This document shows, piece after piece, positions 1 through 64,000 of a DNA stretch of 64,000 nucleotides. A model generated the notes under the pieces. It searched no databases, had not been told where the DNA came from, and was given only the letters and a program-made list of their open reading frames with translations. Positions within the stretch are counted from its first letter, which is position 1, and each line of letters begins with the position of its first letter. The translations under genes and the position numbers were made by a program. Source of the stretch: Dehalococcoidia bacterium (GTDB lineage: Bacteria > Chloroflexota > Dehalococcoidia > Lucifugimonadales > Lucifugimonadaceae); assembly GCA_965200145.1 (NCBI GenBank), contig CBDATG010000002.1, positions 891,461-955,460 on the forward strand, given 5' to 3'.

Positions 1-299
1 GACTTGACGTACGAACCCGCAACCAATTTCCCGATTATCCCGACCTGTCCGCCGGACGCGGACTGTCCAGCATCACCCAGCGTTGAAGCAACCTCGTCAA
101 CTTCAAGATACTGCGTCGTAGCCTCATTGAACGCGTAAACCGCCAAGTAGCCAATGCCAGCGAGGAATATCAGCGCGACTGCGATTACCTTCGCCTTGCC
201 ACTCAACAATACGGTCGATTTCGCTTCGGAACCCGTGACGCGCGGAGGTCGAGTTTCGGAAACGATCGGTCCAGTGGTTTCGCTAGGTACCTTCGCCAT
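1..299 (-). CDS. ccmE: Cytochrome c maturation heme chaperone CcmE, 5' part (gene runs off the left edge)
   Basis: The minus-strand frame is open from ATG 299-297 to the window edge. It is absent from the ORF track because there is no stop in the window. Translation MAKVPSETTGPIVSE...GKAKVIAVALIFLAGIGYLAVYAFNEATTQYLEVDEV...GQVGIIGKLVAGSYVK shows a basic stretch, one TM helix, a Y-x-x-V-D-E-V motif and a G-x-V/L-x-x-GS pattern, as in CcmE N-termini. It follows ccmABC-D directly and overlaps the upstream stop by 17 nt. Confidence 0.65.
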   Translation of the reverse strand, partial: MAKVPSETTGPIVSETRPPRVTGSEAKSTVLLSGKAKVIAVALIFLAGIGYLAVYAFNEATTQYLEVDEVASTLGDAGQSASGGQVGIIGKLVAGSYVK

Positions 300-828
300 C
301 CCTTGTTGAACCCCGCGACTCGCGCAGCTGAACTATTTCCTGCGACAACGACCGATGCCGCTGTCCCAAATACAACACGTATGCGACGAGAGCCAACCAA
401 CCGATGGCGAACGCCGCGAACAGATATCCCAGATTAGACGAAATCGAAACCGGACGAGCCTGAACCACCGACAACGCGACACCAGCTGAAGACTCGATCG
501 TTATTCGTTGCTGCCGTCGTTGCTGGTCTTCTACGCGCCTCAAGGCTTCGGTAAGGTCCGTCGCACCGTCAGACGAAACCCAACGGTCACCAACCGCATT
601 TTCCAAACCGAACGATGTCTCGCCCGTGACATCAAACTCCAACATGTTGCCGTCCGAAGTCACCAGTCGGATACCAGATAGACCGCCGGATTCAGACCTG
701 TCAACGCCAATCACCACGCCTGTCGTGATATCCGCGTCCTGAGCGCGTGCCATCACGTTGAACAGTGCGACCAATCCTACGGCGACCACCAATGGCATGA
801 CGGTCAATGCGACCCTGACCCGCGTCAT
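283..828 (-). CDS. CcmD-family C-terminal membrane segment fused to a ~130-aa N-terminal secreted/anchored domain of unknown function
   Basis: 181-aa ORF. The N-terminal hydrophobic signal/anchor is MTRVRVALTVMPLVVAVGLVALF. The C-terminus NLGYLFAAFAIGWLALVAYVLYLGQRHRSLSQEIVQLRE looks like the short CcmD-type heme exporter subunit. An ATGA start/stop overlap with ccmC indicates translational coupling. Confidence 0.6.
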   Translation of the reverse strand: MTRVRVALTVMPLVVAVGLVALFNVMARAQDADITTGVVIGVDRSESGGLSGIRLVTSDGNMLEFDVTGETSFGLENAVGDRWVSSDGATDLTEALRRVEDQQRRQQRITIESSAGVALSVVQARPVSISSNLGYLFAAFAIGWLALVAYVLYLGQRHRSLSQEIVQLRESRGSTRDGEGT

Positions 829-1631
829 GCCTGCGCCACTTCCGGCGACATCCGCCCGGCTGTCAACTCATCTAACTCTTCCTCCAACCTTCCGAGTCCC
901 AACCGCTCAACCAAGATCGAAAGGAATAACAGAGTGAACGCGATCACACTCACCAGCAACGTCAACCCAATCTGCGCCGCTACCGCACTCTCGTCGTCTG
1001 CCAACGGACCCACCACCGCGGGCGGATGAGACTCTTGGAACAGGATCGACGCGTAGTAAATTATCGGCGTGTCAATTGCGCCCAAAATCGCAATGATCGC
1101 AGATATCCTGCGCCGTTGGTCACCCGGCGGAAAGTAGGCGCGGAACATCAAGTAAGCCACATAAATCAAGAACAAGATCAGCGCTGTAGTCAGCTTCGCC
1201 TCGCCAGTCCACCACACTAACCACACAGGACGCGCCCAGACTATCCCAGAAACAAGCATCACCGCGCCGAACACCAACCCAACCTCAGCCACTGAGACTG
1301 CCCGGCGGTCCCACTTCGCATCACGCGTCCGCAGATACATCACGCTCGCGAACGCAACTACGACGATCGCTACCATCGACACCCAAGCCACCGGCACATG
1401 CAGATACAAGATACGTTGCACAGCTCCTTGACTCACATCCGTCGGAACCCAGCGGAACATCATCCACAAGGCTACCAACATCGCGACCAGCGTTACTGAG
1501 TGCAGCACGCGTCGTGATTTGATCGGACCTAGAGTCAAGTGACCGGCAACCCTTCGTTTTGCATCACAATACTTGCGCCGTGTCATCCATATCCGATCAC
1601 AACGAATCAGTATACCACCGCTTGAAATCAC
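825..1631 (-). CDS. ccmC: Heme exporter / cytochrome c assembly protein CcmC
   Basis: Polytopic membrane protein with QGAVQRILYLHVPVAW (conserved His) and a Trp-rich loop WARPVWLVWWTGEAKLTT resembling the CcmC WGxxWxWDxRLT motif. The true start may be the internal Met at 1586 (MTRRKY...). Confidence 0.85.
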   Translation of the reverse strand: MISSGGILIRCDRIWMTRRKYCDAKRRVAGHLTLGPIKSRRVLHSVTLVAMLVALWMMFRWVPTDVSQGAVQRILYLHVPVAWVSMVAIVVVAFASVMYLRTRDAKWDRRAVSVAEVGLVFGAVMLVSGIVWARPVWLVWWTGEAKLTTALILFLIYVAYLMFRAYFPPGDQRRRISAIIAILGAIDTPIIYYASILFQESHPPAVVGPLADDESAVAAQIGLTLLVSVIAFTLLFLSILVERLGLGRLEEELDELTAGRMSPEVAQA

Positions 1632-1691
1632 CCACGACCTCGTACATATCCACCCGATCAGCGCGAACTAACCTGGACCAGGTATGTAAGC

Positions 1692-2366
1692 CTACTCTTC
1701 GAGGGCGTAAGGGAATAACAACGCCGAGCCGATTACGAACACCACATCATAAGCCAACGCCATCAACATCCAGGTGCCGTAGTCCTGCCATCCTCCGCCG
1801 GACAACGTCCCCGATGTGATCTCCACTGCCGCGAGCAGCAGAGGTGACGTCAACGGCAAAAACATCATCGGGAGTAATGTCTCACGCGCCCTCACCTTCA
1901 GCGTCATCGTCGAGAACAACGTGCCGACACCACTGAAGCCTATGATCAACAGAATCCCCGTAACAACGAGCTCCCAGCGCAATACGTTCGCGTCGTAGAA
2001 AAGCGCATACAGCACCAATATCGCCAAGAGACTCAACATCAGAAATGCCGCATTCCCGATAGTCTTGCCCAGCCAGATCAACTCACGCGAAACTGGTGCC
2101 AACATAACCAACGGAGTAGAACCACCATCCGTCTCATGTCCCGCTGAACGTGCCAGTCCGATCACACCGCTGAACGCAAACGCCGCCCATACGACTCCGG
2201 GACCAACCAATGCGGCAGTTGCACGGCTCGTGCCGATCGATATCGCAAACAGGGCGATTACGAGCGTGGCGAAAAGGACGGCGGAAAGTACCACATCTCG
2301 GTTGCGCGACTCCAAGCGAAAATCCTTCGCCACCAGAGTCCACAACACCCGAACAGTCGCAGACAT
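1692..2366 (-). CDS. ccmB: Heme exporter permease CcmB
   Basis: MSATVRVLWTLVAKDFRLESRNRDVVLSAVLF... is a typical CcmB N-terminus followed by about 6 TM segments. I chose the start at 2366 because it forms an ATGA overlap with the ccmA stop. The longer ORF-track start at 2480 would run 115 nt into ccmA. Confidence 0.8.
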   Translation of the reverse strand: MSATVRVLWTLVAKDFRLESRNRDVVLSAVLFATLVIALFAISIGTSRATAALVGPGVVWAAFAFSGVIGLARSAGHETDGGSTPLVMLAPVSRELIWLGKTIGNAAFLMLSLLAILVLYALFYDANVLRWELVVTGILLIIGFSGVGTLFSTMTLKVRARETLLPMMFLPLTSPLLLAAVEITSGTLSGGGWQDYGTWMLMALAYDVVFVIGSALLFPYALEE

Positions 2367-3070
2367 CAGCCGCCAGCCTGCGCAAAATCCTCGCGCGTCA
2401 ACCTGCCAGCTGCAAGCCGATAGAAACGCGTCCCAACGCGCCGCGCGAAATCGGCATCGTGCGTTGAAATCAAGCAACAACCTCCACGATCTAGTACCGA
2501 CCGCACCAACTCAACTACAGTTCGCAGCGACGAGTCGTCAAGTCCTGTCCCTGGTTCGTCCAGTACCAACACTCGCGGACTGTGCATCACCGACACCGCC
2601 AGTCCTACCCGTTTCCGTAAACCGTGCGATAACACCCTGACACGACTATCCATCAGATGTTCAACGCGCACATTGCTCGCAACGGATTTAACCCGCGCGT
2701 CAACGTCGTCCAGTCGGCACAGTCTTCCGAACAACTCAAGATTCTCTCTAACCGTCAACTCTGAGTAGACCGAAGGCTCGTGTAGCAGCACCCCCGTGTG
2801 AACCCGGACCGCGGCCGCATCCGACACAGTTGAATAACCGCAAACCGACACCGAACCAGATGTCGGCGACATCACCGTTGACACCACCTTCAGTAAGGTG
2901 GTCTTACCAGAACCGTTCGTACCGAACAGAACTGCCGACTCGCCGGCAGCGACTTCCAACGAAACGTCAACTAGGGCCCGTGTTCTACCGAACACTTTGC
3001 TCACGCCGACAGCCGATATCAGCGGCGCGCCATCTCGGGTCGCCACTTCAGTGTCGGTGCCCCACACCAT
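2366..3070 (-). CDS. ccmA: Heme exporter ABC ATPase CcmA
   Basis: Walker A GTNGSGKTTLLK, signature-like LSHGLRKRVGLA, Walker B VLVLDEPGTGLD. It lies first in the ccm gene order. Confidence 0.8.
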   Translation of the reverse strand: MVWGTDTEVATRDGAPLISAVGVSKVFGRTRALVDVSLEVAAGESAVLFGTNGSGKTTLLKVVSTVMSPTSGSVSVCGYSTVSDAAAVRVHTGVLLHEPSVYSELTVRENLELFGRLCRLDDVDARVKSVASNVRVEHLMDSRVRVLSHGLRKRVGLAVSVMHSPRVLVLDEPGTGLDDSSLRTVVELVRSVLDRGGCCLISTHDADFARRVGTRFYRLAAGRLTREDFAQAGG

Positions 3071-4220
3071 ACGACGAGCGATGGCGAGCGTTGTTCAACG
3101 AAACTCGGCGACCCGACCGGACCGTCTCAACAGGTATCAGCATCCTCTTGGCAGTGCGAGTAGCCCCCTCCGCATCCATCAGCTCGTACCTGCCTTCGAC
3201 GAGTTTCAACACCGAAACATCCGCCTCAGCACCGACCTTCAACGTACCTAGTTGGTTTGGCAACCCTGCCGCCGTTGCGGGATTCGTCGTAGCAAATGAG
3301 ATGACATCTGACAGCTCATATCCAAGATGCAAATACTTCGACAGAGTCGTCGCGAGGTCAAACACAGGACCGTTCACGTTGTACTTGTGAACATCCGAGC
3401 TCACCGTCCCAGGGCTGTAACCCTGCTCTGCGAAACGCTCTGCAACATCGAACGAGAACGATCCTGCACCATGACCAACATCAAACACAACGCCGCGATC
3501 CATAGCGTCTAAAGCGACATCGATCACCTTCCCATCGCTGTCCAATATCCCCCGTGGTCTCCCGGTAAAGCTGTGCGTGACGATGTCACCAGGGCGTAGT
3601 TGCTCCAGATACCGCTCCACGGGATTCGCAGTGCCGCCGATGTGAATCATCACCGGCTTACCCAGCAACTCAGCCGCCGCCAACGCACGCTCCAGTGCAA
3701 TCAAGTCATTAGTGCCAAGTATCGCCTCCGACAAGCGAACCTTGATGCCGACGATCGTCTCAGGGTATTGGCGGGCGATCTCGACCGCGTGCTCAACCCG
3801 AGCCCAACGAATATCCTCCAACTCGCCTATCTCGTTATCAAGCTGTCCCATCCCCGATATGTGCAGGAATGCCAGCACCCGCGTCTGCGCCTGGTCAATC
3901 ACATACCGTTGAAAACCCGCCATCGTATTCGCCCCTGCAGAACCCGCATCAACCGCCGTCGTTACTCCGCGTTGCACACTCACGCTGTCAGCCTCCACCG
4001 CCAGGTGCGCAACTCCCCACCATACATGCGTATGCAAATCAACAAGACCCGGCGTGACGACTAAACCGTCCGCCTCGATCACATCTCGCGCCCGACCATC
4101 GCCAATCGAACGCTCCAATCCGGTAACTTTCCCATTCGTAATACCGACATCCAACACCGCATGGACACCCTGAGACGGATCAATAACCATCCCATCTTTA
4201 ATGACAATGTCGTACTCCAT
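3048..4220 (-). CDS. Metal-dependent amidohydrolase (dihydroorotase/deacetylase-like)
   Basis: N-terminus MEYDIVIKDGMVIDPSQG, metal motif GLVDLHTHVW, and later HIGG and DVGHG motifs typical of the amidohydrolase superfamily. Confidence 0.75.
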   Translation of the reverse strand: MEYDIVIKDGMVIDPSQGVHAVLDVGITNGKVTGLERSIGDGRARDVIEADGLVVTPGLVDLHTHVWWGVAHLAVEADSVSVQRGVTTAVDAGSAGANTMAGFQRYVIDQAQTRVLAFLHISGMGQLDNEIGELEDIRWARVEHAVEIARQYPETIVGIKVRLSEAILGTNDLIALERALAAAELLGKPVMIHIGGTANPVERYLEQLRPGDIVTHSFTGRPRGILDSDGKVIDVALDAMDRGVVFDVGHGAGSFSFDVAERFAEQGYSPGTVSSDVHKYNVNGPVFDLATTLSKYLHLGYELSDVISFATTNPATAAGLPNQLGTLKVGAEADVSVLKLVEGRYELMDAEGATRTAKRMLIPVETVRSGRRVSLNNARHRSSYGVGHRH

Positions 4221-4259
4221 ACTTTACCTCCTAGTGCACAGACCAATGTCAGCAGCGCC

Positions 4260-5861
4260 CTAATCGTCAAAGTCCCTGATGACGCGGCCGTGCGTCGACC
4301 CTGTAGGTTCACCGTCTGCAAGTGCCAGCTCGCCGTTGACGAGTACGAACTCCATGCCGGACGAATACTGATGCGGATCGGTAAACGTCGCGTGCTGCTT
4401 GATGTTCGCAGGGTCAAACACCAACACATCCGCAATCATCCCCGGCTGCAATCTACCACGGCGCGTCAGTCCCATACGGTCCGCCGGCAAGCCGGTCATC
4501 TTGTAGACCGCTTCGGGAAACGTCACGAATCCTCGTTGATTGACGAACGTCTCGATGTATCTCGAATTCGTGGCATAGCTGCGAGGATGAGGTTTCCCAG
4601 ACGACAACGGTCCAACGGTTCGCAGTGAGTTGCCATCCGAACACACCGCCATCAATCTCCAGCGCGCTATAGTCTCAACATCAACATCCTCCATCGAATG
4701 CAACACATACGAGCCTTCCGATTCCTCATACAGCCTCAACGCCGCCTCTGCCGGGTCGCATCCCAGCTCATGGCCTATCTCCTCAAGGTTCATTCCCTCA
4801 AACTCGGTATTCGCAGGAAAATGTGCTACGACAGAACCAACCGCGCCGTGATTCCGGCTGATGTAGTACTCCGTGTCCTCACGCATCTTCGCACGCAAAT
4901 CCGCGTCCTGCAATCGCTCAAGTGTCGCATCGCGGCCGCCAGTCAATGACCAACGCGCGAACATCGCACCACTGAAACCGGTGCTCGACCATGAGTAAGG
5001 ATACTGATCGCCGGCAACATCTATGCCCTCGCTGATCGCACGCTCAAATCCCTCCAACAACTCATGACCTCGCCCCCAGAACTTCGGACCTACTGCCTTG
5101 ACATGTGAGACCTGAACCTTGACACCGGTGCGCCTTCCGATCTCAATCGCCTCAGCGTGCGCCGGGAAGATGCCACATAGATCATCCGCCTCAGAGCGAA
5201 TGTGTGACGAGTACAGCTTCCCGCGATCCGCCGCCGGCTGTGCAAACGCTATTACCTCATCAGTTAGCGAATACGATCCCGGTGCATACCACAATCCGGT
5301 CGCAACTCCCATCGCGCCAGCATCTAGTGCGTCCGCCGTAAGCGAAACGATCTCGGTTAGCTCGTCCAAAGTCGGTCCGCGATTCTCCATGCCCATGACA
5401 GCGGCGCGCACCGTGCCATGACCGACCTGCGTCGCAACATTGATCGTTGAACCACACGCCTCCAGCGCATCGAGGTAACCGCCGAAGCTGCTCCACGTGA
5501 CCTCGAAACGCCCCTCGCCGCCACGCTGCACGCGCTCATCCAACTGCCGCCTAGACTCTCCACGCAATGGCGCGCAGTAACTCATGCCGCAATTTCCCAT
5601 CAACTCAAGCGTCACCCCTTGACGAAGCTTCGAATCGGCAAGGTTATCGATGAGGAAAGAGGCATCCGAGTGTGTATGTAGATCAATGAACCCCGGCGTT
5701 ACTGCCTTCCCAGTCGCGTCGATACACGACGCGGCGCTCGCGTCTGACAAGTCGCCAATCGCAACGATCGCGTCGCCATTGATGCCCACATCGGCGACAT
5801 ACGGCTCCGAACCGCTCCCGTCGTAGACGTTACCTGACGTTATCTTGATGTCCAGTTTCAT
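4260..5861 (-). CDS. N-acyl-D-amino-acid deacylase (D-aminoacylase) family amidohydrolase
   Basis: MKLDIKITSGNVYDGSG, GFIDLHTHSD and C-terminal GMIADVLVFDP are hallmarks of the D-aminoacylase family. Start set at Met 5861, which has GGGGA 7 nt upstream. The ORF track extends the ORF to 5882. Confidence 0.8.
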   Translation of the reverse strand: MKLDIKITSGNVYDGSGSEPYVADVGINGDAIVAIGDLSDASAASCIDATGKAVTPGFIDLHTHSDASFLIDNLADSKLRQGVTLELMGNCGMSYCAPLRGESRRQLDERVQRGGEGRFEVTWSSFGGYLDALEACGSTINVATQVGHGTVRAAVMGMENRGPTLDELTEIVSLTADALDAGAMGVATGLWYAPGSYSLTDEVIAFAQPAADRGKLYSSHIRSEADDLCGIFPAHAEAIEIGRRTGVKVQVSHVKAVGPKFWGRGHELLEGFERAISEGIDVAGDQYPYSWSSTGFSGAMFARWSLTGGRDATLERLQDADLRAKMREDTEYYISRNHGAVGSVVAHFPANTEFEGMNLEEIGHELGCDPAEAALRLYEESEGSYVLHSMEDVDVETIARWRLMAVCSDGNSLRTVGPLSSGKPHPRSYATNSRYIETFVNQRGFVTFPEAVYKMTGLPADRMGLTRRGRLQPGMIADVLVFDPANIKQHATFTDPHQYSSGMEFVLVNGELALADGEPTGSTHGRVIRDFDD

Positions 5862-6021
5862 ACTGCGTCCCCTAGGCGGCATCTCGTTCCGGCAGTTACC
5901 CTGCGGAATGTTCCAGTTCCTTTGCGATAATCATTGCAGTGTCATACACTCGCTTCATGCGCGCCTTACCGCGCGTTGCGAACCGATAAATCATCCAGCA
6001 GTCATTCAGGGCAGGCCTATT

Positions 6022-6792
6022 GTGAAGTATGTGAGATTCCAGAGCGGAAGCACCGTTGCTTACGGAATTGTAGAAGGAGACAACGTAAAGCAAATATCGA
6101 ACTCGCCAATCGGTATGGACTACACAGAAACCGGCGTCACCCACGCGCTCGCCGATGTCAAAATCCTAGCACCAAACCCAAACCCCGTTAAGATGCTATG
6201 CCTAGCCCGAAACTACAGGTCGCACCTGTTGGGTGCTCAGGAACCCACGCGGCCAGAACCCTTCTACAAAACTCCAACAGCAATCATCGGTCCGGGCGAC
6301 GCGATCAGAATCACCCAAGACGCCGGACTAGTCGTGTGTGAGTCCGAGCTCGTCGCAATCATCGGCAAACACGCCAAGAACGTTACCGAACAGGATGCCC
6401 TCAACTACGTTTTCGGATACACCGCCGGCAACGACGTCAGCGCGAGGGAGTGGCAAGGGGGACCGGATGCCGACACACAGTGGTGGCGCGCAAAATCCGC
6501 CGACACCTTCGGGCCAACCGGACCCTTCATCGTGACGGACATCGATCCGCAAGACGTCAAGATTCGCGGATTGGTAAACGGCGTTGAAGGACAGAAATGT
6601 CACTCATCAGAAATGATCTTCACCGTCGCTCAGGCGATCGCATTCATCTCCAAGTACGTAACGTTGGAGGTCGGAGACATGCTATGGACTGGCACATCGG
6701 GGACAACGCCGCCCATTAACGTCGGCGGCGACGTCACAGTCGAAATCGATGCCATCGGCGTTCTGCACAACACCGTCGAAGCCGCCGATTGA
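6022..6792 (+). CDS. Fumarylacetoacetate hydrolase (FAH) family protein
   Basis: VKYVRFQSGSTVAYGIVEGD..., KMLCLARNYRSH, ESELVAIIGK, GYTAGNDVSAREWQ and a C-terminal GD...TGT pattern are typical of the FAH/2-keto-4-pentenoate hydratase family. I prefer the GTG start at 6022 because the track start at 5845 would overlap the divergent D-aminoacylase gene. Confidence 0.8.
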   Translation: MKYVRFQSGSTVAYGIVEGDNVKQISNSPIGMDYTETGVTHALADVKILAPNPNPVKMLCLARNYRSHLLGAQEPTRPEPFYKTPTAIIGPGDAIRITQDAGLVVCESELVAIIGKHAKNVTEQDALNYVFGYTAGNDVSAREWQGGPDADTQWWRAKSADTFGPTGPFIVTDIDPQDVKIRGLVNGVEGQKCHSSEMIFTVAQAIAFISKYVTLEVGDMLWTGTSGTTPPINVGGDVTVEIDAIGVLHNTVEAAD

Positions 6793-6867
6793 ACCCGCTC
6801 CATCCAGCAGTGCACGCCGCGCGAGGTGCTAGAATCACGGTTTTACACTCCTGCTCCAAACAGTGCC

Positions 6868-7494
6868 ATGCCTGACATTGCAATAGCAACTGCGGTGAGC
6901 TTCGCTATCGGCGCAATCCCTGCCGCATACCTCATCGGCAAACTAAACGGCATCAACGTCTTCGAGGTCGGCACCAAGCAGGCCGGCGCGACAAACATCC
7001 TCAAGACAGTTAACCGAAGAGCGGGGTTGATCGTATTCGTGCTGGACGCAGGCAAAGGAGTCGCGACGATCTACATCTCCCAGACCGTCTTCAACATCGA
7101 CATATCATGGCTCTGGTTACCGTCCGCCGCCACCGTCATGGGACACTGGAACTCGCCACTAACAAAGTTCCGCGGCGGCGACGGTGTGGCAAGCCTCTTC
7201 GGAGTCACCGCCGGCATTTTCGGACTAGCCTTCCTACTGCCAACATTGGCAATCGGTGTAACCATGTACATCGTCCGTTTCTACCGCGCACATCCTTCAT
7301 TCTGGGGCGGTATAGCAGGACTCACATCGTTAGGAATCGTCCTCGCCATCACCGACGGCCGATTCACCCGCGATGAGTTTACCGCTTACGCCGGGATAAT
7401 CGTCCTATCCGCGCTCGTATTGGCGAAGAGCGTCAGTCACCACCGCCGACACGGCCCGTTCTTCACCGAGGACGTAGAACCAAGCGTGAGCTAG
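6868..7494 (+). CDS. plsY: Glycerol-3-phosphate acyltransferase PlsY
   Basis: AIGAIPAAYLIGKLNGINVFEVGTKQAGATNILKT...LDAGKG matches the PlsY pattern (GS-IP...G-(S/T)-x-N-x-GATN). Multi-TM protein. The start is uncertain between 6826 (GTG) and 6868 (ATG). Confidence 0.8.
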   Translation: MPDIAIATAVSFAIGAIPAAYLIGKLNGINVFEVGTKQAGATNILKTVNRRAGLIVFVLDAGKGVATIYISQTVFNIDISWLWLPSAATVMGHWNSPLTKFRGGDGVASLFGVTAGIFGLAFLLPTLAIGVTMYIVRFYRAHPSFWGGIAGLTSLGIVLAITDGRFTRDEFTAYAGIIVLSALVLAKSVSHHRRHGPFFTEDVEPSVS

Positions 7495-9173
7495 TCGACG
7501 GCTGTTGTACCGCCGTCGGAACCAGTCGCCGATAGGCGCTCAGACGAATCAACCCGGGACTGTGAACTGATTCGCTCCCATCGCAACTTCGCCCAGGTCA
7601 TCCGATTCACGAATCCCTCCGCCACTTCGCGTCGGAGCGCCTCCGTCTCAATCAAACCCTGTTCAAATGCGATATCGATCGTCGCCTCAGGTGTAAGCTC
7701 CGCTCCTTTGTTCGAGTTGCAAATCGAACATGCCAACGCCCGATTCCAACAGTCATCGTTCGAACCATCTCGCTGATTACGCTCAACATGGTCAAGGTGA
7801 ATCTCGCGCCGGTCCTCAACCTTCCGAGTACCGCAATACCAACACCTAGCTCCCCATTCCTGAATAAAGGCATCCCAAATCTCTTGACCTGTTTCCAACG
7901 GACGCTGGCGATAGCGGACGACGGGTCGAGGCTCATGGACAGGTAACTCCAAAGGCTCGTCTAACGCAGACCGCACCGGCAGCTGATTCGGACCGCGCAC
8001 CCGAATCGTCCGTCCAGCCGTCGTCAACTTCGGCTCAACCTTCGATCCATTGCCATCTGCATCGATCTCACCCTCCGTGACGATGCCCAAGTCCGGATGC
8101 TTGTGGAACTGTCGCCGAACCACCGTCCAAGCACGCGGAGACATATCGCAGGCTATCCAGCGACGACCAGTGATCTGCGCCGCCACAGGGACATACGCAC
8201 AACCAGCGAAACAGTCCAACACGATATCACCAATACCCGTACTTGCCTCGATGATGCGTCGAGCCAATGCCTGGGGCTTCTGCGTCGGATATCCCGTCAG
8301 TTCCACACTGGTCGAGTTCTGCTGGAACGACATGATGTCATCCCAAACGTCCGTCAGAGGCACGCCCTTCGACTCGTCAAGGTACTGCCGCCTACCACCC
8401 GGACGATCATCCCGGTACCGCCTGCCGTCGCCGTCGACTTTCTTGAACCGCGCGAGGTAAGCATCCGAGTATCCCTTGAAAGTCTTGTTGAAGACGCATC
8501 GCGCCCTGTCCTTCGAGTAGTAAAGAATCGTTTCGTGGCTTCGCACGAAGTTGTCCGCCGCACTCTTGAAACCAGAAGCAGTCTTGAGACTCCAAATCAA
8601 CTCACGCCGAAAGTTCTCCGGACCGAAAACCGCATCCATCATCTGGCGCAAGTAGGCATTAGCCTCATGGTCGCAATGCAGATACACACTCCCGGTTGAC
8701 TTGAGCACGCGCCTAACCTCCAGCATGCGCTCAACCATGAACGCTACGTACGCCGCGGTGCTCTCACTGTGAGTCCGTAACGCAGACTCGATTAACCACC
8801 AAGCACCGGGACACGACTCCTTAAGCGTCTTATACCAATCGGGAAACACCCGGACACGGAAGCTCCAAATATCGTCGAACTTCGCAGTCGTACCTGTCTG
8901 ATCAGGAAACTCCAAGCCGAATTCGTACGCCGTCGCAACATCGTAAATACCCCACGAAGACATCAACTCCTGCTCAGCACGCTGTTCATCCGCCGTCAGC
9001 GGAGGCTTCAGCGTACCTTCAAACGTCTGACGCTTCCCAAACGGCGGATCAATGCAAACCAAGTCAATACTTTCGCTATCAAGCGATTTGAGAAACGGCA
9101 GGTTGTCGCTAATGAAAACCGTGCCATCAAGCGAATCTGTGTTGACTTCCGACATCGAATCAATTGCCAACAA
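7491..9173 (-). CDS. Beta-class N4/N6 DNA methyltransferase fused to a C-terminal HNH nuclease domain
   Basis: Catalytic motif IV LVCIDPPFGK lies near the N-terminus and SAM motif I VLDCFAGCAYVPVAA at about aa 320 (beta-class order). The C-terminal HNH is CWYCG...HLDHVERNQRDGSNDDCWNRALACSICNSNKG. The track start is TTG 9173; an alternative ATG lies at 9155. Confidence 0.8.
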   Translation of the reverse strand: MLAIDSMSEVNTDSLDGTVFISDNLPFLKSLDSESIDLVCIDPPFGKRQTFEGTLKPPLTADEQRAEQELMSSWGIYDVATAYEFGLEFPDQTGTTAKFDDIWSFRVRVFPDWYKTLKESCPGAWWLIESALRTHSESTAAYVAFMVERMLEVRRVLKSTGSVYLHCDHEANAYLRQMMDAVFGPENFRRELIWSLKTASGFKSAADNFVRSHETILYYSKDRARCVFNKTFKGYSDAYLARFKKVDGDGRRYRDDRPGGRRQYLDESKGVPLTDVWDDIMSFQQNSTSVELTGYPTQKPQALARRIIEASTGIGDIVLDCFAGCAYVPVAAQITGRRWIACDMSPRAWTVVRRQFHKHPDLGIVTEGEIDADGNGSKVEPKLTTAGRTIRVRGPNQLPVRSALDEPLELPVHEPRPVVRYRQRPLETGQEIWDAFIQEWGARCWYCGTRKVEDRREIHLDHVERNQRDGSNDDCWNRALACSICNSNKGAELTPEATIDIAFEQGLIETEALRREVAEGFVNRMTWAKLRWERISSQSRVDSSERLSATGSDGGTTAVD

Positions 9174-9345
9174 TCCCTAATCGGACTTAACGCAGCACAT
9201 CATGCGCGACCAACCGTGATTGTCGCGCAAACATCACCCCTTTCGCAATGGCGGCGTGTCACATCCCACAAGTTACAGACGAAAGAGAATCCGCCCGTCG
9301 TGTGCAACAACCGCACCTAGAATTCGCCGCGCCGAATCACCCACC

Positions 9346-10209
9346 CTAAAGCGCGTAACTCGCCAGCATATCCCTCGCCGACGGATTCGGAGCCTCACTC
9401 GCTATCTTGTCAACCATATCCTGCAATGTCGGACGCTCTTCGCGGTAGATGACACCCAGCGGCACGCCCGGACGATCCAACAGGTCCTCTGCCGCCTGCT
9501 TACTTGTCGGATCATGATCTTCAGGCACTTCCCAGGCTGTCCCCGCTATGCCCGCACGTCGATTGCCCTTCAGCAGGTCGTAAGTGTCGTTATACGTCGT
9601 GCAAGGCGACTGAACATGCACTATCGAGAAACCTGGATGATTCATCGCATCGTGAATTACTGCCGCCAAATCACGCGGCTTGCTCGAGTAGTGTGAGGCT
9701 ATGTAAGACACACCGCTCGTGAGGTAGTACTTCAACGGGAGCATCTGCATCTCGATCTTGCCGTACGGAGTCGAGCTTGTCTTCATCCCAAGCTCTGATG
9801 TCGGTGATGATTGCCCCTTCGTCAACCCGTAGACTCCGTTGTCCATGACCACGCACGTGATATCCACATTCCGTTGCGCCGCCGGACCGATATGCTCGCC
9901 GCCGATGGACAGGAAGTCGCCATCACCCGCAACGACTATCGCGTGCAAATCCGAGTTGCCCATCTTCACGCCTAGTGAAAGTGGCAACGTTCGCCCATGT
10001 ATACCGTGCAACCCAAACGGTTGATCCCCTTCTAGCAGGTGCACCATATTGCCCGAACAACCGATGCCTGCTACCACGACGTAGTTCGATTGCGGTATCT
10101 CGTGCTCCGCGATGTGTCGCTCCATTGCCCACTCAAGAGCCCGGCGAACACCGAAGTCTCCACAACCCGGGCACCAAACAAAGTCATATTCGGGATTGCG
10201 CTTGCTCAA
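9346..10209 (-). CDS. korB: 2-oxoacid:ferredoxin oxidoreductase beta (TPP-binding) subunit
   Basis: WCPGCGDFG, GIGCSGN and the GDGD TPP-binding motif. 4-nt overlap with the upstream alpha subunit gene. Confidence 0.85.
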   Translation of the reverse strand: MSKRNPEYDFVWCPGCGDFGVRRALEWAMERHIAEHEIPQSNYVVVAGIGCSGNMVHLLEGDQPFGLHGIHGRTLPLSLGVKMGNSDLHAIVVAGDGDFLSIGGEHIGPAAQRNVDITCVVMDNGVYGLTKGQSSPTSELGMKTSSTPYGKIEMQMLPLKYYLTSGVSYIASHYSSKPRDLAAVIHDAMNHPGFSIVHVQSPCTTYNDTYDLLKGNRRAGIAGTAWEVPEDHDPTSKQAAEDLLDRPGVPLGVIYREERPTLQDMVDKIASEAPNPSARDMLASYAL

Positions 10210-11948
10210 GCTGTTACGAGTCCTTTCCCAGTGCGCGACTCCGATAGTTTCGCACCGATCATCTCTACCAGAGTAGAGGGTCTGAATGGCAATCCGGTGT
10301 ACTGCGTTACCGACTCAGCGCGGTAGCCGCTTTGACGCAGTATCGCAGACCATTGCCCTAGATAGTTCAATTCCGGTACCAGCACTCGGTCAGCCGCCGC
10401 GAGCACCGACCTGACCTCTTCGGGTAACGGATTCAGTGCCATAGAGTAAATCCAACCCACATCTTGACCAGACTCCAACAACTCCTCATAAGCCTCGCGC
10501 GCCGGACCCTTCGATGAACCCCACGGCATGATGAGAACGGCAGCATCCTCGTTCTCAATCTCATATGGCGCGTCATTGAGAAGCTGCATCTTCTCAAAAC
10601 GCCTGTGCGTTAGGCGCATGTGATGCGCGGGCAGGTGTGTCGTATCACCGATCTCGTCGTGCTCGGAACCGTTCGCGACATATGCTCCAGCTCCGCCCGG
10701 TATTGGCATCGGCGACAGCTGAGACGTATCATCCCACGATTGATAGCGTTTGTAACCGTTGCTACCGGAGTAGACCTTCCGACCTTCAACCGATACGCTA
10801 TCCAAGTCGGGCTTTGCGATGTTCTCGCCCTTCTCCGCCTGACCGAACTCACTCATCACGATCACCGGGCCCTGATACCGTTCCGCCCAGTTGATGCCAA
10901 GAACGCCAGCATCGAAACACTCCGACACCGAACCTGGTGCCAAGACCGGGATGCTCAGGTCCCCGTGACCCGGATGCAAGCACGCGAATAGGTCGCTCTG
11001 CTCCGATTTCGTCGGCAATCCCGTCGACGGTCCACCGCGTTGAACGTCCACCACCACGCACGGTATCTCTGCCATCCACGCGAGACCTAGTCCCTCACCC
11101 ATCAGCGATATCCCCGGGCCCGCCGTCGCAGTCATCGCCTTCTTGCCCGCAAATCCCGCTCCTACAATCGCACTTATCGCTTCTATCTCCGACGAAACCT
11201 GATACGCAAACCGATCCTTGCCAATCAGATTGTTCTCCATCCAAACCAAGATCGTCGTAGCTGGTGAAATCGGATAACCGACGTAAAACTCCAGACCCGC
11301 CGCCATCGCTCCCAACGACAAAGCCGCATTCCCAGTTATCATGACCTGTTCGTAATCAGGCGGTGATGCCTCGTCCAACTCACCAACGCTGAAGCCGCTC
11401 TGCGCGGCCGCCTCGGCTCCCAGCCGGACAGCTTCAATGTTCGCCGAGATTATCTCCGCGTCGTTCGGACGACCGCGGGTGAAACGAGCAGTGATGAAGG
11501 AATCTATCTCTTCAAGCGAGAAACCTATCAGTTGCGCCACCGCACCGATGGTCACCATGTTGGCAGCACGAGCGTTGCCCGTCGACTTCGCCAGATCATC
11601 CGCATGTATCCCGAATCGCTGACCGCCCTCGGGCAGAGTAAACTCCTCAGCGTTGTAAATCGCAACGCCGTGGTCGTACAGGTCACCCTTGTGATTGTTG
11701 TACGCGTACTCGTTGAGCGTCACCAGCACGTCAACGCCATCGCCAGAGCTCAGCACCGGGGTCGTCGAGATGCGAACCTGCGAAGACGCCGGACCACCCA
11801 TGATCTGCGAAGGGAAGGTAGAAAATGTCGATACGTAGTAACCAGCGTTCGCAGCCGCACGCGCCATCGCGTCGGCAGACGTGACGAGACCTTGACCGCC
11901 CTCGCCAGCGAACCGGATAACGAAATCGTGACTCTTACTTTGGCTCAT
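10206..11948 (-). CDS. korA: 2-oxoacid:ferredoxin oxidoreductase alpha subunit (gamma-alpha fused type)
   Basis: N-terminus FAGEGGQGLVTSAD (gamma-like domain) followed by a pyruvate-flavodoxin oxidoreductase core pattern (GYPISPAT). 580 aa. Confidence 0.85.
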   Translation of the reverse strand: MSQSKSHDFVIRFAGEGGQGLVTSADAMARAAANAGYYVSTFSTFPSQIMGGPASSQVRISTTPVLSSGDGVDVLVTLNEYAYNNHKGDLYDHGVAIYNAEEFTLPEGGQRFGIHADDLAKSTGNARAANMVTIGAVAQLIGFSLEEIDSFITARFTRGRPNDAEIISANIEAVRLGAEAAAQSGFSVGELDEASPPDYEQVMITGNAALSLGAMAAGLEFYVGYPISPATTILVWMENNLIGKDRFAYQVSSEIEAISAIVGAGFAGKKAMTATAGPGISLMGEGLGLAWMAEIPCVVVDVQRGGPSTGLPTKSEQSDLFACLHPGHGDLSIPVLAPGSVSECFDAGVLGINWAERYQGPVIVMSEFGQAEKGENIAKPDLDSVSVEGRKVYSGSNGYKRYQSWDDTSQLSPMPIPGGAGAYVANGSEHDEIGDTTHLPAHHMRLTHRRFEKMQLLNDAPYEIENEDAAVLIMPWGSSKGPAREAYEELLESGQDVGWIYSMALNPLPEEVRSVLAAADRVLVPELNYLGQWSAILRQSGYRAESVTQYTGLPFRPSTLVEMIGAKLSESRTGKGLVTA

Positions 11949-12011
11949 ACACTGTTATACGAAGATATTGCCTCAATGGCGCGTTCTTGCAACATCTAAC
12001 GAACCTCTCCC

Positions 12012-13208
12012 TTGAGGCGTGAAACGCGCACGAACGCATCTAATATGATACCCGTTGAAGCGCGAACGCGCGTATGTGCTTCAACTCCCAGCACGAATCC
12101 GTTAGAATCGGATATCGCCTACCGATTCCCTGTCCGAATCCTTACCCCAACTGGGCGAATCGCTGTGTTGAACATCATCAGACCACTCCATTCTCGAACA
12201 AAACGAATCTGGTCGGCGGGCGGAGTGGTGTGTCGGAAAAACAATAACGGCGCAATCGAAGTCGTGCTGGTCGGACGAACAGCCAAATCACTATGGACGC
12301 TACCAAAGGGAACACCGCTTAAAGGCGAACCCGTCGAATACACCGCCGTGCGAGAGGTATCGGAAGAAACGGGGCTCGAAGTCCACCCAATCTCGCATCT
12401 ACGAGACACGAGCCACACGTTCCTGAAAATCGCCAAGTCGCAGAAGGGCGCACCGAACAAGAAGGTCAAAATATACAAGACGGTGCATTGGTACCTGATG
12501 CTCGCCGTAGGTGGGGACTTCGCCAATCACGACGAAGAATTCGACATTGTCAAGTGGGTAAAACCCGCCGATGCCATCCAGATGCTCACCTTCGGAAACG
12601 AACGGAGACTCATCGACGATGCGTGTTACAGACTCCGAGTAGCACTCAACCACCGAGAGACCATCCGACTGAATAGAGGCAACACAACCGTGCGCTCAAA
12701 GAGACTCACCGATGCTTGGGACGACTACAGATGGCGCTCCGACCCCGAGCTAGCTCAGCTGGATGCCACTGCACCAATTTCCGTGACATTCGACCAGTTC
12801 CAAAGAGTATTCGCTCGCTCGTTGAACAGAGCCAAGCCCAACTCACTCCACCTCGCAATCGATGACGAAAACGGCAATCACATAGGCAACTGCATGTGCT
12901 ACGACATCGATCCATCGAAGCGTAACGCAGAGTTCGGAATCATGATCGGCGAACGCGAATGCTGGAACCGCGGATACGGCTCCGACGCAACCCGACTCCT
13001 GCTCCAACACGCTTTCGATAACCTACCGGTCAACAACCTCTTCCTCCACACATTGGCATCCAACACGCGCGCTCAAGCAGCATTCAACAACGCAGGATTC
13101 AAACCCGTCAAACGGATCGACAAAGACGGCACGGAGTTTGTCAGGATGGAAGTGTCCGCCGCAGACATGCACACCAGACGAGTCTTGTCATACTCGTCAT
13201 CAACCTGA
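12012..13208 (+). CDS. NUDIX hydrolase - GNAT acetyltransferase fusion protein
   Basis: NUDIX box GTPLKGEPVEYTAVREVSEETGLEV in the N-terminal half. The C-terminal half has a GNAT-like RGYGSDATRLLLQHAFDNL and NTRAQAAFNNAGFK. The start is uncertain: the track uses TTG 12012, and internal ATG 12045 is possible. Confidence 0.7.
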   Translation: MRRETRTNASNMIPVEARTRVCASTPSTNPLESDIAYRFPVRILTPTGRIAVLNIIRPLHSRTKRIWSAGGVVCRKNNNGAIEVVLVGRTAKSLWTLPKGTPLKGEPVEYTAVREVSEETGLEVHPISHLRDTSHTFLKIAKSQKGAPNKKVKIYKTVHWYLMLAVGGDFANHDEEFDIVKWVKPADAIQMLTFGNERRLIDDACYRLRVALNHRETIRLNRGNTTVRSKRLTDAWDDYRWRSDPELAQLDATAPISVTFDQFQRVFARSLNRAKPNSLHLAIDDENGNHIGNCMCYDIDPSKRNAEFGIMIGERECWNRGYGSDATRLLLQHAFDNLPVNNLFLHTLASNTRAQAAFNNAGFKPVKRIDKDGTEFVRMEVSAADMHTRRVLSYSSST

Positions 13209-13281
13209 CGCGTTACAGAACGTCACCGAGCGGTGCTGTGGTAATCTGTAACCTCAACCAGCAATAGGAGCAAACGCTATC

Positions 13282-13917
13282 ATGCCTAAACTGCTACTTA
13301 TCACCGGGGGAAAGCACCCCTACGAGGAAACAACACCCGTCCTGACCAGATTCCTATCGGATGCCGGCCACGAAGTCGATGTCTCCGAGTCCGCGACCGA
13401 GTTGTCAGGCGACCTATCGGCTTACGATGCCATCGTGCTCAACACTCTGCGACAACCCGACACAGACAACGACCTTGATACCAACCAGAGGGACGGATTG
13501 ATGGGATACGTCTGGACTGGCGGAGGATTGGTATCTGTTCACATCTCTGCCGCGTCGTGTCCAGACTGGGAACACATGAAACCCATGACCGGCGGCGGTT
13601 GGATTCTCGGCGAGAGCTGGCATCCACCGTTCGGGTGGTTCCAAGTCCACATAGAAAACGCCAATCACCCGATCGCCGAGGACACCTCAGACTTCTGGAC
13701 TTACGACGAATGCTACTGCGGACTCGACATACAGCCCGACATAGACGTGTTCATGCACGGTGTCGTCGAAGGCGAAGAGGTGCCGCTCGGTTGGTCACAC
13801 AACTACGGCGACGGCAAGGTTGCAAACATCGCGCTCGGACACGCGGGTTCAAGTCAAGAACATCCCCAGTTTCAGACACTAATACTCAACAGCGTCAGCT
13901 ACGTAACGGCTCCCTAA
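13282..13917 (+). CDS. ThuA-like (trehalose utilisation) domain protein
   Basis: MPKLLLITGGKHPYEE..., the layout and length resemble the ThuA family. GGAG lies about 13 nt upstream of the ATG. Confidence 0.6.
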   Translation: MPKLLLITGGKHPYEETTPVLTRFLSDAGHEVDVSESATELSGDLSAYDAIVLNTLRQPDTDNDLDTNQRDGLMGYVWTGGGLVSVHISAASCPDWEHMKPMTGGGWILGESWHPPFGWFQVHIENANHPIAEDTSDFWTYDECYCGLDIQPDIDVFMHGVVEGEEVPLGWSHNYGDGKVANIALGHAGSSQEHPQFQTLILNSVSYVTAP

Positions 13918-15788
13918 TCCTGACGCGGCGCGGGATTGATCAAGTCCATACCGATCGTCTCAGGCACCACCGCGGCAAGCTCATCAACCGTCCAACGACC
14001 GTTCTTGTAAATCGAACGGCTCGGAACCGGGTGATTCATCAAACTCACCCGATTCCCCGAACAATGGAAGACGTTGCCAGATACCCCTGCCGCCGCATCC
14101 GTGCACAGCCACACCACCATCGGCGCAACATAGTCCGGGTCGTCCGTAATCGTTCCTGCTACCGGAGGCGGAAACGGTCCGGCACGCATCGACCTGATCG
14201 CATCAGGAACACTCTCAGTCATGCGTGTATGCGCACCCGGCGAAATCGTGTTCGCTGTCGTGTCGTAACGCGCCAGCTCTTTGGCCACCACTCGCGTGAA
14301 TCCCGCTATACCGTCCTTCGCAGCTCCGTAATTCGACTGACCACCTTGACCATACAGTCCAGAAACCGACGAAAAAGTGACGATGCGACCTGACTTCTGC
14401 TCGCGGAATATCTCCGATGCCGGGCGCACCACCGAATACGTTCCCTTCAAGTGCACCGCGATCACCGCGTCCCACTCCTCCTCGGTCATGTTGAAAATCA
14501 TTCGGTCGCGCAGTATCCCAGCCGGCGTGATAACGATATCCAGCCGTCCAAACTCATCCAACGCCTGTTGCACAATGTTCGCACCGCCTTCAACCGTCGC
14601 AACAGAGTGGTAAGACGCAACTGCCCGCCCTCCGAGCTCACTTATCTCTTCTACCACCTGCACCGCAGGTGTCGAATCCTCTCCCGCACCGTCTAACGCA
14701 ACGCCAATGTCGTTCACAACGACGGACGCTCCCTCTCGCGCCAGCAGACGCGCAACGCCGCGACCGATACCTCGACCAGCTCCGGTCACCACTGCGACCT
14801 TGCCCGTCAATCTCGAACCGCTCTCCCCTCGAATAATCGCCGGGGCATCCATGCCGCTACCGGGATTGACCTCGGCTAATCTGGACGAACCAGTCGCGCT
14901 TGGCGAGCCGGCCAACAAGATCCTCGGAGCGAGAACATCCAGCTCATCGAGACCCCAGTAGCCCGGCGGATTCGAGGCATAGATCGTGTTCACCCGACGC
15001 GGCAAAGACAAATGAGTAACATTCCCGCCATAAACCAAGAAAATCTGACCGTTGATATGCCCCGCCGCGTCAGATGCCAGATAAGCCACGAACGGCGCGA
15101 CATCCTCAGGATCCCACTCCGGCTCGCCGGCTTGCGGAAGAATGCCGCTCTCAACCATCTGTTCACGCACATGACCGGGGATCGATTCCACCATCCGAGT
15201 CGAAGCTCGTGGAGCAATGCTGTTAGTCGTAACTCCGTATTTCCCCAGGTCCTTCGCAAGCACTTTCGTGAAACCGCCTATCCCTGACTTGGCAGCACCG
15301 TAATTCGACTGCCCGGGATACCCAACTAACCCAGACTCCGACGTGAATGTCACGATCCGACCGCCTCGCTGTTGACGGAATATCGGCGCGGCGTGACGAC
15401 ACACCGCGAAGGTGCCCTTAAGATGAACGTCTATGACCGAATCCCATTCCTCTTCGCTCATGTTGTAGATCATCCGGTCTCGCAAAATCCCAGCCGCCGT
15501 GACCACTATGTCGATTTGACCGAACGAATCCAAAGCCGCCTGCACAATCCGTTCTCCGCCCTCCCAGGTAGTAACAGATTCAATGGACGCAACCGCATCA
15601 CCGCCTGCATCCTTGATAACGTCCACGACCTCATCCGCATGAGAGTTGGAACCGCCGCTACCATCCAACTCCGCTCCAATGTCATTCACGACAACCTTGG
15701 CACCATGCGAAGCCAGAGACAGCGACACTGCCTTGCCGATGCCACGACCCGCACCAGTGACCACCGCAACCTTGTTCTCAAGATGCAA
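13914..15788 (-). CDS. Tandem double short-chain dehydrogenase/reductase (two MFE-2/HSD17B4-like SDR domains)
   Basis: Two complete SDR units: KVAVVTGAGRGIGKA...SNYGAAKSG and KVAVVTGAGRGIGRG...SNYGAAKDG. Each has the TGxxxGIG cofactor motif and the YxxxK catalytic motif. Confidence 0.8.
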   Translation of the reverse strand: MHLENKVAVVTGAGRGIGKAVSLSLASHGAKVVVNDIGAELDGSGGSNSHADEVVDVIKDAGGDAVASIESVTTWEGGERIVQAALDSFGQIDIVVTAAGILRDRMIYNMSEEEWDSVIDVHLKGTFAVCRHAAPIFRQQRGGRIVTFTSESGLVGYPGQSNYGAAKSGIGGFTKVLAKDLGKYGVTTNSIAPRASTRMVESIPGHVREQMVESGILPQAGEPEWDPEDVAPFVAYLASDAAGHINGQIFLVYGGNVTHLSLPRRVNTIYASNPPGYWGLDELDVLAPRILLAGSPSATGSSRLAEVNPGSGMDAPAIIRGESGSRLTGKVAVVTGAGRGIGRGVARLLAREGASVVVNDIGVALDGAGEDSTPAVQVVEEISELGGRAVASYHSVATVEGGANIVQQALDEFGRLDIVITPAGILRDRMIFNMTEEEWDAVIAVHLKGTYSVVRPASEIFREQKSGRIVTFSSVSGLYGQGGQSNYGAAKDGIAGFTRVVAKELARYDTTANTISPGAHTRMTESVPDAIRSMRAGPFPPPVAGTITDDPDYVAPMVVWLCTDAAAGVSGNVFHCSGNRVSLMNHPVPSRSIYKNGRWTVDELAAVVPETIGMDLINPAPRQD

Positions 15789-15809
15789 ATCAAGCCCTCC
15801 TATTCAGGT

Positions 15810-16268
15810 TCAATCGCCAAAAGTTTCGTAGCGCAACTCAACCGTCGCCTTGCCGGGAGTCGTCAACTCCCCGCCAGCGTTTCGCAACTCCAAGTCAATC
15901 TCAAACCGTATTTCACACGTGGCAGCGCGCACATCACGCGCCGTAACCTTACCGTGAATCGTCAACGGCTCACCGGGATAATCGACCGCGCGGTACGAAG
16001 CCGACAATGCCTTTAACGTGCCCGTCGGACCGAACCATTGGTCAACAGCCTGCGCGAATAACGATGTCTTCAACGCCCCGTGGATTACCACACCATCCAG
16101 ATTCGCCGAACGCGCATAATCCTGGTCGTAGTGGATCGGCGTGAAGTCTCGCGACACCGCCGCATACTGCACCAATTGACGCGTCGATACTACGCGCGTG
16201 ATGATCGGCAACTCATCGCCGACCTGCAATTCCAACAATACGACAGCTCGTAAATCTGCCACCATCAT
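15810..16268 (-). CDS. MaoC-family (R)-specific enoyl-CoA hydratase, hot-dog fold
   Basis: YAAVSRDFTPIHYDQDYARSANLDGVVIHGALK matches the hydratase-2 motif region of MaoC dehydratases. Confidence 0.8.
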   Translation of the reverse strand: MMVADLRAVVLLELQVGDELPIITRVVSTRQLVQYAAVSRDFTPIHYDQDYARSANLDGVVIHGALKTSLFAQAVDQWFGPTGTLKALSASYRAVDYPGEPLTIHGKVTARDVRAATCEIRFEIDLELRNAGGELTTPGKATVELRYETFGD

Positions 16269-16294
16269 CGTTGCCCCATCAAATCACAATCAGG

Positions 16295-16771
16295 CTACCG
16301 GGACGTCGTCCTGCCATAAGAAATGGAAGTCGAACGTTGCGTAGCTACAAGGCCGCCATCAGCATCCGTGTACGCCACGTCAGTTATCTTGAACAACATC
16401 GGACCTAACCTGCCGCGTTTCGCAAAGACATCCGCCATCGTACGCACGACCGAGATCTCATCTCCAGCGCGAATGGACTTATGAAACTCATACTCCGATC
16501 CGCCATCCAAGATGTCTAGGAACGGCTCTGGAAACGGTGGATCAAACGGCGCAGACAACAACGAACGCACGATCGTGCCCAACGCCACATCAACCTCTAA
16601 CACCCCATCACGAACATCGCCAGTTACATCCGCCAATTCGCCAGAAATCGCCGCATTGAACTCCAAGATGTCACGCGTCCTAACAACGTACGTCACGGGC
16701 GGCGTAGACCGACCGATAAACTCACGCATCTCCGCGGTCACAACATCGTTTTCACATTCGGGTACAGGCAT
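16295..16771 (-). CDS. MaoC-N-like hot-dog protein (non-catalytic partner of the hydratase)
   Basis: Its size, its position directly upstream of the MaoC gene, and a hot-dog-like pattern (GDEISVVRTMADVFAKRGRLGPMLFKITDV) are typical of MaoC_dehydrat_N partners. Confidence 0.6.
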   Translation of the reverse strand: MPVPECENDVVTAEMREFIGRSTPPVTYVVRTRDILEFNAAISGELADVTGDVRDGVLEVDVALGTIVRSLLSAPFDPPFPEPFLDILDGGSEYEFHKSIRAGDEISVVRTMADVFAKRGRLGPMLFKITDVAYTDADGGLVATQRSTSISYGRTTSR

Positions 16772-16816
16772 GAATTGAGTATACGGGAAGACTCAGGCCA
16801 ACCGTAGACCTAACCT

Positions 16817-17344
16817 TTACTGCCCACGCCGACGCCGCGGCCGCCTACCAACCGCATCCTGCCGCACATTGCGCTTGCGTCTACGCGCCTTTACCTGTGC
16901 AACCGAAACCGGGGCAGCAGCTCGCGCGTCAGCATCCGACGCGTGATCGGTCTTGCCCCAAGCTCGCGGACGTACGAAAACCAACACTGCAACCGAAGTC
17001 AACATCGCCGCGGCAGGAATGTAAAACACGCCAATCTGCCAAACGAACATGATCACGAACACCCACAAGACCAATGCACCAACCACCACGTTGATCTTGT
17101 GATTCCGTTGCACGCGCCCACTCTTGGGCAACGTCAATATCGACGCGCCAGTGATCAGCGTCGGAAACACAGAGAGCAGAATCGCCCAAAGGTTACCTGA
17201 CGAAGCAAAGCTAACCTGACGATACGTTACGACGCCATCCACCACTTCGGTCAGCTCCAACACCGGCCAGAACAACAGGTATCCAAGCGCCACTAGACAC
17301 AGTGCTAGTGCGAACATGCTGAAAATGAAAATCCGGTCAGGCAT
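16817..17344 (-). CDS. Hypothetical integral membrane protein with an Arg-rich C-terminal tail
   Basis: Four predicted hydrophobic helices. The C-terminus is KARRRKRNVRQDAVGRRPRRRRGQ. No recognised family. Confidence 0.45.
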   Translation of the reverse strand: MPDRIFIFSMFALALCLVALGYLLFWPVLELTEVVDGVVTYRQVSFASSGNLWAILLSVFPTLITGASILTLPKSGRVQRNHKINVVVGALVLWVFVIMFVWQIGVFYIPAAAMLTSVAVLVFVRPRAWGKTDHASDADARAAAPVSVAQVKARRRKRNVRQDAVGRRPRRRRGQ

Positions 17345-17356
17345 CGGAACCCAGAC

Positions 17357-19711
17357 TCAGACTCTTTCCAACTTCGCCATGCTTGCCATCAACTGCTTGA
17401 GACCCCCTGCCACGAACGCTACATTCACCACCATATCGCCACCAGTCCGCCGTGCATTCACAACAACCCCCTTGCCGAACGACGCATGCACAACCTTCTC
17501 ACCCGCCTTGAAATCCCACTCCGAAGGTATCGAAGTGGCGTCATCGGACGACCTCACATTATTACTGTGACCTCTCGCCGAACTGTGACCTCTCGCCGAG
17601 CGTTCAGACCTACCAGGACCGAACCGACCTACGCCATCCGATACGTCCCCCGGAGCCGTTGCAACAAGCCGATACACCGGCGCACCGAAACCGTAGTCGA
17701 ATCCATGCGTCGAATCCCGTTCACTGACCTCGTCCAGAAGCTCAGCATCTATCTCGCCAATAAACCTAGACCTGCGGAAGATATTGCCCCACGAGGAAGT
17801 TCTAGCGAAAGAAAGCTGCAACTCACGCTTAGCACGCGTCATCCCAACATACATCAACCTCCGCTCCTCCATGACACCTTGATCATCACCGCGTGCCGTG
17901 AACGACTCCTCCAAAGCCATCTGGTGCGGCAATAGTCCCTCACTCACACCGATGATGAATATCGTGTCGAACTCCAGACCCTTGGCTTGATGCAAAGTAA
18001 TCAGAGACAACGGCCGCTCCTCGCTATCAGACACGGTAAGCCCGTCGACATTCGAGAAAAGCGCAGCATGTTCGAGAAACTCCGATAGACCATCCCGTGG
18101 AGACGACGCCCCATTCGCCGTCCCATAACTCATCGCCACCGTCATCAGCTCATCCAAGTTCTGCCTGCGCTCCAACTGAGTCGTCGGGTCCTTATCCAAG
18201 GACTGCCAGTAGCCGCTAGCCCGCAACGCGAATTCAAGCAACTCCGCCGGCTCAAGTGTCTCCGAGCTGCGAATCATCTGCGTCACGAAGCGTGCAAACT
18301 CCGCCACACGCGTCAACGTCCTGCCTCGGATGCCGATCGACTGCGAAGCCACGGGATCAAGCGTTCTGAGCGCGGCCTCAAGCATCGACACGCGGTGGTT
18401 TAACGCATACTCCTCCAGCTTGTTAACCGTCACCGCACCAATCCCGCGCGGTGGAACATTCACGATCCGACGAAACGAAACCTCATCAGTCGGGTTAACA
18501 ACGATCTTCAGTAACGCCAATGCATCCTTGATCTCGCGCCTATCGTAGAAGCGGATTCCCCCGATCAACCGATACTGAACCCCGCGCTTGTTGCACTCCG
18601 TCTCAATAACCCGGGACTGGGCGTTAGTCCGATAAAGCACGGCCGCATCAGCCATCAGGTCCGATTTAGCTAGCTCCTGATACCTGTCAAGCACCAAGTT
18701 CGCCTCATGGTCCGGAGTGTCAGCGACCACAACTCGGATATCCGAACCTGCTGCGTTTCGCGTGAACAACGTCCGCTCGAAGTTCCGATCATTGTGAGCA
18801 ATCACCGAGTCCGCCGCCGCGATGATCTTCTTCGTCGAACGGTAAGACTCATTCAACTCAAACACGCGCGCACCGCGAAACGCCTTGCGGAACGACTCCA
18901 TGTTCTCAGGACGCGCATTCCGCCATGAGTAGATCGACTGGTCAGGATCACCTACGACGCACACATTCTGATGCAACTCCCCCAGCAACCGCACCAGATG
19001 GAACTGCAACGTGTTCGTGTCTTGGAACTCATCAACCATCAAGTGCAGATAACGACCCTGAAACGACTCCCGCAACTCGGAGTTGGACATCAAAATCCTG
19101 TACGGGATCATAAGCAGGTCATCGAAATCCACCGCATTGCCCGACTTCAATGCGGCCTGATACAGCGCATAAACTTCTGCCATCGCCTCGTATCGACGAT
19201 CCGTGCTCAAAGATGCATACTGGTCCGGGTCAACGTTGTCGATCTTGGCACGCGATATCTCCCTCAAGACCGCGTTTACACCCAAGTCAGATTCGGCATC
19301 CGAAATCAAACGCTTCATCAACTGCACTTGGTCTTCGCGGTCATATATCGAAAACCCAGGACGTAACCCGATCAGGTCGCCGTGACGACGTAGCAGCCTT
19401 GCACCCCAAGAGTGAAACGTGCTAACTTGTGCCCGTTCAACACCAGGCGCAAACCGCGAAACCAACGAATCACAACGCGCAGACAACTCACCCGCCGCCT
19501 TGTTCGTGAACGTAACTCCCAGCGCACGCCATGGCGGAACACCGCTCGCAATGATGTAGGCCATGCGATGCGACATTACACGCGTCTTCCCACTCCCGGG
19601 ACCGGCAACGATGATTAGCGGACCCTCCATATAAGAAGCCGCCGACCGCTGAGCATCCGAGAGACCATCCAATACGCGCCCGGCCTCTGTCTGAGTCGCA
19701 TGTGATTGCAT
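17357..19711 (-). CDS. pcrA: ATP-dependent DNA helicase PcrA/UvrD
   Basis: SF1 motifs GPGSGKTRV, DEFQDTN, VGDPDQSIYSWRNA, TLHQAKGLEFD and VGMTRAK. C-terminal GEKVVHASFGKGVV Tudor-like tail. Confidence 0.9.
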   Translation of the reverse strand: MQSHATQTEAGRVLDGLSDAQRSAASYMEGPLIIVAGPGSGKTRVMSHRMAYIIASGVPPWRALGVTFTNKAAGELSARCDSLVSRFAPGVERAQVSTFHSWGARLLRRHGDLIGLRPGFSIYDREDQVQLMKRLISDAESDLGVNAVLREISRAKIDNVDPDQYASLSTDRRYEAMAEVYALYQAALKSGNAVDFDDLLMIPYRILMSNSELRESFQGRYLHLMVDEFQDTNTLQFHLVRLLGELHQNVCVVGDPDQSIYSWRNARPENMESFRKAFRGARVFELNESYRSTKKIIAAADSVIAHNDRNFERTLFTRNAAGSDIRVVVADTPDHEANLVLDRYQELAKSDLMADAAVLYRTNAQSRVIETECNKRGVQYRLIGGIRFYDRREIKDALALLKIVVNPTDEVSFRRIVNVPPRGIGAVTVNKLEEYALNHRVSMLEAALRTLDPVASQSIGIRGRTLTRVAEFARFVTQMIRSSETLEPAELLEFALRASGYWQSLDKDPTTQLERRQNLDELMTVAMSYGTANGASSPRDGLSEFLEHAALFSNVDGLTVSDSEERPLSLITLHQAKGLEFDTIFIIGVSEGLLPHQMALEESFTARGDDQGVMEERRLMYVGMTRAKRELQLSFARTSSWGNIFRRSRFIGEIDAELLDEVSERDSTHGFDYGFGAPVYRLVATAPGDVSDGVGRFGPGRSERSARGHSSARGHSNNVRSSDDATSIPSEWDFKAGEKVVHASFGKGVVVNARRTGGDMVVNVAFVAGGLKQLMASMAKLERV
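17565..17600. repeat. Perfect 18-bp in-frame tandem duplication inside the pcrA C-terminal linker
   Basis: ctgtgacctctcgccgaa followed by ctgtgacctctcgccgag, encoding the duplicated ARGHS(S/N) segment. Confidence 0.85.
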
Positions 19712-19868
19712 AAAGTCTTAGGTTATTCGGAAGAGCAACGATCAAGCGTACGCCGTGTCACTACATCCAACAACTCGTAACAGATCGCGATGACTAGTCG
19801 GACTGTGATCCCATTGCCGATGATCCGACATCCCAACGCACCACAACGTCGATCGGCCTTAACCGCCT

Positions 19869-20690
19869 TTATCCCCGCGAGACGGCCGCTAACGCCTCAA
19901 AGTGCATGAACGCCGATACCGCATCCGGTTCCGCCTTCCATCGCTGCCACGCGTCTGCAACCTCCCGCAGCTCCGCCGCCGTCGCGATTCCCATCTCCAA
20001 CGCGCCGCGGGCAATGTTCGACTCGAGAACCCGCTCCGACCACTGATTCGCCCACCACTCCTTACCTGCCCCGTCGAAAAACGACCAGGTACTAGTCGTC
20101 ACTCGCACGTCCGACAGACCGTCAACCTCGTTGAACCACCGCAACAAGTGCCGACCAGCACGCGGATTCCCGCCGTTGCCTACCGCGACCGCGTCGTAAA
20201 TACGCCGAAACTCACGCAGACCATCCGTCTCAGGATGCACTGCGAACGTCCCCCAATCAACCTCGCGCACACCTACCAGTGCGCCATCCCGCGCGTGTGC
20301 AACCGCCGCACGCAACGCATCAACAGGGTTCGGCAGATGCTGCAATAACTGGTGGACGTAAACCACATCAAAGTGATCCACAGGAAGGTCAGAAGCGAAC
20401 AGGTCAACGACGCGAAACTCCAGATTCCCAGTCGTACACTCCGCCAATCTCTTGTCCCACTCCGATTGCAATTCGTCGGACACATCCACGCCAAGAACCG
20501 ATCCGCCGGGCGCTACAGACTCCGCTAAGCCGACGGTAATCGTCCCCGGCCCGCAACCTACATCCAACACGCGCATCGGAGACACCAACTTCGGCAAGAT
20601 GAACGCGGCAGCCTCTCCAGCTGTTCGCGCCGCGTGTGCGGCTACCACAGACTTGCCATGACCATGCAAGTAGGAAGGAGCCCGTCCCAT
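19869..20690 (-). CDS. Class I SAM-dependent methyltransferase
   Basis: Motif I VLDVGCGPGTITVGLA and a downstream acidic motif (VVDLF, FDVVYVHQLL). Confidence 0.8.
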   Translation of the reverse strand: MGRAPSYLHGHGKSVVAAHAARTAGEAAAFILPKLVSPMRVLDVGCGPGTITVGLAESVAPGGSVLGVDVSDELQSEWDKRLAECTTGNLEFRVVDLFASDLPVDHFDVVYVHQLLQHLPNPVDALRAAVAHARDGALVGVREVDWGTFAVHPETDGLREFRRIYDAVAVGNGGNPRAGRHLLRWFNEVDGLSDVRVTTSTWSFFDGAGKEWWANQWSERVLESNIARGALEMGIATAAELREVADAWQRWKAEPDAVSAFMHFEALAAVSRG

Positions 20691-20720
20691 GCCTGACCTT
20701 TCCAGAACCGCACCGAGCCG

Positions 20721-21623
20721 TTACTGCGTCGCAGGCGCGGCGGACACATCTACGACCCTCGCCATTACCCCACTCTCGTCCAGCAGGGTTCGCATCCGAG
20801 CCAGCTTCGCAGGATGACTGTAAGACGGTGTTGGCAGACCGTCCAGACTGGCCATGACATCCTCGGTGCTCGCCATAGTTGCGAGCAAAGGAATGCCACG
20901 CGTCCGAGCCTCATAAAAAACGTAGTCAATGGCCTTCGTCCCACCTGTCATCAACACCGCTTGTGTCGTCTCGCTCTGTAACGCGGACAGCTGCACATCC
21001 GGCCGACCCGAACGCACAACCACGCACGTGGACGGCTCCGACTCAAAGTAAGTCGGACCCCAATCGAGCACCAATCCGCCGATTAGGAACGTCTCGATCA
21101 GCGGGTCGCCATTCCCAGTGTCTACCACTGTCTCAACGTTCAAGTGCTCTCCGATGTCCGAAATGCTAGGAGCCGCCAACTCTCGGTCCTCTGCCACGCA
21201 TCCCAAACATCCGATACCAGAAGCATCAATCTCAGCACAAGCATCGCGCAGGTCATATTGCCGATATCGCGGCACCTTGTTCCAAACAACACCCGCCAAC
21301 CTCGTTCCGTACGCCGCCGCCGCACCCACGACATCCTCCCCCAGATTCGCAACAAGTACGACATGAGCATCCAGCTCATCTGCTACTCGCATCACATCTG
21401 CTGAGTCGCCCGAAACCCCTTCGAAAACCCCTACCGAACCACGCGGAACTCTTGGTGCCGCGTCATCCGCGAACTTCACTCGCTCATGTCCATCCAATGC
21501 AACCGCCAGGCTACTGGAAGCAACCACGCGTTTTCCCGCACCGGCTAAGTGTTGCGCCACAGATGAGGCGATGGCGGACTTGCCTACAGTGCTAGAGATG
21601 GATGCAAAGACTATCGCGGGCAT
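20721..21623 (-). CDS. Phosphotransacetylase-N-terminal-like protein (BioD/CobQ-like P-loop plus DRTGG-type domain)
   Basis: N-terminus IVFASISSTVGKSAIASSVAQHLA (P-loop-like). The C-terminal half has VVVRSGRPDVQLSALQSETTQAVLMTGG, resembling the DRTGG domain. Confidence 0.5.
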   Translation of the reverse strand: MPAIVFASISSTVGKSAIASSVAQHLAGAGKRVVASSSLAVALDGHERVKFADDAAPRVPRGSVGVFEGVSGDSADVMRVADELDAHVVLVANLGEDVVGAAAAYGTRLAGVVWNKVPRYRQYDLRDACAEIDASGIGCLGCVAEDRELAAPSISDIGEHLNVETVVDTGNGDPLIETFLIGGLVLDWGPTYFESEPSTCVVVRSGRPDVQLSALQSETTQAVLMTGGTKAIDYVFYEARTRGIPLLATMASTEDVMASLDGLPTPSYSHPAKLARMRTLLDESGVMARVVDVSAAPATQ

Positions 21624-21728
21624 CGTAACCAGTGAACATGGCAGGCTGAAATCGCAAGCGGTTTAGGATTATAGCAGTCGCAACTACACGCAACGATTAG
21701 AATCGTTATCAAGAAGTGGCAACTCCCG

Positions 21729-21804
21729 GCCGAGGTAGCTCAGTTGGTAGAGCAATGGACTGAAAATCCATGTGTCGGCGGTTCGAGTCCGCCCCTCGGC
21801 ACCA
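21729..21804 (+). tRNA. tRNA-Phe (anticodon GAA), CCA encoded
   Basis: GCCGAGG-TA-GCTC-AGTTGGTA-GAGC-A-ATGGA-CTGAAAA-TCCAT-GTGTC-GGCGG-TTCGAGT-CCGCC-CCTCGGC-A-CCA. Full cloverleaf folded by hand. Confidence 0.93.
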
Positions 21805-21882
21805 GGCCCGCAACGCCACTTCATGCATGCTACCCACTCTGCACTTCCGCGGACCGAGACTCTCAACCCCCCGAACTTCGCT

Positions 21883-21967
<85 letters not shown>

Positions 21968-22140
21968 AACTCAACTACGATTCTATCGCACCACGAGAAC
22001 CGACACAGACCGCCAAGCCCTCGCCAAGCCAACTCGGCAACGCGGCGCAACCAAAGATGCCACGAACTGCGCGTCCACCGCAACGAAGACTCTGACACCC
22101 TTGAAATGCAGAGGAACTTCCGTGCTAACCTATCCGCATC

Positions 22141-23004
22141 ATGACACCTGCCAACAACGACGAAACTCAATACGAGAACTCCGAATCCGGCAACAGCGGA
22201 AATGGACCGCGGACACTGCAATTGGACCGCCCAATCGTGTTCCTCGACATACAGACGACCGGACTCGATGCCAGGACAGCCCGGATCGTTGAACTGTCAA
22301 CCCTCAAAATCGATCCAGACGGGAGCGAAGAGTTCAAGCATCAGATGTTCAATCCTCAAACTTCAATATCTCCCGCCGCTACAGACAAGCACGGCATCGG
22401 CGATGAACACATTGCCCACGCTCCAACATTCAGCACGTTCGCAAGAGGCCTGGCGCGATACCTGGAGGGTTGCGACCTAGCAGGTTTCGGCATCAACAGA
22501 TTCGGACTGCCGGTGCTGACCCAAGAGTTCAACATTGCAGGCACACCGTTCGACACGGACGGCATCGCTGTGCTGGACATCATGCAGTTGTATCACCGGC
22601 TGGAACCGCGCAACTTCGAAGCAGCATACCGACGGTACGTTGGCAACACCGATCCCATCATCGAAACTGAACGCGGCCAATCGAAACTCCTCGCCATCCA
22701 CAACATAGTGCGAGGCCAGATCTCAGCGCATCGAGAACTGCCAACCAATCCCGCCGCACTGTCTTCATGGGCAAACGCGGAACACAGAATACCTCCCATT
22801 GACGACGCGGGAAAGTTCGCCTGGTCTGCCGCGGGCGAACCACTCATCAACTTCGGGAAATACCGCGGCCACCGCCTTAACGATGTCTATCTGCACGATG
22901 CCGACTACCTACAATGGGTCGCCGGGAACGAATCGTTCACCCGTGAGCAACGCGATATAGCGGGTAACGCATCGGAAGGAATCATGCCGCAACCAAAGCC
23001 GTGA
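22141..23004 (+). CDS. DnaQ/DEDD-fold exonuclease-like protein with degenerate catalytic motifs and an ExoX-C-terminal-like tail
   Basis: IVFLDIQTTGLDARTARIVEL aligns with Exo I (DxETTG) but has Q in place of E. The Exo II region reads LAGFGINRFGLPVL rather than HNxxFD. The C-terminus FGKYRGHRLNDVYLHDADYLQWV resembles the small domain found after ExoX-type nucleases. Confidence 0.7.
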   Translation: MTPANNDETQYENSESGNSGNGPRTLQLDRPIVFLDIQTTGLDARTARIVELSTLKIDPDGSEEFKHQMFNPQTSISPAATDKHGIGDEHIAHAPTFSTFARGLARYLEGCDLAGFGINRFGLPVLTQEFNIAGTPFDTDGIAVLDIMQLYHRLEPRNFEAAYRRYVGNTDPIIETERGQSKLLAIHNIVRGQISAHRELPTNPAALSSWANAEHRIPPIDDAGKFAWSAAGEPLINFGKYRGHRLNDVYLHDADYLQWVAGNESFTREQRDIAGNASEGIMPQPKP

Positions 23005-23058
23005 AACACAACGGAGTTTCGGGAGCCTGCAGAGAATAGCAACACGACGTTCAGGGGA

Positions 23059-23133
23059 TGGAGCGGAAGACGGGGTTCGAACCCGCGGCCTTCTCCTTGG
23101 CAAGGAGATGCTCTACCACTGAGCTACTTCCGC
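23059..23133 (-). tRNA. tRNA-Gly (anticodon GCC), CCA encoded
   Basis: The reverse complement reads GCGGAAG-TA-GCTC-AGTGGTA-GAGC-A-TCTCC-TTGCCAA-GGAGA-AGGCC-GCGGG-TTCGAAC-CCCGT-CTTCCGC-T-CCA. Confidence 0.92.
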
Positions 23134-23265
23134 ATCGGCATGTCGCGCTATCGCTATTATGCAACGCGAAACCGCAACGCGTCAAACTCCAGATCGCGCA
23201 TCAACAAGCCCAGACGGTATCTGGCTCCAACGCACGCTACACCGAGACTGCACTCGAGAACCCCG

Positions 23266-24276
23266 CTAATCTGCAAGCTTTACAAGCAACTTGCCGAAGT
23301 TCGCACCATTCATCAAGCCAATAAACGCCTTGGGCGCATTCTCAAACCCATCAACGATGTCTTCCTTGTACTTCAACTCACCAGACTTCACCCATGCCGT
23401 CAACCGGGATCGCGCCTCATCGTGGTCCTGCGCGAAGTTGAACACCAAGAAGCCCTCGATCCGAGCCTGCTTCGTGATCAGATTCCAGAGGTTACGCGGA
23501 CCGGTCTGCGCCGACGCTGCGTTATACATCGATATCTGACCGCAAACCAATACCCTACCCCTTAGGGCGAGGTTGTCAATCGCAGCATCCGTAACTGGAC
23601 CGCCTACATTGTCGAAGTAGATGTCGATACCCCCAGGTGCTTCCGCCTCAAGTCGCGATACCACATCCTCCGTCTTGTAGTTGATAGCAGCATCATAGCC
23701 CAACTCGTCCAGTATGTACGTAGCCTTCTCATCGGAACCCACCGTCCCGATGGTCCTGCAACCATTCATCTTCGCCAACTGACCGACTACTCCACCAACA
23801 GCTCCAGAAGCGGCAGACACCAACACTGTGTCACCCGGACGCGGCATGCCAACCTGCAACAGCCCGTGATAAGCCGTCAAACCCGGCATTCCAAGCACTC
23901 CTAGCGATGTTGAAATAGGCGCAGCATCAGGATCGATCTTCCTCGCCGAACCCCCATGCAAGGTGCCGTACTCCTGCCAACCCGTCGAGCAAGCAACGAT
24001 ATCACCCGTCTCTATCCCTGCGTATCGGCTAGCGACCACCCGGCCTACAGCCTCGCCCACCATCAGACCGCCAACCGCAATGTTCGCGGCATATGATGCC
24101 CGATCCCGCATCCGACCGCGCATGTACGGGTCCAAAGACAGATACAGATTACGCACAAGTATCTCGCCATGTTGCGGATCCGTTACGCCCTGCTCAACCA
24201 GCTCGAAATCCTCCGGCACCGGAAATCCTTCTGGACGCGATGCCATCCGCCATTGGCGATTAACCATCTCAGACAT
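23266..24276 (-). CDS. NADP-dependent medium-chain oxidoreductase (YncB/CurA, alkenal/one reductase family)
   Basis: MSEMVNRQWRMASRPEGFPVPEDFELVE is the typical N-terminus of this family, with cofactor motif AASGAVGGVVGQLAK. Start moved to Met 24276, which has GAGGAG 10 nt upstream. Confidence 0.85.
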   Translation of the reverse strand: MSEMVNRQWRMASRPEGFPVPEDFELVEQGVTDPQHGEILVRNLYLSLDPYMRGRMRDRASYAANIAVGGLMVGEAVGRVVASRYAGIETGDIVACSTGWQEYGTLHGGSARKIDPDAAPISTSLGVLGMPGLTAYHGLLQVGMPRPGDTVLVSAASGAVGGVVGQLAKMNGCRTIGTVGSDEKATYILDELGYDAAINYKTEDVVSRLEAEAPGGIDIYFDNVGGPVTDAAIDNLALRGRVLVCGQISMYNAASAQTGPRNLWNLITKQARIEGFLVFNFAQDHDEARSRLTAWVKSGELKYKEDIVDGFENAPKAFIGLMNGANFGKLLVKLAD

Positions 24277-24383
24277 GAGACAACAACTCCTCTGGACTTT
24301 CAAATCCAGTCACTAACCGATAGCGTCACCGGTCAAACAGCAACGCCCGAAACAAACTAGACCACCAAACGAATACCGCCGGG

Positions 24384-24629
24384 TTACTCATCCTCGCCTT
24401 CAACCTTGCTCCGATGCCTGGAGCCGCGGTCAACCCAGACGAACGCAGGTATGGCGATCACCGCAAACACCAGCAACGCCGCAACTCCTGACAACCAACC
24501 CGAATTCGTGTCGAACAACACGTTGTCGAGCCAGCTCTTCAAGCCAGCACCGAGCAACCCCGCGATCGTGACAGCGCCAAGGATGATCAGCCACTCAAGC
24601 AGCTCATTACGTATCCGAAAGAATCTCAT
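24384..24629 (-). CDS. Small hypothetical membrane protein (2 TM)
   Basis: 81-aa ORF with two hydrophobic helices (LIILGAVTIAGLLGAGL and VAALLVFAVIAIPAFVWV). No family recognised. Confidence 0.4.
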   Translation of the reverse strand: MRFFRIRNELLEWLIILGAVTIAGLLGAGLKSWLDNVLFDTNSGWLSGVAALLVFAVIAIPAFVWVDRGSRHRSKVEGEDE

Positions 24630-24846
24630 GCTCCACCAACAACAAAAGGGGTTAAACAGCTGCCTACCAATGTTAACTTGAACAAACCGTTATGAATCCA
24701 TTCCGACCCATGCTAGTCGTTCGCGATCCAGTCACCAGAAGCGACACGTCTGGAAGCCTGTAAACCGCCCAAGCTCCCCGCCCGTGCCAGAGCCATACGC
24801 GAATCTCTACATCTCCGCCACGCGCCGCATCATTGCGTCACCTAAC

Positions 24847-24873
24847 TTGACATCAACCCTTACCTGCTATAGT
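24847..24873 (+). promoter_or_regulatory. Near-consensus sigma70-type promoter with extended -10 for ABC module 1
   Basis: TTGACA (24847-24852), 15-nt spacer, TGcTATAGT (24865-24873). It lies about 120 nt upstream of the binding-protein start. Confidence 0.5.
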
Positions 24874-24995
24874 GTTGATTCCGCAAACTCTCGCGGCAAC
24901 AGCCGGCGGTGTCATAGCGCGAAACACGCGCAACTGATACGCCGATTGGTTACCCGAGAATCACGCTAGACCGTTGAATAATCGGAGAGATGCAA

Positions 24996-27047
24996 ATGCT
25001 GACCTTCAAACACAAGGCACGGGGTGCGATAATCGCCATGGCCATTGCCGTGACGGCATTCACCGTCGTCGCATGCACTGGCGGCGAGACGATTGTCACC
25101 GTCGAAGTCCCCGTTACCACCGCGCCAGAAGTCGTGGTGCAGACAGTCGTCGTTGAGAAACCCGTTGAGGTGGCCGGCGAGACCGTCGTACAAACCGTCG
25201 TCGTCGAACGAGCCGTCGAAGTGCCGGGCGAAACCGTCGTCCAGACCGTTGTCGTCGAGAGAGAGGTCGACCGCGAGGTTCAGGTACAGGTCGAAGTAAC
25301 TAGACAAGTCGAAGTAACTAGAACCGTTCTCGAAGTCGCAACCGCAACGCCAGTGCCAACCGCAACCCCGTTGCCTATCGCTCCCGTTCAACCCGCTCCA
25401 CCACCGAAGAACGCATACGGCACCGTGAGTGTCGCAGTCTTCAACATCGGACCTGGCGTCGGTCTCGGCAGCGCACAGGCGCCTGTCGAGGCAATGCAGT
25501 ACTGGGGTGTCGGAGAAGGACTGTTCGCAGTCGATGACGATGGACGAACCATCGGCAAACTCGCAACGGAATGGAGCCTTCAGCCAGACTTCTCCTATGC
25601 AGACGTTACGTTGCGGGAGGATGTGGTATTCCACCAGAACTTCGGACCATTCTCGGCAGACGACGTCGTATTCACAATGAACGACGCCAACGCCGCCGTC
25701 AACAACACCAGCATCCACGGACAAGCCGGCGACTTTGCAGCCATCTTCGCCGAGACTGAGAAGATTGACGACAACACCGTCCGATTCAACTTCCAAGAGG
25801 GCGGATTCGACCCGCGATGGAACGGAAACTTCCTCAACGAACAGGCGCAAGGTACCGCTTTCTTCTCCAGCAAAGCTCTGGCAGACAATGGCGAGGCGTT
25901 CCTGAGAGACAACATAATCTCAACAGGACCCTTTGAGGTCAGCGAGTGGGTCCAGGACGACAGAGCCGTACTCACCGCCGTTACCTACGACCACTGGTTC
26001 GCAGACCCAGAGATACAGGAACTGCGATTCATCGAAATCCCAGAACCTTCAACTCGCGTCGCAAACCTCCGCACAGGTGATGTAGACATCGCAGAAGCAG
26101 TCCCACTAAAGGACATCCGACCACTCGTCACCTCTGGATTCACCGCCGAGAGCATCGCACGATCAGGACGTGTGCACCAGATCATCTTCTCAGGTAACTA
26201 CCTAGAGGCAAATCACGCTCGTACCGGTGAGCCTATCGACCGAACAGGATCCGGTTACTGCGTACACGACCTGCCTTGGGTAACATGCAACATCGAAGGA
26301 AAGCAGCCTGGTGATGCCGAAGAAGCGCGAGATGTCCGATGGGCACTGGCAAAGGCAATCGACCGCGAACTGATCGTAGAAACGATCCTCGACGGCTTCG
26401 GCACAGACGCATCGATTGAATACGTTGACACGACCGCGTCTTACTTCGAACCGCGCTGGAGAATCCCGTACAACCCGCAAGAAGCCATGGAGCACATGTC
26501 CAGGACCGCATGGCCAACCGCTAAGTTCCCAATCGGGATTTGGACCGGCGGCGAACTCGGCGGGTCAAGCGGCACTAACGCCGAGATCAACGATGCCGTC
26601 GCGGGTATGTGGAAAGCCATCTGGCCAGACCTGGATGTTCAGGTCTTCAAGTCCGCATACTCCATCATCCGACCAAGCCTCGTCGGACGAACAAACACCA
26701 TACCGTATGGCGGTGACTGCGACGAAGGCTCCACCGCAATACCGTTCGACTGGCCTCACGGACTGACCGAGACAACCTTCACCAGAGGCGGTTTCGGTTG
26801 CGGTCTCGAGATACCCAGGATCGCAGAAACTTTCAAAGCCGTGTCCATTGAAGGCGACCCGGCCGAACGTGTGCGACTGAACTCCGAAATGATCGACTAC
26901 CTGTACGACGAGATGTTCTTCGCAGGAACTGTCCAGGTGCCGGTCTTCACGGTGTACAACCCACAGGCAATCGCAGAATGGAAGGGAACCTCCTCTGCAT
27001 TCGCAGCCTCTAACGAATACGAGAAGATAAAACTCGTATCCCGGTAG
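24996..27047 (+). CDS. ABC transporter substrate-binding lipoprotein, family 5 (Opp/Dpp/Nik type), module 1
   Basis: Lipoprotein signal MLTFKHKARGAIIAMAIAVTAFTVVAC, a V/E/T-rich repeat tether, then a family-5 SBP body. I prefer the second ATG (24996) because GGAGAG ends 6 nt upstream. The track start is 24990. Confidence 0.85.
   Translation: MLTFKHKARGAIIAMAIAVTAFTVVACTGGETIVTVEVPVTTAPEVVVQTVVVEKPVEVAGETVVQTVVVERAVEVPGETVVQTVVVEREVDREVQVQVEVTRQVEVTRTVLEVATATPVPTATPLPIAPVQPAPPPKNAYGTVSVAVFNIGPGVGLGSAQAPVEAMQYWGVGEGLFAVDDDGRTIGKLATEWSLQPDFSYADVTLREDVVFHQNFGPFSADDVVFTMNDANAAVNNTSIHGQAGDFAAIFAETEKIDDNTVRFNFQEGGFDPRWNGNFLNEQAQGTAFFSSKALADNGEAFLRDNIISTGPFEVSEWVQDDRAVLTAVTYDHWFADPEIQELRFIEIPEPSTRVANLRTGDVDIAEAVPLKDIRPLVTSGFTAESIARSGRVHQIIFSGNYLEANHARTGEPIDRTGSGYCVHDLPWVTCNIEGKQPGDAEEARDVRWALAKAIDRELIVETILDGFGTDASIEYVDTTASYFEPRWRIPYNPQEAMEHMSRTAWPTAKFPIGIWTGGELGGSSGTNAEINDAVAGMWKAIWPDLDVQVFKSAYSIIRPSLVGRTNTIPYGGDCDEGSTAIPFDWPHGLTETTFTRGGFGCGLEIPRIAETFKAVSIEGDPAERVRLNSEMIDYLYDEMFFAGTVQVPVFTVYNPQAIAEWKGTSSAFAASNEYEKIKLVSR
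25080..25345 (+). repeat. Coding tandem repeats (V/E/T-rich tether of the binding protein)
   Basis: Repeated peptide units (ETVVQTVVVE(R/K)xVEVxG x3, QVEVTR x2). These include an 18-bp exact tandem at 25287-25304 / 25305-25322. Confidence 0.85.
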
Positions 27048-27067
27048 AAAGCGATAAAGAACCGTCA

Positions 27068-27125
27068 GGGACCAGGAGCCGGACACAACGCTGAAACCAA
27101 GCGTCGTGACCCAACTCCCGGTCCC
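27068..27125 (+). other. Long intercistronic stem-loop between the binding-protein and permease genes
   Basis: GGGACCAGGAG (27068-27078) pairs with CTCCCGGTCCC (27115-27125), giving 10 bp with one A.C mismatch. The loop contains a further ACGC/GCGT stem. No U-tract follows. Confidence 0.4.
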
Positions 27126-27265
27126 TACGGAACCTCAACAAAGCCAACCACTGATCGGAACGCGATCAACTCACCACCGCGCCGCGACCATCCCGTTGCG
27201 CCGCAACAATTTACCGCCAATCCGCTCGCTTACAACTACCGCGTCTAACTCCGAACACGCACCCG

Positions 27266-28216
27266 ATGAGGAAGTTCCTCTTACAGCGATTGGCTTTCGG
27301 CCTGTTATCACTCGTCGCAGCCACCCTCATCGTTTTCATTCTCTCACGAGCACAAGGCGACCCCCTACTCCTGTACGCAAAACCAGGAGGATACGGCGTC
27401 AGCCCAGAGCAAATCGCCGCACTATCCGCCAAACTCGGGCTAGACCGACCGTTAATCGTTCAATATTTCCTCTGGCTAGGCGATGTCCTTCAGGGAGACT
27501 TCGGCAAAACTCTCCTAGCTGAGCAAGACGTGCGCATGGTCGTCTTCCAGAAACTCGGCGCAACCGTCCAACTCGGAGTGGCAGCCTTCGTCTTGGCAAC
27601 CATTATCGGCATCCCTCTAGGTGTACTGTCCGCCGTCAAACGCGCAACATTCTGGGACTACATTGGGCGCGGATTCGCGCTATTAGGGCAAGCCACGCCA
27701 GCTTTCTTCACCGGCATATTGGGCATCCTCATCTTCGCCGTATACCTAGGCTGGTTACCGCCCAGCGGAAGACCTGTCCACCAACCGTTCTTTCCCGATC
27801 AAGTGGTCGCGATGATCATGCCCATGGTCACCCTAGGTTGGCTACCCGCCGCTACGTACCTCCGGCTCACACGATCATCAGTACTCGAAACTCTGGACTC
27901 CGAGTTCGTCAAACTCGCACGCGCAAAGGGTGTCGACGCAAACCGCGTCATCTGGAAACACGCCTTCCGTAACGCCCTGATACCGCCGCTAACAGTCTCA
28001 GCGCTCATACTCATCGGATTCCTGGAAGGCTCCGTAATCGTGGAGTCCGTGTTCGCATGGCCAGGTGTCGGACGACTCGCAGTCGACTCGATCCACAACA
28101 ACGACTTCCCGTTGTTGACCGGCGTCATATTCATGTTCGCAATACTCTACGTCGTCGGCAGCTTCCTAGCCGATGTCATGTACATGGTCGTAGACCCGCG
28201 CATCAGATACGACTGA
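27266..28216 (+). CDS. ABC transporter permease (DppB/OppB-like), module 1
   Basis: MRKFLLQRLAFGLLSLVAATLIVFIL N-terminus and the conserved loop FVKLARAKGVDANRVIWKHAFRNALIP. Confidence 0.88.
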   Translation: MRKFLLQRLAFGLLSLVAATLIVFILSRAQGDPLLLYAKPGGYGVSPEQIAALSAKLGLDRPLIVQYFLWLGDVLQGDFGKTLLAEQDVRMVVFQKLGATVQLGVAAFVLATIIGIPLGVLSAVKRATFWDYIGRGFALLGQATPAFFTGILGILIFAVYLGWLPPSGRPVHQPFFPDQVVAMIMPMVTLGWLPAATYLRLTRSSVLETLDSEFVKLARAKGVDANRVIWKHAFRNALIPPLTVSALILIGFLEGSVIVESVFAWPGVGRLAVDSIHNNDFPLLTGVIFMFAILYVVGSFLADVMYMVVDPRIRYD

Positions 28217-28228
28217 TCTCGGAAACCA

Positions 28229-29179
28229 ATGGCAACCGAATTAGCACCAACGACAGCGTCAACCTCGGACGTCATGTCCGCACAGGTAAGAACCGTGCAG
28301 GACGACTTCCGCGGACGATTCTTCCACGTTCTACGCCGTTGGCCACTACTGCCCATTGCCATAGTCGTCGTCTTGGTAGGAATGACAATTCTCGCCCCCT
28401 GGGTCGCACCGTTCGGTGAGGAAGAGATCAACCTCCGCGGCAGAGGCGCACCGCCTTTCTGGTACACCGAATGGTACGCAGAGAACCCCAAACTTGAAGC
28501 GCGATACATACTCGGCGCAGACCATCTCGGCCGAGACGTACTCACCCGCATCATGTACGGCGGACGAGTTTCACTTACAGTCGCAGCGATCTCGCTGGTG
28601 ATCGGCATCTCCATCGGATCAGCCCTCGGACTCGTCAGCGGTTACTTCGGCGGACTCTTCGACGAAATTATGATGCGACTCGTAGACGTATGGAACGCCC
28701 TGCCATTCCTGCTCATCGCCATACTCGCCGCCATCACCGTCGGACAGAGCGTCCCATTACTACTCGCGCTCCTATCACTCGCAAGCTGGGCAGGTAGCGT
28801 ACGCAATGTCAGAGCCGAGACACTGACACTCAAGACCAGAGAGTACGTCTCAGCGTCCAAAGTTGCAGGAGGCTCAAACCTCCGAATCATGGTCCGACAC
28901 ATAACGCCGAACGTCGTCAACACCATCGTCGTGCTGGCAACATTGCGTGTCGGCGGACTGATACTCACTGAAGCCTCTCTCTCATACCTCGGCGCAGGAG
29001 TGCCTTCCAACATACCAACGTGGGGAAACATGGTCTCAGATGGGCAGGGATATCTGAACTCCGGAGAGTGGTGGATATCCGTGTTTCCAGGTACGGCCAT
29101 CCTTCTAGTCGTTATGTCCGTCAACTTCATCGGCGACTGGTTGCGTGACAGATTCGACCCCAGACTGCGACAACTATAG
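28229..29179 (+). CDS. ABC transporter permease (DppC/OppC-like), module 1
   Basis: The HLGRDVLTRIMYG motif and YVSASKVAGGSNLRIMVRHITPN loop are typical of OppC/DppC. Confidence 0.88.
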   Translation: MATELAPTTASTSDVMSAQVRTVQDDFRGRFFHVLRRWPLLPIAIVVVLVGMTILAPWVAPFGEEEINLRGRGAPPFWYTEWYAENPKLEARYILGADHLGRDVLTRIMYGGRVSLTVAAISLVIGISIGSALGLVSGYFGGLFDEIMMRLVDVWNALPFLLIAILAAITVGQSVPLLLALLSLASWAGSVRNVRAETLTLKTREYVSASKVAGGSNLRIMVRHITPNVVNTIVVLATLRVGGLILTEASLSYLGAGVPSNIPTWGNMVSDGQGYLNSGEWWISVFPGTAILLVVMSVNFIGDWLRDRFDPRLRQL

Positions 29180-29371
29180 GCAACCTTGCCGACAAGCACC
29201 CACCGAATTGCCGTCCAAGGCTCAGCGTCCATTACGAACCGCGAAACAACCTAACCATTATCGGTTGTATACTGCGTTCAAGATTCGCACTCGCACCTCG
29301 TCCAATGCCGTAGTCCATCCCTTTCAATCTTCCCTCTTAGCCAGTCATTCAAACCACCATCACCCGACACC

Positions 29372-30463
29372 GTGACGACCCAAATCCAAGAAACCACTAC
29401 CCCCGGCGCGTCGATGTCTCCTGCTGGCGCGCGTAGCGGCGATGCTGTCTTAAGCGTTGAAGACCTGCATGTCTACTACGAAACCGCCGCCGGCATGGTT
29501 AAGGCAGTCTCCGGTGTGTCGTTCGAACTCCGACGCGGCGAAAGACTCGCCCTCGTCGGAGAATCTGGATCAGGTAAGAGCACCATGGCCACCGCCCTGA
29601 TGCGGATGACTCGACCGCCGGGAAGAATCGTCGCAGGAAAGATATCACTCGCCGGACGCGACGTGCTGCAACTCAACGAAGACGAAATGCGCGCCGCTAG
29701 ACTAGCCGAAATCGCTCTAGTACCCCAAGGCGCTATGAACTCGCTCAGCCCAGTCACCAAAGTCGGAAAACAGATCACAGACGGAATCATTGACCACGTG
29801 AACGACCAACACCCGAGCTCCAACAGTGCGCGGACAAATGGCAACATCACAAAACGACCGTCTCGGACATGGCTACGCGAGCGCGTGTCAGAACTGCTCA
29901 CAAACGTCGGACTGTCCCCAAGTGTTGCCAACATGTTCCCTCACGAACTGAGCGGCGGTATGAAACAGCGCGCCGTCCTCGCCATCGCAACGTGTCTATC
30001 CCCGAAGGTCATAATCGCTGACGAACCTACATCGGCACTGGATGTCGTCGTCCAACGCCAAATCATGCAGACACTCGGAAAAGTCCAATCCGGACTCGAC
30101 GCAGCCGTGATACTCGTCGGACACGACATGGGACTCGTCGCACAGTTCGCAGACACCATCGGAGTCATGTACGCTGGAAAACTTGTCGAACTCGGTCCAG
30201 TCGGACACGTCTTCGAAAACCCGCAACATCCTTACACTCAACTACTGATCGAAAGCTTACCAACCTTCAGCGAAAAGAGAGACTTCATAGGCATCCCAGG
30301 TATGCCGCCCAGACTCATCAACCTACCCACTGGATGCGCCTTCTACCCACGATGCCCGCAACGGATGGAAGTGTGCTCCAACACGGACCCGTTCGACACG
30401 CAGATCGCGCGAGATTGGCGTACCGCATGCCACTTACACGTAGAGGATGCCGGAAATGGCTGA
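29372..30463 (+). CDS. ABC transporter ATP-binding protein (DppD/OppD-like), module 1
   Basis: Walker A GESGSGKSTMA, signature LSGGMKQR, Walker B IIADEPTSALD, and a C-terminal oligopeptide-ATPase Cys motif (GCAFYPRCP). GTG start; an alternative ATG lies at 29414. Confidence 0.88.
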   Translation: MTTQIQETTTPGASMSPAGARSGDAVLSVEDLHVYYETAAGMVKAVSGVSFELRRGERLALVGESGSGKSTMATALMRMTRPPGRIVAGKISLAGRDVLQLNEDEMRAARLAEIALVPQGAMNSLSPVTKVGKQITDGIIDHVNDQHPSSNSARTNGNITKRPSRTWLRERVSELLTNVGLSPSVANMFPHELSGGMKQRAVLAIATCLSPKVIIADEPTSALDVVVQRQIMQTLGKVQSGLDAAVILVGHDMGLVAQFADTIGVMYAGKLVELGPVGHVFENPQHPYTQLLIESLPTFSEKRDFIGIPGMPPRLINLPTGCAFYPRCPQRMEVCSNTDPFDTQIARDWRTACHLHVEDAGNG

Positions 30464-31511
30464 CCTACTGCAACTGCAACATGTCAGCAAGGAGTTCGGC
30501 GGCGGCATCTTCAGCCGCTCCAATATCACGCTCGCGCTTGACAACGTAACGTTCGGCATTCCTGGCGACCGTCCAACTATCACCGCCGTCGCAGGCGAGA
30601 GCGGCAGCGGCAAAACAACACTCGCACGACTGATGCTCGGCGTATTGGAACCCACCAGCGGCAGCGTCCTGTATCAGGGAATCGACATCCGCAGAATGTC
30701 CCGCGCAGATAGGATGCAGTACCGACGCGAAGTTCAACCCATATTCCAAGACCCGTTCGAGGCGTATAACCCCTTCTACACGATCGACCATGTCCTGCAC
30801 CGCCCTATCCGAAACTTCCACGTTGCCGACGACCGGTCAACGCGTCAGGAGCGAATCGAAGAGGCTTTGCGCATGGTCGGGCTCCAACCCGAAGAGACAC
30901 TAGGAAGGTACCCGCATCAGCTCTCAGGCGGCCAACGCCAAAGGGTGATGGTCGCCCGAGCATTGATACTCCGACCAAGAGTCATCCTCGCCGATGAGCC
31001 AGTCTCGATGGTCGACGCATCATTGCGCGCCACAATACTGCGATCCATCAGAGACCTCAACCGAATGCACGGCATTACCGTCGTCTACATCACTCACGAC
31101 CTCACCACCGCATACCAAATGTGTGACAACATCGTCGTGATGTACCGCGGCGCAGTTGTAGAAGCCGGCTCCGTCGATGAAGTCATCAAGAACCCTAAAC
31201 ATCCTTATACACAACTACTGATCGACTCCGTGCCGCAACCGGACCCGAAGACGACTTGGGGCGACGACGAGGTGCACTCCGAGCGTATCGACGAAGGCGG
31301 GATGCACTCCGAATCGTGTAACTTCGCAGACCGATGCCCAATGGCAATGCCACAATGCTCAGAATCGGCACCGCCCCTCTACAAACTCAGCACTCACCAA
31401 CTGGCCCGTTGCTTCCTGCACGACGAACACGATGCCGACCCGGACCCAGACATCGGGAACTCTTTCAGCTACAGAAACACCGCACAACAACCAGAAACCG
31501 TCGCAACATAG
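30447..31511 (+). CDS. ABC transporter ATP-binding protein (DppF/OppF-like), module 1
   Basis: Walker A GESGSGKTTLAR, LSGGQRQR, ILADEPVSMVD. It overlaps the upstream ATPase gene by 17 nt. Confidence 0.88.
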   Translation: MPEMADLLQLQHVSKEFGGGIFSRSNITLALDNVTFGIPGDRPTITAVAGESGSGKTTLARLMLGVLEPTSGSVLYQGIDIRRMSRADRMQYRREVQPIFQDPFEAYNPFYTIDHVLHRPIRNFHVADDRSTRQERIEEALRMVGLQPEETLGRYPHQLSGGQRQRVMVARALILRPRVILADEPVSMVDASLRATILRSIRDLNRMHGITVVYITHDLTTAYQMCDNIVVMYRGAVVEAGSVDEVIKNPKHPYTQLLIDSVPQPDPKTTWGDDEVHSERIDEGGMHSESCNFADRCPMAMPQCSESAPPLYKLSTHQLARCFLHDEHDADPDPDIGNSFSYRNTAQQPETVAT

Positions 31512-31567
31512 ACGGTCCGACGCACCGACAGACAGACTTCCGCCGCGCACAGCACGAACGCCGAGTT

Positions 31568-33817
31568 TCACTCTCGAGGCTCGGTGACTTCCAACCTCTG
31601 ATTGGCCTCTAACCCAGTGAGCATCTGGATAACACCGCTAGGCCAACGTATCTCGATCTCATCGACCCGCTCCGACTCCCCGAGCCCGAAGTGTAAGTCG
31701 AGGCAGTTCATTCCCAAGAACGTCGAACCGCCGCCAACATCCTGTATCTGCCTGTTTGACACACCGTCACCATCGGTGTCTGCTGCCAAACGCACGCGCG
31801 CACCGACCGCATCCGCATTGCTCCCTGTGCCGTCAACCGCCTGTCTGCCGATCAACCTCAACGTCAACCAGTTGCGCTCGTTCGCATTGTTGATCCAGAG
31901 AAACAACGGACCACGAAAGAAATCAATCGTCGTCGGAGAAAGATAGACAGGACCATTACTGTTGGTGCCTAGCAGGTCCACCGCACCATCACCGTTAACA
32001 TCACACTTCGCAACGCCCTTCCCGTTCTCGTGAAACTCGTTCGACATGCGCTGACGGGCAGCATCGAATTGAGAGTCGGTCGGATCAACGATATCGTAAT
32101 TCACACCCTGGATATCAAGCAACCTTGACTCCACCGTGATGTCTTCAAAACCACCTGTACCGTCGCCACGCAACATGCGACCACTGCCCTTGTACTTCTG
32201 ACCGTTCGGACCCTCTCCACGACCGCCCATCGCTCCAAGCCAGTACAAGTCTTGATCACCATCATTCTCGTAATCAAAGAATACCGTCCCAAACCCGAAG
32301 TCATACGCCGCTAAACCCGTAGGCTGCTCCCCCCAATCAGGAAGTATCAAATCCGCATCCAACGACTCTGGAGGTAGAGCGCGAGAAGGAACCACGTCAG
32401 TAGATGGCGCAACGTCCACGAAATCACCGATCGTGCCAACTTCCGGATGCAACCTAACGCCATCGTTTCGCAATAAATAGTGGTAGCACGTACCCCAACC
32501 GTACTTGTGGCTATAAGCGCAATCCCCTGACGGGACCGGCGGAACCTCATGCAATAGAAAGTGGTAGCCAATGTTCGTGACGAAGATGTCAAGGTCGTCA
32601 TCAAGGTCGTAATCACCCGTCGCAAACCCCATCCACGCGCCAACAGCGTCTACACCCATCTCGCCGCCTATCGAGGTGAAGCTTATCCCAGACGCGTCGC
32701 TGTCATTCCGATAAGCCTTCAACACATCACCATCATCCGCGAGCCAGAGATCCAGATCACCATCGTCATCATGATCAAAGAACATCGACGCAAGAGTCTG
32801 ACCCGTAGGATCGCCAACCCGATTTCCCAACGCGTCTCGGAGCGATGCATCATATCCCGCCACTTGACCACCGAGGTCGGGATGATCGTATAGCACAGGG
32901 CGACCATCCGGATGCAACATCTTGATCGGCGGACCAATGAGCCCAGCGGACTCCGTGATATCCGTAAACCGCATCCCTCCATCGTTCCGGTACAGCACGT
33001 TGTAGTGACCATGGTGCCTCGGATCGTCAAACCTGATGAAGTCCTGGTCCAACCTGTTCCCAACGAAAACATCTAAATCACCGTCGTTATCCACATCCGC
33101 ACAAGCGATCGTGATCGCCGAGCGCAAATTGACCGCGTCTCCGAACGCTGAGTCAGTAACATCCTCAAACCTCGAGCCTTCAACATTGCGAAGCAACCGG
33201 TCCTTGATCGCATTCGTCAACCTGTCATCCCCAGCAGCGGACCGATAATCCAGCTCATCCCCGATCAAACCATATCCCGCAACGTATAGGTCCTGAAACC
33301 CATCGTTGTCGAAATCGCACGCCGACGCGGCCGATGAATTAGACAAGGTCAAGTCAGCATTCAATTCGGTCCCAACATCCGTGAACACCGCTTCGCCATC
33401 ATTGCGGAACAGCAAATTGGGACCACCGGGAGCCTCGGGCAACTCCGAATCTCCGTTCGACTGTGTGATGTAAATATCCATGTCGCCATCGCGGTCGAAG
33501 TCGAAGAACACGGACCCTGGATGCCAGTTGTTGACGAACGCATTCTTGCCGAACGCGTCACGAGCAATGTTCGTGAAAGGCGCTACCGGCTCCATCCCAG
33601 GCACCGACACCGGGTCAGGTGCAGGACGGGGCGTTGGCGCAACAGCGTCTACAACCGGCGCGACTGTAGGAAACGCCGTGGGCACCGCAGTGGGAGTCGG
33701 CTCCGGAGATTGGCAGGCAATGAGTACCAGAACCGCAAACGACAACGCGACCAACACGGTACGCCGGCCAGCACCATACCAAACCCGGCCCACAGAGTTT
33801 CCGAATGACCTAGACAC
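31568..33817 (-). CDS. CRTAC1-family lipoprotein (FG-GAP/VCBS beta-propeller repeats plus ASPIC/UnbV C-terminal domain), paralog A
   Basis: Lipobox VLIAC. Repeated Ca-binding DxDxDGxxD loops (FDFDRDGDMDIYI, CDFDNDGFQDLYV, ADVDNDGDLDVFV, FDHDDDGDLDLWL, FDYENDGDQDLYW, CDVNGDGAVDLLG). The C-terminus NADAVGARVRL...GGGSTFLGMNCLDLHFGLG...IEIRWPSG is ASPIC/UnbV-like. Confidence 0.85.
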   Translation of the reverse strand: MSRSFGNSVGRVWYGAGRRTVLVALSFAVLVLIACQSPEPTPTAVPTAFPTVAPVVDAVAPTPRPAPDPVSVPGMEPVAPFTNIARDAFGKNAFVNNWHPGSVFFDFDRDGDMDIYITQSNGDSELPEAPGGPNLLFRNDGEAVFTDVGTELNADLTLSNSSAASACDFDNDGFQDLYVAGYGLIGDELDYRSAAGDDRLTNAIKDRLLRNVEGSRFEDVTDSAFGDAVNLRSAITIACADVDNDGDLDVFVGNRLDQDFIRFDDPRHHGHYNVLYRNDGGMRFTDITESAGLIGPPIKMLHPDGRPVLYDHPDLGGQVAGYDASLRDALGNRVGDPTGQTLASMFFDHDDDGDLDLWLADDGDVLKAYRNDSDASGISFTSIGGEMGVDAVGAWMGFATGDYDLDDDLDIFVTNIGYHFLLHEVPPVPSGDCAYSHKYGWGTCYHYLLRNDGVRLHPEVGTIGDFVDVAPSTDVVPSRALPPESLDADLILPDWGEQPTGLAAYDFGFGTVFFDYENDGDQDLYWLGAMGGRGEGPNGQKYKGSGRMLRGDGTGGFEDITVESRLLDIQGVNYDIVDPTDSQFDAARQRMSNEFHENGKGVAKCDVNGDGAVDLLGTNSNGPVYLSPTTIDFFRGPLFLWINNANERNWLTLRLIGRQAVDGTGSNADAVGARVRLAADTDGDGVSNRQIQDVGGGSTFLGMNCLDLHFGLGESERVDEIEIRWPSGVIQMLTGLEANQRLEVTEPRE

Positions 33818-33929
33818 AAACCCTCACATAAACGAAGCGGGCATCGATCAATACGACCGATGCCCGCCAATTCATCGTTGCAAACAGGCGCGGGACCCGT
33901 CAGCGCGAGTCCCGCACATTCGCTAACTG

Positions 33930-35837
33930 CTACTGCGTCGGCTCCAAGTTGAGCGTGATCAAGTACCAGCCATTCCAAGGCGGGTAAGGCGCAACGTACG
34001 GATCCTCAACTCCAGGCCAACCATCCCAGTACTCCGTGTTGTGCACAATCACATGCAACTCCTCAGCAATGTGAATCACCGGCATGTCGCGAAGGAAAAG
34101 CTCCATCGCACCACGAGCTAGCTCCACGTAACGCGGATCGTTCGGCGAGTGCAACATCGCCTCCATCTCGTCCAGAATCGCGTCCATCTCCGCATTCTCG
34201 TAGCGACCGCCCTGCACAGCACCCTTGTACGTCTCGCCAGGAGGTGCCGAGTTCTTCGAGTGGTAAGACTTGAACGTGTCGTAAGGCTCGTTGATCGAAC
34301 CGCACTGTACCCATACAACCTCGGTCTCGCCAAGCCGCAATCTATCGCCAATCGTTGCCGGCTCGCCCTGCTTGAACACCGCGTCGAAGCCCGCCGCCTT
34401 CAGCTGCTTCTCAAGGAACGGACCCTGCGGGCGAATCCAAGAAGGTATCTCTAGCGTGATGTTCACACGCTCCCCATCCTTCGTCCAGAAGTCCTCACTG
34501 TCCTTTGAGTAACCCGAAGACGTCATGCGCTCTTCAACCTTGGCGAGACTGAACTCCCCAGGCATGTACTTGTCGATGACATCCTGCATCAGCGGGAGGT
34601 ACTGCTTAACGCCATAAGACGAAATCGGCACCACCACCGATGGAACACCGCCTTCATACGCAAGACCGGTGATCTCGTTGCGGTCGATCGCGTGGTTGAT
34701 CGCCCAGCGCACGTTCACATCATCAAAGTGCTTCTTCTGGTTGTTCAAGATCAACACGAAGTTGCAACCATCCGGCGCTCCCCAGACCGGACCCTCAAAG
34801 TTCCAAGAACGCAACGAGTCGTTGAAGCCCTTGGCTGCCTCAAACGTACCCTTGAGCAACGGCGGACCAACATCCAGCTGGTTGTTGATGTAAAGCTGCG
34901 CCGCAATATCGTCGTTCGCGACCGGGATGTACTCAATGCGTTCCACCTGCGGCGCCGGTGAGAAACCAGTTTCCGTCGCCCACCAATCGTCGCGACGATC
35001 GTAGATCTGAACATCCGGAGTCGACAGCGCAAGACGATAAGCACCAGTCCCCAACGGCCAACCCTTCGAAGGATCGTAGTTGTTAAACGTCGTCGGGTCT
35101 TGGCCTTCCCAGACATGCTTCGGAACAATCGCCGTGTGGTTCTCCCAACCGAAACCGAACTGCACCTGGAAGAAACGAGGATCTGGACGTGTCAGGTCGA
35201 TCGTCAGATTGTAGTCGTCAGTGACCGTCACTTCGCTAATCTGATCCGCCCATAGCGAGTTGCGGGAAAGCTCCTCGTTCGCAATCACCATATCGATCGT
35301 GAACTTAACATCATGCGCCGTGAACGGTACGCCATCAGACCACTTCGCACCCTCGCGGATCTTCACATCGATCGAGTCCAGAGAATCGTTGTACTCAAAC
35401 GACTCGCCCAGCCAAGGAATGATCTCACCAGTGTTCAGATTCGTGTAGAACAGGAACTCGATCAGACCCTTCTCGGACGCATGACGGGCATGACTGTTGC
35501 CAGGCAACCACCAGTTGAAGTTCTCAACGTTGTCGTGTTGCGTACGGTATGAGTCACTCCAGTGGGTGATCACTAACGTACGGTTTCGAGGAACGTCCTT
35601 CAACGCGCTGGGATCAGGAGTCGGCGTCACCTCCACCGTTCGCTCAACTTCCACAACTTGAGTCTGAACGACGGTGCGCTCGACCTCCACGACCTGGGTT
35701 TGCACGACCGTCCTTTCAACCACCTGCGTGTGGATGATCGGCGTCGCGTCTCCACCGCCGCAGGCGATCACGATCGCTGACATGGCAAACGCCACCGCGG
35801 CAGGTACCGCAAACATCAGCCTCTTATGCAGTTTCAT
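33930..35837 (-). CDS. ABC transporter substrate-binding lipoprotein, family 5, module 2
   Basis: Lipoprotein signal MKLHKRLMFAVPAAVAFAMSAIVIAC, tether HTQVVERTVVQTQVVEVERTVVQTQVVEVERTVEV, then a family-5 SBP body. Confidence 0.85.
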   Translation of the reverse strand: MKLHKRLMFAVPAAVAFAMSAIVIACGGGDATPIIHTQVVERTVVQTQVVEVERTVVQTQVVEVERTVEVTPTPDPSALKDVPRNRTLVITHWSDSYRTQHDNVENFNWWLPGNSHARHASEKGLIEFLFYTNLNTGEIIPWLGESFEYNDSLDSIDVKIREGAKWSDGVPFTAHDVKFTIDMVIANEELSRNSLWADQISEVTVTDDYNLTIDLTRPDPRFFQVQFGFGWENHTAIVPKHVWEGQDPTTFNNYDPSKGWPLGTGAYRLALSTPDVQIYDRRDDWWATETGFSPAPQVERIEYIPVANDDIAAQLYINNQLDVGPPLLKGTFEAAKGFNDSLRSWNFEGPVWGAPDGCNFVLILNNQKKHFDDVNVRWAINHAIDRNEITGLAYEGGVPSVVVPISSYGVKQYLPLMQDVIDKYMPGEFSLAKVEERMTSSGYSKDSEDFWTKDGERVNITLEIPSWIRPQGPFLEKQLKAAGFDAVFKQGEPATIGDRLRLGETEVVWVQCGSINEPYDTFKSYHSKNSAPPGETYKGAVQGGRYENAEMDAILDEMEAMLHSPNDPRYVELARGAMELFLRDMPVIHIAEELHVIVHNTEYWDGWPGVEDPYVAPYPPWNGWYLITLNLEPTQ

Positions 35838-35912
35838 TTCTTCCCTCCGAAACTAGCGTTCGGTCGCGCCAAGTCGCGTCTCAGCACGACTCAGCGTTAC
35901 GCGTTATCATTC

Positions 35913-35940
35913 TTGACATTCCAACGCGTTGCGTTAAAGT
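35913..35940 (+). promoter_or_regulatory. Candidate promoter for the module 2 permease genes (one half of a symmetric bidirectional promoter)
   Basis: TTGACA (35913-35918), 16-nt spacer, TAAAGT (35935-35940). Confidence 0.45.
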
Positions 35941-35965
35941 TAGCGAACATTCGCAAGAATGTCAA
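35937..35965 (-). promoter_or_regulatory. Candidate promoter for the module 2 binding-protein gene (other half of the bidirectional promoter)
   Basis: On the minus strand: TTGACA (35965-35960), 17-nt spacer, TAACTT (35942-35937). Its -10 overlaps the plus-strand -10. Confidence 0.45.
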
Positions 35966-36017
35966 GATTATATCAACAACTTTCAGATTCACCACCAACC
36001 ACACGCCGACTCACCAC

Positions 36018-37022
36018 ATGACCGTCTCATACGTAGCACGACGCATCGGACTCTTTGTCGCAATGGTTTGGGTCGGCGTCACACTCGTCTTCCTGCTAAC
36101 GCGACTCGCTCCAGGCGACCCGATCGAAGCGAAGGTCGTCGCACAAGAAGCTGTCGCAGGAAACACCGGCGGAGACATAAACGCTATCGTTGACGCATAT
36201 CGCAGAAAGTTCGACCTTGACAGACCACTCCACATCCAATACATCACTTACGTATCCAACATCGTCCGTGGCGACTTCGGATACTCACTCACAAACTACC
36301 CAGCGCGAGTCATCGACAAAATCAGCGCAGCCATGCCTTGGTCCATCGGATTGATCGGCGTTACGACCGTGATATCTGTTCTCTTCGGATCGTTGGTGGG
36401 CGCGTTGATCGCGTGGCGCAGATCGTATGTTTCCATCAACATCTTCCTACCCGTGCTGATGGTCACCGCCGCTGTCCCATTCTTCCTGTTCGGACTCGTG
36501 CTCCAATTCCTATTCGGCACACTATGGCAGTGGCTGCCACCGGCTTTCGGCAAAGACCCAGGTTTCATCCTAGGATTCAACATCGAATCGGCTTGGCAGA
36601 TCATCAAACACGGAATCCTGCCGTCCACCGCCATCATCATCGGTAGCACCGGATTCTGGGGACTAGGGATGCGCGCAATGATGGTCACCACAGCCGGTGA
36701 AGACTTCATGGTCCTCGGTGATGCAAAGGGGCTGAAGGAACGACGGCTCTTCCTCGGATACGCAGTTCGAAACGTGCTGTTGCCGCAAATGACCGCACTA
36801 GCCATAGCACTGGCATACGTCGCATCCGGTCAGGTACTCGTCGAAGTCGTCTTCAACTACCCCGGACTAGGCCTACTCCTACGAAACGCTATCGGCGAGA
36901 GCGATTACTTCATGATCCAAGGCGTCGCTCTCACTGTGATAATCGCCGTCGCCATCGCACTCCTCATCATGGACCTGATATATCCACTTATTGATCCGAG
37001 AATCACATACCGACGCAGATGA
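36018..37022 (+). CDS. ABC transporter permease (DppB/OppB-like), module 2
   Basis: MTVSYVARRIGLFVAMVWVGVTLVFLL is a typical N-terminus, and the loop is MVLGDAKGLKERRLFLGYAVRNVLLP. Start moved from 35826 to Met 36018, because the first 64 codons of the track ORF cover the promoter region. Confidence 0.85.
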   Translation: MTVSYVARRIGLFVAMVWVGVTLVFLLTRLAPGDPIEAKVVAQEAVAGNTGGDINAIVDAYRRKFDLDRPLHIQYITYVSNIVRGDFGYSLTNYPARVIDKISAAMPWSIGLIGVTTVISVLFGSLVGALIAWRRSYVSINIFLPVLMVTAAVPFFLFGLVLQFLFGTLWQWLPPAFGKDPGFILGFNIESAWQIIKHGILPSTAIIIGSTGFWGLGMRAMMVTTAGEDFMVLGDAKGLKERRLFLGYAVRNVLLPQMTALAIALAYVASGQVLVEVVFNYPGLGLLLRNAIGESDYFMIQGVALTVIIAVAIALLIMDLIYPLIDPRITYRRR

Positions 37023-37028
37023 CACGCC

Positions 37029-37961
37029 GTGCAAGTTAACCCACAGATCGATACACCCGCTCCAGAGCCGGCCGAAGCATCGTACGCACGCGTCCGCGGC
37101 GCAGGTAGAACCACCGCACGTGTGTATCGGTTCTTCAGACACAACTTGAAGATCACCGCCGGCATGTCAATGGTCATGATCGTCGTGCTGTTCGGATTAG
37201 CCGGACCGATATTCGTTGACCTAGAGCGCGCCGAAGTCGGGTCATTCATTCCGCCAGGCCAGCCGCCATCTCCAGAGAACTGGCTCGGAACAGATGCGAA
37301 CGGTCGCGACATGCTCGCATGGCTCATCGACGCAACACCCGACTCCCTACGAGTCGGAATCATGGCAGGCGGACTCGGGGTAGCTTTCGGCGCAATCGTC
37401 GGTTTCATCGCCGGGTACTACGGCGGATGGATAGATGGAATTCTCCGTAACTTCACCGACATCATGCTCGCCATTCCCGGTCTCCTGGTGTTGATCGTCC
37501 TCGCAAGCGTCGTCGAAGTATTCTCGCTTGAGATGATGGCTCTCGTCATCGCCGCATTCGGATGGATGGGGGCCGCGCGCATCATACGCGCGCAAGTACT
37601 CACAATGCGCGAACGAATGTACGTTGAGATCGCACGCATGTCCGGTGAACGCGGACTCTACATCGTATTCATGGAACTGCTCCCAAACCTGATGCCATTC
37701 TTGCTGGCAGCCTTCGTGTCCACACTCATCCAATCGATCCTTGCAGCAGTCGGACTGGAGTTCCTAGGACTCGGACCAGTTGACATCTCAACTCTAGGTA
37801 ACATCCTCTACTGGCAGAACTTCTACAACGCCGTCGTAAGAGGCATGTGGTGGTGGTGGGGATCCCCAATCGTCATTTTCGTCATCCTATTCTCGGGACT
37901 CTTCATCGCCTCTATCGGACTGGACGAATGGGCGAACCCAAGGCTCCGAAGCCGAGTCTAA
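37029..37961 (+). CDS. ABC transporter permease (DppC/OppC-like), module 2
   Basis: GTDANGRDMLAWL and YVEIARMSGERGLYIVFMELLPN motifs. GTG start. Confidence 0.85.
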   Translation: MQVNPQIDTPAPEPAEASYARVRGAGRTTARVYRFFRHNLKITAGMSMVMIVVLFGLAGPIFVDLERAEVGSFIPPGQPPSPENWLGTDANGRDMLAWLIDATPDSLRVGIMAGGLGVAFGAIVGFIAGYYGGWIDGILRNFTDIMLAIPGLLVLIVLASVVEVFSLEMMALVIAAFGWMGAARIIRAQVLTMRERMYVEIARMSGERGLYIVFMELLPNLMPFLLAAFVSTLIQSILAAVGLEFLGLGPVDISTLGNILYWQNFYNAVVRGMWWWWGSPIVIFVILFSGLFIASIGLDEWANPRLRSRV

Positions 37962-38036
37962 TTACTCTGAATTGCGGCGACGGATTCAAAACCGAGACGG
38001 CGATGACGCCCAAACGCCAGTATTGGCAATCCTGAC

Positions 38037-39179
38037 GTGAAGATAACCGACGTTAGCATCTCCGTATTCGAGATGCCTACCAACACGCCGTACTTCAATC
38101 TCAAGCTCCAACAACGCGGCAAACGTCAAATCTGGCGTTCGCAACCCATCGGGAAACAACCCGACCAAATTCACATCCTACACGTTCGCACAGACGATGG
38201 CATCGAAGGAATATGCACCGTCGGAGACGCACGCTACACCTCGATGCGTGCTATCGACTTAGAGCACCTACGCCACCTAACCATCGGCGAAGACCCAATC
38301 GACAGAACCCGACTGAACGACAAACTCGCAGCCGCCACGCGGCATGTCTTTACCATGCCAAGCTGGTACGGCGCGTTCGACAACTGCCTGTGGGATATCG
38401 CAGGAAAAGCGCAAAACCTACCCGTCTACAAACTCATCGGGCAAGCACGCGAACAAGCACCCGCTTACTACAACTACCGCTCCGGCGACTCGCTGGAAGA
38501 CGCGCTAAACGATGTCCAACGCGCCCTGAGCTTGGGATTCCCGGCCGTAAAAGACCACCTCTCACACGACTTGGCAACCAACGTCAAGTGGCTCGAAGCG
38601 GTCAGAATGCAATGCGGCGACGCGGTCGACATAATGCACGACGCGGCCGGCGCCCGCTACGACCTTCACGATGCCGTTGTCGTCGGCGAAGCGTTACATC
38701 AACTCAACTATCGGTGGTTCGAAGAGCCAATACCAGATCGCGACTTCAACCAGCTACGCCAACTATGCTCACAGCTTGAGGTGCCAGTCATGGCAAACGA
38801 AACCTTGATGCACGAACCAGAAATCTGCAAGGTGTGGCTAGAGCAAGGCACATCCGACATTCTCCGCGCAAACGCACGGAACGGAACCACTGCCGTCTTG
38901 GACCTCGCAGCTCACGCCGCCGGACACAACGCACACATCGAGCTCAACGGACCAGGCGGACTTTTCGGCTTGGTACACGCTCATCTAGCCTGCGCCATCC
39001 AAAACACAACATACTACGAATACTTCCCCGGCGGCACCCGCGACGAAATCGGCAAGGAGGTCGGATTGACAAACCCTCCCATTCCGACCAATGGCCACGT
39101 AACACCTCCCAACGGACCGGGCTGGGGTGCAGAATGGGACATAGACTATTTCGAGTCAAAACGCGTCGCGACGATGTAG
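38037..39179 (+). CDS. Enolase-superfamily enzyme (mandelate racemase/muconate lactonizing/acid-sugar dehydratase type)
   Basis: MKITDVSISVFEMP capping domain, WDIAGKAQNLPVYKLIG, and barrel metal-ligand positions (DIMHDA, WFEEP, MANE). GTG start. Confidence 0.8.
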   Translation: MKITDVSISVFEMPTNTPYFNLKLQQRGKRQIWRSQPIGKQPDQIHILHVRTDDGIEGICTVGDARYTSMRAIDLEHLRHLTIGEDPIDRTRLNDKLAAATRHVFTMPSWYGAFDNCLWDIAGKAQNLPVYKLIGQAREQAPAYYNYRSGDSLEDALNDVQRALSLGFPAVKDHLSHDLATNVKWLEAVRMQCGDAVDIMHDAAGARYDLHDAVVVGEALHQLNYRWFEEPIPDRDFNQLRQLCSQLEVPVMANETLMHEPEICKVWLEQGTSDILRANARNGTTAVLDLAAHAAGHNAHIELNGPGGLFGLVHAHLACAIQNTTYYEYFPGGTRDEIGKEVGLTNPPIPTNGHVTPPNGPGWGAEWDIDYFESKRVATM

Positions 39180-39308
39180 ACAAACACGCCAACACCAACG
39201 CCCGCCATACTTGCACCATCCGCGCTCGGTTATCCTATCTGCAAGTATTCCCGCAACCACGGGAGTCAACCGCAAACATACGCTCGATCACATCCCAGGC
39301 ACTATCCA

Positions 39309-40523
39309 ATGCGAAATCCGACTCTCACAAGTCCGCGAATCGTCCGACGATCGGCAGGAAGGTTCGCCCTGTTGCTAATCGCCGCTTTCGTCACAACCGC
39401 ATCCTTACTCGCCGCCGACACGCACGCCGATTCACACCTCGTCTATTTCCAAATTTGGCGCATCGAAGCCGCAAACCAAGTCGTTGACGCTCGACCTGGA
39501 CAGCGAATCCAACTACGCTTGAACGTCTTCGACAAAGACGGCAACTCGTTGAACGCTGAGATTGACAAGACTATCCAAGAGGAAGCACTGTTCCGATGGA
39601 TCGGAGAAGGCGAATTCTCAGAGATGCGAGGTATACACCAAGCACGAAAGAGCGGACGACCCGATGACAGAGTCGTCGACTACATCGTGTCGCGAAACCC
39701 AGGCATCTACTCAGTAGTCGCTGGACTAGTCATGCCTGACCTATGCGCACCAGAACGCACAGCCGGCTGCACAGGAAGGTCAACGGCGTCGTTCACCATC
39801 AGAGCCGCGCGCTCATCAGTCGCGACCGCTACATCTACTGAACCCATGGACCCGCCGAACCCGATCCCGTCCCAGATCACTGACCCCGATGGAACCCTGT
39901 ATTCGGTAGCGATTCCAACAAAGGGTGGCGAAGCCCGCTCTGCCAACGCATCCATAGAGGTCCCGCCTGCCGCCATCAATAACAACACATTCGTCGGCAT
40001 CAGGATCAGTCAGCAGAATCCAGCCATCAACGCCGCGGATGGACCACGACGCTTCACCGTCGGCGGAGACTGGTATCAGGTCGACATCGTCAACAGCAAG
40101 GGACAACACTCTCTCGACTACAGATTAGGAGCACCGGCCACTGTATGCCTGCCAATGCCCGTTAGATTCCGCCCATACCTCTCAGACATAATGCTCGTCG
40201 AAGGCATCGGGTACAGCCGCATACTCACATCGAATCCAAGATTCGACCAAGACCATGGGTGGCGCACTTGCGGGACGACAAGCAGCCTGCCTGGTACATT
40301 CGCGGTAGCAGTACGCGGCGACAGAAGCGAACTGCTACCGCCATCGCCTACACCGATGCCAACAGAAGCGCCAGTGATTGTCATCTCAGTAGGTGCCCCC
40401 GCTCCGACCGCACACTCCGCTACCCTGTGGGCAATTCTCGGTGCAGCGATAATGACAATCGCCGCCGCGATGCTGACGATTCCCAAACTGAGACGCGCAT
40501 CGAGCAGGGACGGAAAACGCTAA
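39309..40523 (+). CDS. Hypothetical secreted protein with Pro/Thr linker and a C-terminal TM anchor plus basic tail
   Basis: N-terminal signal RFALLLIAAFVTTASLLAA. C-terminus PPSPTPMPTEAPV...LWAILGAAIMTIAAAMLTIPKLRRASSRDGKR. No family recognised. Confidence 0.5.
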   Translation: MRNPTLTSPRIVRRSAGRFALLLIAAFVTTASLLAADTHADSHLVYFQIWRIEAANQVVDARPGQRIQLRLNVFDKDGNSLNAEIDKTIQEEALFRWIGEGEFSEMRGIHQARKSGRPDDRVVDYIVSRNPGIYSVVAGLVMPDLCAPERTAGCTGRSTASFTIRAARSSVATATSTEPMDPPNPIPSQITDPDGTLYSVAIPTKGGEARSANASIEVPPAAINNNTFVGIRISQQNPAINAADGPRRFTVGGDWYQVDIVNSKGQHSLDYRLGAPATVCLPMPVRFRPYLSDIMLVEGIGYSRILTSNPRFDQDHGWRTCGTTSSLPGTFAVAVRGDRSELLPPSPTPMPTEAPVIVISVGAPAPTAHSATLWAILGAAIMTIAAAMLTIPKLRRASSRDGKR

Positions 40524-40548
40524 TCCGCTCCGATATTCCCTGCGTGAC

Positions 40549-42084
40549 TCACTCCCGCGAAACGTAATCCATCTCCGGGCGAAGATCCCAGCGTAGCGTG
40601 TCTGGCGGGTCCGTGTTGCGCGCCCACTGCACCATCAAATCCTGTTCTCGCTTCAATACGCGCATCCGGCCCGCTATACGATCCGGATCCCAATGCTCCA
40701 ATACACGCCGCATCAGTGCCTCGCGAACTGACCTGCATCGCGGGTCGTTGGCGCGGTCATCTAGCTCATCTGGATCATCCGCCAAGTTGAAAAGCTGCGG
40801 ATCGTCGTAACCGTGGTAGTAGACCAGCTTCCAATTTCCAACGCGTACCATGCGATTCTGCACCCCGCCTGGCTTCGCATGCACATCAGCACCACCCAAG
40901 TTCGGTGAATCCGCACTTCCAGACGACGAATCGTTCATGCAGTACTCGCTGAAAACCGCATCCTTCCACGGCGCATTCTCGGGATCGCCAATAAGCGGCA
41001 AGACACTCATGCCATGTCCCTGCGGCAACGATGGAGCACCTGCCGCATCAAGCATCGTCGCGGCCAAGTCGAACTGCTCTATCGGAGTATCAATCACCGT
41101 CCCACCAGGAATCCTACCTGGCCAACTCACGATAGCAGGCACGCGAACCGAGTTCTCATAAAACGACTGTTTCCACCAAAGACCATGCTCCCCAACCTGC
41201 TCCCCATGGTCAGACGTATAGATGATCATCGCGTTATCCATGAAGCCATTCGATCCCAACGAATCCAGTACATCACCTATCAACTGGTCCGTCCTATCGA
41301 CCAGAGCCCAGTACGCCGTACGCGCTCGAATCGCGTCTGCATCGGGTACCTCCTCAATCCCAGTCCGCTCCCGCCACCAGCGTATGTAAGGATGACAAGC
41401 ATCCATATCCTCAACCGGTATCGGTGGCAAGCCGACCTTGCCATCGTACCGATCGTAATCATCCGGTCGCGCCACAAACGGTTGGTGCGGCAACATAAGA
41501 CCAATCGACAAGCACAGCGGACTGTCATCGATCCCTGAACGCCGCGCTATCCCCTTGTTGTTGATGAAATCTACCGCCGACTGCACAACATACTCATCAT
41601 GCACCTCGTACGCAGATTGCCCACGGCCTGAGAGTTCCAAACTAACTCGCGCCGGACCAGCCGTGCCGTGTAGCATCCCATGATCAACTCCGTGCGGACT
41701 GCCAGGATGATTCGGACCGTGATCACCGACGTATCGACGAGAGAAACCGTGCAACTGGTCAGCCCCGTTGAAATGCATCCTCCCCACCTGAACCGGATCA
41801 TAACCCACCGCGCCCAATGCATGGGCATACGTCGGAACCGCCGAACTCAGTATCTGGTCGTTGGTCCAGACCTCAGTCTCGTACGGATAACGTCCCGTAA
41901 CTAGCGCAGTCCGAGATGGCACGCAGATCGGGGAAGCGCAGTACGCCGCCGTGAAACGAGCACCTGATGCCGCTAAACGGTCCAAGTTCGGCGTGCTTAC
42001 TACGTCATCGCCAGCGCAACCCATAACAACCGGACTGTGCTGGTCAGATTGGATATAAACGATGTTGGGAGCGTCTTCCTTCAT
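40549..42084 (-). CDS. Sulfatase (formylglycine-dependent arylsulfatase/choline-sulfatase-like)
   Basis: N-terminus NIVYIQSDQH, FGly motif CASPICVPSRTALVTGRYP (CxPxR), and YTSDHGE. Confidence 0.88.
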   Translation of the reverse strand: MKEDAPNIVYIQSDQHSPVVMGCAGDDVVSTPNLDRLAASGARFTAAYCASPICVPSRTALVTGRYPYETEVWTNDQILSSAVPTYAHALGAVGYDPVQVGRMHFNGADQLHGFSRRYVGDHGPNHPGSPHGVDHGMLHGTAGPARVSLELSGRGQSAYEVHDEYVVQSAVDFINNKGIARRSGIDDSPLCLSIGLMLPHQPFVARPDDYDRYDGKVGLPPIPVEDMDACHPYIRWWRERTGIEEVPDADAIRARTAYWALVDRTDQLIGDVLDSLGSNGFMDNAMIIYTSDHGEQVGEHGLWWKQSFYENSVRVPAIVSWPGRIPGGTVIDTPIEQFDLAATMLDAAGAPSLPQGHGMSVLPLIGDPENAPWKDAVFSEYCMNDSSSGSADSPNLGGADVHAKPGGVQNRMVRVGNWKLVYYHGYDDPQLFNLADDPDELDDRANDPRCRSVREALMRRVLEHWDPDRIAGRMRVLKREQDLMVQWARNTDPPDTLRWDLRPEMDYVSRE

Positions 42085-42105
42085 GTTGTCCTAACCATCA
42101 CTCCT

Positions 42106-43122
42106 TCATGGATTGGTCGTCGTCGCACTAACCGCTGAGCCTTCAACCGCGTGATCGTCAAACAAATAGCAGGCCACGGCGACATCCGGCGCTACCTGGT
42201 ACCGACGAGGATGTGCCGCATGGCAACGTTCCATAACCTCAGGACAACGGTCGGCGAACTTACAACCCAGAGTCTCACCCGCCTCGTCGATCGACATCAG
42301 GTTCACCGCACCCGATTCCCAGTTCGTATCCTCTCCCATCTGCGGTATCGATTCAACCAGCAACCGTGTGTACGGGTGTCGCGGCGACTTGATCACCTGC
42401 TCAACGTTCCCCTGCTCGACAACCGAACCCTTGTACATGACTAGGATGTCATTGCAGATCTGATACGCCGTAGTGAGATCATGCGTAACGTAAACGATCG
42501 AGATGCCCAAGTCGCGATTCAGCGTCCGAATAGACTCCAAAATCGTCGCTCGCAAAGACGCATCTACCATCGATACCGGCTCGTCCGCCAAGATGATCCG
42601 CGGCTTCAGCAACAGCGCGCGGGCGACCATCATCCGTTGTCGCTGGCCGCCGCTCAGCTGATGCGGATACCTCCCTAGCATCTCCTCCGGTCGCAGTCCA
42701 ACCGTCTCCAAAGCCTCATTGATCAGACGAGTACGATCCTGACGTGTGTCCGCCAAACGGAACTTATCGATCGCAACATGCAACAGATGATCAGCCTTGT
42801 AGAACGGGTTGTAAACCTCAAACGGATCCTGGAATATCGGCTGAACCTCACGACGGAATTGACGACGCTGAGATCCAGACATCTGCGAAACATCCTGCCC
42901 ATCGTAGATGACATTCCCATCCGTAGGACGTATCACACCGAGTAGCAACCTCGCAAGCGTCGTCTTACCTGACCCGCTCTCTCCCGCGACCGCAGTGATG
43001 CTCGCAACATCAGCGTCTATCGCAAACGAGACATCCTCAACCGCCACCGTCCGACTGGCGCGTTTGAACAACCCGCCGCCGAAGACCTTGGTCACAGATT
43101 TCAATTCCAACAGATTCGACAT
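42106..43122 (-). CDS. ABC transporter ATP-binding protein (DppF/OppF-like), module 3
   Basis: GESGSGKTTLARLLLGV, LSGGQRQR, ILADEPVSMVD. It shares long identical peptide runs with the module 1 OppF-like protein. Confidence 0.88.
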   Translation of the reverse strand: MSNLLELKSVTKVFGGGLFKRASRTVAVEDVSFAIDADVASITAVAGESGSGKTTLARLLLGVIRPTDGNVIYDGQDVSQMSGSQRRQFRREVQPIFQDPFEVYNPFYKADHLLHVAIDKFRLADTRQDRTRLINEALETVGLRPEEMLGRYPHQLSGGQRQRMMVARALLLKPRIILADEPVSMVDASLRATILESIRTLNRDLGISIVYVTHDLTTAYQICNDILVMYKGSVVEQGNVEQVIKSPRHPYTRLLVESIPQMGEDTNWESGAVNLMSIDEAGETLGCKFADRCPEVMERCHAAHPRRYQVAPDVAVACYLFDDHAVEGSAVSATTTNP

Positions 43123-43125
43123 GGC

Positions 43126-44208
43126 TCAGCTCGACATAGCTACCGAATCGTCATAAAGATGACACGAAACAAATCGGTTGTCGCCCACCGATGCGAATAC
43201 CGGATCAATGCGGCTACAAGGATCCTCAGCTGATGGGCATCGCGGCGCAAACGCACAACCCGCAGGAAGATCAACCAGAGGCGGCGGGATACCAGGTATG
43301 CCCTCCAGACGCTCTCGCTTCTCCGCCAAGTCCGGAACACTGTTGATTAGTAGCCTCGTGTATGGATGCTTTGGATCATCAATAATCTGCGACACCGAAC
43401 CGATATCCACCAACTTCCCGGCATACATAACACCAATCCTATCCGCAAACTGCGCCACGAGACCCATATCGTGGCCGATCAGGATCACCGCTGCTCCCGT
43501 CTCTCGCTGAACAACGCTCAGCGTAGCCATCACCTGACGCTGCACAACGACGTCCAGAGCAGATGTCGGCTCGTCCGCTACTATAACCTTCGGATTCATG
43601 CTCGTAGCCGTCGCTATCGCAACACGTTGCTTCATACCACCGCTCAACTCATGCGGATACATCCTAGCAACCGATTCGCGCAAGCCAACGCGTGCAAGCA
43701 GCATGCGAACATGCTCCGTTAGGTTACTTCGCGAATCCTTGATCCCGTGATCGACCAGACCATCGATTATCTGCGCCTGAATCGTCATCACGGGATTGAG
43801 CGCGTTCATCGCCGACTGAGTGACCAGCGCAATGTCCGCCAACCGTGCGAGGCGCATCTCTTCTTCTTCCAGCTGCACCAGATCAACGCCGTTAATGAGA
43901 GCCTCGCCTCCATCAATGTAACCCGGCGGCTTCGTCAGACGCATCAACGCCATGCCCAGAGTCGTCTTCCCGCAACCCGACTCTCCAACTAACGCCAATC
44001 GCTCACCCTGCTCCAACTTGAAACTTACACCATCGACGGCCTTAACGATGCCAGCCTCAGAATCGTAGTACACCCGCAGTTCGCGCACATCCATCGCCGG
44101 AATCCCTGTCACGCTAGCGCGCGATCCTTGTAGGTCCGCAACCCGCGTCGGAGTGCCGCTAGGACGGGTTGGTGTCACTTCCGCTGGACTCTCGATCGAT
44201 CGCGCCAC
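43126..44208 (-). CDS. ABC transporter ATP-binding protein (DppD/OppD-like), module 3
   Basis: GESGCGKTTLG, LSGGMKQR, IVADEPTSALD, C-terminal GCAFAPRCP. Confidence 0.88.
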   Translation of the reverse strand: MARSIESPAEVTPTRPSGTPTRVADLQGSRASVTGIPAMDVRELRVYYDSEAGIVKAVDGVSFKLEQGERLALVGESGCGKTTLGMALMRLTKPPGYIDGGEALINGVDLVQLEEEEMRLARLADIALVTQSAMNALNPVMTIQAQIIDGLVDHGIKDSRSNLTEHVRMLLARVGLRESVARMYPHELSGGMKQRVAIATATSMNPKVIVADEPTSALDVVVQRQVMATLSVVQRETGAAVILIGHDMGLVAQFADRIGVMYAGKLVDIGSVSQIIDDPKHPYTRLLINSVPDLAEKRERLEGIPGIPPPLVDLPAGCAFAPRCPSAEDPCSRIDPVFASVGDNRFVSCHLYDDSVAMSS

Positions 44209-44211
44209 GGC

Positions 44212-45213
44212 CTAGACTCGCCTCCTCAGCCGCGGATTCGCCCACTCGTCCATGCCACGCGAAACCATGAAAAGACCAAGGAACAGCACGACGATGACAA
44301 AGATCGGCGGTGCCCACCACCACCACCAGCCATTCACCAGAGAACCGTACCAGATGTTGTGATAGATCATCATCCCAAGAGTATTCGAATCGAAGTCGCC
44401 GAGCCCCAACACCTCCAAGCCCACCGAAGCCAGGATCGCAGACGAAACCGCCAACACGAAGTTCGCAACGATAAACGGCATCAAGTTCGGCATCATCTCG
44501 CGAACTATCACCTCCGGTCCAGACATCCCAGAAAGACGCGCCAACTCAACATACGAACGCTGCTTCAATACCAGAACCTGCGAGCGAATCACCCGTGTTG
44601 GACCAAGCCAAGCCAGCAGCGCAATGATCAACGACAACTGCAAGATCGTCATCGCCTGACCACCCGTCAACTGTCGCCAAGCTATCGTGATCACGATCAA
44701 GATTAGCAATCCCGGTATCGTCTGAAGGGTGTCAACCAAGAACCGGATGGTCGCATCGACGACTCCCCCGTAGTAACCCGCAACGAACGCAAGCACAGTG
44801 CCAACCGACGTCCCGATGATCGCCGCGATAAATCCAATCATCAACGTCTGCGGTATACCCAGCGCAAACGATGCCAAAATGTCCTTACCCAACCTGTCTA
44901 TACCCAACAAGTGCAAGTGCTGCTCATCATCATAGGCAAAGCACAGCTCCCTCGGATTCTCCGATGTGTAACAGGGATGAGGGTTGCTGATCGAAGGACG
45001 ATGATTCGGAGGAACGAACGAGTCAACATCCGCATCCTCTGGATCCGTCAAAAACGTGCCAATAGCCCAGAATGCAACTAGCACCAGCATCAGCACAATC
45101 CCGACGATGATCGAAGGATTGCGCTTGGCGTAACGCCAGAGTGCACCCACTCGAGCCGCCGCACGCGAATCGGATCCACCGCGACCGGCCACTGTTGTCT
45201 CCGCTGTCGTCAA
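44212..45213 (-). CDS. ABC transporter permease (DppC/OppC-like), module 3
   Basis: LGIDRLGKDILAS and YVELARLSGMSGPEVIVREMMPN motifs. Confidence 0.85.
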   Translation of the reverse strand: MTTAETTVAGRGGSDSRAAARVGALWRYAKRNPSIIVGIVLMLVLVAFWAIGTFLTDPEDADVDSFVPPNHRPSISNPHPCYTSENPRELCFAYDDEQHLHLLGIDRLGKDILASFALGIPQTLMIGFIAAIIGTSVGTVLAFVAGYYGGVVDATIRFLVDTLQTIPGLLILIVITIAWRQLTGGQAMTILQLSLIIALLAWLGPTRVIRSQVLVLKQRSYVELARLSGMSGPEVIVREMMPNLMPFIVANFVLAVSSAILASVGLEVLGLGDFDSNTLGMMIYHNIWYGSLVNGWWWWWAPPIFVIVVLFLGLFMVSRGMDEWANPRLRRRV

Positions 45214-45225
45214 CGTGAAACTAAC

Positions 45226-46239
45226 CTACGCTTGGCTGTAACTGATCCTAGGATCCAAGAACGGATAGATGAGGTCTATGATCAACATTGCTATCGCGAT
45301 CGCCAACACGACCACAAATACCAAACCCTGGATCACCGCGAAGTCCGAACCTGCAATCGCCTCGTAAAGCGTGAACCCAATCCCTGGGTACGAAAAGACT
45401 CGCTCCACCAGAACAGCACCCGAAACAACGTGCGGCAACGTCAGTGCCAACGCGGTCGTCTGCGGCAGAATGGCATTACGCAAAGCGTATCTGAAGAAGA
45501 TGCGCGAACGCTTCAAACCCTTCGCCTCAGACTGCAACATGTAGTCCTCACCCTGCATCGTGATCATCATTGAGCGCATCCCCAATGCCCAGAAACCCAT
45601 TGACGCGAGGATGATGGATAGCGCAGGTAGTAAGGCATGACGCACAACCTCTAGCAGGAACCCGATGTCCGACCAGTCAGGCAAAGAAGTAGGTTCAAAC
45701 GCTCCCAACAATGGCAACAGCTTCCACTGGAACGCGAATAGCCAAATCAACAACATCCCAAGCAAAAAGTAAGGCACCGCCGCAAGTAGGAAAAAGGGCG
45801 GAAACAGAATCTCGAATGCCGTGCGCGGACCATACTGCCAAGCCAACAACGCTCCTCCGAGCGTTCCCAACGCAAACGTGATGAGAGTAGACGTCAGCAG
45901 CAACCCAATAGACCAAGGCATCGCAGCAGCGATGATCTCGCCAACACTCTGTGGGAACTGCGCTATGGACGTTCCCAGGTCAAACTGTGCAAGCTGTCCC
46001 AGATATGAAAGATATTGAATGATGATCGGACGATCTAGACCCAGCTTCTCGTTATACGTCGCCACCAACGCGGCATAGTCCTCTTGCCGAGTCGTGACGC
46101 CCTCTGCCGCCAATGTCTCAAGCCGAGTCGCTATCGGGTCCTGACCCGAAAGACGCGGCAGAAAGAAGTTGACCGAAGTCGCGACCAACACGACCGCGAT
46201 GAACATCCCAACGCGTCGGGCAAGGTAGTCAATCGTCAT
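45226..46239 (-). CDS. ABC transporter permease (DppB/OppB-like), module 3
   Basis: MTIDYLARRVGMFIAVVLVATSVNFFL N-terminus and LQSEAKGLKRSRIFFRYALRNAILP loop. Confidence 0.85.
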   Translation of the reverse strand: MTIDYLARRVGMFIAVVLVATSVNFFLPRLSGQDPIATRLETLAAEGVTTRQEDYAALVATYNEKLGLDRPIIIQYLSYLGQLAQFDLGTSIAQFPQSVGEIIAAAMPWSIGLLLTSTLITFALGTLGGALLAWQYGPRTAFEILFPPFFLLAAVPYFLLGMLLIWLFAFQWKLLPLLGAFEPTSLPDWSDIGFLLEVVRHALLPALSIILASMGFWALGMRSMMITMQGEDYMLQSEAKGLKRSRIFFRYALRNAILPQTTALALTLPHVVSGAVLVERVFSYPGIGFTLYEAIAGSDFAVIQGLVFVVVLAIAIAMLIIDLIYPFLDPRISYSQA

Positions 46240-46479
46240 TTCGTGTCAGTCAGAGAGCGGTCTGGCGGCGTTCGCGGCGGAACCTAGCCTACAGCGGCAA
46301 TCGACCGCGATCGTCGCGCACGCGCGTCACCGTGCAACCATATGCCACACAGCCATCGCGCACCCATCAGCGCGATCAAGTCGAATACGCCGCGGATGCC
46401 GCCACTGCCAAGCGAAACGGGCATGTTCTCACACAACCCGTGCACGCAATGGCGGCATCCGCAAGGTTTGCGAGTGTGG

Positions 46480-48429
46480 TTACTGCGCAGCTTTCAAGTT
46501 GCCCAAGATGTACGGGAAACCAGTGTGCGGGTGGATCCCGTTCATGTAAGGCTCATAACCTGGAGCATCAGCCGGCCAGTTCGTCCAGTACGTCTCGTTG
46601 CGAGCCACACGGTTGAAGAACTCAAAAAGCGGAACGTCCGGCATGTCCGTCAGCCAGATACGAAGTGCCTCCTCCGTTAGGTCAAGCACCTTCTGCGTGT
46701 CTGGCTCACGAGCCATTGACTCAACGATCGAGTCGAACTCGGCGTTTGAGTAAGACCACCTGTTACCGCCGTTATCAGTGGTGTAAGCCAACAACGTACG
46801 GTAAACGTCACCCGATTGCGACCCGTTGTGTCCAACCAACGAGCACTCGAAGTCACCGCCCTTCGTGTTGCGAGCCCAAACATCCGGCGGTTGCGACCAA
46901 CTCGAATCGATGCCATGACGCTGCAATGTCGACGCTAGTGCAGGACCAAGGTCCGTGAAGTGACCTGAACCAATGATGTTGCACTTGATCGTGTCGCCGT
47001 TCGCATCGGCCCAGAGGTCGTCAGCGTTCTTCGTGTAGCCAGCCGCCATGAGCAACGCATCCGCACCGTCCCTGTCGTACTCGCCAAGTCCGAACTCCTG
47101 CGCCAGAGACTCCATCGCCGCGTTCACATGGGCTAGTCCCGCATACTGCGGCCACGGCCACTTGTTGATACGACCCTTATTCAGGTACGCAGACGCGTTA
47201 ACGCGGTCCCTGTCAATGTACTTGCTGATGGCTGTTCGGACATCAGCGTTGTCCAAGTGTGGCTGCAAACCGTTGATGTGCAACGAAATCGGCCACCAAG
47301 AAACCATGCCCCACTCGCCGTCCGCGTCGCGTCCGGTGTACGTCGTCGCATTCGGGTTCTCGCGCAGAATCGTCTCGACGGTGTCAACTCGCAAGTCGTG
47401 AGTCTCGTCAATCTGGTTGTTGATTAATGCCTGTGCAAGGCCAGTGTCGTCAACGATGTTGTAAAGCACGTAACGCTCAACTTCTGGCAATGGCGCGAAT
47501 CCCGTGACACAGCCCCAATACTGCTCGCAGGTGCGAACACGGTCCAGTACCCGTCTGAACTGGTCGGAGTAGGAAAGCCGCCAGGCGCCAGTCGTTACCG
47601 GACCAGCACCGTCGTTGTATGCGTCGTAGGTCGTCCAGTCCTGTCCGCTCCAAATATGCTCCGGAACTATGTAAGTGCCAGAGTCACCCTTGTAGATGAC
47701 GACCTCGGCATGGAACCTTGGCGAAGGGAAGTTGAAGTTCAGCGTCACCGTAAGCGGATCAACAACCTCAGCGTCTTTCACGAACGTCCTGAACACGCCA
47801 CCACCGCGCACTTCACCATCAGACTGCGCCAACGCGTTGAACGTGTAGGCAACGTCCTCGGCATCGAACGCCTGGCCATCACTCCAGAAAACACCATCGC
47901 GCAGCTTGTAGGTCAACGTAGTCGCATCATCGTTGTACTCGAAACTCGTCGCAAGCCACGGGTAGGAATTCCCGTTGAGGCTGTCAGAGTAGTAGAGAGG
48001 CTCGTGGAAGAACGCAACTCCTTTCTGGTGCGTCCCACCGATGGCGTAAGGACTCCACATGCGGAAGTTAACGCCTTGGCCGAAGCGCGTGCCGGTTACC
48101 ATCGTCCGACTCCGAGGGATCGACGAGACTACCTCCACCTCACGCTCCACCTCTACCGTCTGAAGCACCACGGACTCACGAGTCACTTCAACAGGAACCT
48201 CTACCTGTACCTCACGCTCTACCTCGACCTGGACAGTTTGCACAACGACCGCCTCGCGAGTTACCTCAACAGGAACCTCAACCGTGACAACCCGCTCGAC
48301 TACTCGCTCCTCACCCGGAACGACGACCGTAACCGTCTCCGTAGAGCCGCATGCCACCAACCCGGCCGCGAGTAACGCGCCCGTGATGAGACCGAGCAAC
48401 CCGGCCAAGCCCAACTTGTTTCGTTTCAT
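46480..48429 (-). CDS. ABC transporter substrate-binding lipoprotein, family 5, module 3
   Basis: Lipoprotein signal MKRNKLGLAGLLGLITGALLAAGLVAC, a V/E-rich tether (VVERVVTVEVPVEVTREAVVVQTVQVEVEREVQVEVPVEVTRESVVLQTVEVEREVEV), then a family-5 SBP body. Confidence 0.85.
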   Translation of the reverse strand: MKRNKLGLAGLLGLITGALLAAGLVACGSTETVTVVVPGEERVVERVVTVEVPVEVTREAVVVQTVQVEVEREVQVEVPVEVTRESVVLQTVEVEREVEVVSSIPRSRTMVTGTRFGQGVNFRMWSPYAIGGTHQKGVAFFHEPLYYSDSLNGNSYPWLATSFEYNDDATTLTYKLRDGVFWSDGQAFDAEDVAYTFNALAQSDGEVRGGGVFRTFVKDAEVVDPLTVTLNFNFPSPRFHAEVVIYKGDSGTYIVPEHIWSGQDWTTYDAYNDGAGPVTTGAWRLSYSDQFRRVLDRVRTCEQYWGCVTGFAPLPEVERYVLYNIVDDTGLAQALINNQIDETHDLRVDTVETILRENPNATTYTGRDADGEWGMVSWWPISLHINGLQPHLDNADVRTAISKYIDRDRVNASAYLNKGRINKWPWPQYAGLAHVNAAMESLAQEFGLGEYDRDGADALLMAAGYTKNADDLWADANGDTIKCNIIGSGHFTDLGPALASTLQRHGIDSSWSQPPDVWARNTKGGDFECSLVGHNGSQSGDVYRTLLAYTTDNGGNRWSYSNAEFDSIVESMAREPDTQKVLDLTEEALRIWLTDMPDVPLFEFFNRVARNETYWTNWPADAPGYEPYMNGIHPHTGFPYILGNLKAAQ

Positions 48430-48550
48430 CTATCTTGACCTCCATGATGCATGCCAGGACAATGCGTCAATCTCTGTGAAAGTCGCCCGGGACATCGCAA
48501 CTGATCAACTCTGAAAACGCGCTTCGCAAAACGCGACGCGCAACTTATGC

Positions 48551-48579
48551 ATCATATCGCCTTATGAACTGCATGTCAA
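48551..48579 (-). promoter_or_regulatory. Near-consensus sigma70-type promoter for ABC module 3
   Basis: On the minus strand: TTGACA (48579-48574), 17-nt spacer, TATGAT (48556-48551). It lies about 120 nt upstream of the start codon at 48429. Confidence 0.55.
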
Positions 48580-48790
48580 CTTGCGAATAACACCAAGTGC
48601 AAACCGCGCAGCACGCACTTCGTATGAATCTATGCAATACAACCTGTCAAGCCGTTGGCAGGTGACCTAACAATCCGCAAGATATAGACTCAACTGAAGG
48701 GGTCAGAAAGCAACCGTAAGGCATCGCCTAACTGAATCCCAGTACCAATCAACCTCAGTCGCGCTCCAATTCACGCGAGCCGACCCAACA

Positions 48791-51058
48791 TTGGCAATCC
48801 TCTTGAAATCGCATACACCTCTCATAGACGCGCCCGCAGCGACCCGCTCGCGCGGACTTGCCATAGTTCTAGCCGCCTCGCTAGCAGCACTCCTGGCGTT
48901 CGTCGCGTGCTCCACTGAGGCTTCCGGTAACACAGCGACAGCCCAGCCCCAAACACCTGCCGCTATACCAGCCGCATCGGCCATCATCGTAAAGCCTGCC
49001 CCTGTGGAAGGCAGCATCGAAACAATGATGGACGAACCCATCGCACCATTCACCAATATCGCTCCCGCCGTGCTCGGAGACGACTTCCTGATCGAAAACC
49101 GACACCCTGGAGTAGCTGTCTTCGACTATGACCGCGACGGCGACATGGACTTCTACGTATCCTCCGCCGAGATAAACGCATTGCTTCCTGACACCACCGG
49201 CGGACCGAACAAGCTCTTCCGCAACGAAGGGAACAACCGATACACCGAAGTCGCCGCCAACGCCGGTGTCGACGCTCCCGAAGCCAACAGCACCGGTGTC
49301 GCCGCTTGCGATATTGACAACGACGGATACCAAGACCTGTACGTCGCATCATACGGCAGAATCGGCGATGGCCTCGACTACCGCGCCGCAAGATACTACC
49401 CAGAGCTACCCGCAATCATCAAGGACCGACTGTTCCGAAACAACCAAGACGGTACATTCACCGACATCACAGAAGAAGCGTTCGGCGATGCGGCAAACAT
49501 ACGGTCAGCATTCAGCGTCGCATGTGCAGACGTCGACAACGACGGACTCATCGATATCTTCGTATGCAACCGCATCGATCAGGACTTCCTGTGGTTCGAC
49601 AGACCCGACCACCACGGTCACTACAACGTGCTCTACCACAATAACGGCGACGGGACATTCTCGGACATAACAGAGAGTGCAGGATTGATCTACGGGCCCA
49701 TACTCATGCGAGACCCTTTCGGCGAACCCATCGCCTGGCCAGACCCGCTCACTGGACAAACAGTGCCCGGGTACAACCCCGACCTGATCGATGCATCCGG
49801 CGAGCAGGTAGGCGAACCCACTGGACAGACGCTCGCCGCCCTGTTCTTTGATCACGACGACGACGGCGATGACGACCTTTGGCTCGCAGACGACGGCAGC
49901 AGGATGAAGGTCTTCCGAAACGACTCCGATAGCGGCGAAATACGGTTCACCCAGATTTCACGCGCTATGGGTGTCGACAAGATGGGTGCCTGGATGGGAT
50001 TCGCACTCGGAGACTACGACAGCGACCTAGACATGGATATCTTCGTCACCAACATAGGATTCCATCCACTCACTCGCGAGGCTCCGCTCACACCATCCGG
50101 CGACTGCGCCTACGGACACCGATACGGATGGGGCACATGCTCCCATTTCCTCTTGCGAAACGAAGGCACGAGGGAGATAGATGGTATCGGCACAGTCGGT
50201 GTATTCAACGACGTTGCCGGCGCGACTCACGTGGCACCAAGCCAGGTCATGCCTCCGACGAGTCTGAACCCGAACGAAATACGCCAAGAGTGGCAAGTCC
50301 CAACCGGGCTCGCCGCCTACGACTTCGGATTCGGAACCGTATTCTTCGATGTTGAGAACGACGGCGACCAGGACTTGTACTGGCTCGGCGCAATGTCCGA
50401 CCGCGGCGAAGGGCCCAGCGGACACCTCTTCCCAGGTGCAGGAAGAATGCTCAGAGGAAACGGAAACGGAGAGTTCCAAGACATTACCGTCGAGTCAAGA
50501 CTCCTAGACATCATCGGCGTCGACTACTCCGCTATGGAAAACGGCAACCCAGATTTCAATCCCGCCGCCGCACGCATAAGTGCCGCTTACCACGAAAACG
50601 GCAAAGGACTCGCAAAGGGCGACCTAAACGGCGACGGTTATGTCGACCTGATCGGCACCAATAGCAACGGATGCAGACTAATGAGCCAAGACGAATGCAG
50701 CTGGGACCCCGGTCCTCTCTTCCTCTGGATGAACGCAGGCGGCGACAGCAGTTGGCTGACGATACGCCTGATCGGTGGACGCGCTGTCGGCGAAACCGGC
50801 TCAAACGCGGACGCTATCGGCGCGAAGGTATTCGTCACAGCTAGCAACTCCCAAGGTCCAGTGACATCCCAGGTGCAACACGTCCTTGGCAGCTCAACCT
50901 TCCTCTCTATGAACAGCCTCGAACTAACATACGGACTCGGCGACGCTACGCAGATCGACCGGATCGCCATACAGTGGCCAAGCGGACTAGACCAAGTCAT
51001 CGAGTCCGTTGATATCAATCAGTCTGTAACAATAACCGAAGGGCAAACCCTGAATTAG
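48791..51058 (+). CDS. CRTAC1-family lipoprotein (FG-GAP/VCBS repeats plus ASPIC/UnbV domain), paralog B
   Basis: Lipobox LLAFVAC. The architecture and many peptide runs are shared with paralog A (HHGHYNVLY, FTDITESAGLI, LAAYDFGFGTVFFD.ENDGDQDLYWLGAM, YHENGKG). The start codon is uncertain; the track uses TTG 48791. Confidence 0.85.
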   Translation: MAILLKSHTPLIDAPAATRSRGLAIVLAASLAALLAFVACSTEASGNTATAQPQTPAAIPAASAIIVKPAPVEGSIETMMDEPIAPFTNIAPAVLGDDFLIENRHPGVAVFDYDRDGDMDFYVSSAEINALLPDTTGGPNKLFRNEGNNRYTEVAANAGVDAPEANSTGVAACDIDNDGYQDLYVASYGRIGDGLDYRAARYYPELPAIIKDRLFRNNQDGTFTDITEEAFGDAANIRSAFSVACADVDNDGLIDIFVCNRIDQDFLWFDRPDHHGHYNVLYHNNGDGTFSDITESAGLIYGPILMRDPFGEPIAWPDPLTGQTVPGYNPDLIDASGEQVGEPTGQTLAALFFDHDDDGDDDLWLADDGSRMKVFRNDSDSGEIRFTQISRAMGVDKMGAWMGFALGDYDSDLDMDIFVTNIGFHPLTREAPLTPSGDCAYGHRYGWGTCSHFLLRNEGTREIDGIGTVGVFNDVAGATHVAPSQVMPPTSLNPNEIRQEWQVPTGLAAYDFGFGTVFFDVENDGDQDLYWLGAMSDRGEGPSGHLFPGAGRMLRGNGNGEFQDITVESRLLDIIGVDYSAMENGNPDFNPAAARISAAYHENGKGLAKGDLNGDGYVDLIGTNSNGCRLMSQDECSWDPGPLFLWMNAGGDSSWLTIRLIGGRAVGETGSNADAIGAKVFVTASNSQGPVTSQVQHVLGSSTFLSMNSLELTYGLGDATQIDRIAIQWPSGLDQVIESVDINQSVTITEGQTLN

Positions 51059-51102
51059 AGTCGCACCAACTAACCAACGGCGCGGCGGGATCAAGGATAA
51101 AG

Positions 51103-51816
51103 ATGCGAGAGTTCGACCACACAGAGCTGGACCCTGAACTGTTGGAAGCCGTCGCGATGACACAGATCGTGCGCGCGCCCAAGAAACCACTCGAAACTTT
51201 CGGGGCAACCATCGTCAACTATCACGTCGTCTCAGCTCCGGTGTACCAAGACGTAATACCGGACCAACCAGACGAGTCGTTGATCAGACACGGCATCGTC
51301 AAGGCAGAGAGACCTAAGCTCGTCACGCCCGGATACCTCTCACGCACCGAAGGATTCGGCAATGAAGCGTCCGAATACCTTGACTACCTAACCAATAAGT
51401 TCGGGTCAGACACTCCCGGACTCCTCTACCGATATCACAACGAACCACACTCAACCGACAACGTCTCAGGAAATCCGTTCGATGTCGCAACAAACATCGG
51501 TCAAACCCTTGACAAGCAAAAGAAGACCCTGGAGACGGTGATCCTCGGGGTAAGCGAGCTCTGGGATGTGTGCCTGATGAAGTTCATATACGAGTTCACT
51601 AACCGGTCCAGCAGGTCCAACTTCAGCGAACTCGGATCCAAAGGCCTGCTCGAAGACGACGACGGCATACCTCGCGAAGCAAGACTACACATCGAGAGCC
51701 TGCTTGATAGAGCAAGACGACGCGAGATCGATGCATCCATTGTGCACGATGAGCTGATGCGTTGGGGTGTATTTGAGGAGTACCAGCAGCAGTTCTTCAA
51801 CCTCTTCCGCCGCTGA
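51103..51816 (+). CDS. Hypothetical cytoplasmic protein, 237 aa, no recognised family
   Basis: Uninterrupted ORF with codon usage like its neighbours, starting 44 nt after the CRTAC1-B stop. No signal peptide or TM segment. Confidence 0.5.
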   Translation: MREFDHTELDPELLEAVAMTQIVRAPKKPLETFGATIVNYHVVSAPVYQDVIPDQPDESLIRHGIVKAERPKLVTPGYLSRTEGFGNEASEYLDYLTNKFGSDTPGLLYRYHNEPHSTDNVSGNPFDVATNIGQTLDKQKKTLETVILGVSELWDVCLMKFIYEFTNRSSRSNFSELGSKGLLEDDDGIPREARLHIESLLDRARRREIDASIVHDELMRWGVFEEYQQQFFNLFRR

Positions 51817-51878
51817 GTTAAAGCCGAACGGCGCGACCACGCCCAAAGAGTTCGACCAACGCTAGCGCCAACAGCGCG

Positions 51879-52469
51879 TTAGACGAACTCAGCACCAGCG
51901 GACCTCATCGCTTCAAGCGCATCTTCCTCATCACGCGGACGAAGATTCACCGCCGATATCGAATCCAACACCACCGTCACGCTGTAACCCAGCTGCCGGG
52001 CATCCAGCACCGTCTCCTTGACGCAGTAATCAGTCGCCAATCCGACTACCGTCACTGAACCAACTCTTTCGCCTCTTAGCAACCGGTCCAACTCAGTTCG
52101 ACTGACCGCTCCAGTCTCAGGACTTCGCACGCTGAAACCTGAGTATCCGTCCTCGCCACCCACGCCCTTTCGCACATAGGACGCACTCGGCGCAACTTCC
52201 AGGTCCGGATGTAGCAACGCTCCCCAAGTGCCAGCCACGCAGTGAACAGGCCATACCCCGCCATCCTTAGCAAAGTGCGGCGTCGACTCCGGATGCCAAT
52301 CCTGCGTGTAAACAACCAAGTCGCCCCCGTCTACCGCGGACCGTATCTCTCGGTTAACCGCTTGCAACACGCGCTCCGCACCACGCACATAGAGACTACC
52401 GCGCACATCAGCAAAGTCGTTCTGCATATCAACGACCACAAGCGCAGATGATTGAGTGTTGAATGTCAT
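51879..52469 (-). CDS. pncA: Nicotinamidase/pyrazinamidase (isochorismatase family)
   Basis: ALVVVDMQNDFA, the DWHP...HF metal site, WPVHCV, and the catalytic Cys in VVGLATDYCV. Confidence 0.85.
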   Translation of the reverse strand: MTFNTQSSALVVVDMQNDFADVRGSLYVRGAERVLQAVNREIRSAVDGGDLVVYTQDWHPESTPHFAKDGGVWPVHCVAGTWGALLHPDLEVAPSASYVRKGVGGEDGYSGFSVRSPETGAVSRTELDRLLRGERVGSVTVVGLATDYCVKETVLDARQLGYSVTVVLDSISAVNLRPRDEEDALEAMRSAGAEFV

Positions 52470-52624
52470 CGCAGCTAATTCCAGGTCGCAGTCTCATAAT
52501 CCCTTGGTGTCTCATCGTAGTGACAAGAACGCAGCTAAGCGCGTGTTATTCGCATATCCTAATTGCGAACGCGCGCCCAAGTGCATCGGACGCACGCAAA
52601 CTCTAAACACTGTCGCGAGGAATC

Positions 52625-53797
52625 ATGACCAGACGCTACACAGCCGCCATCATCGGATGCGGAAGCATCGCAAACGCACATATGCAAGGTTACTCAAAGG
52701 TTGACGCAGTCGATGTCATCGCTTGCGTTGACCCTTTGGAGTCAGCGCGCACCATGTACATGCAAGACTGGGATATCCCACAGTCGTTCGCAACTCTGCA
52801 AGAATGCGCAAGCATTGCACAGCCAGACATCGTGAGCGTATGCACATGGCACCTGCTACACGACCCCATCACAGTCGAAGCGGCAGGATATCCATCAATC
52901 AAAGGCATTATCTGCGAAAAACCCATGGCAATAGGCATGGCACGCGCCAACAGGATGGTCGAAGCGTGCGATGCAACCAGCACGAAACTCGTCATCAGCC
53001 ACCAACGCCGATTCACACCAGGATGGGAACGCGCCAAAGAACTCGTAGAAGATGGCGCTATCGGCATCCCATTACGAGTTGACATCCGAGTCAGAGATGG
53101 ACTCGCAAACTGGGCAACTCATTCCATCGACGGCGCAAAGTTCATACTGGGCGACCCGAAACCTAAATGGGTCATGGGCGCAGTTCAACGAACTACAGAC
53201 CGATTCGAACGCAACACACCGATCGAAGATGCGTGCATCGCCCTCGTCATGTTCAACGAACCCCTTCAGTTCTTCATCCAGTCCGATCTATGGGACAACG
53301 ACTGCGATGCCGGCAAGTTCCTGATCCGAGGTACGGAAGGAATGCTACATGTCCGGGAAACCGTGCTGAAACTATTCAACTCGGAAACACAAGGCTGGAA
53401 GGATGTCCCACTCGACATCGAAGAAGGCGACCAACCCATCGGCGGGAACATGAACGCCAAACAGGTCAACGAACTCGTCAGATGGCTTGACGGCGGACCC
53501 GAGCATCGCAACGCAGGACACATCGCCAGAGACACCGTTGAGATCATGATGGCGCTCTACGAATCGGCTCGCCAAAACAAGGTAATCACCTTACCGATGA
53601 CAGAGATGGACTACCCACTCGAGCTGATGATCAACGAAGGCAAGCTACCAGTCGAACAGCCAGGACGATATGACATCCGCGGCTTCCTTGACCGCTCCGA
53701 CATCGACGAAAACAGATACCAACAGCTGAAAGACGACGGGTTAGGACACCACCAGATCATGCGAATCCTCCACGACGAAATGGAGCGAGAGTCCTAA
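52625..53797 (+). CDS. Gfo/Idh/MocA family NAD(P)-dependent oxidoreductase
   Basis: N-terminal Rossmann YTAAIIGCGSIANAHMQGY and an EKPMA motif (ICEKPMAIG). Confidence 0.85.
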   Translation: MTRRYTAAIIGCGSIANAHMQGYSKVDAVDVIACVDPLESARTMYMQDWDIPQSFATLQECASIAQPDIVSVCTWHLLHDPITVEAAGYPSIKGIICEKPMAIGMARANRMVEACDATSTKLVISHQRRFTPGWERAKELVEDGAIGIPLRVDIRVRDGLANWATHSIDGAKFILGDPKPKWVMGAVQRTTDRFERNTPIEDACIALVMFNEPLQFFIQSDLWDNDCDAGKFLIRGTEGMLHVRETVLKLFNSETQGWKDVPLDIEEGDQPIGGNMNAKQVNELVRWLDGGPEHRNAGHIARDTVEIMMALYESARQNKVITLPMTEMDYPLELMINEGKLPVEQPGRYDIRGFLDRSDIDENRYQQLKDDGLGHHQIMRILHDEMERES

Positions 53798-53837
53798 ACG
53801 CGGAGTGGGAGAGGGCAAGCACGGACCGCGTCAACCG

Positions 53838-54036
53838 CAGAATCCAGTAACCCCGCCGGTTCTCGAGTACCAACGGGGTTAGGCCCTAGCCACCATCGCT
53901 AAGGGGGGTTCAACGATCATTGTAACCGATACGCCAATGCCCACCACAACAGAATCCGAAAGCCCCGCCAGAGCTCGAGTCCTGACGGGGCTTGGCCGTA
54001 GCCACAGCGCTACGGGTGGTTCAAGCGTCATTATAA
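53838..54036 (+). repeat. Two tandem copies of an ~88-nt two-hairpin element (candidate structured ncRNA), 112-nt period
   Basis: Copy 1 is 53838-53925 and copy 2 is 53950-54036. Shared blocks are CAGAATCC, CCCCGCC, CTCGAGT, ACGGGG, GGCC.TAGCCAC, CGCTA, GGTTCAA and TCATT.TAA. Hairpins are H1 53849-53880 / 53961-53992 and H2 53884-53905 / 53996-54015, with compensatory substitutions between copies. Confidence 0.6.
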
Positions 54037-54093
54037 AACAAACGGGACAGGACGCTAGTCCGATTCCTGGATTTTGCCAGTTGGAGCAACAAT

Positions 54094-54735
54094 TTGAAGA
54101 GAGTCATGATGTACATCGATGGGCTCAATCTGCGCTATGGGATCCTTGGTCTCGGATTCGAAAAGTACATGTGGCTTGACTTGTCGGCTTTTGGGCATGC
54201 ACTACTTTCGGAAGACCAGCAGCTCGTAGGGGTCAACTACTTCACTGCCAGATTCAAGAGAGACCGGGTGTCAGGTGAGAAGAAACAGGACAGTCAAAGT
54301 GCATTCTTGTCCGCTAATCGACGAAGCAGGAACATCGCGATCCACGAGTCGTTCTTCATTGAACAACGATGCGATTGTGCAAACTGTTCCTCCGCCGGAC
54401 CCGACCATGAAACTTTTGTCTATGTCGAAAAACTAACCGACACTCACATCGCGTCCCGCATGATCGGCGATGCCGTACTAGACCGCTACGACACCGCCAT
54501 ACTCGTCACACGCGACAACGACCTCGCTCCACCTGTACGCGAGGTCCGAAGGCTGTTCCCAGAAAAGCAAGTTATCGTGGCATCTCCCACGACCAATGTC
54601 GGAAAGTTACTTCGGAAAGCCGCCACGCACACCGTCATCATCGAAGAGCGCGCGTTCGCAGATTCCCAGCTACCCGACACCGTAACAGCCCACAGAGGAA
54701 AACTCCTGACGCGCCCAGAAGAGTGGTCACACTAG
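54094..54735 (+). CDS. NYN-domain (LabA/PIN-like) putative ribonuclease with a Cys-rich insert
   Basis: MMYIDGLNL (first acidic residue), EKLTDTHIASRMIGD and VTRDNDLAPPV correspond to the NYN acidic motifs. The insert is EQRCDCANCSS. TTG start with GGAG 7 nt upstream; an alternative ATG lies at 54106. Confidence 0.7.
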   Translation: MKRVMMYIDGLNLRYGILGLGFEKYMWLDLSAFGHALLSEDQQLVGVNYFTARFKRDRVSGEKKQDSQSAFLSANRRSRNIAIHESFFIEQRCDCANCSSAGPDHETFVYVEKLTDTHIASRMIGDAVLDRYDTAILVTRDNDLAPPVREVRRLFPEKQVIVASPTTNVGKLLRKAATHTVIIEERAFADSQLPDTVTAHRGKLLTRPEEWSH

Positions 54736-54764
54736 CAAAGCGCACTATTGCTGTTCGCAGCAGC

Positions 54765-55490
54765 CTACTGCGTCGTAGGCATCCGCGAAAGGATGATACC
54801 CGCCAACCTGCTGATTGGCAGCGACTGCAACCAAACCTTCCCGTGGCCACTCAACGTCGCCAGGAACAGTCCCTCGCCGCCGAACATCATCGACTTGATA
54901 CTCCCAGCACGCTCGATGTCGTACTCGATCTGTGACTCAAACGCAACTATCGCTCCCGAGTCTGCCTTGATTGTCTCGCCCTTCAGCTCACGCTCAATGA
55001 TCATGCCGCCGGCAGACAGAAAAACCTGACCCTGCCCTTGCAACTTCTGCAGGATGAAACCCTCACCACCGAACAAGCCACGGCCAAGACTACGTTGGAA
55101 CGCTATCGACACAGTCGTATCGTTCGCACCGCACAGAAACGCGTCCTTCTGTGCAATCAACTCCCCATCGTGATCAGACATCATCAACGGAATGATCTTC
55201 CCAGGAGCCTCTGATGCAAAGGCAACCACCTGCTCCTTGCGCGAAGAGTTCGTGAAGTGAGTCACGAATATGCCCTCACCAGCCAACATCCGTGTACCAG
55301 CGTTCACTAGCGTCCCGAAAATACCGCCACGACTGCTACCCGTCTGGCCAACCTTCACGTCGAACGTGATGCCCTCATCGATATACATCATCGCTCCAGC
55401 CTCGCCGATGATCTCATCACCAGGCTCCAGCCGCACCTCAACCATCTGTAAATCGTCGCCTTGAATGCGATAAGGGAATTGATCTGCCAT
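54765..55490 (-). CDS. AIM24 (DUF124/TIGR00266) family protein
   Basis: YRIQGDDLQMVEVRLEPGDEIIGEAGAMMYID and repeated beta-rich segments with GGEG motifs are typical of the AIM24 family. Confidence 0.75.
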   Translation of the reverse strand: MADQFPYRIQGDDLQMVEVRLEPGDEIIGEAGAMMYIDEGITFDVKVGQTGSSRGGIFGTLVNAGTRMLAGEGIFVTHFTNSSRKEQVVAFASEAPGKIIPLMMSDHDGELIAQKDAFLCGANDTTVSIAFQRSLGRGLFGGEGFILQKLQGQGQVFLSAGGMIIERELKGETIKADSGAIVAFESQIEYDIERAGSIKSMMFGGEGLFLATLSGHGKVWLQSLPISRLAGIILSRMPTTQ

Positions 55491-55531
55491 CTCGAAAATC
55501 CTTTGATGTGTCTAAGTCGAAATCCGACGCG

Positions 55532-58500
55532 TTAATGATAAACCGCGTCAGGCTTCCTGCGCGTTAGCGCATCCGCAATCATGTAGGGATAGTCGCGCCT
55601 GAAACCGGCCGACTCCAATATCGCAGCACCGAATGACTCCAAAACAGGAACACCGTTCCACTCTCGAACCCTCACCCGAGCCGACGCACCCGACATCATG
55701 CAATCATCCAACAGCACCCTCGCCGCGCCTACCATCTCCGACTCGTCAGCGTCGTCGGCAACGTAAATCTGTGACCCGCTCGAGTACCCAACAAGCAACA
55801 GGCGGTCAGACATCACAATAATCGCTCCCGCCAGCCTATTGTCACGCAATAGGCCCGAACCAGGAGAATCATCGCGAGCCAACATCGCGCGGTCCAATAC
55901 CCAGGCCGGATCCGACGACCTAACTACCGCCATCCCAGCAACGCATTCGCGGGTACGCAACTCCTCCACGAACTCATTAGACGCGAACTGCAAGCCACCG
56001 AGCCCGTCCACGAAGTATCCGCGCCTTACCTCGCCACGCAACTCCATCAAACTCAACATCGCGTAAATCGATTGCCAATCCCAACCTAACTCATCCTTCC
56101 GTACCGCCTGGCGCGTCGCGACGCCATACCGTTCCAGTAGCACGCGGGCACGAGCCGTCGCCAACTCATCATCGCTACGCTCAGGTCCTAGAAAGGCAAA
56201 CCTGTTGGTTGCAGACCACCTCGCGTCAGCCGGTGCAAACATGCGCCGTTCCCGGTAACGACGCGCAAACTCGCGGCGCAGACCGACACGATTCCGGCGA
56301 CTACCACCCACCATCGGCCGACGCGTAGGGTAAGCCGAGCGCACCGCGCCGTTCGTTGACCTTGAAGCGATCGCCTGCGCTACGTCCCATCTATCGCAAG
56401 TCACCAGCCCGCGACGAGCCAGCTCTGCCAAACCGTCAGTCAACGCGGTGCTATTAATCTCCCGCAAAGAGATCTCAATATCTGCAGTGCTAACAATACC
56501 TTCGCGAACGATGAAATCGTACAGCACACTCAATTGCTCTCCGAGAGAGGAGCCATCGAACTCCAGAATCGCATCCAGAGTGTCTGTCGGCAACACAGTG
56601 CGACCGTTCTTGGCACACACCAAGGCGACACTGTCTGACGAACCGCCACCGGTAAACACCCAGTAGGCATCACCGCTTCGCAATACGTCATCCAACATTC
56701 GCACACTGAATCCTGAAACACGCGCAGGGAATATCTCAGATGCCCAGACCTGGGACGAGTGCCCAATGCCCTGCAACCTCTGAACGACATCAAGCACCCC
56801 AGCAGCACCTTCAAGCCTCCCGCCCTCGATTGCGTGATGACGCGCCAACAGCATCCGCTGATATCGCATGGGTGGAACGGGCTCAACCTCTGACCGCAAG
56901 ATCGCCAGCGTCCGTGCTCGCACCTCTTCCAAACTTACGATGCCGATGACCTCTTGCTCGTCAGAACGAGTGAAGTATCCGCGCGCCACGAAACCATCGT
57001 CAACAAGCAACTCAATCGCCGCATCGATTCGCACCTCTTCGAACGGATACCTCGCCAGGAGCTCCGACATCCCGAGCGGTCCGCACCGCTGGATGTAACG
57101 CGCCAACACGTCCGCAAGCGCAACTGCATCACCACCTCCGCGTAGCACCGCGGCGTAAGTCCCCTGATCATCTCCCGAAATCCAACGCCAATCCGAACCG
57201 CCGCCAGGAGTCGGAAACTCAACGCGAACCGCCCGTCCTTGATCCGCTAACTCACTAAGCCACTCCCACCACTGCTCACCGCAACATTCACGTACCTCCG
57301 ACTCAAGCAGATCGCCGCAATCAATCAGCAACTGTGCCAACTCAGTGGCAGACCTGACCTCTCGCAATCCATCAACAACACTGCCATCCTGTCGCGGCAA
57401 TGCCTCTGGCTTCAGCAGTCCCACCGATTGCGGACGCTTGAACAACTGCACCAGCGCATCGCGGTCGGCTGACAGCGACTGAATGGCGCGCTCGGCGTTG
57501 GGCGTGTCCCACTGATACATCCAATGGTCAATGAAGCGAAACTCAAGCGAACGAGCCACCGGCGAAGGCGATCGACTGGACGAATGGACAACCCTGATCT
57601 CCCCGCGGTGAATGCGTGCCAACACTTCCATCAAGCCCGGAATGTCCATCACATCTTCCATCACATCTCGGTAAGTCTCCAGCAGCACAGGAAAGTCAGG
57701 CAAGCCTCGTGCAATAGATAACAGGTCCTTAGACCTAAGCCGTTGCAACCAGAACGGTGTGCGCCGACCGAAACCTACAGACGGCATCAAAAGCGACCGA
57801 GACGCGTTCTGGCGGAACGTCGCACCAAACATCGGCGAATCCAAGATGCCATCCAATATGTGACGCTTCACCACATCCGGTGCCATGCCAGTCACCAGGT
57901 CAACCGGCGGTTCACCACCGCCGTCTGCCAACCTCAACATGAAACCATCATCATTAACCTGCGACTCCGGCTCAACGTACCCCCGAGAGCTCAGCTCCTT
58001 GACAGCTGCCACTGACCAGGGACCGTTGACGCGTCCCCCGAACGGAGAGTGCACAACGATGCGCCAGTCACCAACATCATCTCGATACGACTCCACCACG
58101 ATCTCCCTGTCGGACGACATCGCACCGCACGCCCGCAGCTGCGACCTGACGTATGCGATGATCTGACGCGCGGCGACATCGTCAATGGGATACTCCCGCG
58201 TCAGCCAAGCCGTCAACTCCGGTGGATCATAGTCCTCATCAACATGTGGCCGCAAACGCTCTGCCACCTGCGCCCGGAACTGGCCGTACTTAACACCCAG
58301 ATCCGACGGACGCCACGGAAACTCGCCGCGCCAAAACGGCATCCTCGGCACAGAGCCAGGCGCAGGCTCCGCCACCACGCGATCATCATCTATGTCGATC
58401 GCGCGCCAGACCTGACTACCCAACGCGAACACATCACCAACCGCCGACTCATACACGAACTCCTCATCAAGCTCACCAACCGTCGTCTTCCTGTCAGGCA

Positions 58501-60121
58501 ACACGACCCTGAACGCACCACGATCAACGATGGCTCCAGCGTTGGACACGGCCGACATTCGCGTACCGGGTAGCGCACACAACACATCCTGCGTCCTATC
58601 CCAATGGACACGGGCCTTGAACACACCGAATAGCCGTTTCGGAAAGTGACCAGACACAAGCCGAACCACCGACTCGAACGTGGAATACGCCAGGCCAGCG
58701 TATGGATACGCACCGCGGACTGTGTCATACAAATCACGCAACCGCCAATCATCAAGCGCAACAGCCGAAACTATGTGTTGCGCAAGCACATCCAGAGCAT
58801 TCAACGGTATGTGCATCGCCTCTATTTCACACTCCAGCATCCCCTTCGCGACGACGGTCGCCTCCAACAGATCCTCTGGATGCGTCGCATACACCTTCGC
58901 ATAACTCGTCGCACCAACTTGGTGGCCAGCACGCCCGACGCGCTGCAAACCTTGCGCGACCGATTTCGGCGACTGCAGCTGGACGACCATATCGATGCTG
59001 CCAATATCAATGCCGAGCTCCAGCGAGCTCGTGCCGACCAACGCGGGTAACCTACCGTGTTTCAGGTCATCCTCTATCTGCCGACGCATCGCATCCGATA
59101 TGCTCCCGTGATGCGCTAAGAACGGACCTCCAGATGTCCCAGAGCCACGCTCACCGCCTCCTACTGCCGACCCTTCATCCATCCCCGAATCTCGCGCTAC
59201 TAGCACATGATTCAACCTATCTGCCGTGTTCTCTGCCTGGCGACGAGAGTTCGTGAACACCAGAGTCGTGTCGTGCGACTCGACATCGTCTAGCACCCGC
59301 GGGATAATCCCCTGCCAAACCGAATCCGCATGACCTGCCGCATCAGACTCAGGCATCCCGACCACCTTGACATCAAGGTCTGAACGACCCGCGCAATCCA
59401 CAACTTGCACCTCCCGCCGAATCGGCTCCTTACCGCCAACAACTCGCATCCCGCCGAGTAGCTTGGCCACCTCCGACAACGGACGCTGAGTCGCCGACAA
59501 CCCTATCCGCTGGAAATTCGGTGCCAAACGTTCCAATCGTTCCAACGAAACAGCTAGATGCACTCCACGTTTATTCGAGCACATCGTATGAATCTCATCA
59601 ACGATCACCGTCTCCACACTTCGCAATATGTCTCGAGCCCTGATCGAGGTGAGAATCAGATACAGAGACTCTGGAGTGGTTATCAGAATCTCAGGCGGAT
59701 TACGCACCATCCGCGCACGCTCGGCCTGCGGCGTATCTCCAGTACGAACACCAACACTCACCTCCGACCGATCCGTGCCTGGACTGCCTAAGGCATCCGC
59801 GATACCTCGAATGGGCTCGCGCAGATTGCGCTCAATGTCGTAGTTCAACGCCCGCAACGGCGAAATGTACAGAACCTTCACGCCTCGTTCCCGTGTCGGA
59901 CTAGACTGGCGCGCGTACCCCGCATCAATCGCAGAGAGAAACGCCGCTAGTGTCTTACCCGATCCTGTCGGAGAGTGAATCAGAACATTGTGCCCGCGCT
60001 TAATCAGCGGCCAAGCGCGACGCTGAGCCTCCGTCGGCTCACCGTAACGACCCGTAAACCACGCGGCAACTTCCGGAAGAAACCCAGAGAAAGCCCCCGA
60101 TTTAACCTCACCCGCCATCAC
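55532..60121 (-). CDS. lhr: Large helicase-related protein Lhr (SF2 DEAH-type ATP-dependent helicase with long C-terminal extension)
   Basis: 1529 aa. Q-motif/Walker A PTEAQRRAWPLI...HSPTGSGKT, DEIH box (IVDEIHTM), and SAT-like and HHGS motifs. The length and N-terminal pattern match Lhr. Confidence 0.88.
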   Translation of the reverse strand: MMAGEVKSGAFSGFLPEVAAWFTGRYGEPTEAQRRAWPLIKRGHNVLIHSPTGSGKTLAAFLSAIDAGYARQSSPTRERGVKVLYISPLRALNYDIERNLREPIRGIADALGSPGTDRSEVSVGVRTGDTPQAERARMVRNPPEILITTPESLYLILTSIRARDILRSVETVIVDEIHTMCSNKRGVHLAVSLERLERLAPNFQRIGLSATQRPLSEVAKLLGGMRVVGGKEPIRREVQVVDCAGRSDLDVKVVGMPESDAAGHADSVWQGIIPRVLDDVESHDTTLVFTNSRRQAENTADRLNHVLVARDSGMDEGSAVGGGERGSGTSGGPFLAHHGSISDAMRRQIEDDLKHGRLPALVGTSSLELGIDIGSIDMVVQLQSPKSVAQGLQRVGRAGHQVGATSYAKVYATHPEDLLEATVVAKGMLECEIEAMHIPLNALDVLAQHIVSAVALDDWRLRDLYDTVRGAYPYAGLAYSTFESVVRLVSGHFPKRLFGVFKARVHWDRTQDVLCALPGTRMSAVSNAGAIVDRGAFRVVLPDRKTTVGELDEEFVYESAVGDVFALGSQVWRAIDIDDDRVVAEPAPGSVPRMPFWRGEFPWRPSDLGVKYGQFRAQVAERLRPHVDEDYDPPELTAWLTREYPIDDVAARQIIAYVRSQLRACGAMSSDREIVVESYRDDVGDWRIVVHSPFGGRVNGPWSVAAVKELSSRGYVEPESQVNDDGFMLRLADGGGEPPVDLVTGMAPDVVKRHILDGILDSPMFGATFRQNASRSLLMPSVGFGRRTPFWLQRLRSKDLLSIARGLPDFPVLLETYRDVMEDVMDIPGLMEVLARIHRGEIRVVHSSSRSPSPVARSLEFRFIDHWMYQWDTPNAERAIQSLSADRDALVQLFKRPQSVGLLKPEALPRQDGSVVDGLREVRSATELAQLLIDCGDLLESEVRECCGEQWWEWLSELADQGRAVRVEFPTPGGGSDWRWISGDDQGTYAAVLRGGGDAVALADVLARYIQRCGPLGMSELLARYPFEEVRIDAAIELLVDDGFVARGYFTRSDEQEVIGIVSLEEVRARTLAILRSEVEPVPPMRYQRMLLARHHAIEGGRLEGAAGVLDVVQRLQGIGHSSQVWASEIFPARVSGFSVRMLDDVLRSGDAYWVFTGGGSSDSVALVCAKNGRTVLPTDTLDAILEFDGSSLGEQLSVLYDFIVREGIVSTADIEISLREINSTALTDGLAELARRGLVTCDRWDVAQAIASRSTNGAVRSAYPTRRPMVGGSRRNRVGLRREFARRYRERRMFAPADARWSATNRFAFLGPERSDDELATARARVLLERYGVATRQAVRKDELGWDWQSIYAMLSLMELRGEVRRGYFVDGLGGLQFASNEFVEELRTRECVAGMAVVRSSDPAWVLDRAMLARDDSPGSGLLRDNRLAGAIIVMSDRLLLVGYSSGSQIYVADDADESEMVGAARVLLDDCMMSGASARVRVREWNGVPVLESFGAAILESAGFRRDYPYMIADALTRRKPDAVYH

Positions 60122-61408
60122 TCACCACAACACCATCGAGTCATGGAACAAACCGCGCAAGTCATCGGCCGTTACCGGACGCGGCGAAAGCTTTGTCACT
60201 CGGTGCTGCGGCAACGTCCCTACAACCAACATCTCAACATCTGACGGCCGGTAACCTATCGCAGACAATCCGTTCGGCATGTCAAGGTCGCGCAACAACG
60301 ACACGATCTGACCCGCCAGCACGTCACCCGCATCCACAGCATCAGCACCATCAATGTCAGCTCCCATCAACTCGGCAAGTCGCAGATGACGCGACGGGTC
60401 CGCAACCGCAGTCCAACGAAACACCGCCGGCGCATTCACTATCACCGACAAACCGTGAGGCGCAATCGGCTTGCGACTCGGATAACCGGCCGGACGATAC
60501 GACCTTACGTTTGACGACACCGGATAAGACATACCATGCGGAAGATGCACTCCCGCCGTGCCGAAAGAGAAACCCGCCACCGTCGCAGCTAGACTCATGT
60601 TCGTACGCGCTTCAATGTCCGACGGGTCATCAACAGCACGACGAATGTTCTCCGAAACAATCTCAACGGCCTTAGCAGCCCAAACATCGCTCAGCGGATT
60701 CGACCCCTGATACGTCGGCCGATGCGCCGGGTCTATCGCCGCCTCCCGTCGATTGAATGGCAACGCAGTGTAAGACTCCAACCCATGACACAATACGTCG
60801 AAACCCGAAAACGCCGCTACATTGGGCGGCATAGACTCCGTGTTCAGCGGGTCAACCAGACCCATTGTCGGCTTGAGCGCACGGTTCGCAATGCCCGTCT
60901 TCGCACCAACCTCAGGCATATCGAATATCGCAACCCCCGATGTCTCGCTACCAGTACCCGCCGTCGTAGGCACCGCAAACAGCGGACGCAACGGCCCAGG
61001 TACCGGCGTGCCACGACCTATCGGAGCATTCACATACTCCAAGAAGTCTGCCGGATGCGATGTGTACAAATTCGCCACCTTGGCAGTGTCCATAACCGAA
61101 CCACCGCCAACCGCAACGAAACCATCGAAATCCCCGCCGTCCGCAAACGCTATCGCATCACGAAACGACTCATCCGTCGGCTCAACAACCACGCGATCAT
61201 AAACAGTCACACGCACATTGCTATCGTCCAGCGATTCCAACGCCGTATCTACTGCTCGCGAACCAATCAAGCCCGCATCAGTAAGCAACATCACATGACG
61301 CAAACCAGCACGCGAAACCTCAAACCCAAGCTCCGATGTAACACCAAGCCCAAACTTGATGCTCGCAGAATCCGTTGCGAACGCACTTTCCAATAGCGGC
61401 GTACTCAT
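60122..61408 (-). CDS. Iron-containing alcohol dehydrogenase (hydroxyacid-oxoacid transhydrogenase-like)
   Basis: VAVGGGSVMDTAKVANLY nucleotide-binding motif and metal His residues (LCHGLES, GVHLPHGMSY). Its stop TGA directly abuts the lhr start. Confidence 0.82.
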   Translation of the reverse strand: MSTPLLESAFATDSASIKFGLGVTSELGFEVSRAGLRHVMLLTDAGLIGSRAVDTALESLDDSNVRVTVYDRVVVEPTDESFRDAIAFADGGDFDGFVAVGGGSVMDTAKVANLYTSHPADFLEYVNAPIGRGTPVPGPLRPLFAVPTTAGTGSETSGVAIFDMPEVGAKTGIANRALKPTMGLVDPLNTESMPPNVAAFSGFDVLCHGLESYTALPFNRREAAIDPAHRPTYQGSNPLSDVWAAKAVEIVSENIRRAVDDPSDIEARTNMSLAATVAGFSFGTAGVHLPHGMSYPVSSNVRSYRPAGYPSRKPIAPHGLSVIVNAPAVFRWTAVADPSRHLRLAELMGADIDGADAVDAGDVLAGQIVSLLRDLDMPNGLSAIGYRPSDVEMLVVGTLPQHRVTKLSPRPVTADDLRGLFHDSMVLW

Positions 61409-61541
61409 TAGCGATTGTTCTATGTGTTAGGTAACCGAAACGAAGAGCTAGGTGGGCAGAAGCGCCATTGCCACTCGCCTAAAGTATGCAACAACAAACT
61501 AACCGCACCAGACTCCCAACGACGCAAACCACGCAAATCAG

Positions 61542-62873
61542 ATGTCAAACGCTCTCGAAAGAATCATCCCAACCACGCAGTTCGTAGACCTATACGAACT
61601 AACCATGGCCGATGTCTACACACACAACGACATGGCAGACAATACAGCGACGTTCAGCCTCTACTTCAGAGGCTACCAGCACAACAGGGGCTACTACCTC
61701 GTCGCAGGTATCGACGCCGCACTCGACTACCTCAAAAACCTGTCCGTCAGCACGTCCGACCTCGAAACCATCCGCGAGCTAGGCATCCTCTCCAACCGCG
61801 CGCTTGAGTATCTGAAAGACTGGTCATTTACAGGAACTGCTCACGCAGTAAGAGAAGGCGAAATCATCTTCGACTCCGAACCGGTGCTCGAAGTAACCGC
61901 ACCGGTAATCCAAGCACAATTCGCCGAAGCAGCATTGCTAAACACCATCACGACCTGCACTCTCTTCGCCACCAAGGCAACCCGCATCGCACAAGCCGCG
62001 CAAGGCAGACCGGTCATCGACATGGGCGCACGTAGGACCCACGGAACCGCCGCCGCCCTGACGGCCGCGCGATCTGCCTACATCGCCGGATTCCAAGCCA
62101 CCAGCCTGCTTGAAGCCGCCGCACTTGGCATCCCTGTCGCTGGCACAATGGCACACTCTTTTATCCAGTCAATGCCAGACGAACTCTCCGCATTTCGGAG
62201 CTACGTCGAACGATACCCGAACGGCGCAACGCTACTGGTCGACACGTACGATACATACCAGGGAGTCAACAACGCCATCAAGACAGCACACGAACTGACG
62301 GAAAAGGGCGGACACATTCGCGCCATCAGACTGGACAGCGGAGACTTGGGCGCCCTAGCAACCATGGCGCGAGGAATGTTGGACAAGTCCGACCTGCCCA
62401 ACATGCAGATTATCGTAAGCGGCGGACTCGACGAATACGCCATCGACGCTCTTGTGACGCAAGGCGCACCAATCGACGCGTTCGGAGTCGGCACAAAGTT
62501 CGGAACATCCGCCGACGCTCCGTACATCGAATCGGTCTACAAGCTAGTCGAGTTCGACGGCCGACCTGTATTCAAACAGAGCGAAGGAAAACGAACTCTC
62601 CCCTTCGCCAAGCAGGTCTACCGCACACTCGACGGCCACGGAATGATGCATCATGACACCATCACCCGGCGCGATGAGCAACCAATCAACGCGTCAACGC
62701 CGCTGCTCAGCGAAGTCATGCGAAACGGTCAACGGACCCGCGAACCAGAATCGCTAGACACCACACGCGACCGGATCGCGTCAGCAATCATTTCGCTACC
62801 GTACCAATACCGTAAGTTACGATTCCCAGATACTTATCCTGTACACCTATCAGAATGCTTGAACAAGCACTGA
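61542..62873 (+). CDS. pncB: Nicotinate phosphoribosyltransferase
   Basis: N-terminus TTQFVDLYELTMADVY, GTMAHSFIQ, and the RLDSGD motif typical of NAPRTase. Confidence 0.85.
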   Translation: MSNALERIIPTTQFVDLYELTMADVYTHNDMADNTATFSLYFRGYQHNRGYYLVAGIDAALDYLKNLSVSTSDLETIRELGILSNRALEYLKDWSFTGTAHAVREGEIIFDSEPVLEVTAPVIQAQFAEAALLNTITTCTLFATKATRIAQAAQGRPVIDMGARRTHGTAAALTAARSAYIAGFQATSLLEAAALGIPVAGTMAHSFIQSMPDELSAFRSYVERYPNGATLLVDTYDTYQGVNNAIKTAHELTEKGGHIRAIRLDSGDLGALATMARGMLDKSDLPNMQIIVSGGLDEYAIDALVTQGAPIDAFGVGTKFGTSADAPYIESVYKLVEFDGRPVFKQSEGKRTLPFAKQVYRTLDGHGMMHHDTITRRDEQPINASTPLLSEVMRNGQRTREPESLDTTRDRIASAIISLPYQYRKLRFPDTYPVHLSECLNKH

Positions 62874-62906
62874 CCGACACGCGCGACACGAGGACCACAA
62901 CCCAAA

Positions 62907-63389
62907 ATGCAATCCAAACTAGCCCAAGGCGACAGACTGCCGAACACCCAGCTCAACCTAACAGACGGCTCAATCATGGACCTCCCAGTCGATATGCCTA
63001 CGAGATACCTAGTCCTGCTGTACTTCCGCGGCGCGTGGTGAAGCTACTGCCGAAGGCAGCTGGCAGGCTACCAAGACCAAATCAACGAACTCCAAGCTCT
63101 CGGTGTAACCGTCATCGCAGCCACTTCCGACAACAAAGACGACACATCACAAATGGCGGCCGATCTCGGGCTGAGCTTCCCAGTCGCCCACAGCGTTACA
63201 GAATCTGACACCGCGCCAAGCGGCACGTGGTGGTCAAACCACGACAGCCACGGACGACACATCCAGCCATGCGAATTGATCATCGGCAGAGGCGGTACCG
63301 TCCTCGGTTCAATGTACGCATCCGGACCCATCGGACGCATGTCCGTTGACGAAGTGCTGACGTTCATCCGCAACAGAGAACGCCGTTAA
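62907..63389 (+). CDS. AhpC/TSA (PRX_like2-type) thioredoxin-fold redoxin with an in-frame TGA at codon 45: candidate selenoprotein (U-x-x-C)
   Basis: A single frame is open from ATG 62907 to TAA 63389 except for TGA 63039-63041. The peptide ...YLVLLYFRGAW[U]SYCRRQL...LGVTVIAATSDN...GLSFPVAHS...ELIIGRGGTVLG... matches the FYRGxWCPxC redoxin layout, with the TGA on the first Cys. The ORF track only shows the 3' fragment 63153..63389. Confidence 0.6.
63043..63064 (+). promoter_or_regulatory. Candidate bacterial SECIS-like hairpin immediately 3' of the in-frame UGA
   Basis: GCUA-CUGCC / GAA / GGCAG-(C bulge)-UGGC. This gives 9 bp including one G.U, an apical loop containing G, and a start 2 nt after the UGA. 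Folded by hand only. Confidence 0.35.
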
Positions 63390-63440
63390 TCGCAACCTGC
63401 CTCCCAACATATACAGCTTGGGAAGCCATCCCGAAGCGAT

Positions 63441-63515
63441 TGGTGGAGCTGACGGGATTCGAACCCGTGACTTCCTGCTTGCAAAGCAGGCGCTCTCCCA
63501 CTGAGCTACAGCCCC
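63441..63515 (-). tRNA. tRNA-Ala (anticodon TGC), CCA encoded
   Basis: The reverse complement reads GGGGCTG-TA-GCTC-AGTGGGA-GAGC-G-CCTGC-TTTGCAA-GCAGG-AAGTC-ACGGG-TTCGAAT-CCCGT-CAGCTCC-A-CCA. The G3:U70 alanine identity pair is present. Confidence 0.93.
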
Positions 63516-63625
63516 ACTATTCTCTAGTGTACCAACCGCGCCAACCTCACGCTGCCGCGATACATGCGTTGTACCGATTCGCTATCATTTCCTGCGAACA
63601 CCATCTTCAACTCTCCACTAGCAAA

Positions 63626-64000
63626 GTGAAAACCAGCCCACTCGCCCACATCATCCGCGTCGCGGTGCTCCCAGTGTGCCTGGCCGCAGTAATCGCCTGC
63701 GGAGGAGACGGTACAAGCGGAAACCAAGAACAAGGCTTCCAGCAGATCACTGTCCACGACACCGTATTCACTCTCGAACACCTAGACTCCATCGGCTACA
63801 AAGTCTCACGCGAATACAGCACCGAAGGACTGGAAGGCGCAACTGCCGCCCTGTACGGCTTCTGGAGAATACCCGACGGAGACCCCGTCGACTTCGAAGT
63901 CCGCATCTACCAATCCCACGCCGAAGCTGTCAGCCTAGGGACCGCACTCGCAGACGAAGGCTCAGGAACAGATGCAGTGCTCGATGCCGACGACGCACAG
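63626..64000 (+). CDS. Hypothetical lipoprotein, 5' part (runs off the right edge)
   Basis: The frame is open from GTG 63626 to the window end and is not in the track because it has no stop. VKTSPLAHIIRVAVLPVCLAAVIACGGDG is a lipoprotein signal with a lipobox. Codon usage resembles its neighbours, and I prefer it over the antisense track ORFs 63524..63781 and 63607..63792. Confidence 0.5.
   Translation, partial: MKTSPLAHIIRVAVLPVCLAAVIACGGDGTSGNQEQGFQQITVHDTVFTLEHLDSIGYKVSREYSTEGLEGATAALYGFWRIPDGDPVDFEVRIYQSHAEAVSLGTALADEGSGTDAVLDADDAQ

Follow-up and report, generated by a model that had tools for sequence, protein, structure and literature searches.

Tandem two-hairpin units beside a HEC-09-type NYN nuclease gene: an amplified, inverted, lineage-specific form of a predicted small RNA

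The 64,000-nt stretch of DNA analysed here (the window) contains a gap of 296 nt between a GFO/IDH/MocA gene (52625-53797, plus strand) and a NYN gene (54094-54735, plus strand), in which two units are arranged head to tail. The question that this locus raises is what these units are, which strand carries their structure, and whether they belong with the adjacent nuclease gene. The preliminary description of the gap reported the tandem copies, and a repeat search places them there as well, matching 53838-53893 to 53950-54005 (56 nt, 77% identity, spacing 112) and 53894-53925 to 54005-54036 (32 nt, 78% identity, spacing 111). No known RNA class had been recognised in them; similarly, Rfam 15 run on window positions 53700-54200 identifies no family at the gathering threshold or at E<=10, and a tRNA/tmRNA search finds nothing at the locus.

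The covariance model R1, built from 19 units, delimits the core units as 53832-53918 and 53944-54029, about 86 nt each, with scores of ~98 bits (E ~1e-25). Over the 64-kb window, R1 detects no third full-length copy, and its remaining matches are short ones to the near-palindromic H1 stem, located within these two units but on the other strand. A pattern derived from the units finds both unit sites and nothing else within the window, with 0 matches expected by shuffling. The copies are too divergent for Tandem Repeats Finder, which misses the array. A protein-coding reading of the array was considered and rejected, given that the unit lengths and spacings do not keep to multiples of three and that its open reading frames of 50 and 80 aa show no consistent frame. 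The features of the locus are listed below, in the order of the predicted transcription of the units; the array ends 58 nt before the NYN start codon.

54030-54035, minus strand: predicted -10 box of unit 2, TATAAT
53944-54029, minus strand: unit 2 (R1, 98.8 bits), first in the direction of transcription and nearest to the NYN gene
53996-54015, minus strand: short hairpin H2' of unit 2, 7-bp stem CCGUAGC / GCUACGG
53960-53993, minus strand: long hairpin H1' of unit 2, loop A-CUCGAG-C, an inverted repeat
53919-53924, minus strand: predicted -10 box of unit 1, TACAAT (ATTGTA on the plus strand)
53832-53918, minus strand: unit 1 (R1, 98.2 bits, E 8e-25), second in the direction of transcription
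~53912 down to ~53838, minus strand: predicted small RNA of unit 1, ~75-80 nt
53884-53904, minus strand: short hairpin H2' of unit 1, 7-bp stem CCUUAGC / GCUAGGG
53848-53881, minus strand: long GC-rich hairpin H1' of unit 1, 13-bp stem and 8-nt loop A-CUCGAG-A, an inverted repeat
54064-54077, plus strand: plus-sense copy of the 3' tail motif of the units, UUCCUGGAUUUUGC, in the NYN leader, an inverted repeat
54094-54735, plus strand: gene for a HEC-09-type NYN nuclease of 213 aa, with a TTG start preceded by GGAG

The array and the nuclease gene in related loci

Nine further loci, all from metagenome assemblies and reached through homologues of the NYN protein with 59-99% identity, have the gene order GFO, array, NYN, AIM24 (minus strand), Lhr (minus strand) and contain 2, 3, 4 or 5 units each, so that the length of the gap varies from ~300 to ~750 nt. 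The additional homologous copies that the preliminary description called for are therefore at hand, with 28 matches to R1 over the window and these nine loci. The units are 86 or 87 nt long, follow one another at spacings of 109-112 nt and score 81-101 bits, with the exception of the decayed unit 4 of locus L017 (61 bits). Visibly decayed units, such as the latter and one in L041, adjoin the NYN gene in some of the loci. In the ~160 kb of the window and the related loci, R1 detects no full-length unit outside the arrays, and the other matches are again short and lie in the H1 stem on the opposite strand of the units. Identity between the units of one array is ~63-82% (about 72%), as against 90-96% between orthologous units across loci, which indicates that the units are old, maintained paralogues and not a young or homogenised repeat.

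The array and the NYN gene are present together in 10 of the 10 NYN-bearing loci. In two more distant relatives, the GFO proteins of which are 82% identical to that of the window, the flanking genes are kept and both NYN and the array are absent: in L038, GFO lies directly beside AIM24 (an empty site), and in L039, a Fic-domain gene occupies the place of NYN and the array. R1 finds no match in either of these loci at E<=10. This joint absence implies a small variable islet in which NYN and the array behave as one insert. Near-identical strains are mosaic in this region. Part of unit 1 is replaced between the window and L013, and the NYN leader together with the N-terminal half of NYN is replaced between the window and L018 and L021, with flanks that are 96-100% identical. 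Given that the N-terminal half and the leader differ strongly, whereas the adjoining unit is 94% identical, this replacement argues against tight co-evolution of the unit and the nuclease. The nearest homologues of the flanking GFO gene that carry a name belong to MAGs labelled Chloroflexi, Chloroflexota and Dehalococcoidia; the sample names of the loci ('PANK22-1') are ones that we take, as a possibility, to denote a sponge-metagenome study.

Fold, strand and predicted signals of the units

Read on the minus strand, the unit starts with a C-rich, single-stranded 5' end, GAACC[A/C]CCC, after which come a 7-bp hairpin and, directly adjoining it, a GC-rich hairpin of 13-15 bp. In the 19-unit alignment, 97.9% of the cells are paired on the minus strand and compensatory changes occur at 9 of the 20 pairs, the covarying units being paralogues and orthologues and hence not independent samples; when the partners are slid by 1-3 columns in the same alignment, pairing falls to 26-49%. 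The H2' helix is paired in 100% of the cells across all units and includes 3 covarying pairs. The minus-strand fold of unit 1 has an energy of -38 kcal/mol and a z-score of -2.6. Both base changes on which the preliminary description relied are real and recur in other units: the A:U to G:C change in H1 (GC in 9, AU in 7 and GU in 2 in the minus-strand alignment) and the C:G to G:C flip in H2 (GC in 11, CG in 4, UA in 2 and UG in 2). The conclusion drawn from them, selection on nucleic-acid secondary structure, holds as well, as the substitutions preserve both stems in the alignments of 19 and of 27 units. The assignment of two hairpins to each copy is also retained but has to be corrected with respect to the strand, because the pairing is better on the minus strand.

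Among 27 distinct units, the two hairpins are paired in 98.1% of the cells on the minus strand versus 87.5% on the plus strand. The cells other than Watson-Crick pairs on the minus strand consist of 66 G·U at 12 pair positions versus 3 A·C at 2 positions, and these 66 G·U cells turn into A·C mismatches on the other strand, which accounts for the lower plus-strand value. For example, a U·G pair in the H2' stem of unit 1 becomes a C·A mismatch on the plus strand, and the H1' stem of unit 2 contains U·G and G·U pairs that would be mismatched there as well. The RNAalifold consensus reaches -37.0 kcal/mol on the minus strand versus -23.2 on the plus strand. Part of the asymmetry does not reflect selection: the plus strand of the window has more C than G and more A than T, the minus strand accordingly being rich in G and T, and an estimated ~2:1 excess of G·T over A·C on the minus strand would follow from this skew alone. 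The observed ratio of G·U to A·C is far above this estimate. The structured strand of the units is the minus strand.

RNAfold draws a plus-strand three-way junction, similar in layout to that of purine riboswitches, for both window copies. This fold was rejected because its closing stem is not conserved: only about half of the related units contain GGTTCAA, which would form the junction with CAGAATCC, and many units read GGTAT or GGTAC in place of GGTTCA with no compensating change. The same observation disposes of the earlier statement that GGTTCAA is conserved. Another block that had been considered single-stranded and conserved, TCATT.TAA, is the reverse complement of the minus-strand TAnAAT -10 box, so that the blocks in question are in part promoter sequence and in part not conserved. 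A pseudoknot between CCAC in the 5' end and GUGG in the H2' loop was discarded too, since no compensating change is seen between the two unit types. The core of the H1' loop, CUCGAG, is invariant across every intact unit and is confined to this Chloroflexota clade.

A TAnnnT box is located at a constant offset on the minus strand in 25 of the 27 units, where it precedes the conserved GAACC or AUACC by 7-8 nt, and resembles sigma-70 -10 boxes in that positions 1, 2 and 6 do not vary whereas position 3 does so freely. In several units, the -10 box is itself preceded, at a distance of 18 nt, by TTGGCA or TTGCCA. A promoter/terminator consensus scan of the window calls no canonical -35 element and no full promoter on either strand, so that the promoter assignment rests on the conserved -10 box; on this basis, every unit seems to have a promoter of its own. 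The same scan calls no intrinsic terminator on either strand of the window, although it is a scan that misses terminators with stems running into A-U pairs, such as the one visible by eye in L034. The U-tract 3' of H1' is weak in the window (UUUCGGAUUCUG). The 3' end of the unit can be placed provisionally by the long hairpin and the U-containing tail, and the GC-rich CUCGAG hairpin probably doubles as the 3' end or terminator.

The motif beside HEC-09-like genes elsewhere

The NYN protein matches the PADLOC profile HEC-09 with E 1.8e-56, residues 1-212 being aligned to profile positions 1-203 of 203; this is its sole PADLOC match, and the NYN family (E 6e-9) is the sole Pfam family matched. 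The acidic active site (D9, E112, K113, D116, D141 and D143) is invariant in 14 homologues from six phyla, and the TTG start is common to 6 of the 7 loci compared. As published, HEC-09 is a candidate defence system that consists of one gene, encodes a MARF1-like NYN domain and is found embedded in Hma systems, and in E. coli it gave no protection against the phages tested; the description does not mention an RNA component (Payne et al., bioRxiv 10.1101/2024.01.29.577857). The window protein resembles HEC-09 in the full-length profile match and the MARF1-type catalytic aspartates. Unlike HEC-09 as described in that work, its gene is not embedded in Hma or another defence system but belongs to a small variable islet with housekeeping genes on both sides and an RNA gene candidate as its neighbour. 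None of the neighbours tested, including the GFO/IDH/MocA oxidoreductase, AIM24 and the Lhr helicase, has a PADLOC match. A tblastn search identifies HEC-09-like genes on 145 plasmids, including ColE1-type plasmids of 4-6 kb; in general, HEC-09 is present on many plasmids and prophages, among them the 4-6-kb plasmids of clinical E. coli and Klebsiella.

For comparison, a set of 80 viral-contig loci with HEC-09-like genes (265 kb) was used. An R1 search over the 265 kb yields 4 matches at E<1, all of them <=140 nt upstream of the NYN gene, and with the filters off, further matches appear at the same place in plasmid loci of Leptospira, Methylobacterium and Granulicella. The matches share a C-rich 5' end (e.g., AACCCACCC), a short hairpin, a GC-rich hairpin and then a U-tract. 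When the upstream regions are read by eye, most loci show the two-hairpin layout, frequently behind a good TTGACA / TATAAT promoter; of the three relatives put through the consensus scan (L105, L079 and L058), all are assigned a promoter, and the latter two a terminator as well. A descriptor scan detects the motif upstream of the gene and on its strand in 52 of 75 non-redundant viral-contig and plasmid loci, compared with 20/75 on the opposite strand, 10/68 and 6/68 downstream, and 7/75 in shuffled sequence, the opposite-strand value being raised because two-hairpin motifs partly read alike on both strands. Usually, there is one copy of the motif on the strand of the nuclease, occasionally two, with a T-rich, terminator-like tail after the second hairpin, and in most loci 16-52 nt separate the end of this hairpin from the nuclease start codon. 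By the descriptor, ~30% of the HEC-09-like loci lack the motif, and small plasmids of E. coli and Klebsiella have a different upstream repeat. Direct repeats were considered as a general upstream feature of HEC-09 and rejected as such, given that they are confined to enterobacterial ColE1-type plasmids; Tandem Repeats Finder, run upstream of the NYN homologues, gives nothing useful. Rfam contains no family for the motif as represented in 8 plasmid and 12 viral loci.

A subgroup of seven viral sequences forms the same two hairpins with 10 of the 19 pairs compensated. The model R2 was built from these seven viral-contig sequences only, none of them from the clade of the window, and nevertheless matches unit 2 at 53947-54025 on the minus strand (E 4e-4), with unit 1 below the threshold. 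It also matches units in L015, L017, L022 and L040, always on the minus strand, as well as many other loci at the same position relative to the NYN gene. Because the polarity of R2 is fixed by the terminators of its source loci, the minus-strand matches are an independent confirmation of the strand in the window. In the R2 matches outside the training set, 17 of 17 pairs covary and 94.7% of the cells are paired versus 65.7% in shuffled sequence, in an alignment that is fitted to the model and so favours the structure. The subgroup and model-based alignments were used because a MAFFT alignment of diverse members is too far out of register for pair counts. Pattern searches add only chance matches: 12 for a looser unit pattern in viral contigs, and for a stricter one, 1 in GTDB species-representative genomes and 4 in JGI metagenomes, the stricter pattern being built on clade-specific sequence including CTCGAG and thus able to find this clade only.

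The layout common to the family consists of a C-rich single-stranded 5' end, a hairpin of 5-10 bp, a linker of <=6 nt and a GC-rich hairpin. The window units conform to it and deviate from the other loci in the strand, which is opposite to that of the nuclease, and in the second hairpin, which is not called as a terminator. L076 is a second case of the inverted orientation. In L040, a decayed plus-sense unit lies beside NYN, in the place equivalent to that of the tail motif at 54064-54077 in the window. Judging by sequence, this unit and the motif in the window leader suggest that the ancestral unit was on the same strand as NYN.

Candidate roles of the array

We regard the units as the variant, amplified and inverted in this lineage, of a predicted small RNA, not described before, that accompanies a widespread candidate defence nuclease. 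The best explanation, to which we give a moderate preference on sequence evidence, is that the NYN nuclease works with an RNA partner, probably one that inhibits it as an antitoxin would or regulates it, and that the array consists of amplified, inverted copies of the gene for this RNA. The main alternative, which we regard as unlikely, holds that the units encode trans-acting sibling sRNAs, akin to NsiR1, LhrC or Qrr, that act on other mRNAs through the C-rich 5' end pairing with ribosome-binding sites and have no functional tie to the nuclease, with which they merely share a variable islet. Several observations fit this alternative: the 5' end is single-stranded and C-rich, each unit has a -10 box of its own, the divergence within an array (~72% identity, as against 90-96% between orthologues) is that of maintained paralogues, and the NYN allele has been swapped next to an unchanged unit. 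They have to be set against the presence of the motif beside HEC-09-like genes in unrelated phyla and on mobile elements, the loss of the array along with NYN, and the lack of any copy away from NYN in ~160 kb of clade sequence.

Two further explanations differ from the preferred one in the strand or the molecule concerned. That the repeats are a plus-strand cis leader of the NYN mRNA (tandem aptamers, attenuators, protein-binding sites or a type III antitoxin array) appears improbable, even though they are located directly upstream of NYN, where read-through from the upstream gene is possible, most other HEC-09-like loci have the motif on the same strand as the gene, and about half of the units could close the GAAUCC-GGUUC three-way junction. 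In the GGTAT variants, the stem of this junction is disrupted with no compensation; the plus strand is paired in 87.5% of the cells against 98.1%, 66 cells being A·C mismatches, and has a much weaker consensus energy; the -10 boxes are correct on the minus strand only, which is also the strand matched in this clade by R2, the polarity of which was set by terminators; and the stretch between the array and NYN contains no terminator or expression platform and is not conserved among loci. More improbable still are DNA-level repeats with no role as RNA, be they binding or recombination sites at the CTCGAG palindrome, REP- or MITE-like elements, or a neutral duplication. H1 is indeed a near-perfect 34-bp palindrome centred on the invariant CTCGAG, and the copy number ranges from 2 to 5 with units exchanged between strains, but compensatory changes in two stems and strand-specific G·U pairs are unexpected for double-stranded sites, the units within an array are old, divergent and not homogenised, the element is not dispersed in the genome sequence searched, and the relatives in other phyla keep the fold with an entirely different sequence and with promoter and terminator signals.

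Under the preferred reading, an RNA partner of the nuclease, the units would be tandem minus-strand genes for a small RNA of ~75-80 nt, each predicted to comprise a TAnAAT -10 box, the C-rich 5' end, the 7-bp hairpin, the 13-15-bp hairpin and a GGAUUC tail. The RNA of the window would be one local version of a small RNA that is widespread next to HEC-09-type NYN ribonuclease genes, themselves a candidate phage-defence or addiction module. The usual order elsewhere would be a sigma-70-type promoter, a single small RNA, an intrinsic terminator and the nuclease, all on one strand; with a terminator before its start, the nuclease would be expressed only by read-through, and the RNA would be in large excess. 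In the Chloroflexota clade, the RNA gene seems to have been inverted and amplified to 2-5 copies. A leader that acts only in cis would be useless once inverted, and yet 2-5 covarying copies with predicted promoters are kept, which argues for action in trans. The RNA would bind and restrain the NYN nuclease, or else be its preferred substrate or its regulator, and its excess over the protein could be ensured by the terminator elsewhere and by gene dosage and the weak TTG start here. With respect to antisense action, RNA-mRNA duplex prediction for the NYN start region gives long unconstrained duplexes and no site common to the loci; the NYN leaders differ between loci, and the leader's tail-like motif is a same-sense copy, not a complement, of the RNA tail. 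A broader proposal, which we put forward only tentatively and consider somewhat doubtful, is that HEC-09-type NYN proteins are the toxins in a new and widespread family of RNA-protein toxin-antitoxin or defence systems that work like type III, the antitoxin being a two-hairpin RNA. On this proposal, the Chloroflexota array would show that the RNA acts in trans and that its dosage is of consequence.

Type III toxin-antitoxin systems (as defined in PMC3401426), such as ToxIN, CptIN and TenpIN, are the closest parallel. In both cases, the gene of a structured RNA immediately precedes a gene of an endoribonuclease family in mobile or defence-type DNA; in the relatives of the window locus, the order of promoter, RNA, intrinsic terminator and nuclease is the same, so that the RNA should greatly outnumber the nuclease mRNA, and the RNA sometimes comes in two or more tandem units. 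The differences are that the protein is a NYN (PIN-like) nuclease and not ToxN/AbiQ, CptN or TenpN, that the unit is ~80-110 nt long versus 31-62 nt in the known systems and is single-copy in most loci, and that the window units are inverted relative to the nuclease, have their own predicted promoters, are only ~72% alike and are not followed by a terminator before the gene. Small-RNA genes that are tandem, located beside a particular gene and variable in number between genomes are also known from NsiR1 of heterocystous cyanobacteria, encoded by direct-repeat genes of 60-80 nt with their own promoters and variable copy number (PMC4030482). NsiR1, however, has no sequence or structural relationship to the units, comes from another phylum and is a base-pairing developmental regulator, whereas the partner gene in the window is a defence-type nuclease and the RNA has single-copy relatives across phyla. 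Finally, the orientation is that of type I systems (tisB/istR-1, zor/orz and dinQ/agrAB), in which sRNA genes, two in tandem in dinQ/agrAB, lie a short way upstream of the gene that they control and are transcribed divergently from it (PMC4147584; PMC3567139). The toxins of these systems are small membrane peptides, in contrast to the 213-aa nuclease of the window, and the sRNAs have their complement in a long 5' UTR of the toxin mRNA, whereas no conserved complementarity was found here. RNA-protein toxin-antitoxin or defence modules and tandem small-RNA arrays are thus kinds already known, and the finding is not categorically new.

HEC-09 has so far been an orphan candidate defence gene with no known mechanism and no phenotype in the assay; an RNA partner, if real, would make it a two-component RNA-protein module and not a single-gene system, and would widen the range of RNA antitoxins by a toxin fold (NYN / PIN-like) and an RNA architecture that are both new to such systems. 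No paper linking NYN or HEC-09 to an RNA partner or RNA antitoxin was found in the literature searched, absence from which is not proof. The RNA family itself falls outside Rfam and has covariation support in several phyla, and the inverted, amplified array amounts to a natural experiment that argues for RNA action in trans. As a minor observation, CUCGAG is self-complementary, which makes loop-loop (kissing) dimerisation of the RNAs possible; speculatively, the invariant loop could serve in such kissing dimers or in the docking of a nuclease dimer.

Variation of the nuclease and the RNA array between strains

The flanking genes of the window strain and of the strains represented by the related metagenome loci L018 and L021 are 96-100% identical, whereas the leader of the HEC-09-type NYN nuclease gene and its N-terminal ~110 codons (window 54000-54450) retain only 45-75% identity to these loci. 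This divergence suggests that the N-terminal half of the nuclease has undergone allele replacement or is under diversifying selection. The minus-strand array of two-hairpin RNA units varies as well. The part of unit 1 that includes the short hairpin and the promoter is 58% identical over 50 nt between the window (53900-53950) and the related locus L013 (9794-9840), in strains whose flanking genes are 97-100% identical; the window version resembles unit 1 of L018, and the L013 version resembles unit 1 of L021 and L015. Arrays swap units or half-units with one another.

The content of the islet between the GFO/IDH/MocA gene (GFO) and AIM24 changes altogether in a more distant relative:

L039, upstream region 9170-9290: Fic/DUF4172 gene in place of NYN, in the islet between GFO and AIM24

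Three copies of the GCGGAGAATA repeat, together with a TATAAT box, lie upstream of the Fic/DUF4172 gene and resemble an operator. It seems that the islet is a hotspot for cargo of the toxin or defence type.

Orientation and copy number of the RNA gene

The related locus L040 combines five intact minus-strand units with a degraded one:

L040 2379-2464, plus strand: decayed unit copy immediately 5' of NYN

The decayed copy may be a relic of an ancestral arrangement with the RNA and the nuclease on the same strand. Among the viral-contig loci, the two-hairpin unit occurs twice in tandem in L110 (~1352-1490), on the strand of the nuclease, and the upstream regions of L091/L100 and L046 likewise contain paired tandem units on that strand; therefore, duplication of the RNA gene also occurs outside the Chloroflexota clade.

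Upstream regions of nuclease genes on plasmids

HEC-09-like NYN genes of two ColE1-type plasmids (4-6 kb) are preceded by a distinct series of signals:

L030 1-360: upstream region, E. coli plasmid NZ_CP033397.1
L034 1151-1497: upstream region, Klebsiella plasmid NZ_CP025579.1

The series opens with a perfect palindrome of 26-29 bp, followed by a TTAGCA-18-TATAAT promoter, two direct repeats of 53 nt (the first 28 nt 86% identical) and a clear intrinsic terminator (AAAACCGCC...GGCGGTTTTTTT) that ends ~11 nt 5' of the NYN start codon, a layout similar to that of type III toxin-antitoxin systems. A search with R2, the covariance model built from seven viral-contig two-hairpin sequences, yielded no match to this upstream RNA, which differs from the two-hairpin motif.

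Another plasmid locus presents two hairpins:

L029 2410-2465: two hairpins 5' of the NYN homologue, Thermus oshimai plasmid pTHEOS01

The same arrangement is found in locus L044. The first hairpin is GCCAGAGAUACUAUCUCUGGC; in the second, a palindromic UUUAAUUAAA caps a stem of 15 bp. The region contains neither the C-rich 5' motif nor a U-tract. These hairpins may represent a divergent form of the two-hairpin RNA.

The GFO 3' hairpin and composition of the window

One further hairpin adjoins GFO:

53798-53831: hairpin ACGCGG...CCGCGT, directly 3' of the GFO stop codon

The stem of this hairpin can also be recognised in several related loci. The hairpin could mark where the GFO transcript ends, or it could stop transcription leaving the array. 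Regardless of gene orientation, the window (1-64000) shows a very strong compositional skew that is uniform along its entire length, with a plus-strand GC skew of about -0.07 to -0.24 and an AT skew mostly between +0.1 and +0.25.

Follow-up and report, generated by a model that had tools for sequence, protein, structure and literature searches.

A probable selenocysteine codon in the active site of a peroxiredoxin-fold thiol oxidoreductase of Dehalococcoidia, and the RNA hairpins that follow it

Our analysis led us to conclude, with a probability of roughly 85%, that the window (the whole stretch of 64,000 nucleotides analysed) carries a gene for a selenocysteine (Sec)-containing thiol oxidoreductase of peroxiredoxin (Prx) fold, whose in-frame UGA at 63039-63041 is read as Sec by means of SelB, Sec-tRNA and a stem-loop located 3' of the codon. 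A first-pass annotation, made from the letters alone, had proposed this gene as a candidate selenoprotein, and the proposal was supported by a TGA retained in 96 out of 101 gene copies, by conservation on both sides of that codon, by protein sets dominated by fragments of the family and by the continued use of UGA as a stop in the same DNA. The features of the gene are as follows.

62890 to 62894, plus strand: possible ribosome-binding site GAGGA, 12 nt upstream of the ATG (from reading of the sequence).
62907 to 63389, plus strand: complete gene of the predicted selenoprotein (open reading frame, Pfam match, homologue N-termini, coding score on both sides of the TGA).
63039 to 63041, plus strand: in-frame TGA, codon 45, proposed Sec codon (homologue column, ResA and Prx alignments).
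63048 to 63050, plus strand: TGC for Cys48, second residue of the UxxC motif and proposed resolving Cys (invariant in the family alignment; Prx alignment).
63312 to 63341, plus strand: codons for MYASGPIGRM, a near-invariant C-terminal signature of the subfamily (family alignments).

Translation confirmed that a single frame on the plus strand runs from the ATG at 62907 to the TAA at 63387-63389 (160 codons plus the stop), interrupted, as the first reading had stated, solely by the TGA at codon 45. The predicted product reads RYLVLLYFRGAW, then the TGA, SYCRRQLAGYQ and, further on, MYASGPIGRM. Neither a signal peptide nor a membrane anchor was obvious at its N-terminus (MQSKLAQGDRLP), and the N-termini of homologues (MxxKLxQGD) aligned with the ATG at 62907. 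When the stop was replaced by Cys, the protein matched the Pfam families AhpC-TSA (PF00578; E = 2.1e-14, 54 bits against a gathering threshold of 26) and Redoxin (2e-11), in agreement with the AhpC/TSA-type redoxin originally suggested. The coding score was positive in the frame of the gene, both upstream (+0.33) and downstream (+0.17) of the TGA, and the two remaining frames scored below zero; this, together with the conservation described below, bears out the claim that family-like sequence continues past the TGA. No further stops or frameshifts were present, and all the invariant residues of the family were intact. A scan for TGA read-through in those parts of the window free of longer ORFs returned this gene as the sole candidate. 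We also considered a genome-wide reassignment of UGA, which was rejected: TGA terminates 16 of the 37 long ORFs in the window, and the code has therefore not been reassigned.

We then asked how the TGA column behaves among relatives. Searching 5.8 billion proteins, we obtained 117 homologues, of which only 4 were full-length, three with WCPYC and one with WSPYC at the active site. About 110 of the 117 were fragments of ~100-120 aa that begin just past the CxxC column and thus lack the active site, and the internal starts picked by the gene callers varied from one homologue to another. The DNA of two such fragments revealed that the frame runs upstream through FYRGxW-TGA-PYC to a MxxKLxQGD start. 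The truncation expected of standard gene callers is thus seen in the public data as well as in the mechanical ORF list of the window, which cuts it into pieces of 44 aa (62907-63041) and 78 aa (63153-63389). When one genome per species was scanned, 14 loci emerged, all in Dehalococcoidia metagenome-assembled genomes (MAGs) and all with TGA at the column; three of them (L004-L006) were 99.6% identical copies inside one MAG. A metagenome scan, in which relatives were retrieved with two conserved peptide patterns (one of them MYASGPIGRM), found 250 relatives, and the best 80 were kept. Among the 101 gene copies gathered from the window, the 14 Dehalococcoidia genome loci and the 80 metagenome loci, the column held TGA in 96, TGC or TGT in 4 and TCA in 1. 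The 96 TGA copies represented 73 distinct 3' contexts, and several contigs carried two paralogues in tandem, both with TGA. The nearest relatives of the window gene (L004, L007, L008 and L019) were 56-59% identical to it. Residues R33, Y34, R41, G42, W44, Y47 and C48 were invariant and the MYASGPIGRM block invariant or near-invariant, so that the UGA lies inside an open reading frame conserved on either side and is kept in orthologues from independent genomes, in a large family associated mostly with Dehalococcoidia. Some metagenomic copies (L085/L088, L053 and L068) displayed extra in-frame TAG or TAA stops. As to genomic context, none of the loci contained a tblastn match to the genes next to it in the window (among them NAPRTase, Fe-ADH and Lhr), and hence there is no conserved operon to rely on.

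The homologue alignment also settled the position of the TGA within the protein. In the WCPYC carriers (P0001, P0002, P0004, L018, L021, L022 and L030) the column is occupied by Cys, in keeping with the original claim that the TGA falls on the first redox-active Cys of the motif. These data bear directly on two simpler explanations. According to the first, the gene would be a pseudogene, or the triplet at 63039-63041 a sequencing or assembly error for TGC or TGT. TGA is indeed one base away from either codon, and the additional TAG/TAA stops of the few metagenomic copies mentioned above would fit decay; nevertheless, the same TGA is present in 96 copies from independent assemblies, including relatives at 56-59% identity, and the window gene has a coding signal on both sides, all its invariant residues and no other lesion. 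Since both the TGA column and its flanking conservation recur across copies, we regard decay or a local error as very improbable. The second holds that the UGA simply terminates, giving a 44-residue peptide and a separate C-terminal protein from an internal start. Both the mechanical ORF list and the majority of public gene calls do split the gene in this way, yet the cut would go through the active-site motif, in the interior of one Prx/thioredoxin fold domain; moreover, the first ATG 3' of the TGA lies 37 codons downstream (63153), and the internal starts differ from homologue to homologue. Two separate products thus seemed to us just as hard to credit as decay, and we retained the reading of one protein of 160 residues with Sec at position 45.

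To what fold this protein belongs was addressed at several levels. A single-sequence search of the PDB gave Bacillus subtilis ResA (1st9, 2h1b, 3c71) as the best match, with E about 1e-4, and the W-C-x-x-C of ResA aligned residue for residue with the W-U-S-Y-C of the window protein, which places the TGA column on the N-terminal Cys of CxxC. The family profile, by comparison with peroxiredoxins, aligned over the whole domain (6q5v, 1e-9; 2cx3, 4.5e-9); in these alignments the Sec column fell on the Thr or Ser of T/SxxC and Cys48 on the peroxidatic Cys (TPVC in 6q5v, SPVC in 2cx3). An AlphaFold (AF2) model of P0002, a Cys homologue 56% identical to the window protein, adopted a Prx fold (pLDDT 89, pTM 0.85) with Cys45 directly before a helix at 46-57, and its best Foldseek matches were Prx6-type and BCP peroxiredoxins (TM 0.71-0.78). 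On account of the ResA, Prx profile and P0002 model matches, we predict that the protein has the fold of a peroxiredoxin but a UxxC site (U45-S-Y-C48) like that of thioredoxins. The PxxxT/SxxC motif of typical peroxiredoxins is lacking, with Sec45 at the Thr/Ser position and Arg41 at that of Pro. No NCBIfam model names the family: the best one, ResA (NF002854), scored 31.2 bits, far below its cut-off of 170. A second Cys of CxxC that coincides with the Prx peroxidatic Cys, the rest of the Prx triad being absent, corresponds to the definition of PRX_like2, and we take the arrangement of Sec45 and Cys48 without the Prx Thr and Pro to be that of the CDD family PRX_like2 (cd02970). A cytoplasmic redox enzyme of 160 residues is the prediction that best explains these observations.

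Decoding of a UGA as Sec in bacteria relies on a 3' stem-loop, the bSECIS, and we therefore compared the RNA downstream of the codon in the family with the published bSECIS model (PMC13188914). In that model the apical loop counts 3-9 nt, has a G as its first or second nucleotide, as a rule with G or U next, and starts 16-37 nt away from the UGA; the stem has 4 bp or more, and the folding energy is -7.5 kcal/mol or lower. Most family members could form a hairpin, named B, with the core NNN-CGG-C[AGUUR]G-CCN-NNN, in which the loop starts 16 nt past the UGA; its 5-nt loop AGUUR presents G-U at positions 2-3, and its energies ranged from -7.5 to -19 kcal/mol. Among 57 distinct sequences, hairpin B showed 44 cells changed on both sides of a pair, compared to 24.5 ± 3.1 after shuffling (0 out of 500 shuffles reached the observed value) and to 7-16 cells in slid controls, and two of its pairs each occurred as five different standard pair types. 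Of the 73 distinct family sequences, 30 fitted the model in full, hairpin B accounting for 28 of these, and around 25 more just missed the energy limit (-5.8 to -7.3 kcal/mol); when the closing pair of hairpin B was forced, 39 of the 73 were at or below -7.5 kcal/mol. Sec forms were on average more structured than their own codon-resampled versions (mean z = -1.0). Hairpin B was missing from all four Cys forms and from the Ser form, and so was hairpin A, the alternative structure described below. The Cys form L021 is illustrative in this respect, as it encodes the same peptide, PYCRRQLASY, with codons CGC CGC CAA CUG GCG AGU instead of CGG CGG CAG UUA GCC AGC. Taken together, these results provide good evidence for a SECIS-type element at the level of the family.

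The copy in the window departs from this pattern. Neither it nor its relatives L004, L007, L008 and L019 form hairpin B, and the five share the sequence UGA AGC UAC UGC CGN AGG CAG CUR. Two other hairpins were found here.

63043 to 63064, plus strand: hairpin A, a stem of 9 bp from which C63060 bulges out, capped by the triloop GAA (63052-63054), which starts 10 nt past the UGA (minimum free energy (MFE) fold; subclade consensus).
63055 to 63072, plus strand: hairpin D, made of GG/CC and AGCU/GGCU pairings and capped by GGCA (63062-63065), a loop that starts 20 nt past the UGA (fold with the first 13 nt unpaired).

Hairpin A was both the MFE fold of the window copy (-11.9 kcal/mol, the strongest hairpin A of the whole set) and the consensus fold of the subclade formed by the window gene and its four relatives. 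In this subclade the 3' strand of hairpin B appears to have been lost, and the GGCAG strand pairs upstream instead, giving rise to hairpin A. The 9-bp bulged hairpin that had been noticed at 63043-63064 is therefore a real MFE fold, and one conserved in the subclade, but it does not sit where a bSECIS should, since its loop starts at 10 nt instead of 16-37 nt. Folding recovered hairpin A and no canonical bSECIS in the window, where the best hairpin in the 16-37 nt range reached just -3.2 kcal/mol and the one of -11.9 kcal/mol was spaced at 10 nt. Over a 62-nt stretch, hairpin A was no more stable than expected by chance (z = -0.59 against dinucleotide shuffles), and sequences resampled for codons of the same peptide folded as well in 5.5% of cases over 27 nt and in 10-17% over 36 nt. 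Synonymous sites, compared among four sequences (window, L004, L008 and L019), were more constrained in the eight codons past the UGA, where 5 of the 7 codons invariant in amino acid were identical, than elsewhere (16 of 66; Fisher p = 0.018). The two variable sites there correspond to the middle nucleotide of the loop and to a U-G/U-A wobble. No covariation supporting hairpin A was detected family-wide, nor were compensatory changes seen in the subclade. The idea that hairpin A compensates for hairpin B throughout the family was also considered and found no support (Spearman -0.01 between the two). It appears, then, that the window subclade lost the near-canonical hairpin of the family and acquired a different structure in its place. 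This does not disqualify the gene as a selenoprotein gene, because 12.6% of the catalogued bacterial selenoprotein genes have no canonical SECIS (PMC13326102).

Which of the two hairpins SelB would bind in this subclade is a question within the Sec reading itself. From known ribosome footprints we infer that, by the time the UGA occupies the A site, a large part of hairpin A would be open, and the SelB-binding element may then be hairpin D, folding once the 5' strand of hairpin A has been melted by the ribosome, an option to which we give somewhat less than even odds. Hairpin D has the published loop pattern and spacing (PMC13188914), with subclade loops GGCA, AGGC, AGUU and AGGU all fitting G-[G/U], and it became the MFE fold, to the exclusion of hairpin A, when nucleotides 1-13 were held unpaired. 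All 30 of its pair cells are formed in the five subclade sequences with two wobble substitutions, so that the stretch keeps pairing despite changes in the encoded amino acids (AG, GS, VS, GS), and C33 and C34 of the hairpin come from a Tyr and a Gln codon whose synonymous sites are identical in the window, L004, L008 and L019. Against it, the energy in the window is -3.2 kcal/mol compared to the threshold of -7.5, no compensatory changes were seen in the subclade and no covariation family-wide, and hairpin A is far more stable and equally conserved. More tentatively still, and rather doubtfully, we propose that the SECIS has been remodelled inside one family, with SelB recruited either by the short-spaced hairpin A or by a ribosome-driven switch from A to D. 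If this were true, it would define a class of bSECIS outside the 16-37 nt rule and offer a natural case on the geometry that SelB needs.

A further possibility is that the UGA is read through without insertion of Sec, either as Cys by a SelB-dependent tRNA or by near-cognate suppression with Trp or Cys. SelB-dependent tRNAs that recode Sec codons as Cys have been described in some bacteria. Cys would be functionally acceptable at the column, as the four Cys homologues attest, the window contains no canonical SECIS and no Sec machinery was found in the 64-kb window or the fetched flanks. Specifically, ARAGORN and Rfam searches for tRNA-Sec over the window returned none (the tRNAs present are Phe, Leu, Gly and Ala), ARAGORN returned none on 36 related loci, an NCBIfam scan of the size-fitting ORFs of the window found no selA, selB or selD, the ORFs of SelA/SelB/SelD-like size being peptide-binding proteins, a double SDR, a sulfatase and a reductase, and SelA and SelD motif searches over all fetched DNA (window and locus flanks) were equally negative. 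The genome probably measures a few Mb, however, of which these searches covered 64 kb, and for this reason the absence of Sec machinery is uninformative. TGA read-through scans of the window and the Dehalococcoidia flanks revealed no second selenoprotein gene; the other calls were adjacent genes in the same frame and thus false positives. What counts against read-through without Sec is, first, that 96 of the 101 copies have kept the TGA when one point mutation would suffice for TGC or TGT, which argues that the residue is not simply Cys; second, that the family hairpin, with its SelB-type G-U loop, covaries; and third, that a wealth of selenoproteins is documented for the lineage: in BSepDB, a database that includes only species possessing the Sec pathway, two MAGs of Dehalococcoidia, carrying 49 and 46 selenoprotein genes, rank in the bacterial top ten (PMC13326102). 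An enrichment of SelA and SelB is also reported for bins of sponge symbionts that belong to various phyla (PMC5649159). We consequently judged insertion of another residue improbable, although less so than decay or termination, and kept Sec as the preferred reading of codon 45.

By analogy with the established bacterial Sec pathway, the complex of SelB, GTP and Sec-tRNA(Sec) would be recruited by the mRNA stem-loop directly 3' of the UGA, which in the window subclade would be hairpin A (63043-63064) or hairpin D (63055-63072); the latter, canonically spaced, could form once the ribosome unwinds the 5' strand of hairpin A. In the resulting enzyme, the selenolate of Sec45 would attack an oxidised substrate, be it a disulfide, a sulfenic acid or a peroxide. 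A Sec45-Cys48 selenenylsulfide would then form, with Cys48 acting as the resolving residue, and a thioredoxin-type reductant would presumably reduce it.

Selenoproteins of this general kind are already known. The Prx-like thiol:disulfide oxidoreductases (PF00578, UxxC/UxxU; reference member WP_010940744.1) are listed as a selenoprotein family "predicted with high confidence" (PMC13188914), and UxxC Prx-like selenoproteins have been recognized since the first prokaryotic selenoproteome surveys. The window gene resembles them in Pfam domain and in its Sec-first UxxC, the likeness being one of domain and motif, and also in the nature of the evidence, namely Cys homologues and a 3' stem-loop. It differs in other respects. 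In the GOS survey, the family "Prx-like 1" comprised 225 Sec and 2,740 Cys homologues (PMC2398784), whereas the subfamily with the MYASGPIGRM signature contained 96 Sec and 4 Cys forms in our sample. Members of the Prx-like family in the 2006 survey came mostly from Deltaproteobacteria and Clostridia (PMC1794560), while all 14 genome matches reported here are Dehalococcoidia MAGs. With peroxiredoxins proper (Prx, BCP, AhpC) the window protein shares the fold and the position of Cys48 as the peroxidatic Cys; unlike them, it has Sec at the Thr/Ser and Arg41 at the Pro of PxxxTxxC, and hence a thioredoxin-like site in place of the Prx triad. The known Prx selenoprotein has its peroxidatic Cys itself replaced by Sec (TxxU; PMC13188914), in contrast to the UxxC of the window protein. 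The ResA/TlpA oxidoreductases have W-C-x-x-C where the window protein has W-U-S-Y-C, but the similarity is weak; the window protein has neither signal sequence nor membrane anchor, and it resembles Prx in its C-terminal half. As for the RNA, hairpin B of most of the family matches the E. coli fdhF-type SECIS consensus in its site immediately 3' of the UGA, its loop and its spacing of 16 nt, whereas the window copy differs from it, with a GAA triloop at 10 nt and a hairpin of canonical geometry that is too weak. Given that UxxC Prx-like selenoproteins and selenoprotein-rich Dehalococcoidia were both known, the window gene adds one thiol-oxidoreductase selenoprotein to such a lineage, and the surprise is small. 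What goes slightly beyond routine is a subfamily almost entirely in the Sec form (96 to 4) and the apparent exchange of its SECIS hairpin. The family is mis-called almost everywhere (some 110 of 117 entries lack the active site) and has no NCBIfam name, and for this reason redox gene inventories of Dehalococcoidia are incomplete. Finally, the apparent hairpin exchange in the window subclade provides a convenient natural test of the SECIS spacing rules.

The selenoprotein gene proposed for this window, a Prx-like UxxC redoxin (62907-63389, + strand) with an in-frame TGA at 63039-63041, was found among the following neighbours:

60122-61408, - strand, iron-containing alcohol dehydrogenase (Fe-ADH)
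61542-62873, NAPRTase
63441-63515, - strand, tRNA-Ala(UGC), 52 nt downstream of the redoxin gene and on the opposite strand
63627-64000, + strand, ORF running past the window end, with a lipoprotein-like signal at its N-terminus, VLPVCLAAVIACGG

When the window neighbours (NAPRTase, Fe-ADH and others) were compared by tblastn to all the homologous loci fetched from Dehalococcoidia MAGs and metagenomes, 0 matches were obtained. The sole neighbour common to the window and the closest relatives (L005-L007) was the tRNA-Ala(UGC), located in the latter at ~14110-14187 (- strand), ~3.6 kb downstream of the gene. Three of the fetched loci, L004, L005 and L006, are copies of a gene-bearing 8-20 kb segment within a single Dehalococcoidia MAG (CBDDDP01, contigs 4 and 2). 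These copies are 99.6% identical and one of them reaches a contig end; the segment is a large repeat, or else strain haplotypes were left uncollapsed.

Further ORFs in the window were annotated as follows:

13914-15788, - strand, 624-aa protein with two complete SDR (FabG-like) domains
24990-27047, + strand, ABC substrate-binding protein, peptide/nickel family
33930-35837, - strand, ABC substrate-binding protein, peptide/nickel family
39309-40523, + strand, 404-aa ORF
40549-42084, choline-sulfatase-like gene
46480-48429, - strand, ABC substrate-binding protein, peptide/nickel family
55532-60121, - strand, 1529-aa ORF

The SDR domains of the 624-aa protein are arranged in tandem (residues 2-284 and 327-611), and the three substrate-binding proteins are large (635-685 aa) paralogues, each adjoining permease-sized and ATPase-sized ORFs. 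The 404-aa ORF had no NCBIfam match at 1e-5. The 1529-aa ORF was taken to be a putative Lhr-type helicase; its GTG start directly follows, in the same frame, the TGA stop of the upstream Fe-ADH gene. This junction was considered as a TGA read-through candidate and rejected, being formed by adjacent in-frame genes with the TGA serving as the Fe-ADH stop.

Many marine metagenome contigs carried two tandem paralogues of the redoxin family, ~530 nt apart. Both copies contained the in-frame TGA in L043, L044, L046, L050, L053, L059 (copies at 3127 and 3660) and L068. At L052 (copies at 1843 and 2380), a TGA copy adjoins a TCA copy encoding Ser (WSPYC, as in the protein database homologue P0003), in which the hairpin codons are altered (CUA UCC in place of UUA GCC). 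This TCA copy looks like a recent Sec-to-Ser conversion.

Four family copies harboured additional in-frame TAG/TAA stops at otherwise conserved positions: codon +73 after the TGA in L085 and L088, +63 in the L053 copy at 703, and +74 in the L068 copy at 3660. One example reads RGG*IQP, with the stop at the expected Tyr, and in L085 and L088 the hairpin region was aberrant as well. These four copies may be pseudogenes or assembly errors.

The Sec-form homologue L028 539 lacked both hairpin A (the subclade type, loop 10 nt after the UGA) and hairpin B (the covarying type of most family members, loop 16 nt after the UGA). Instead, it presented a perfect 7-bp hairpin, CCUGGUA-GGC-UACCAGG (-9.5 kcal/mol), with its loop starting 24 nt after the UGA, a predicted element that is a third SECIS solution inside one family.
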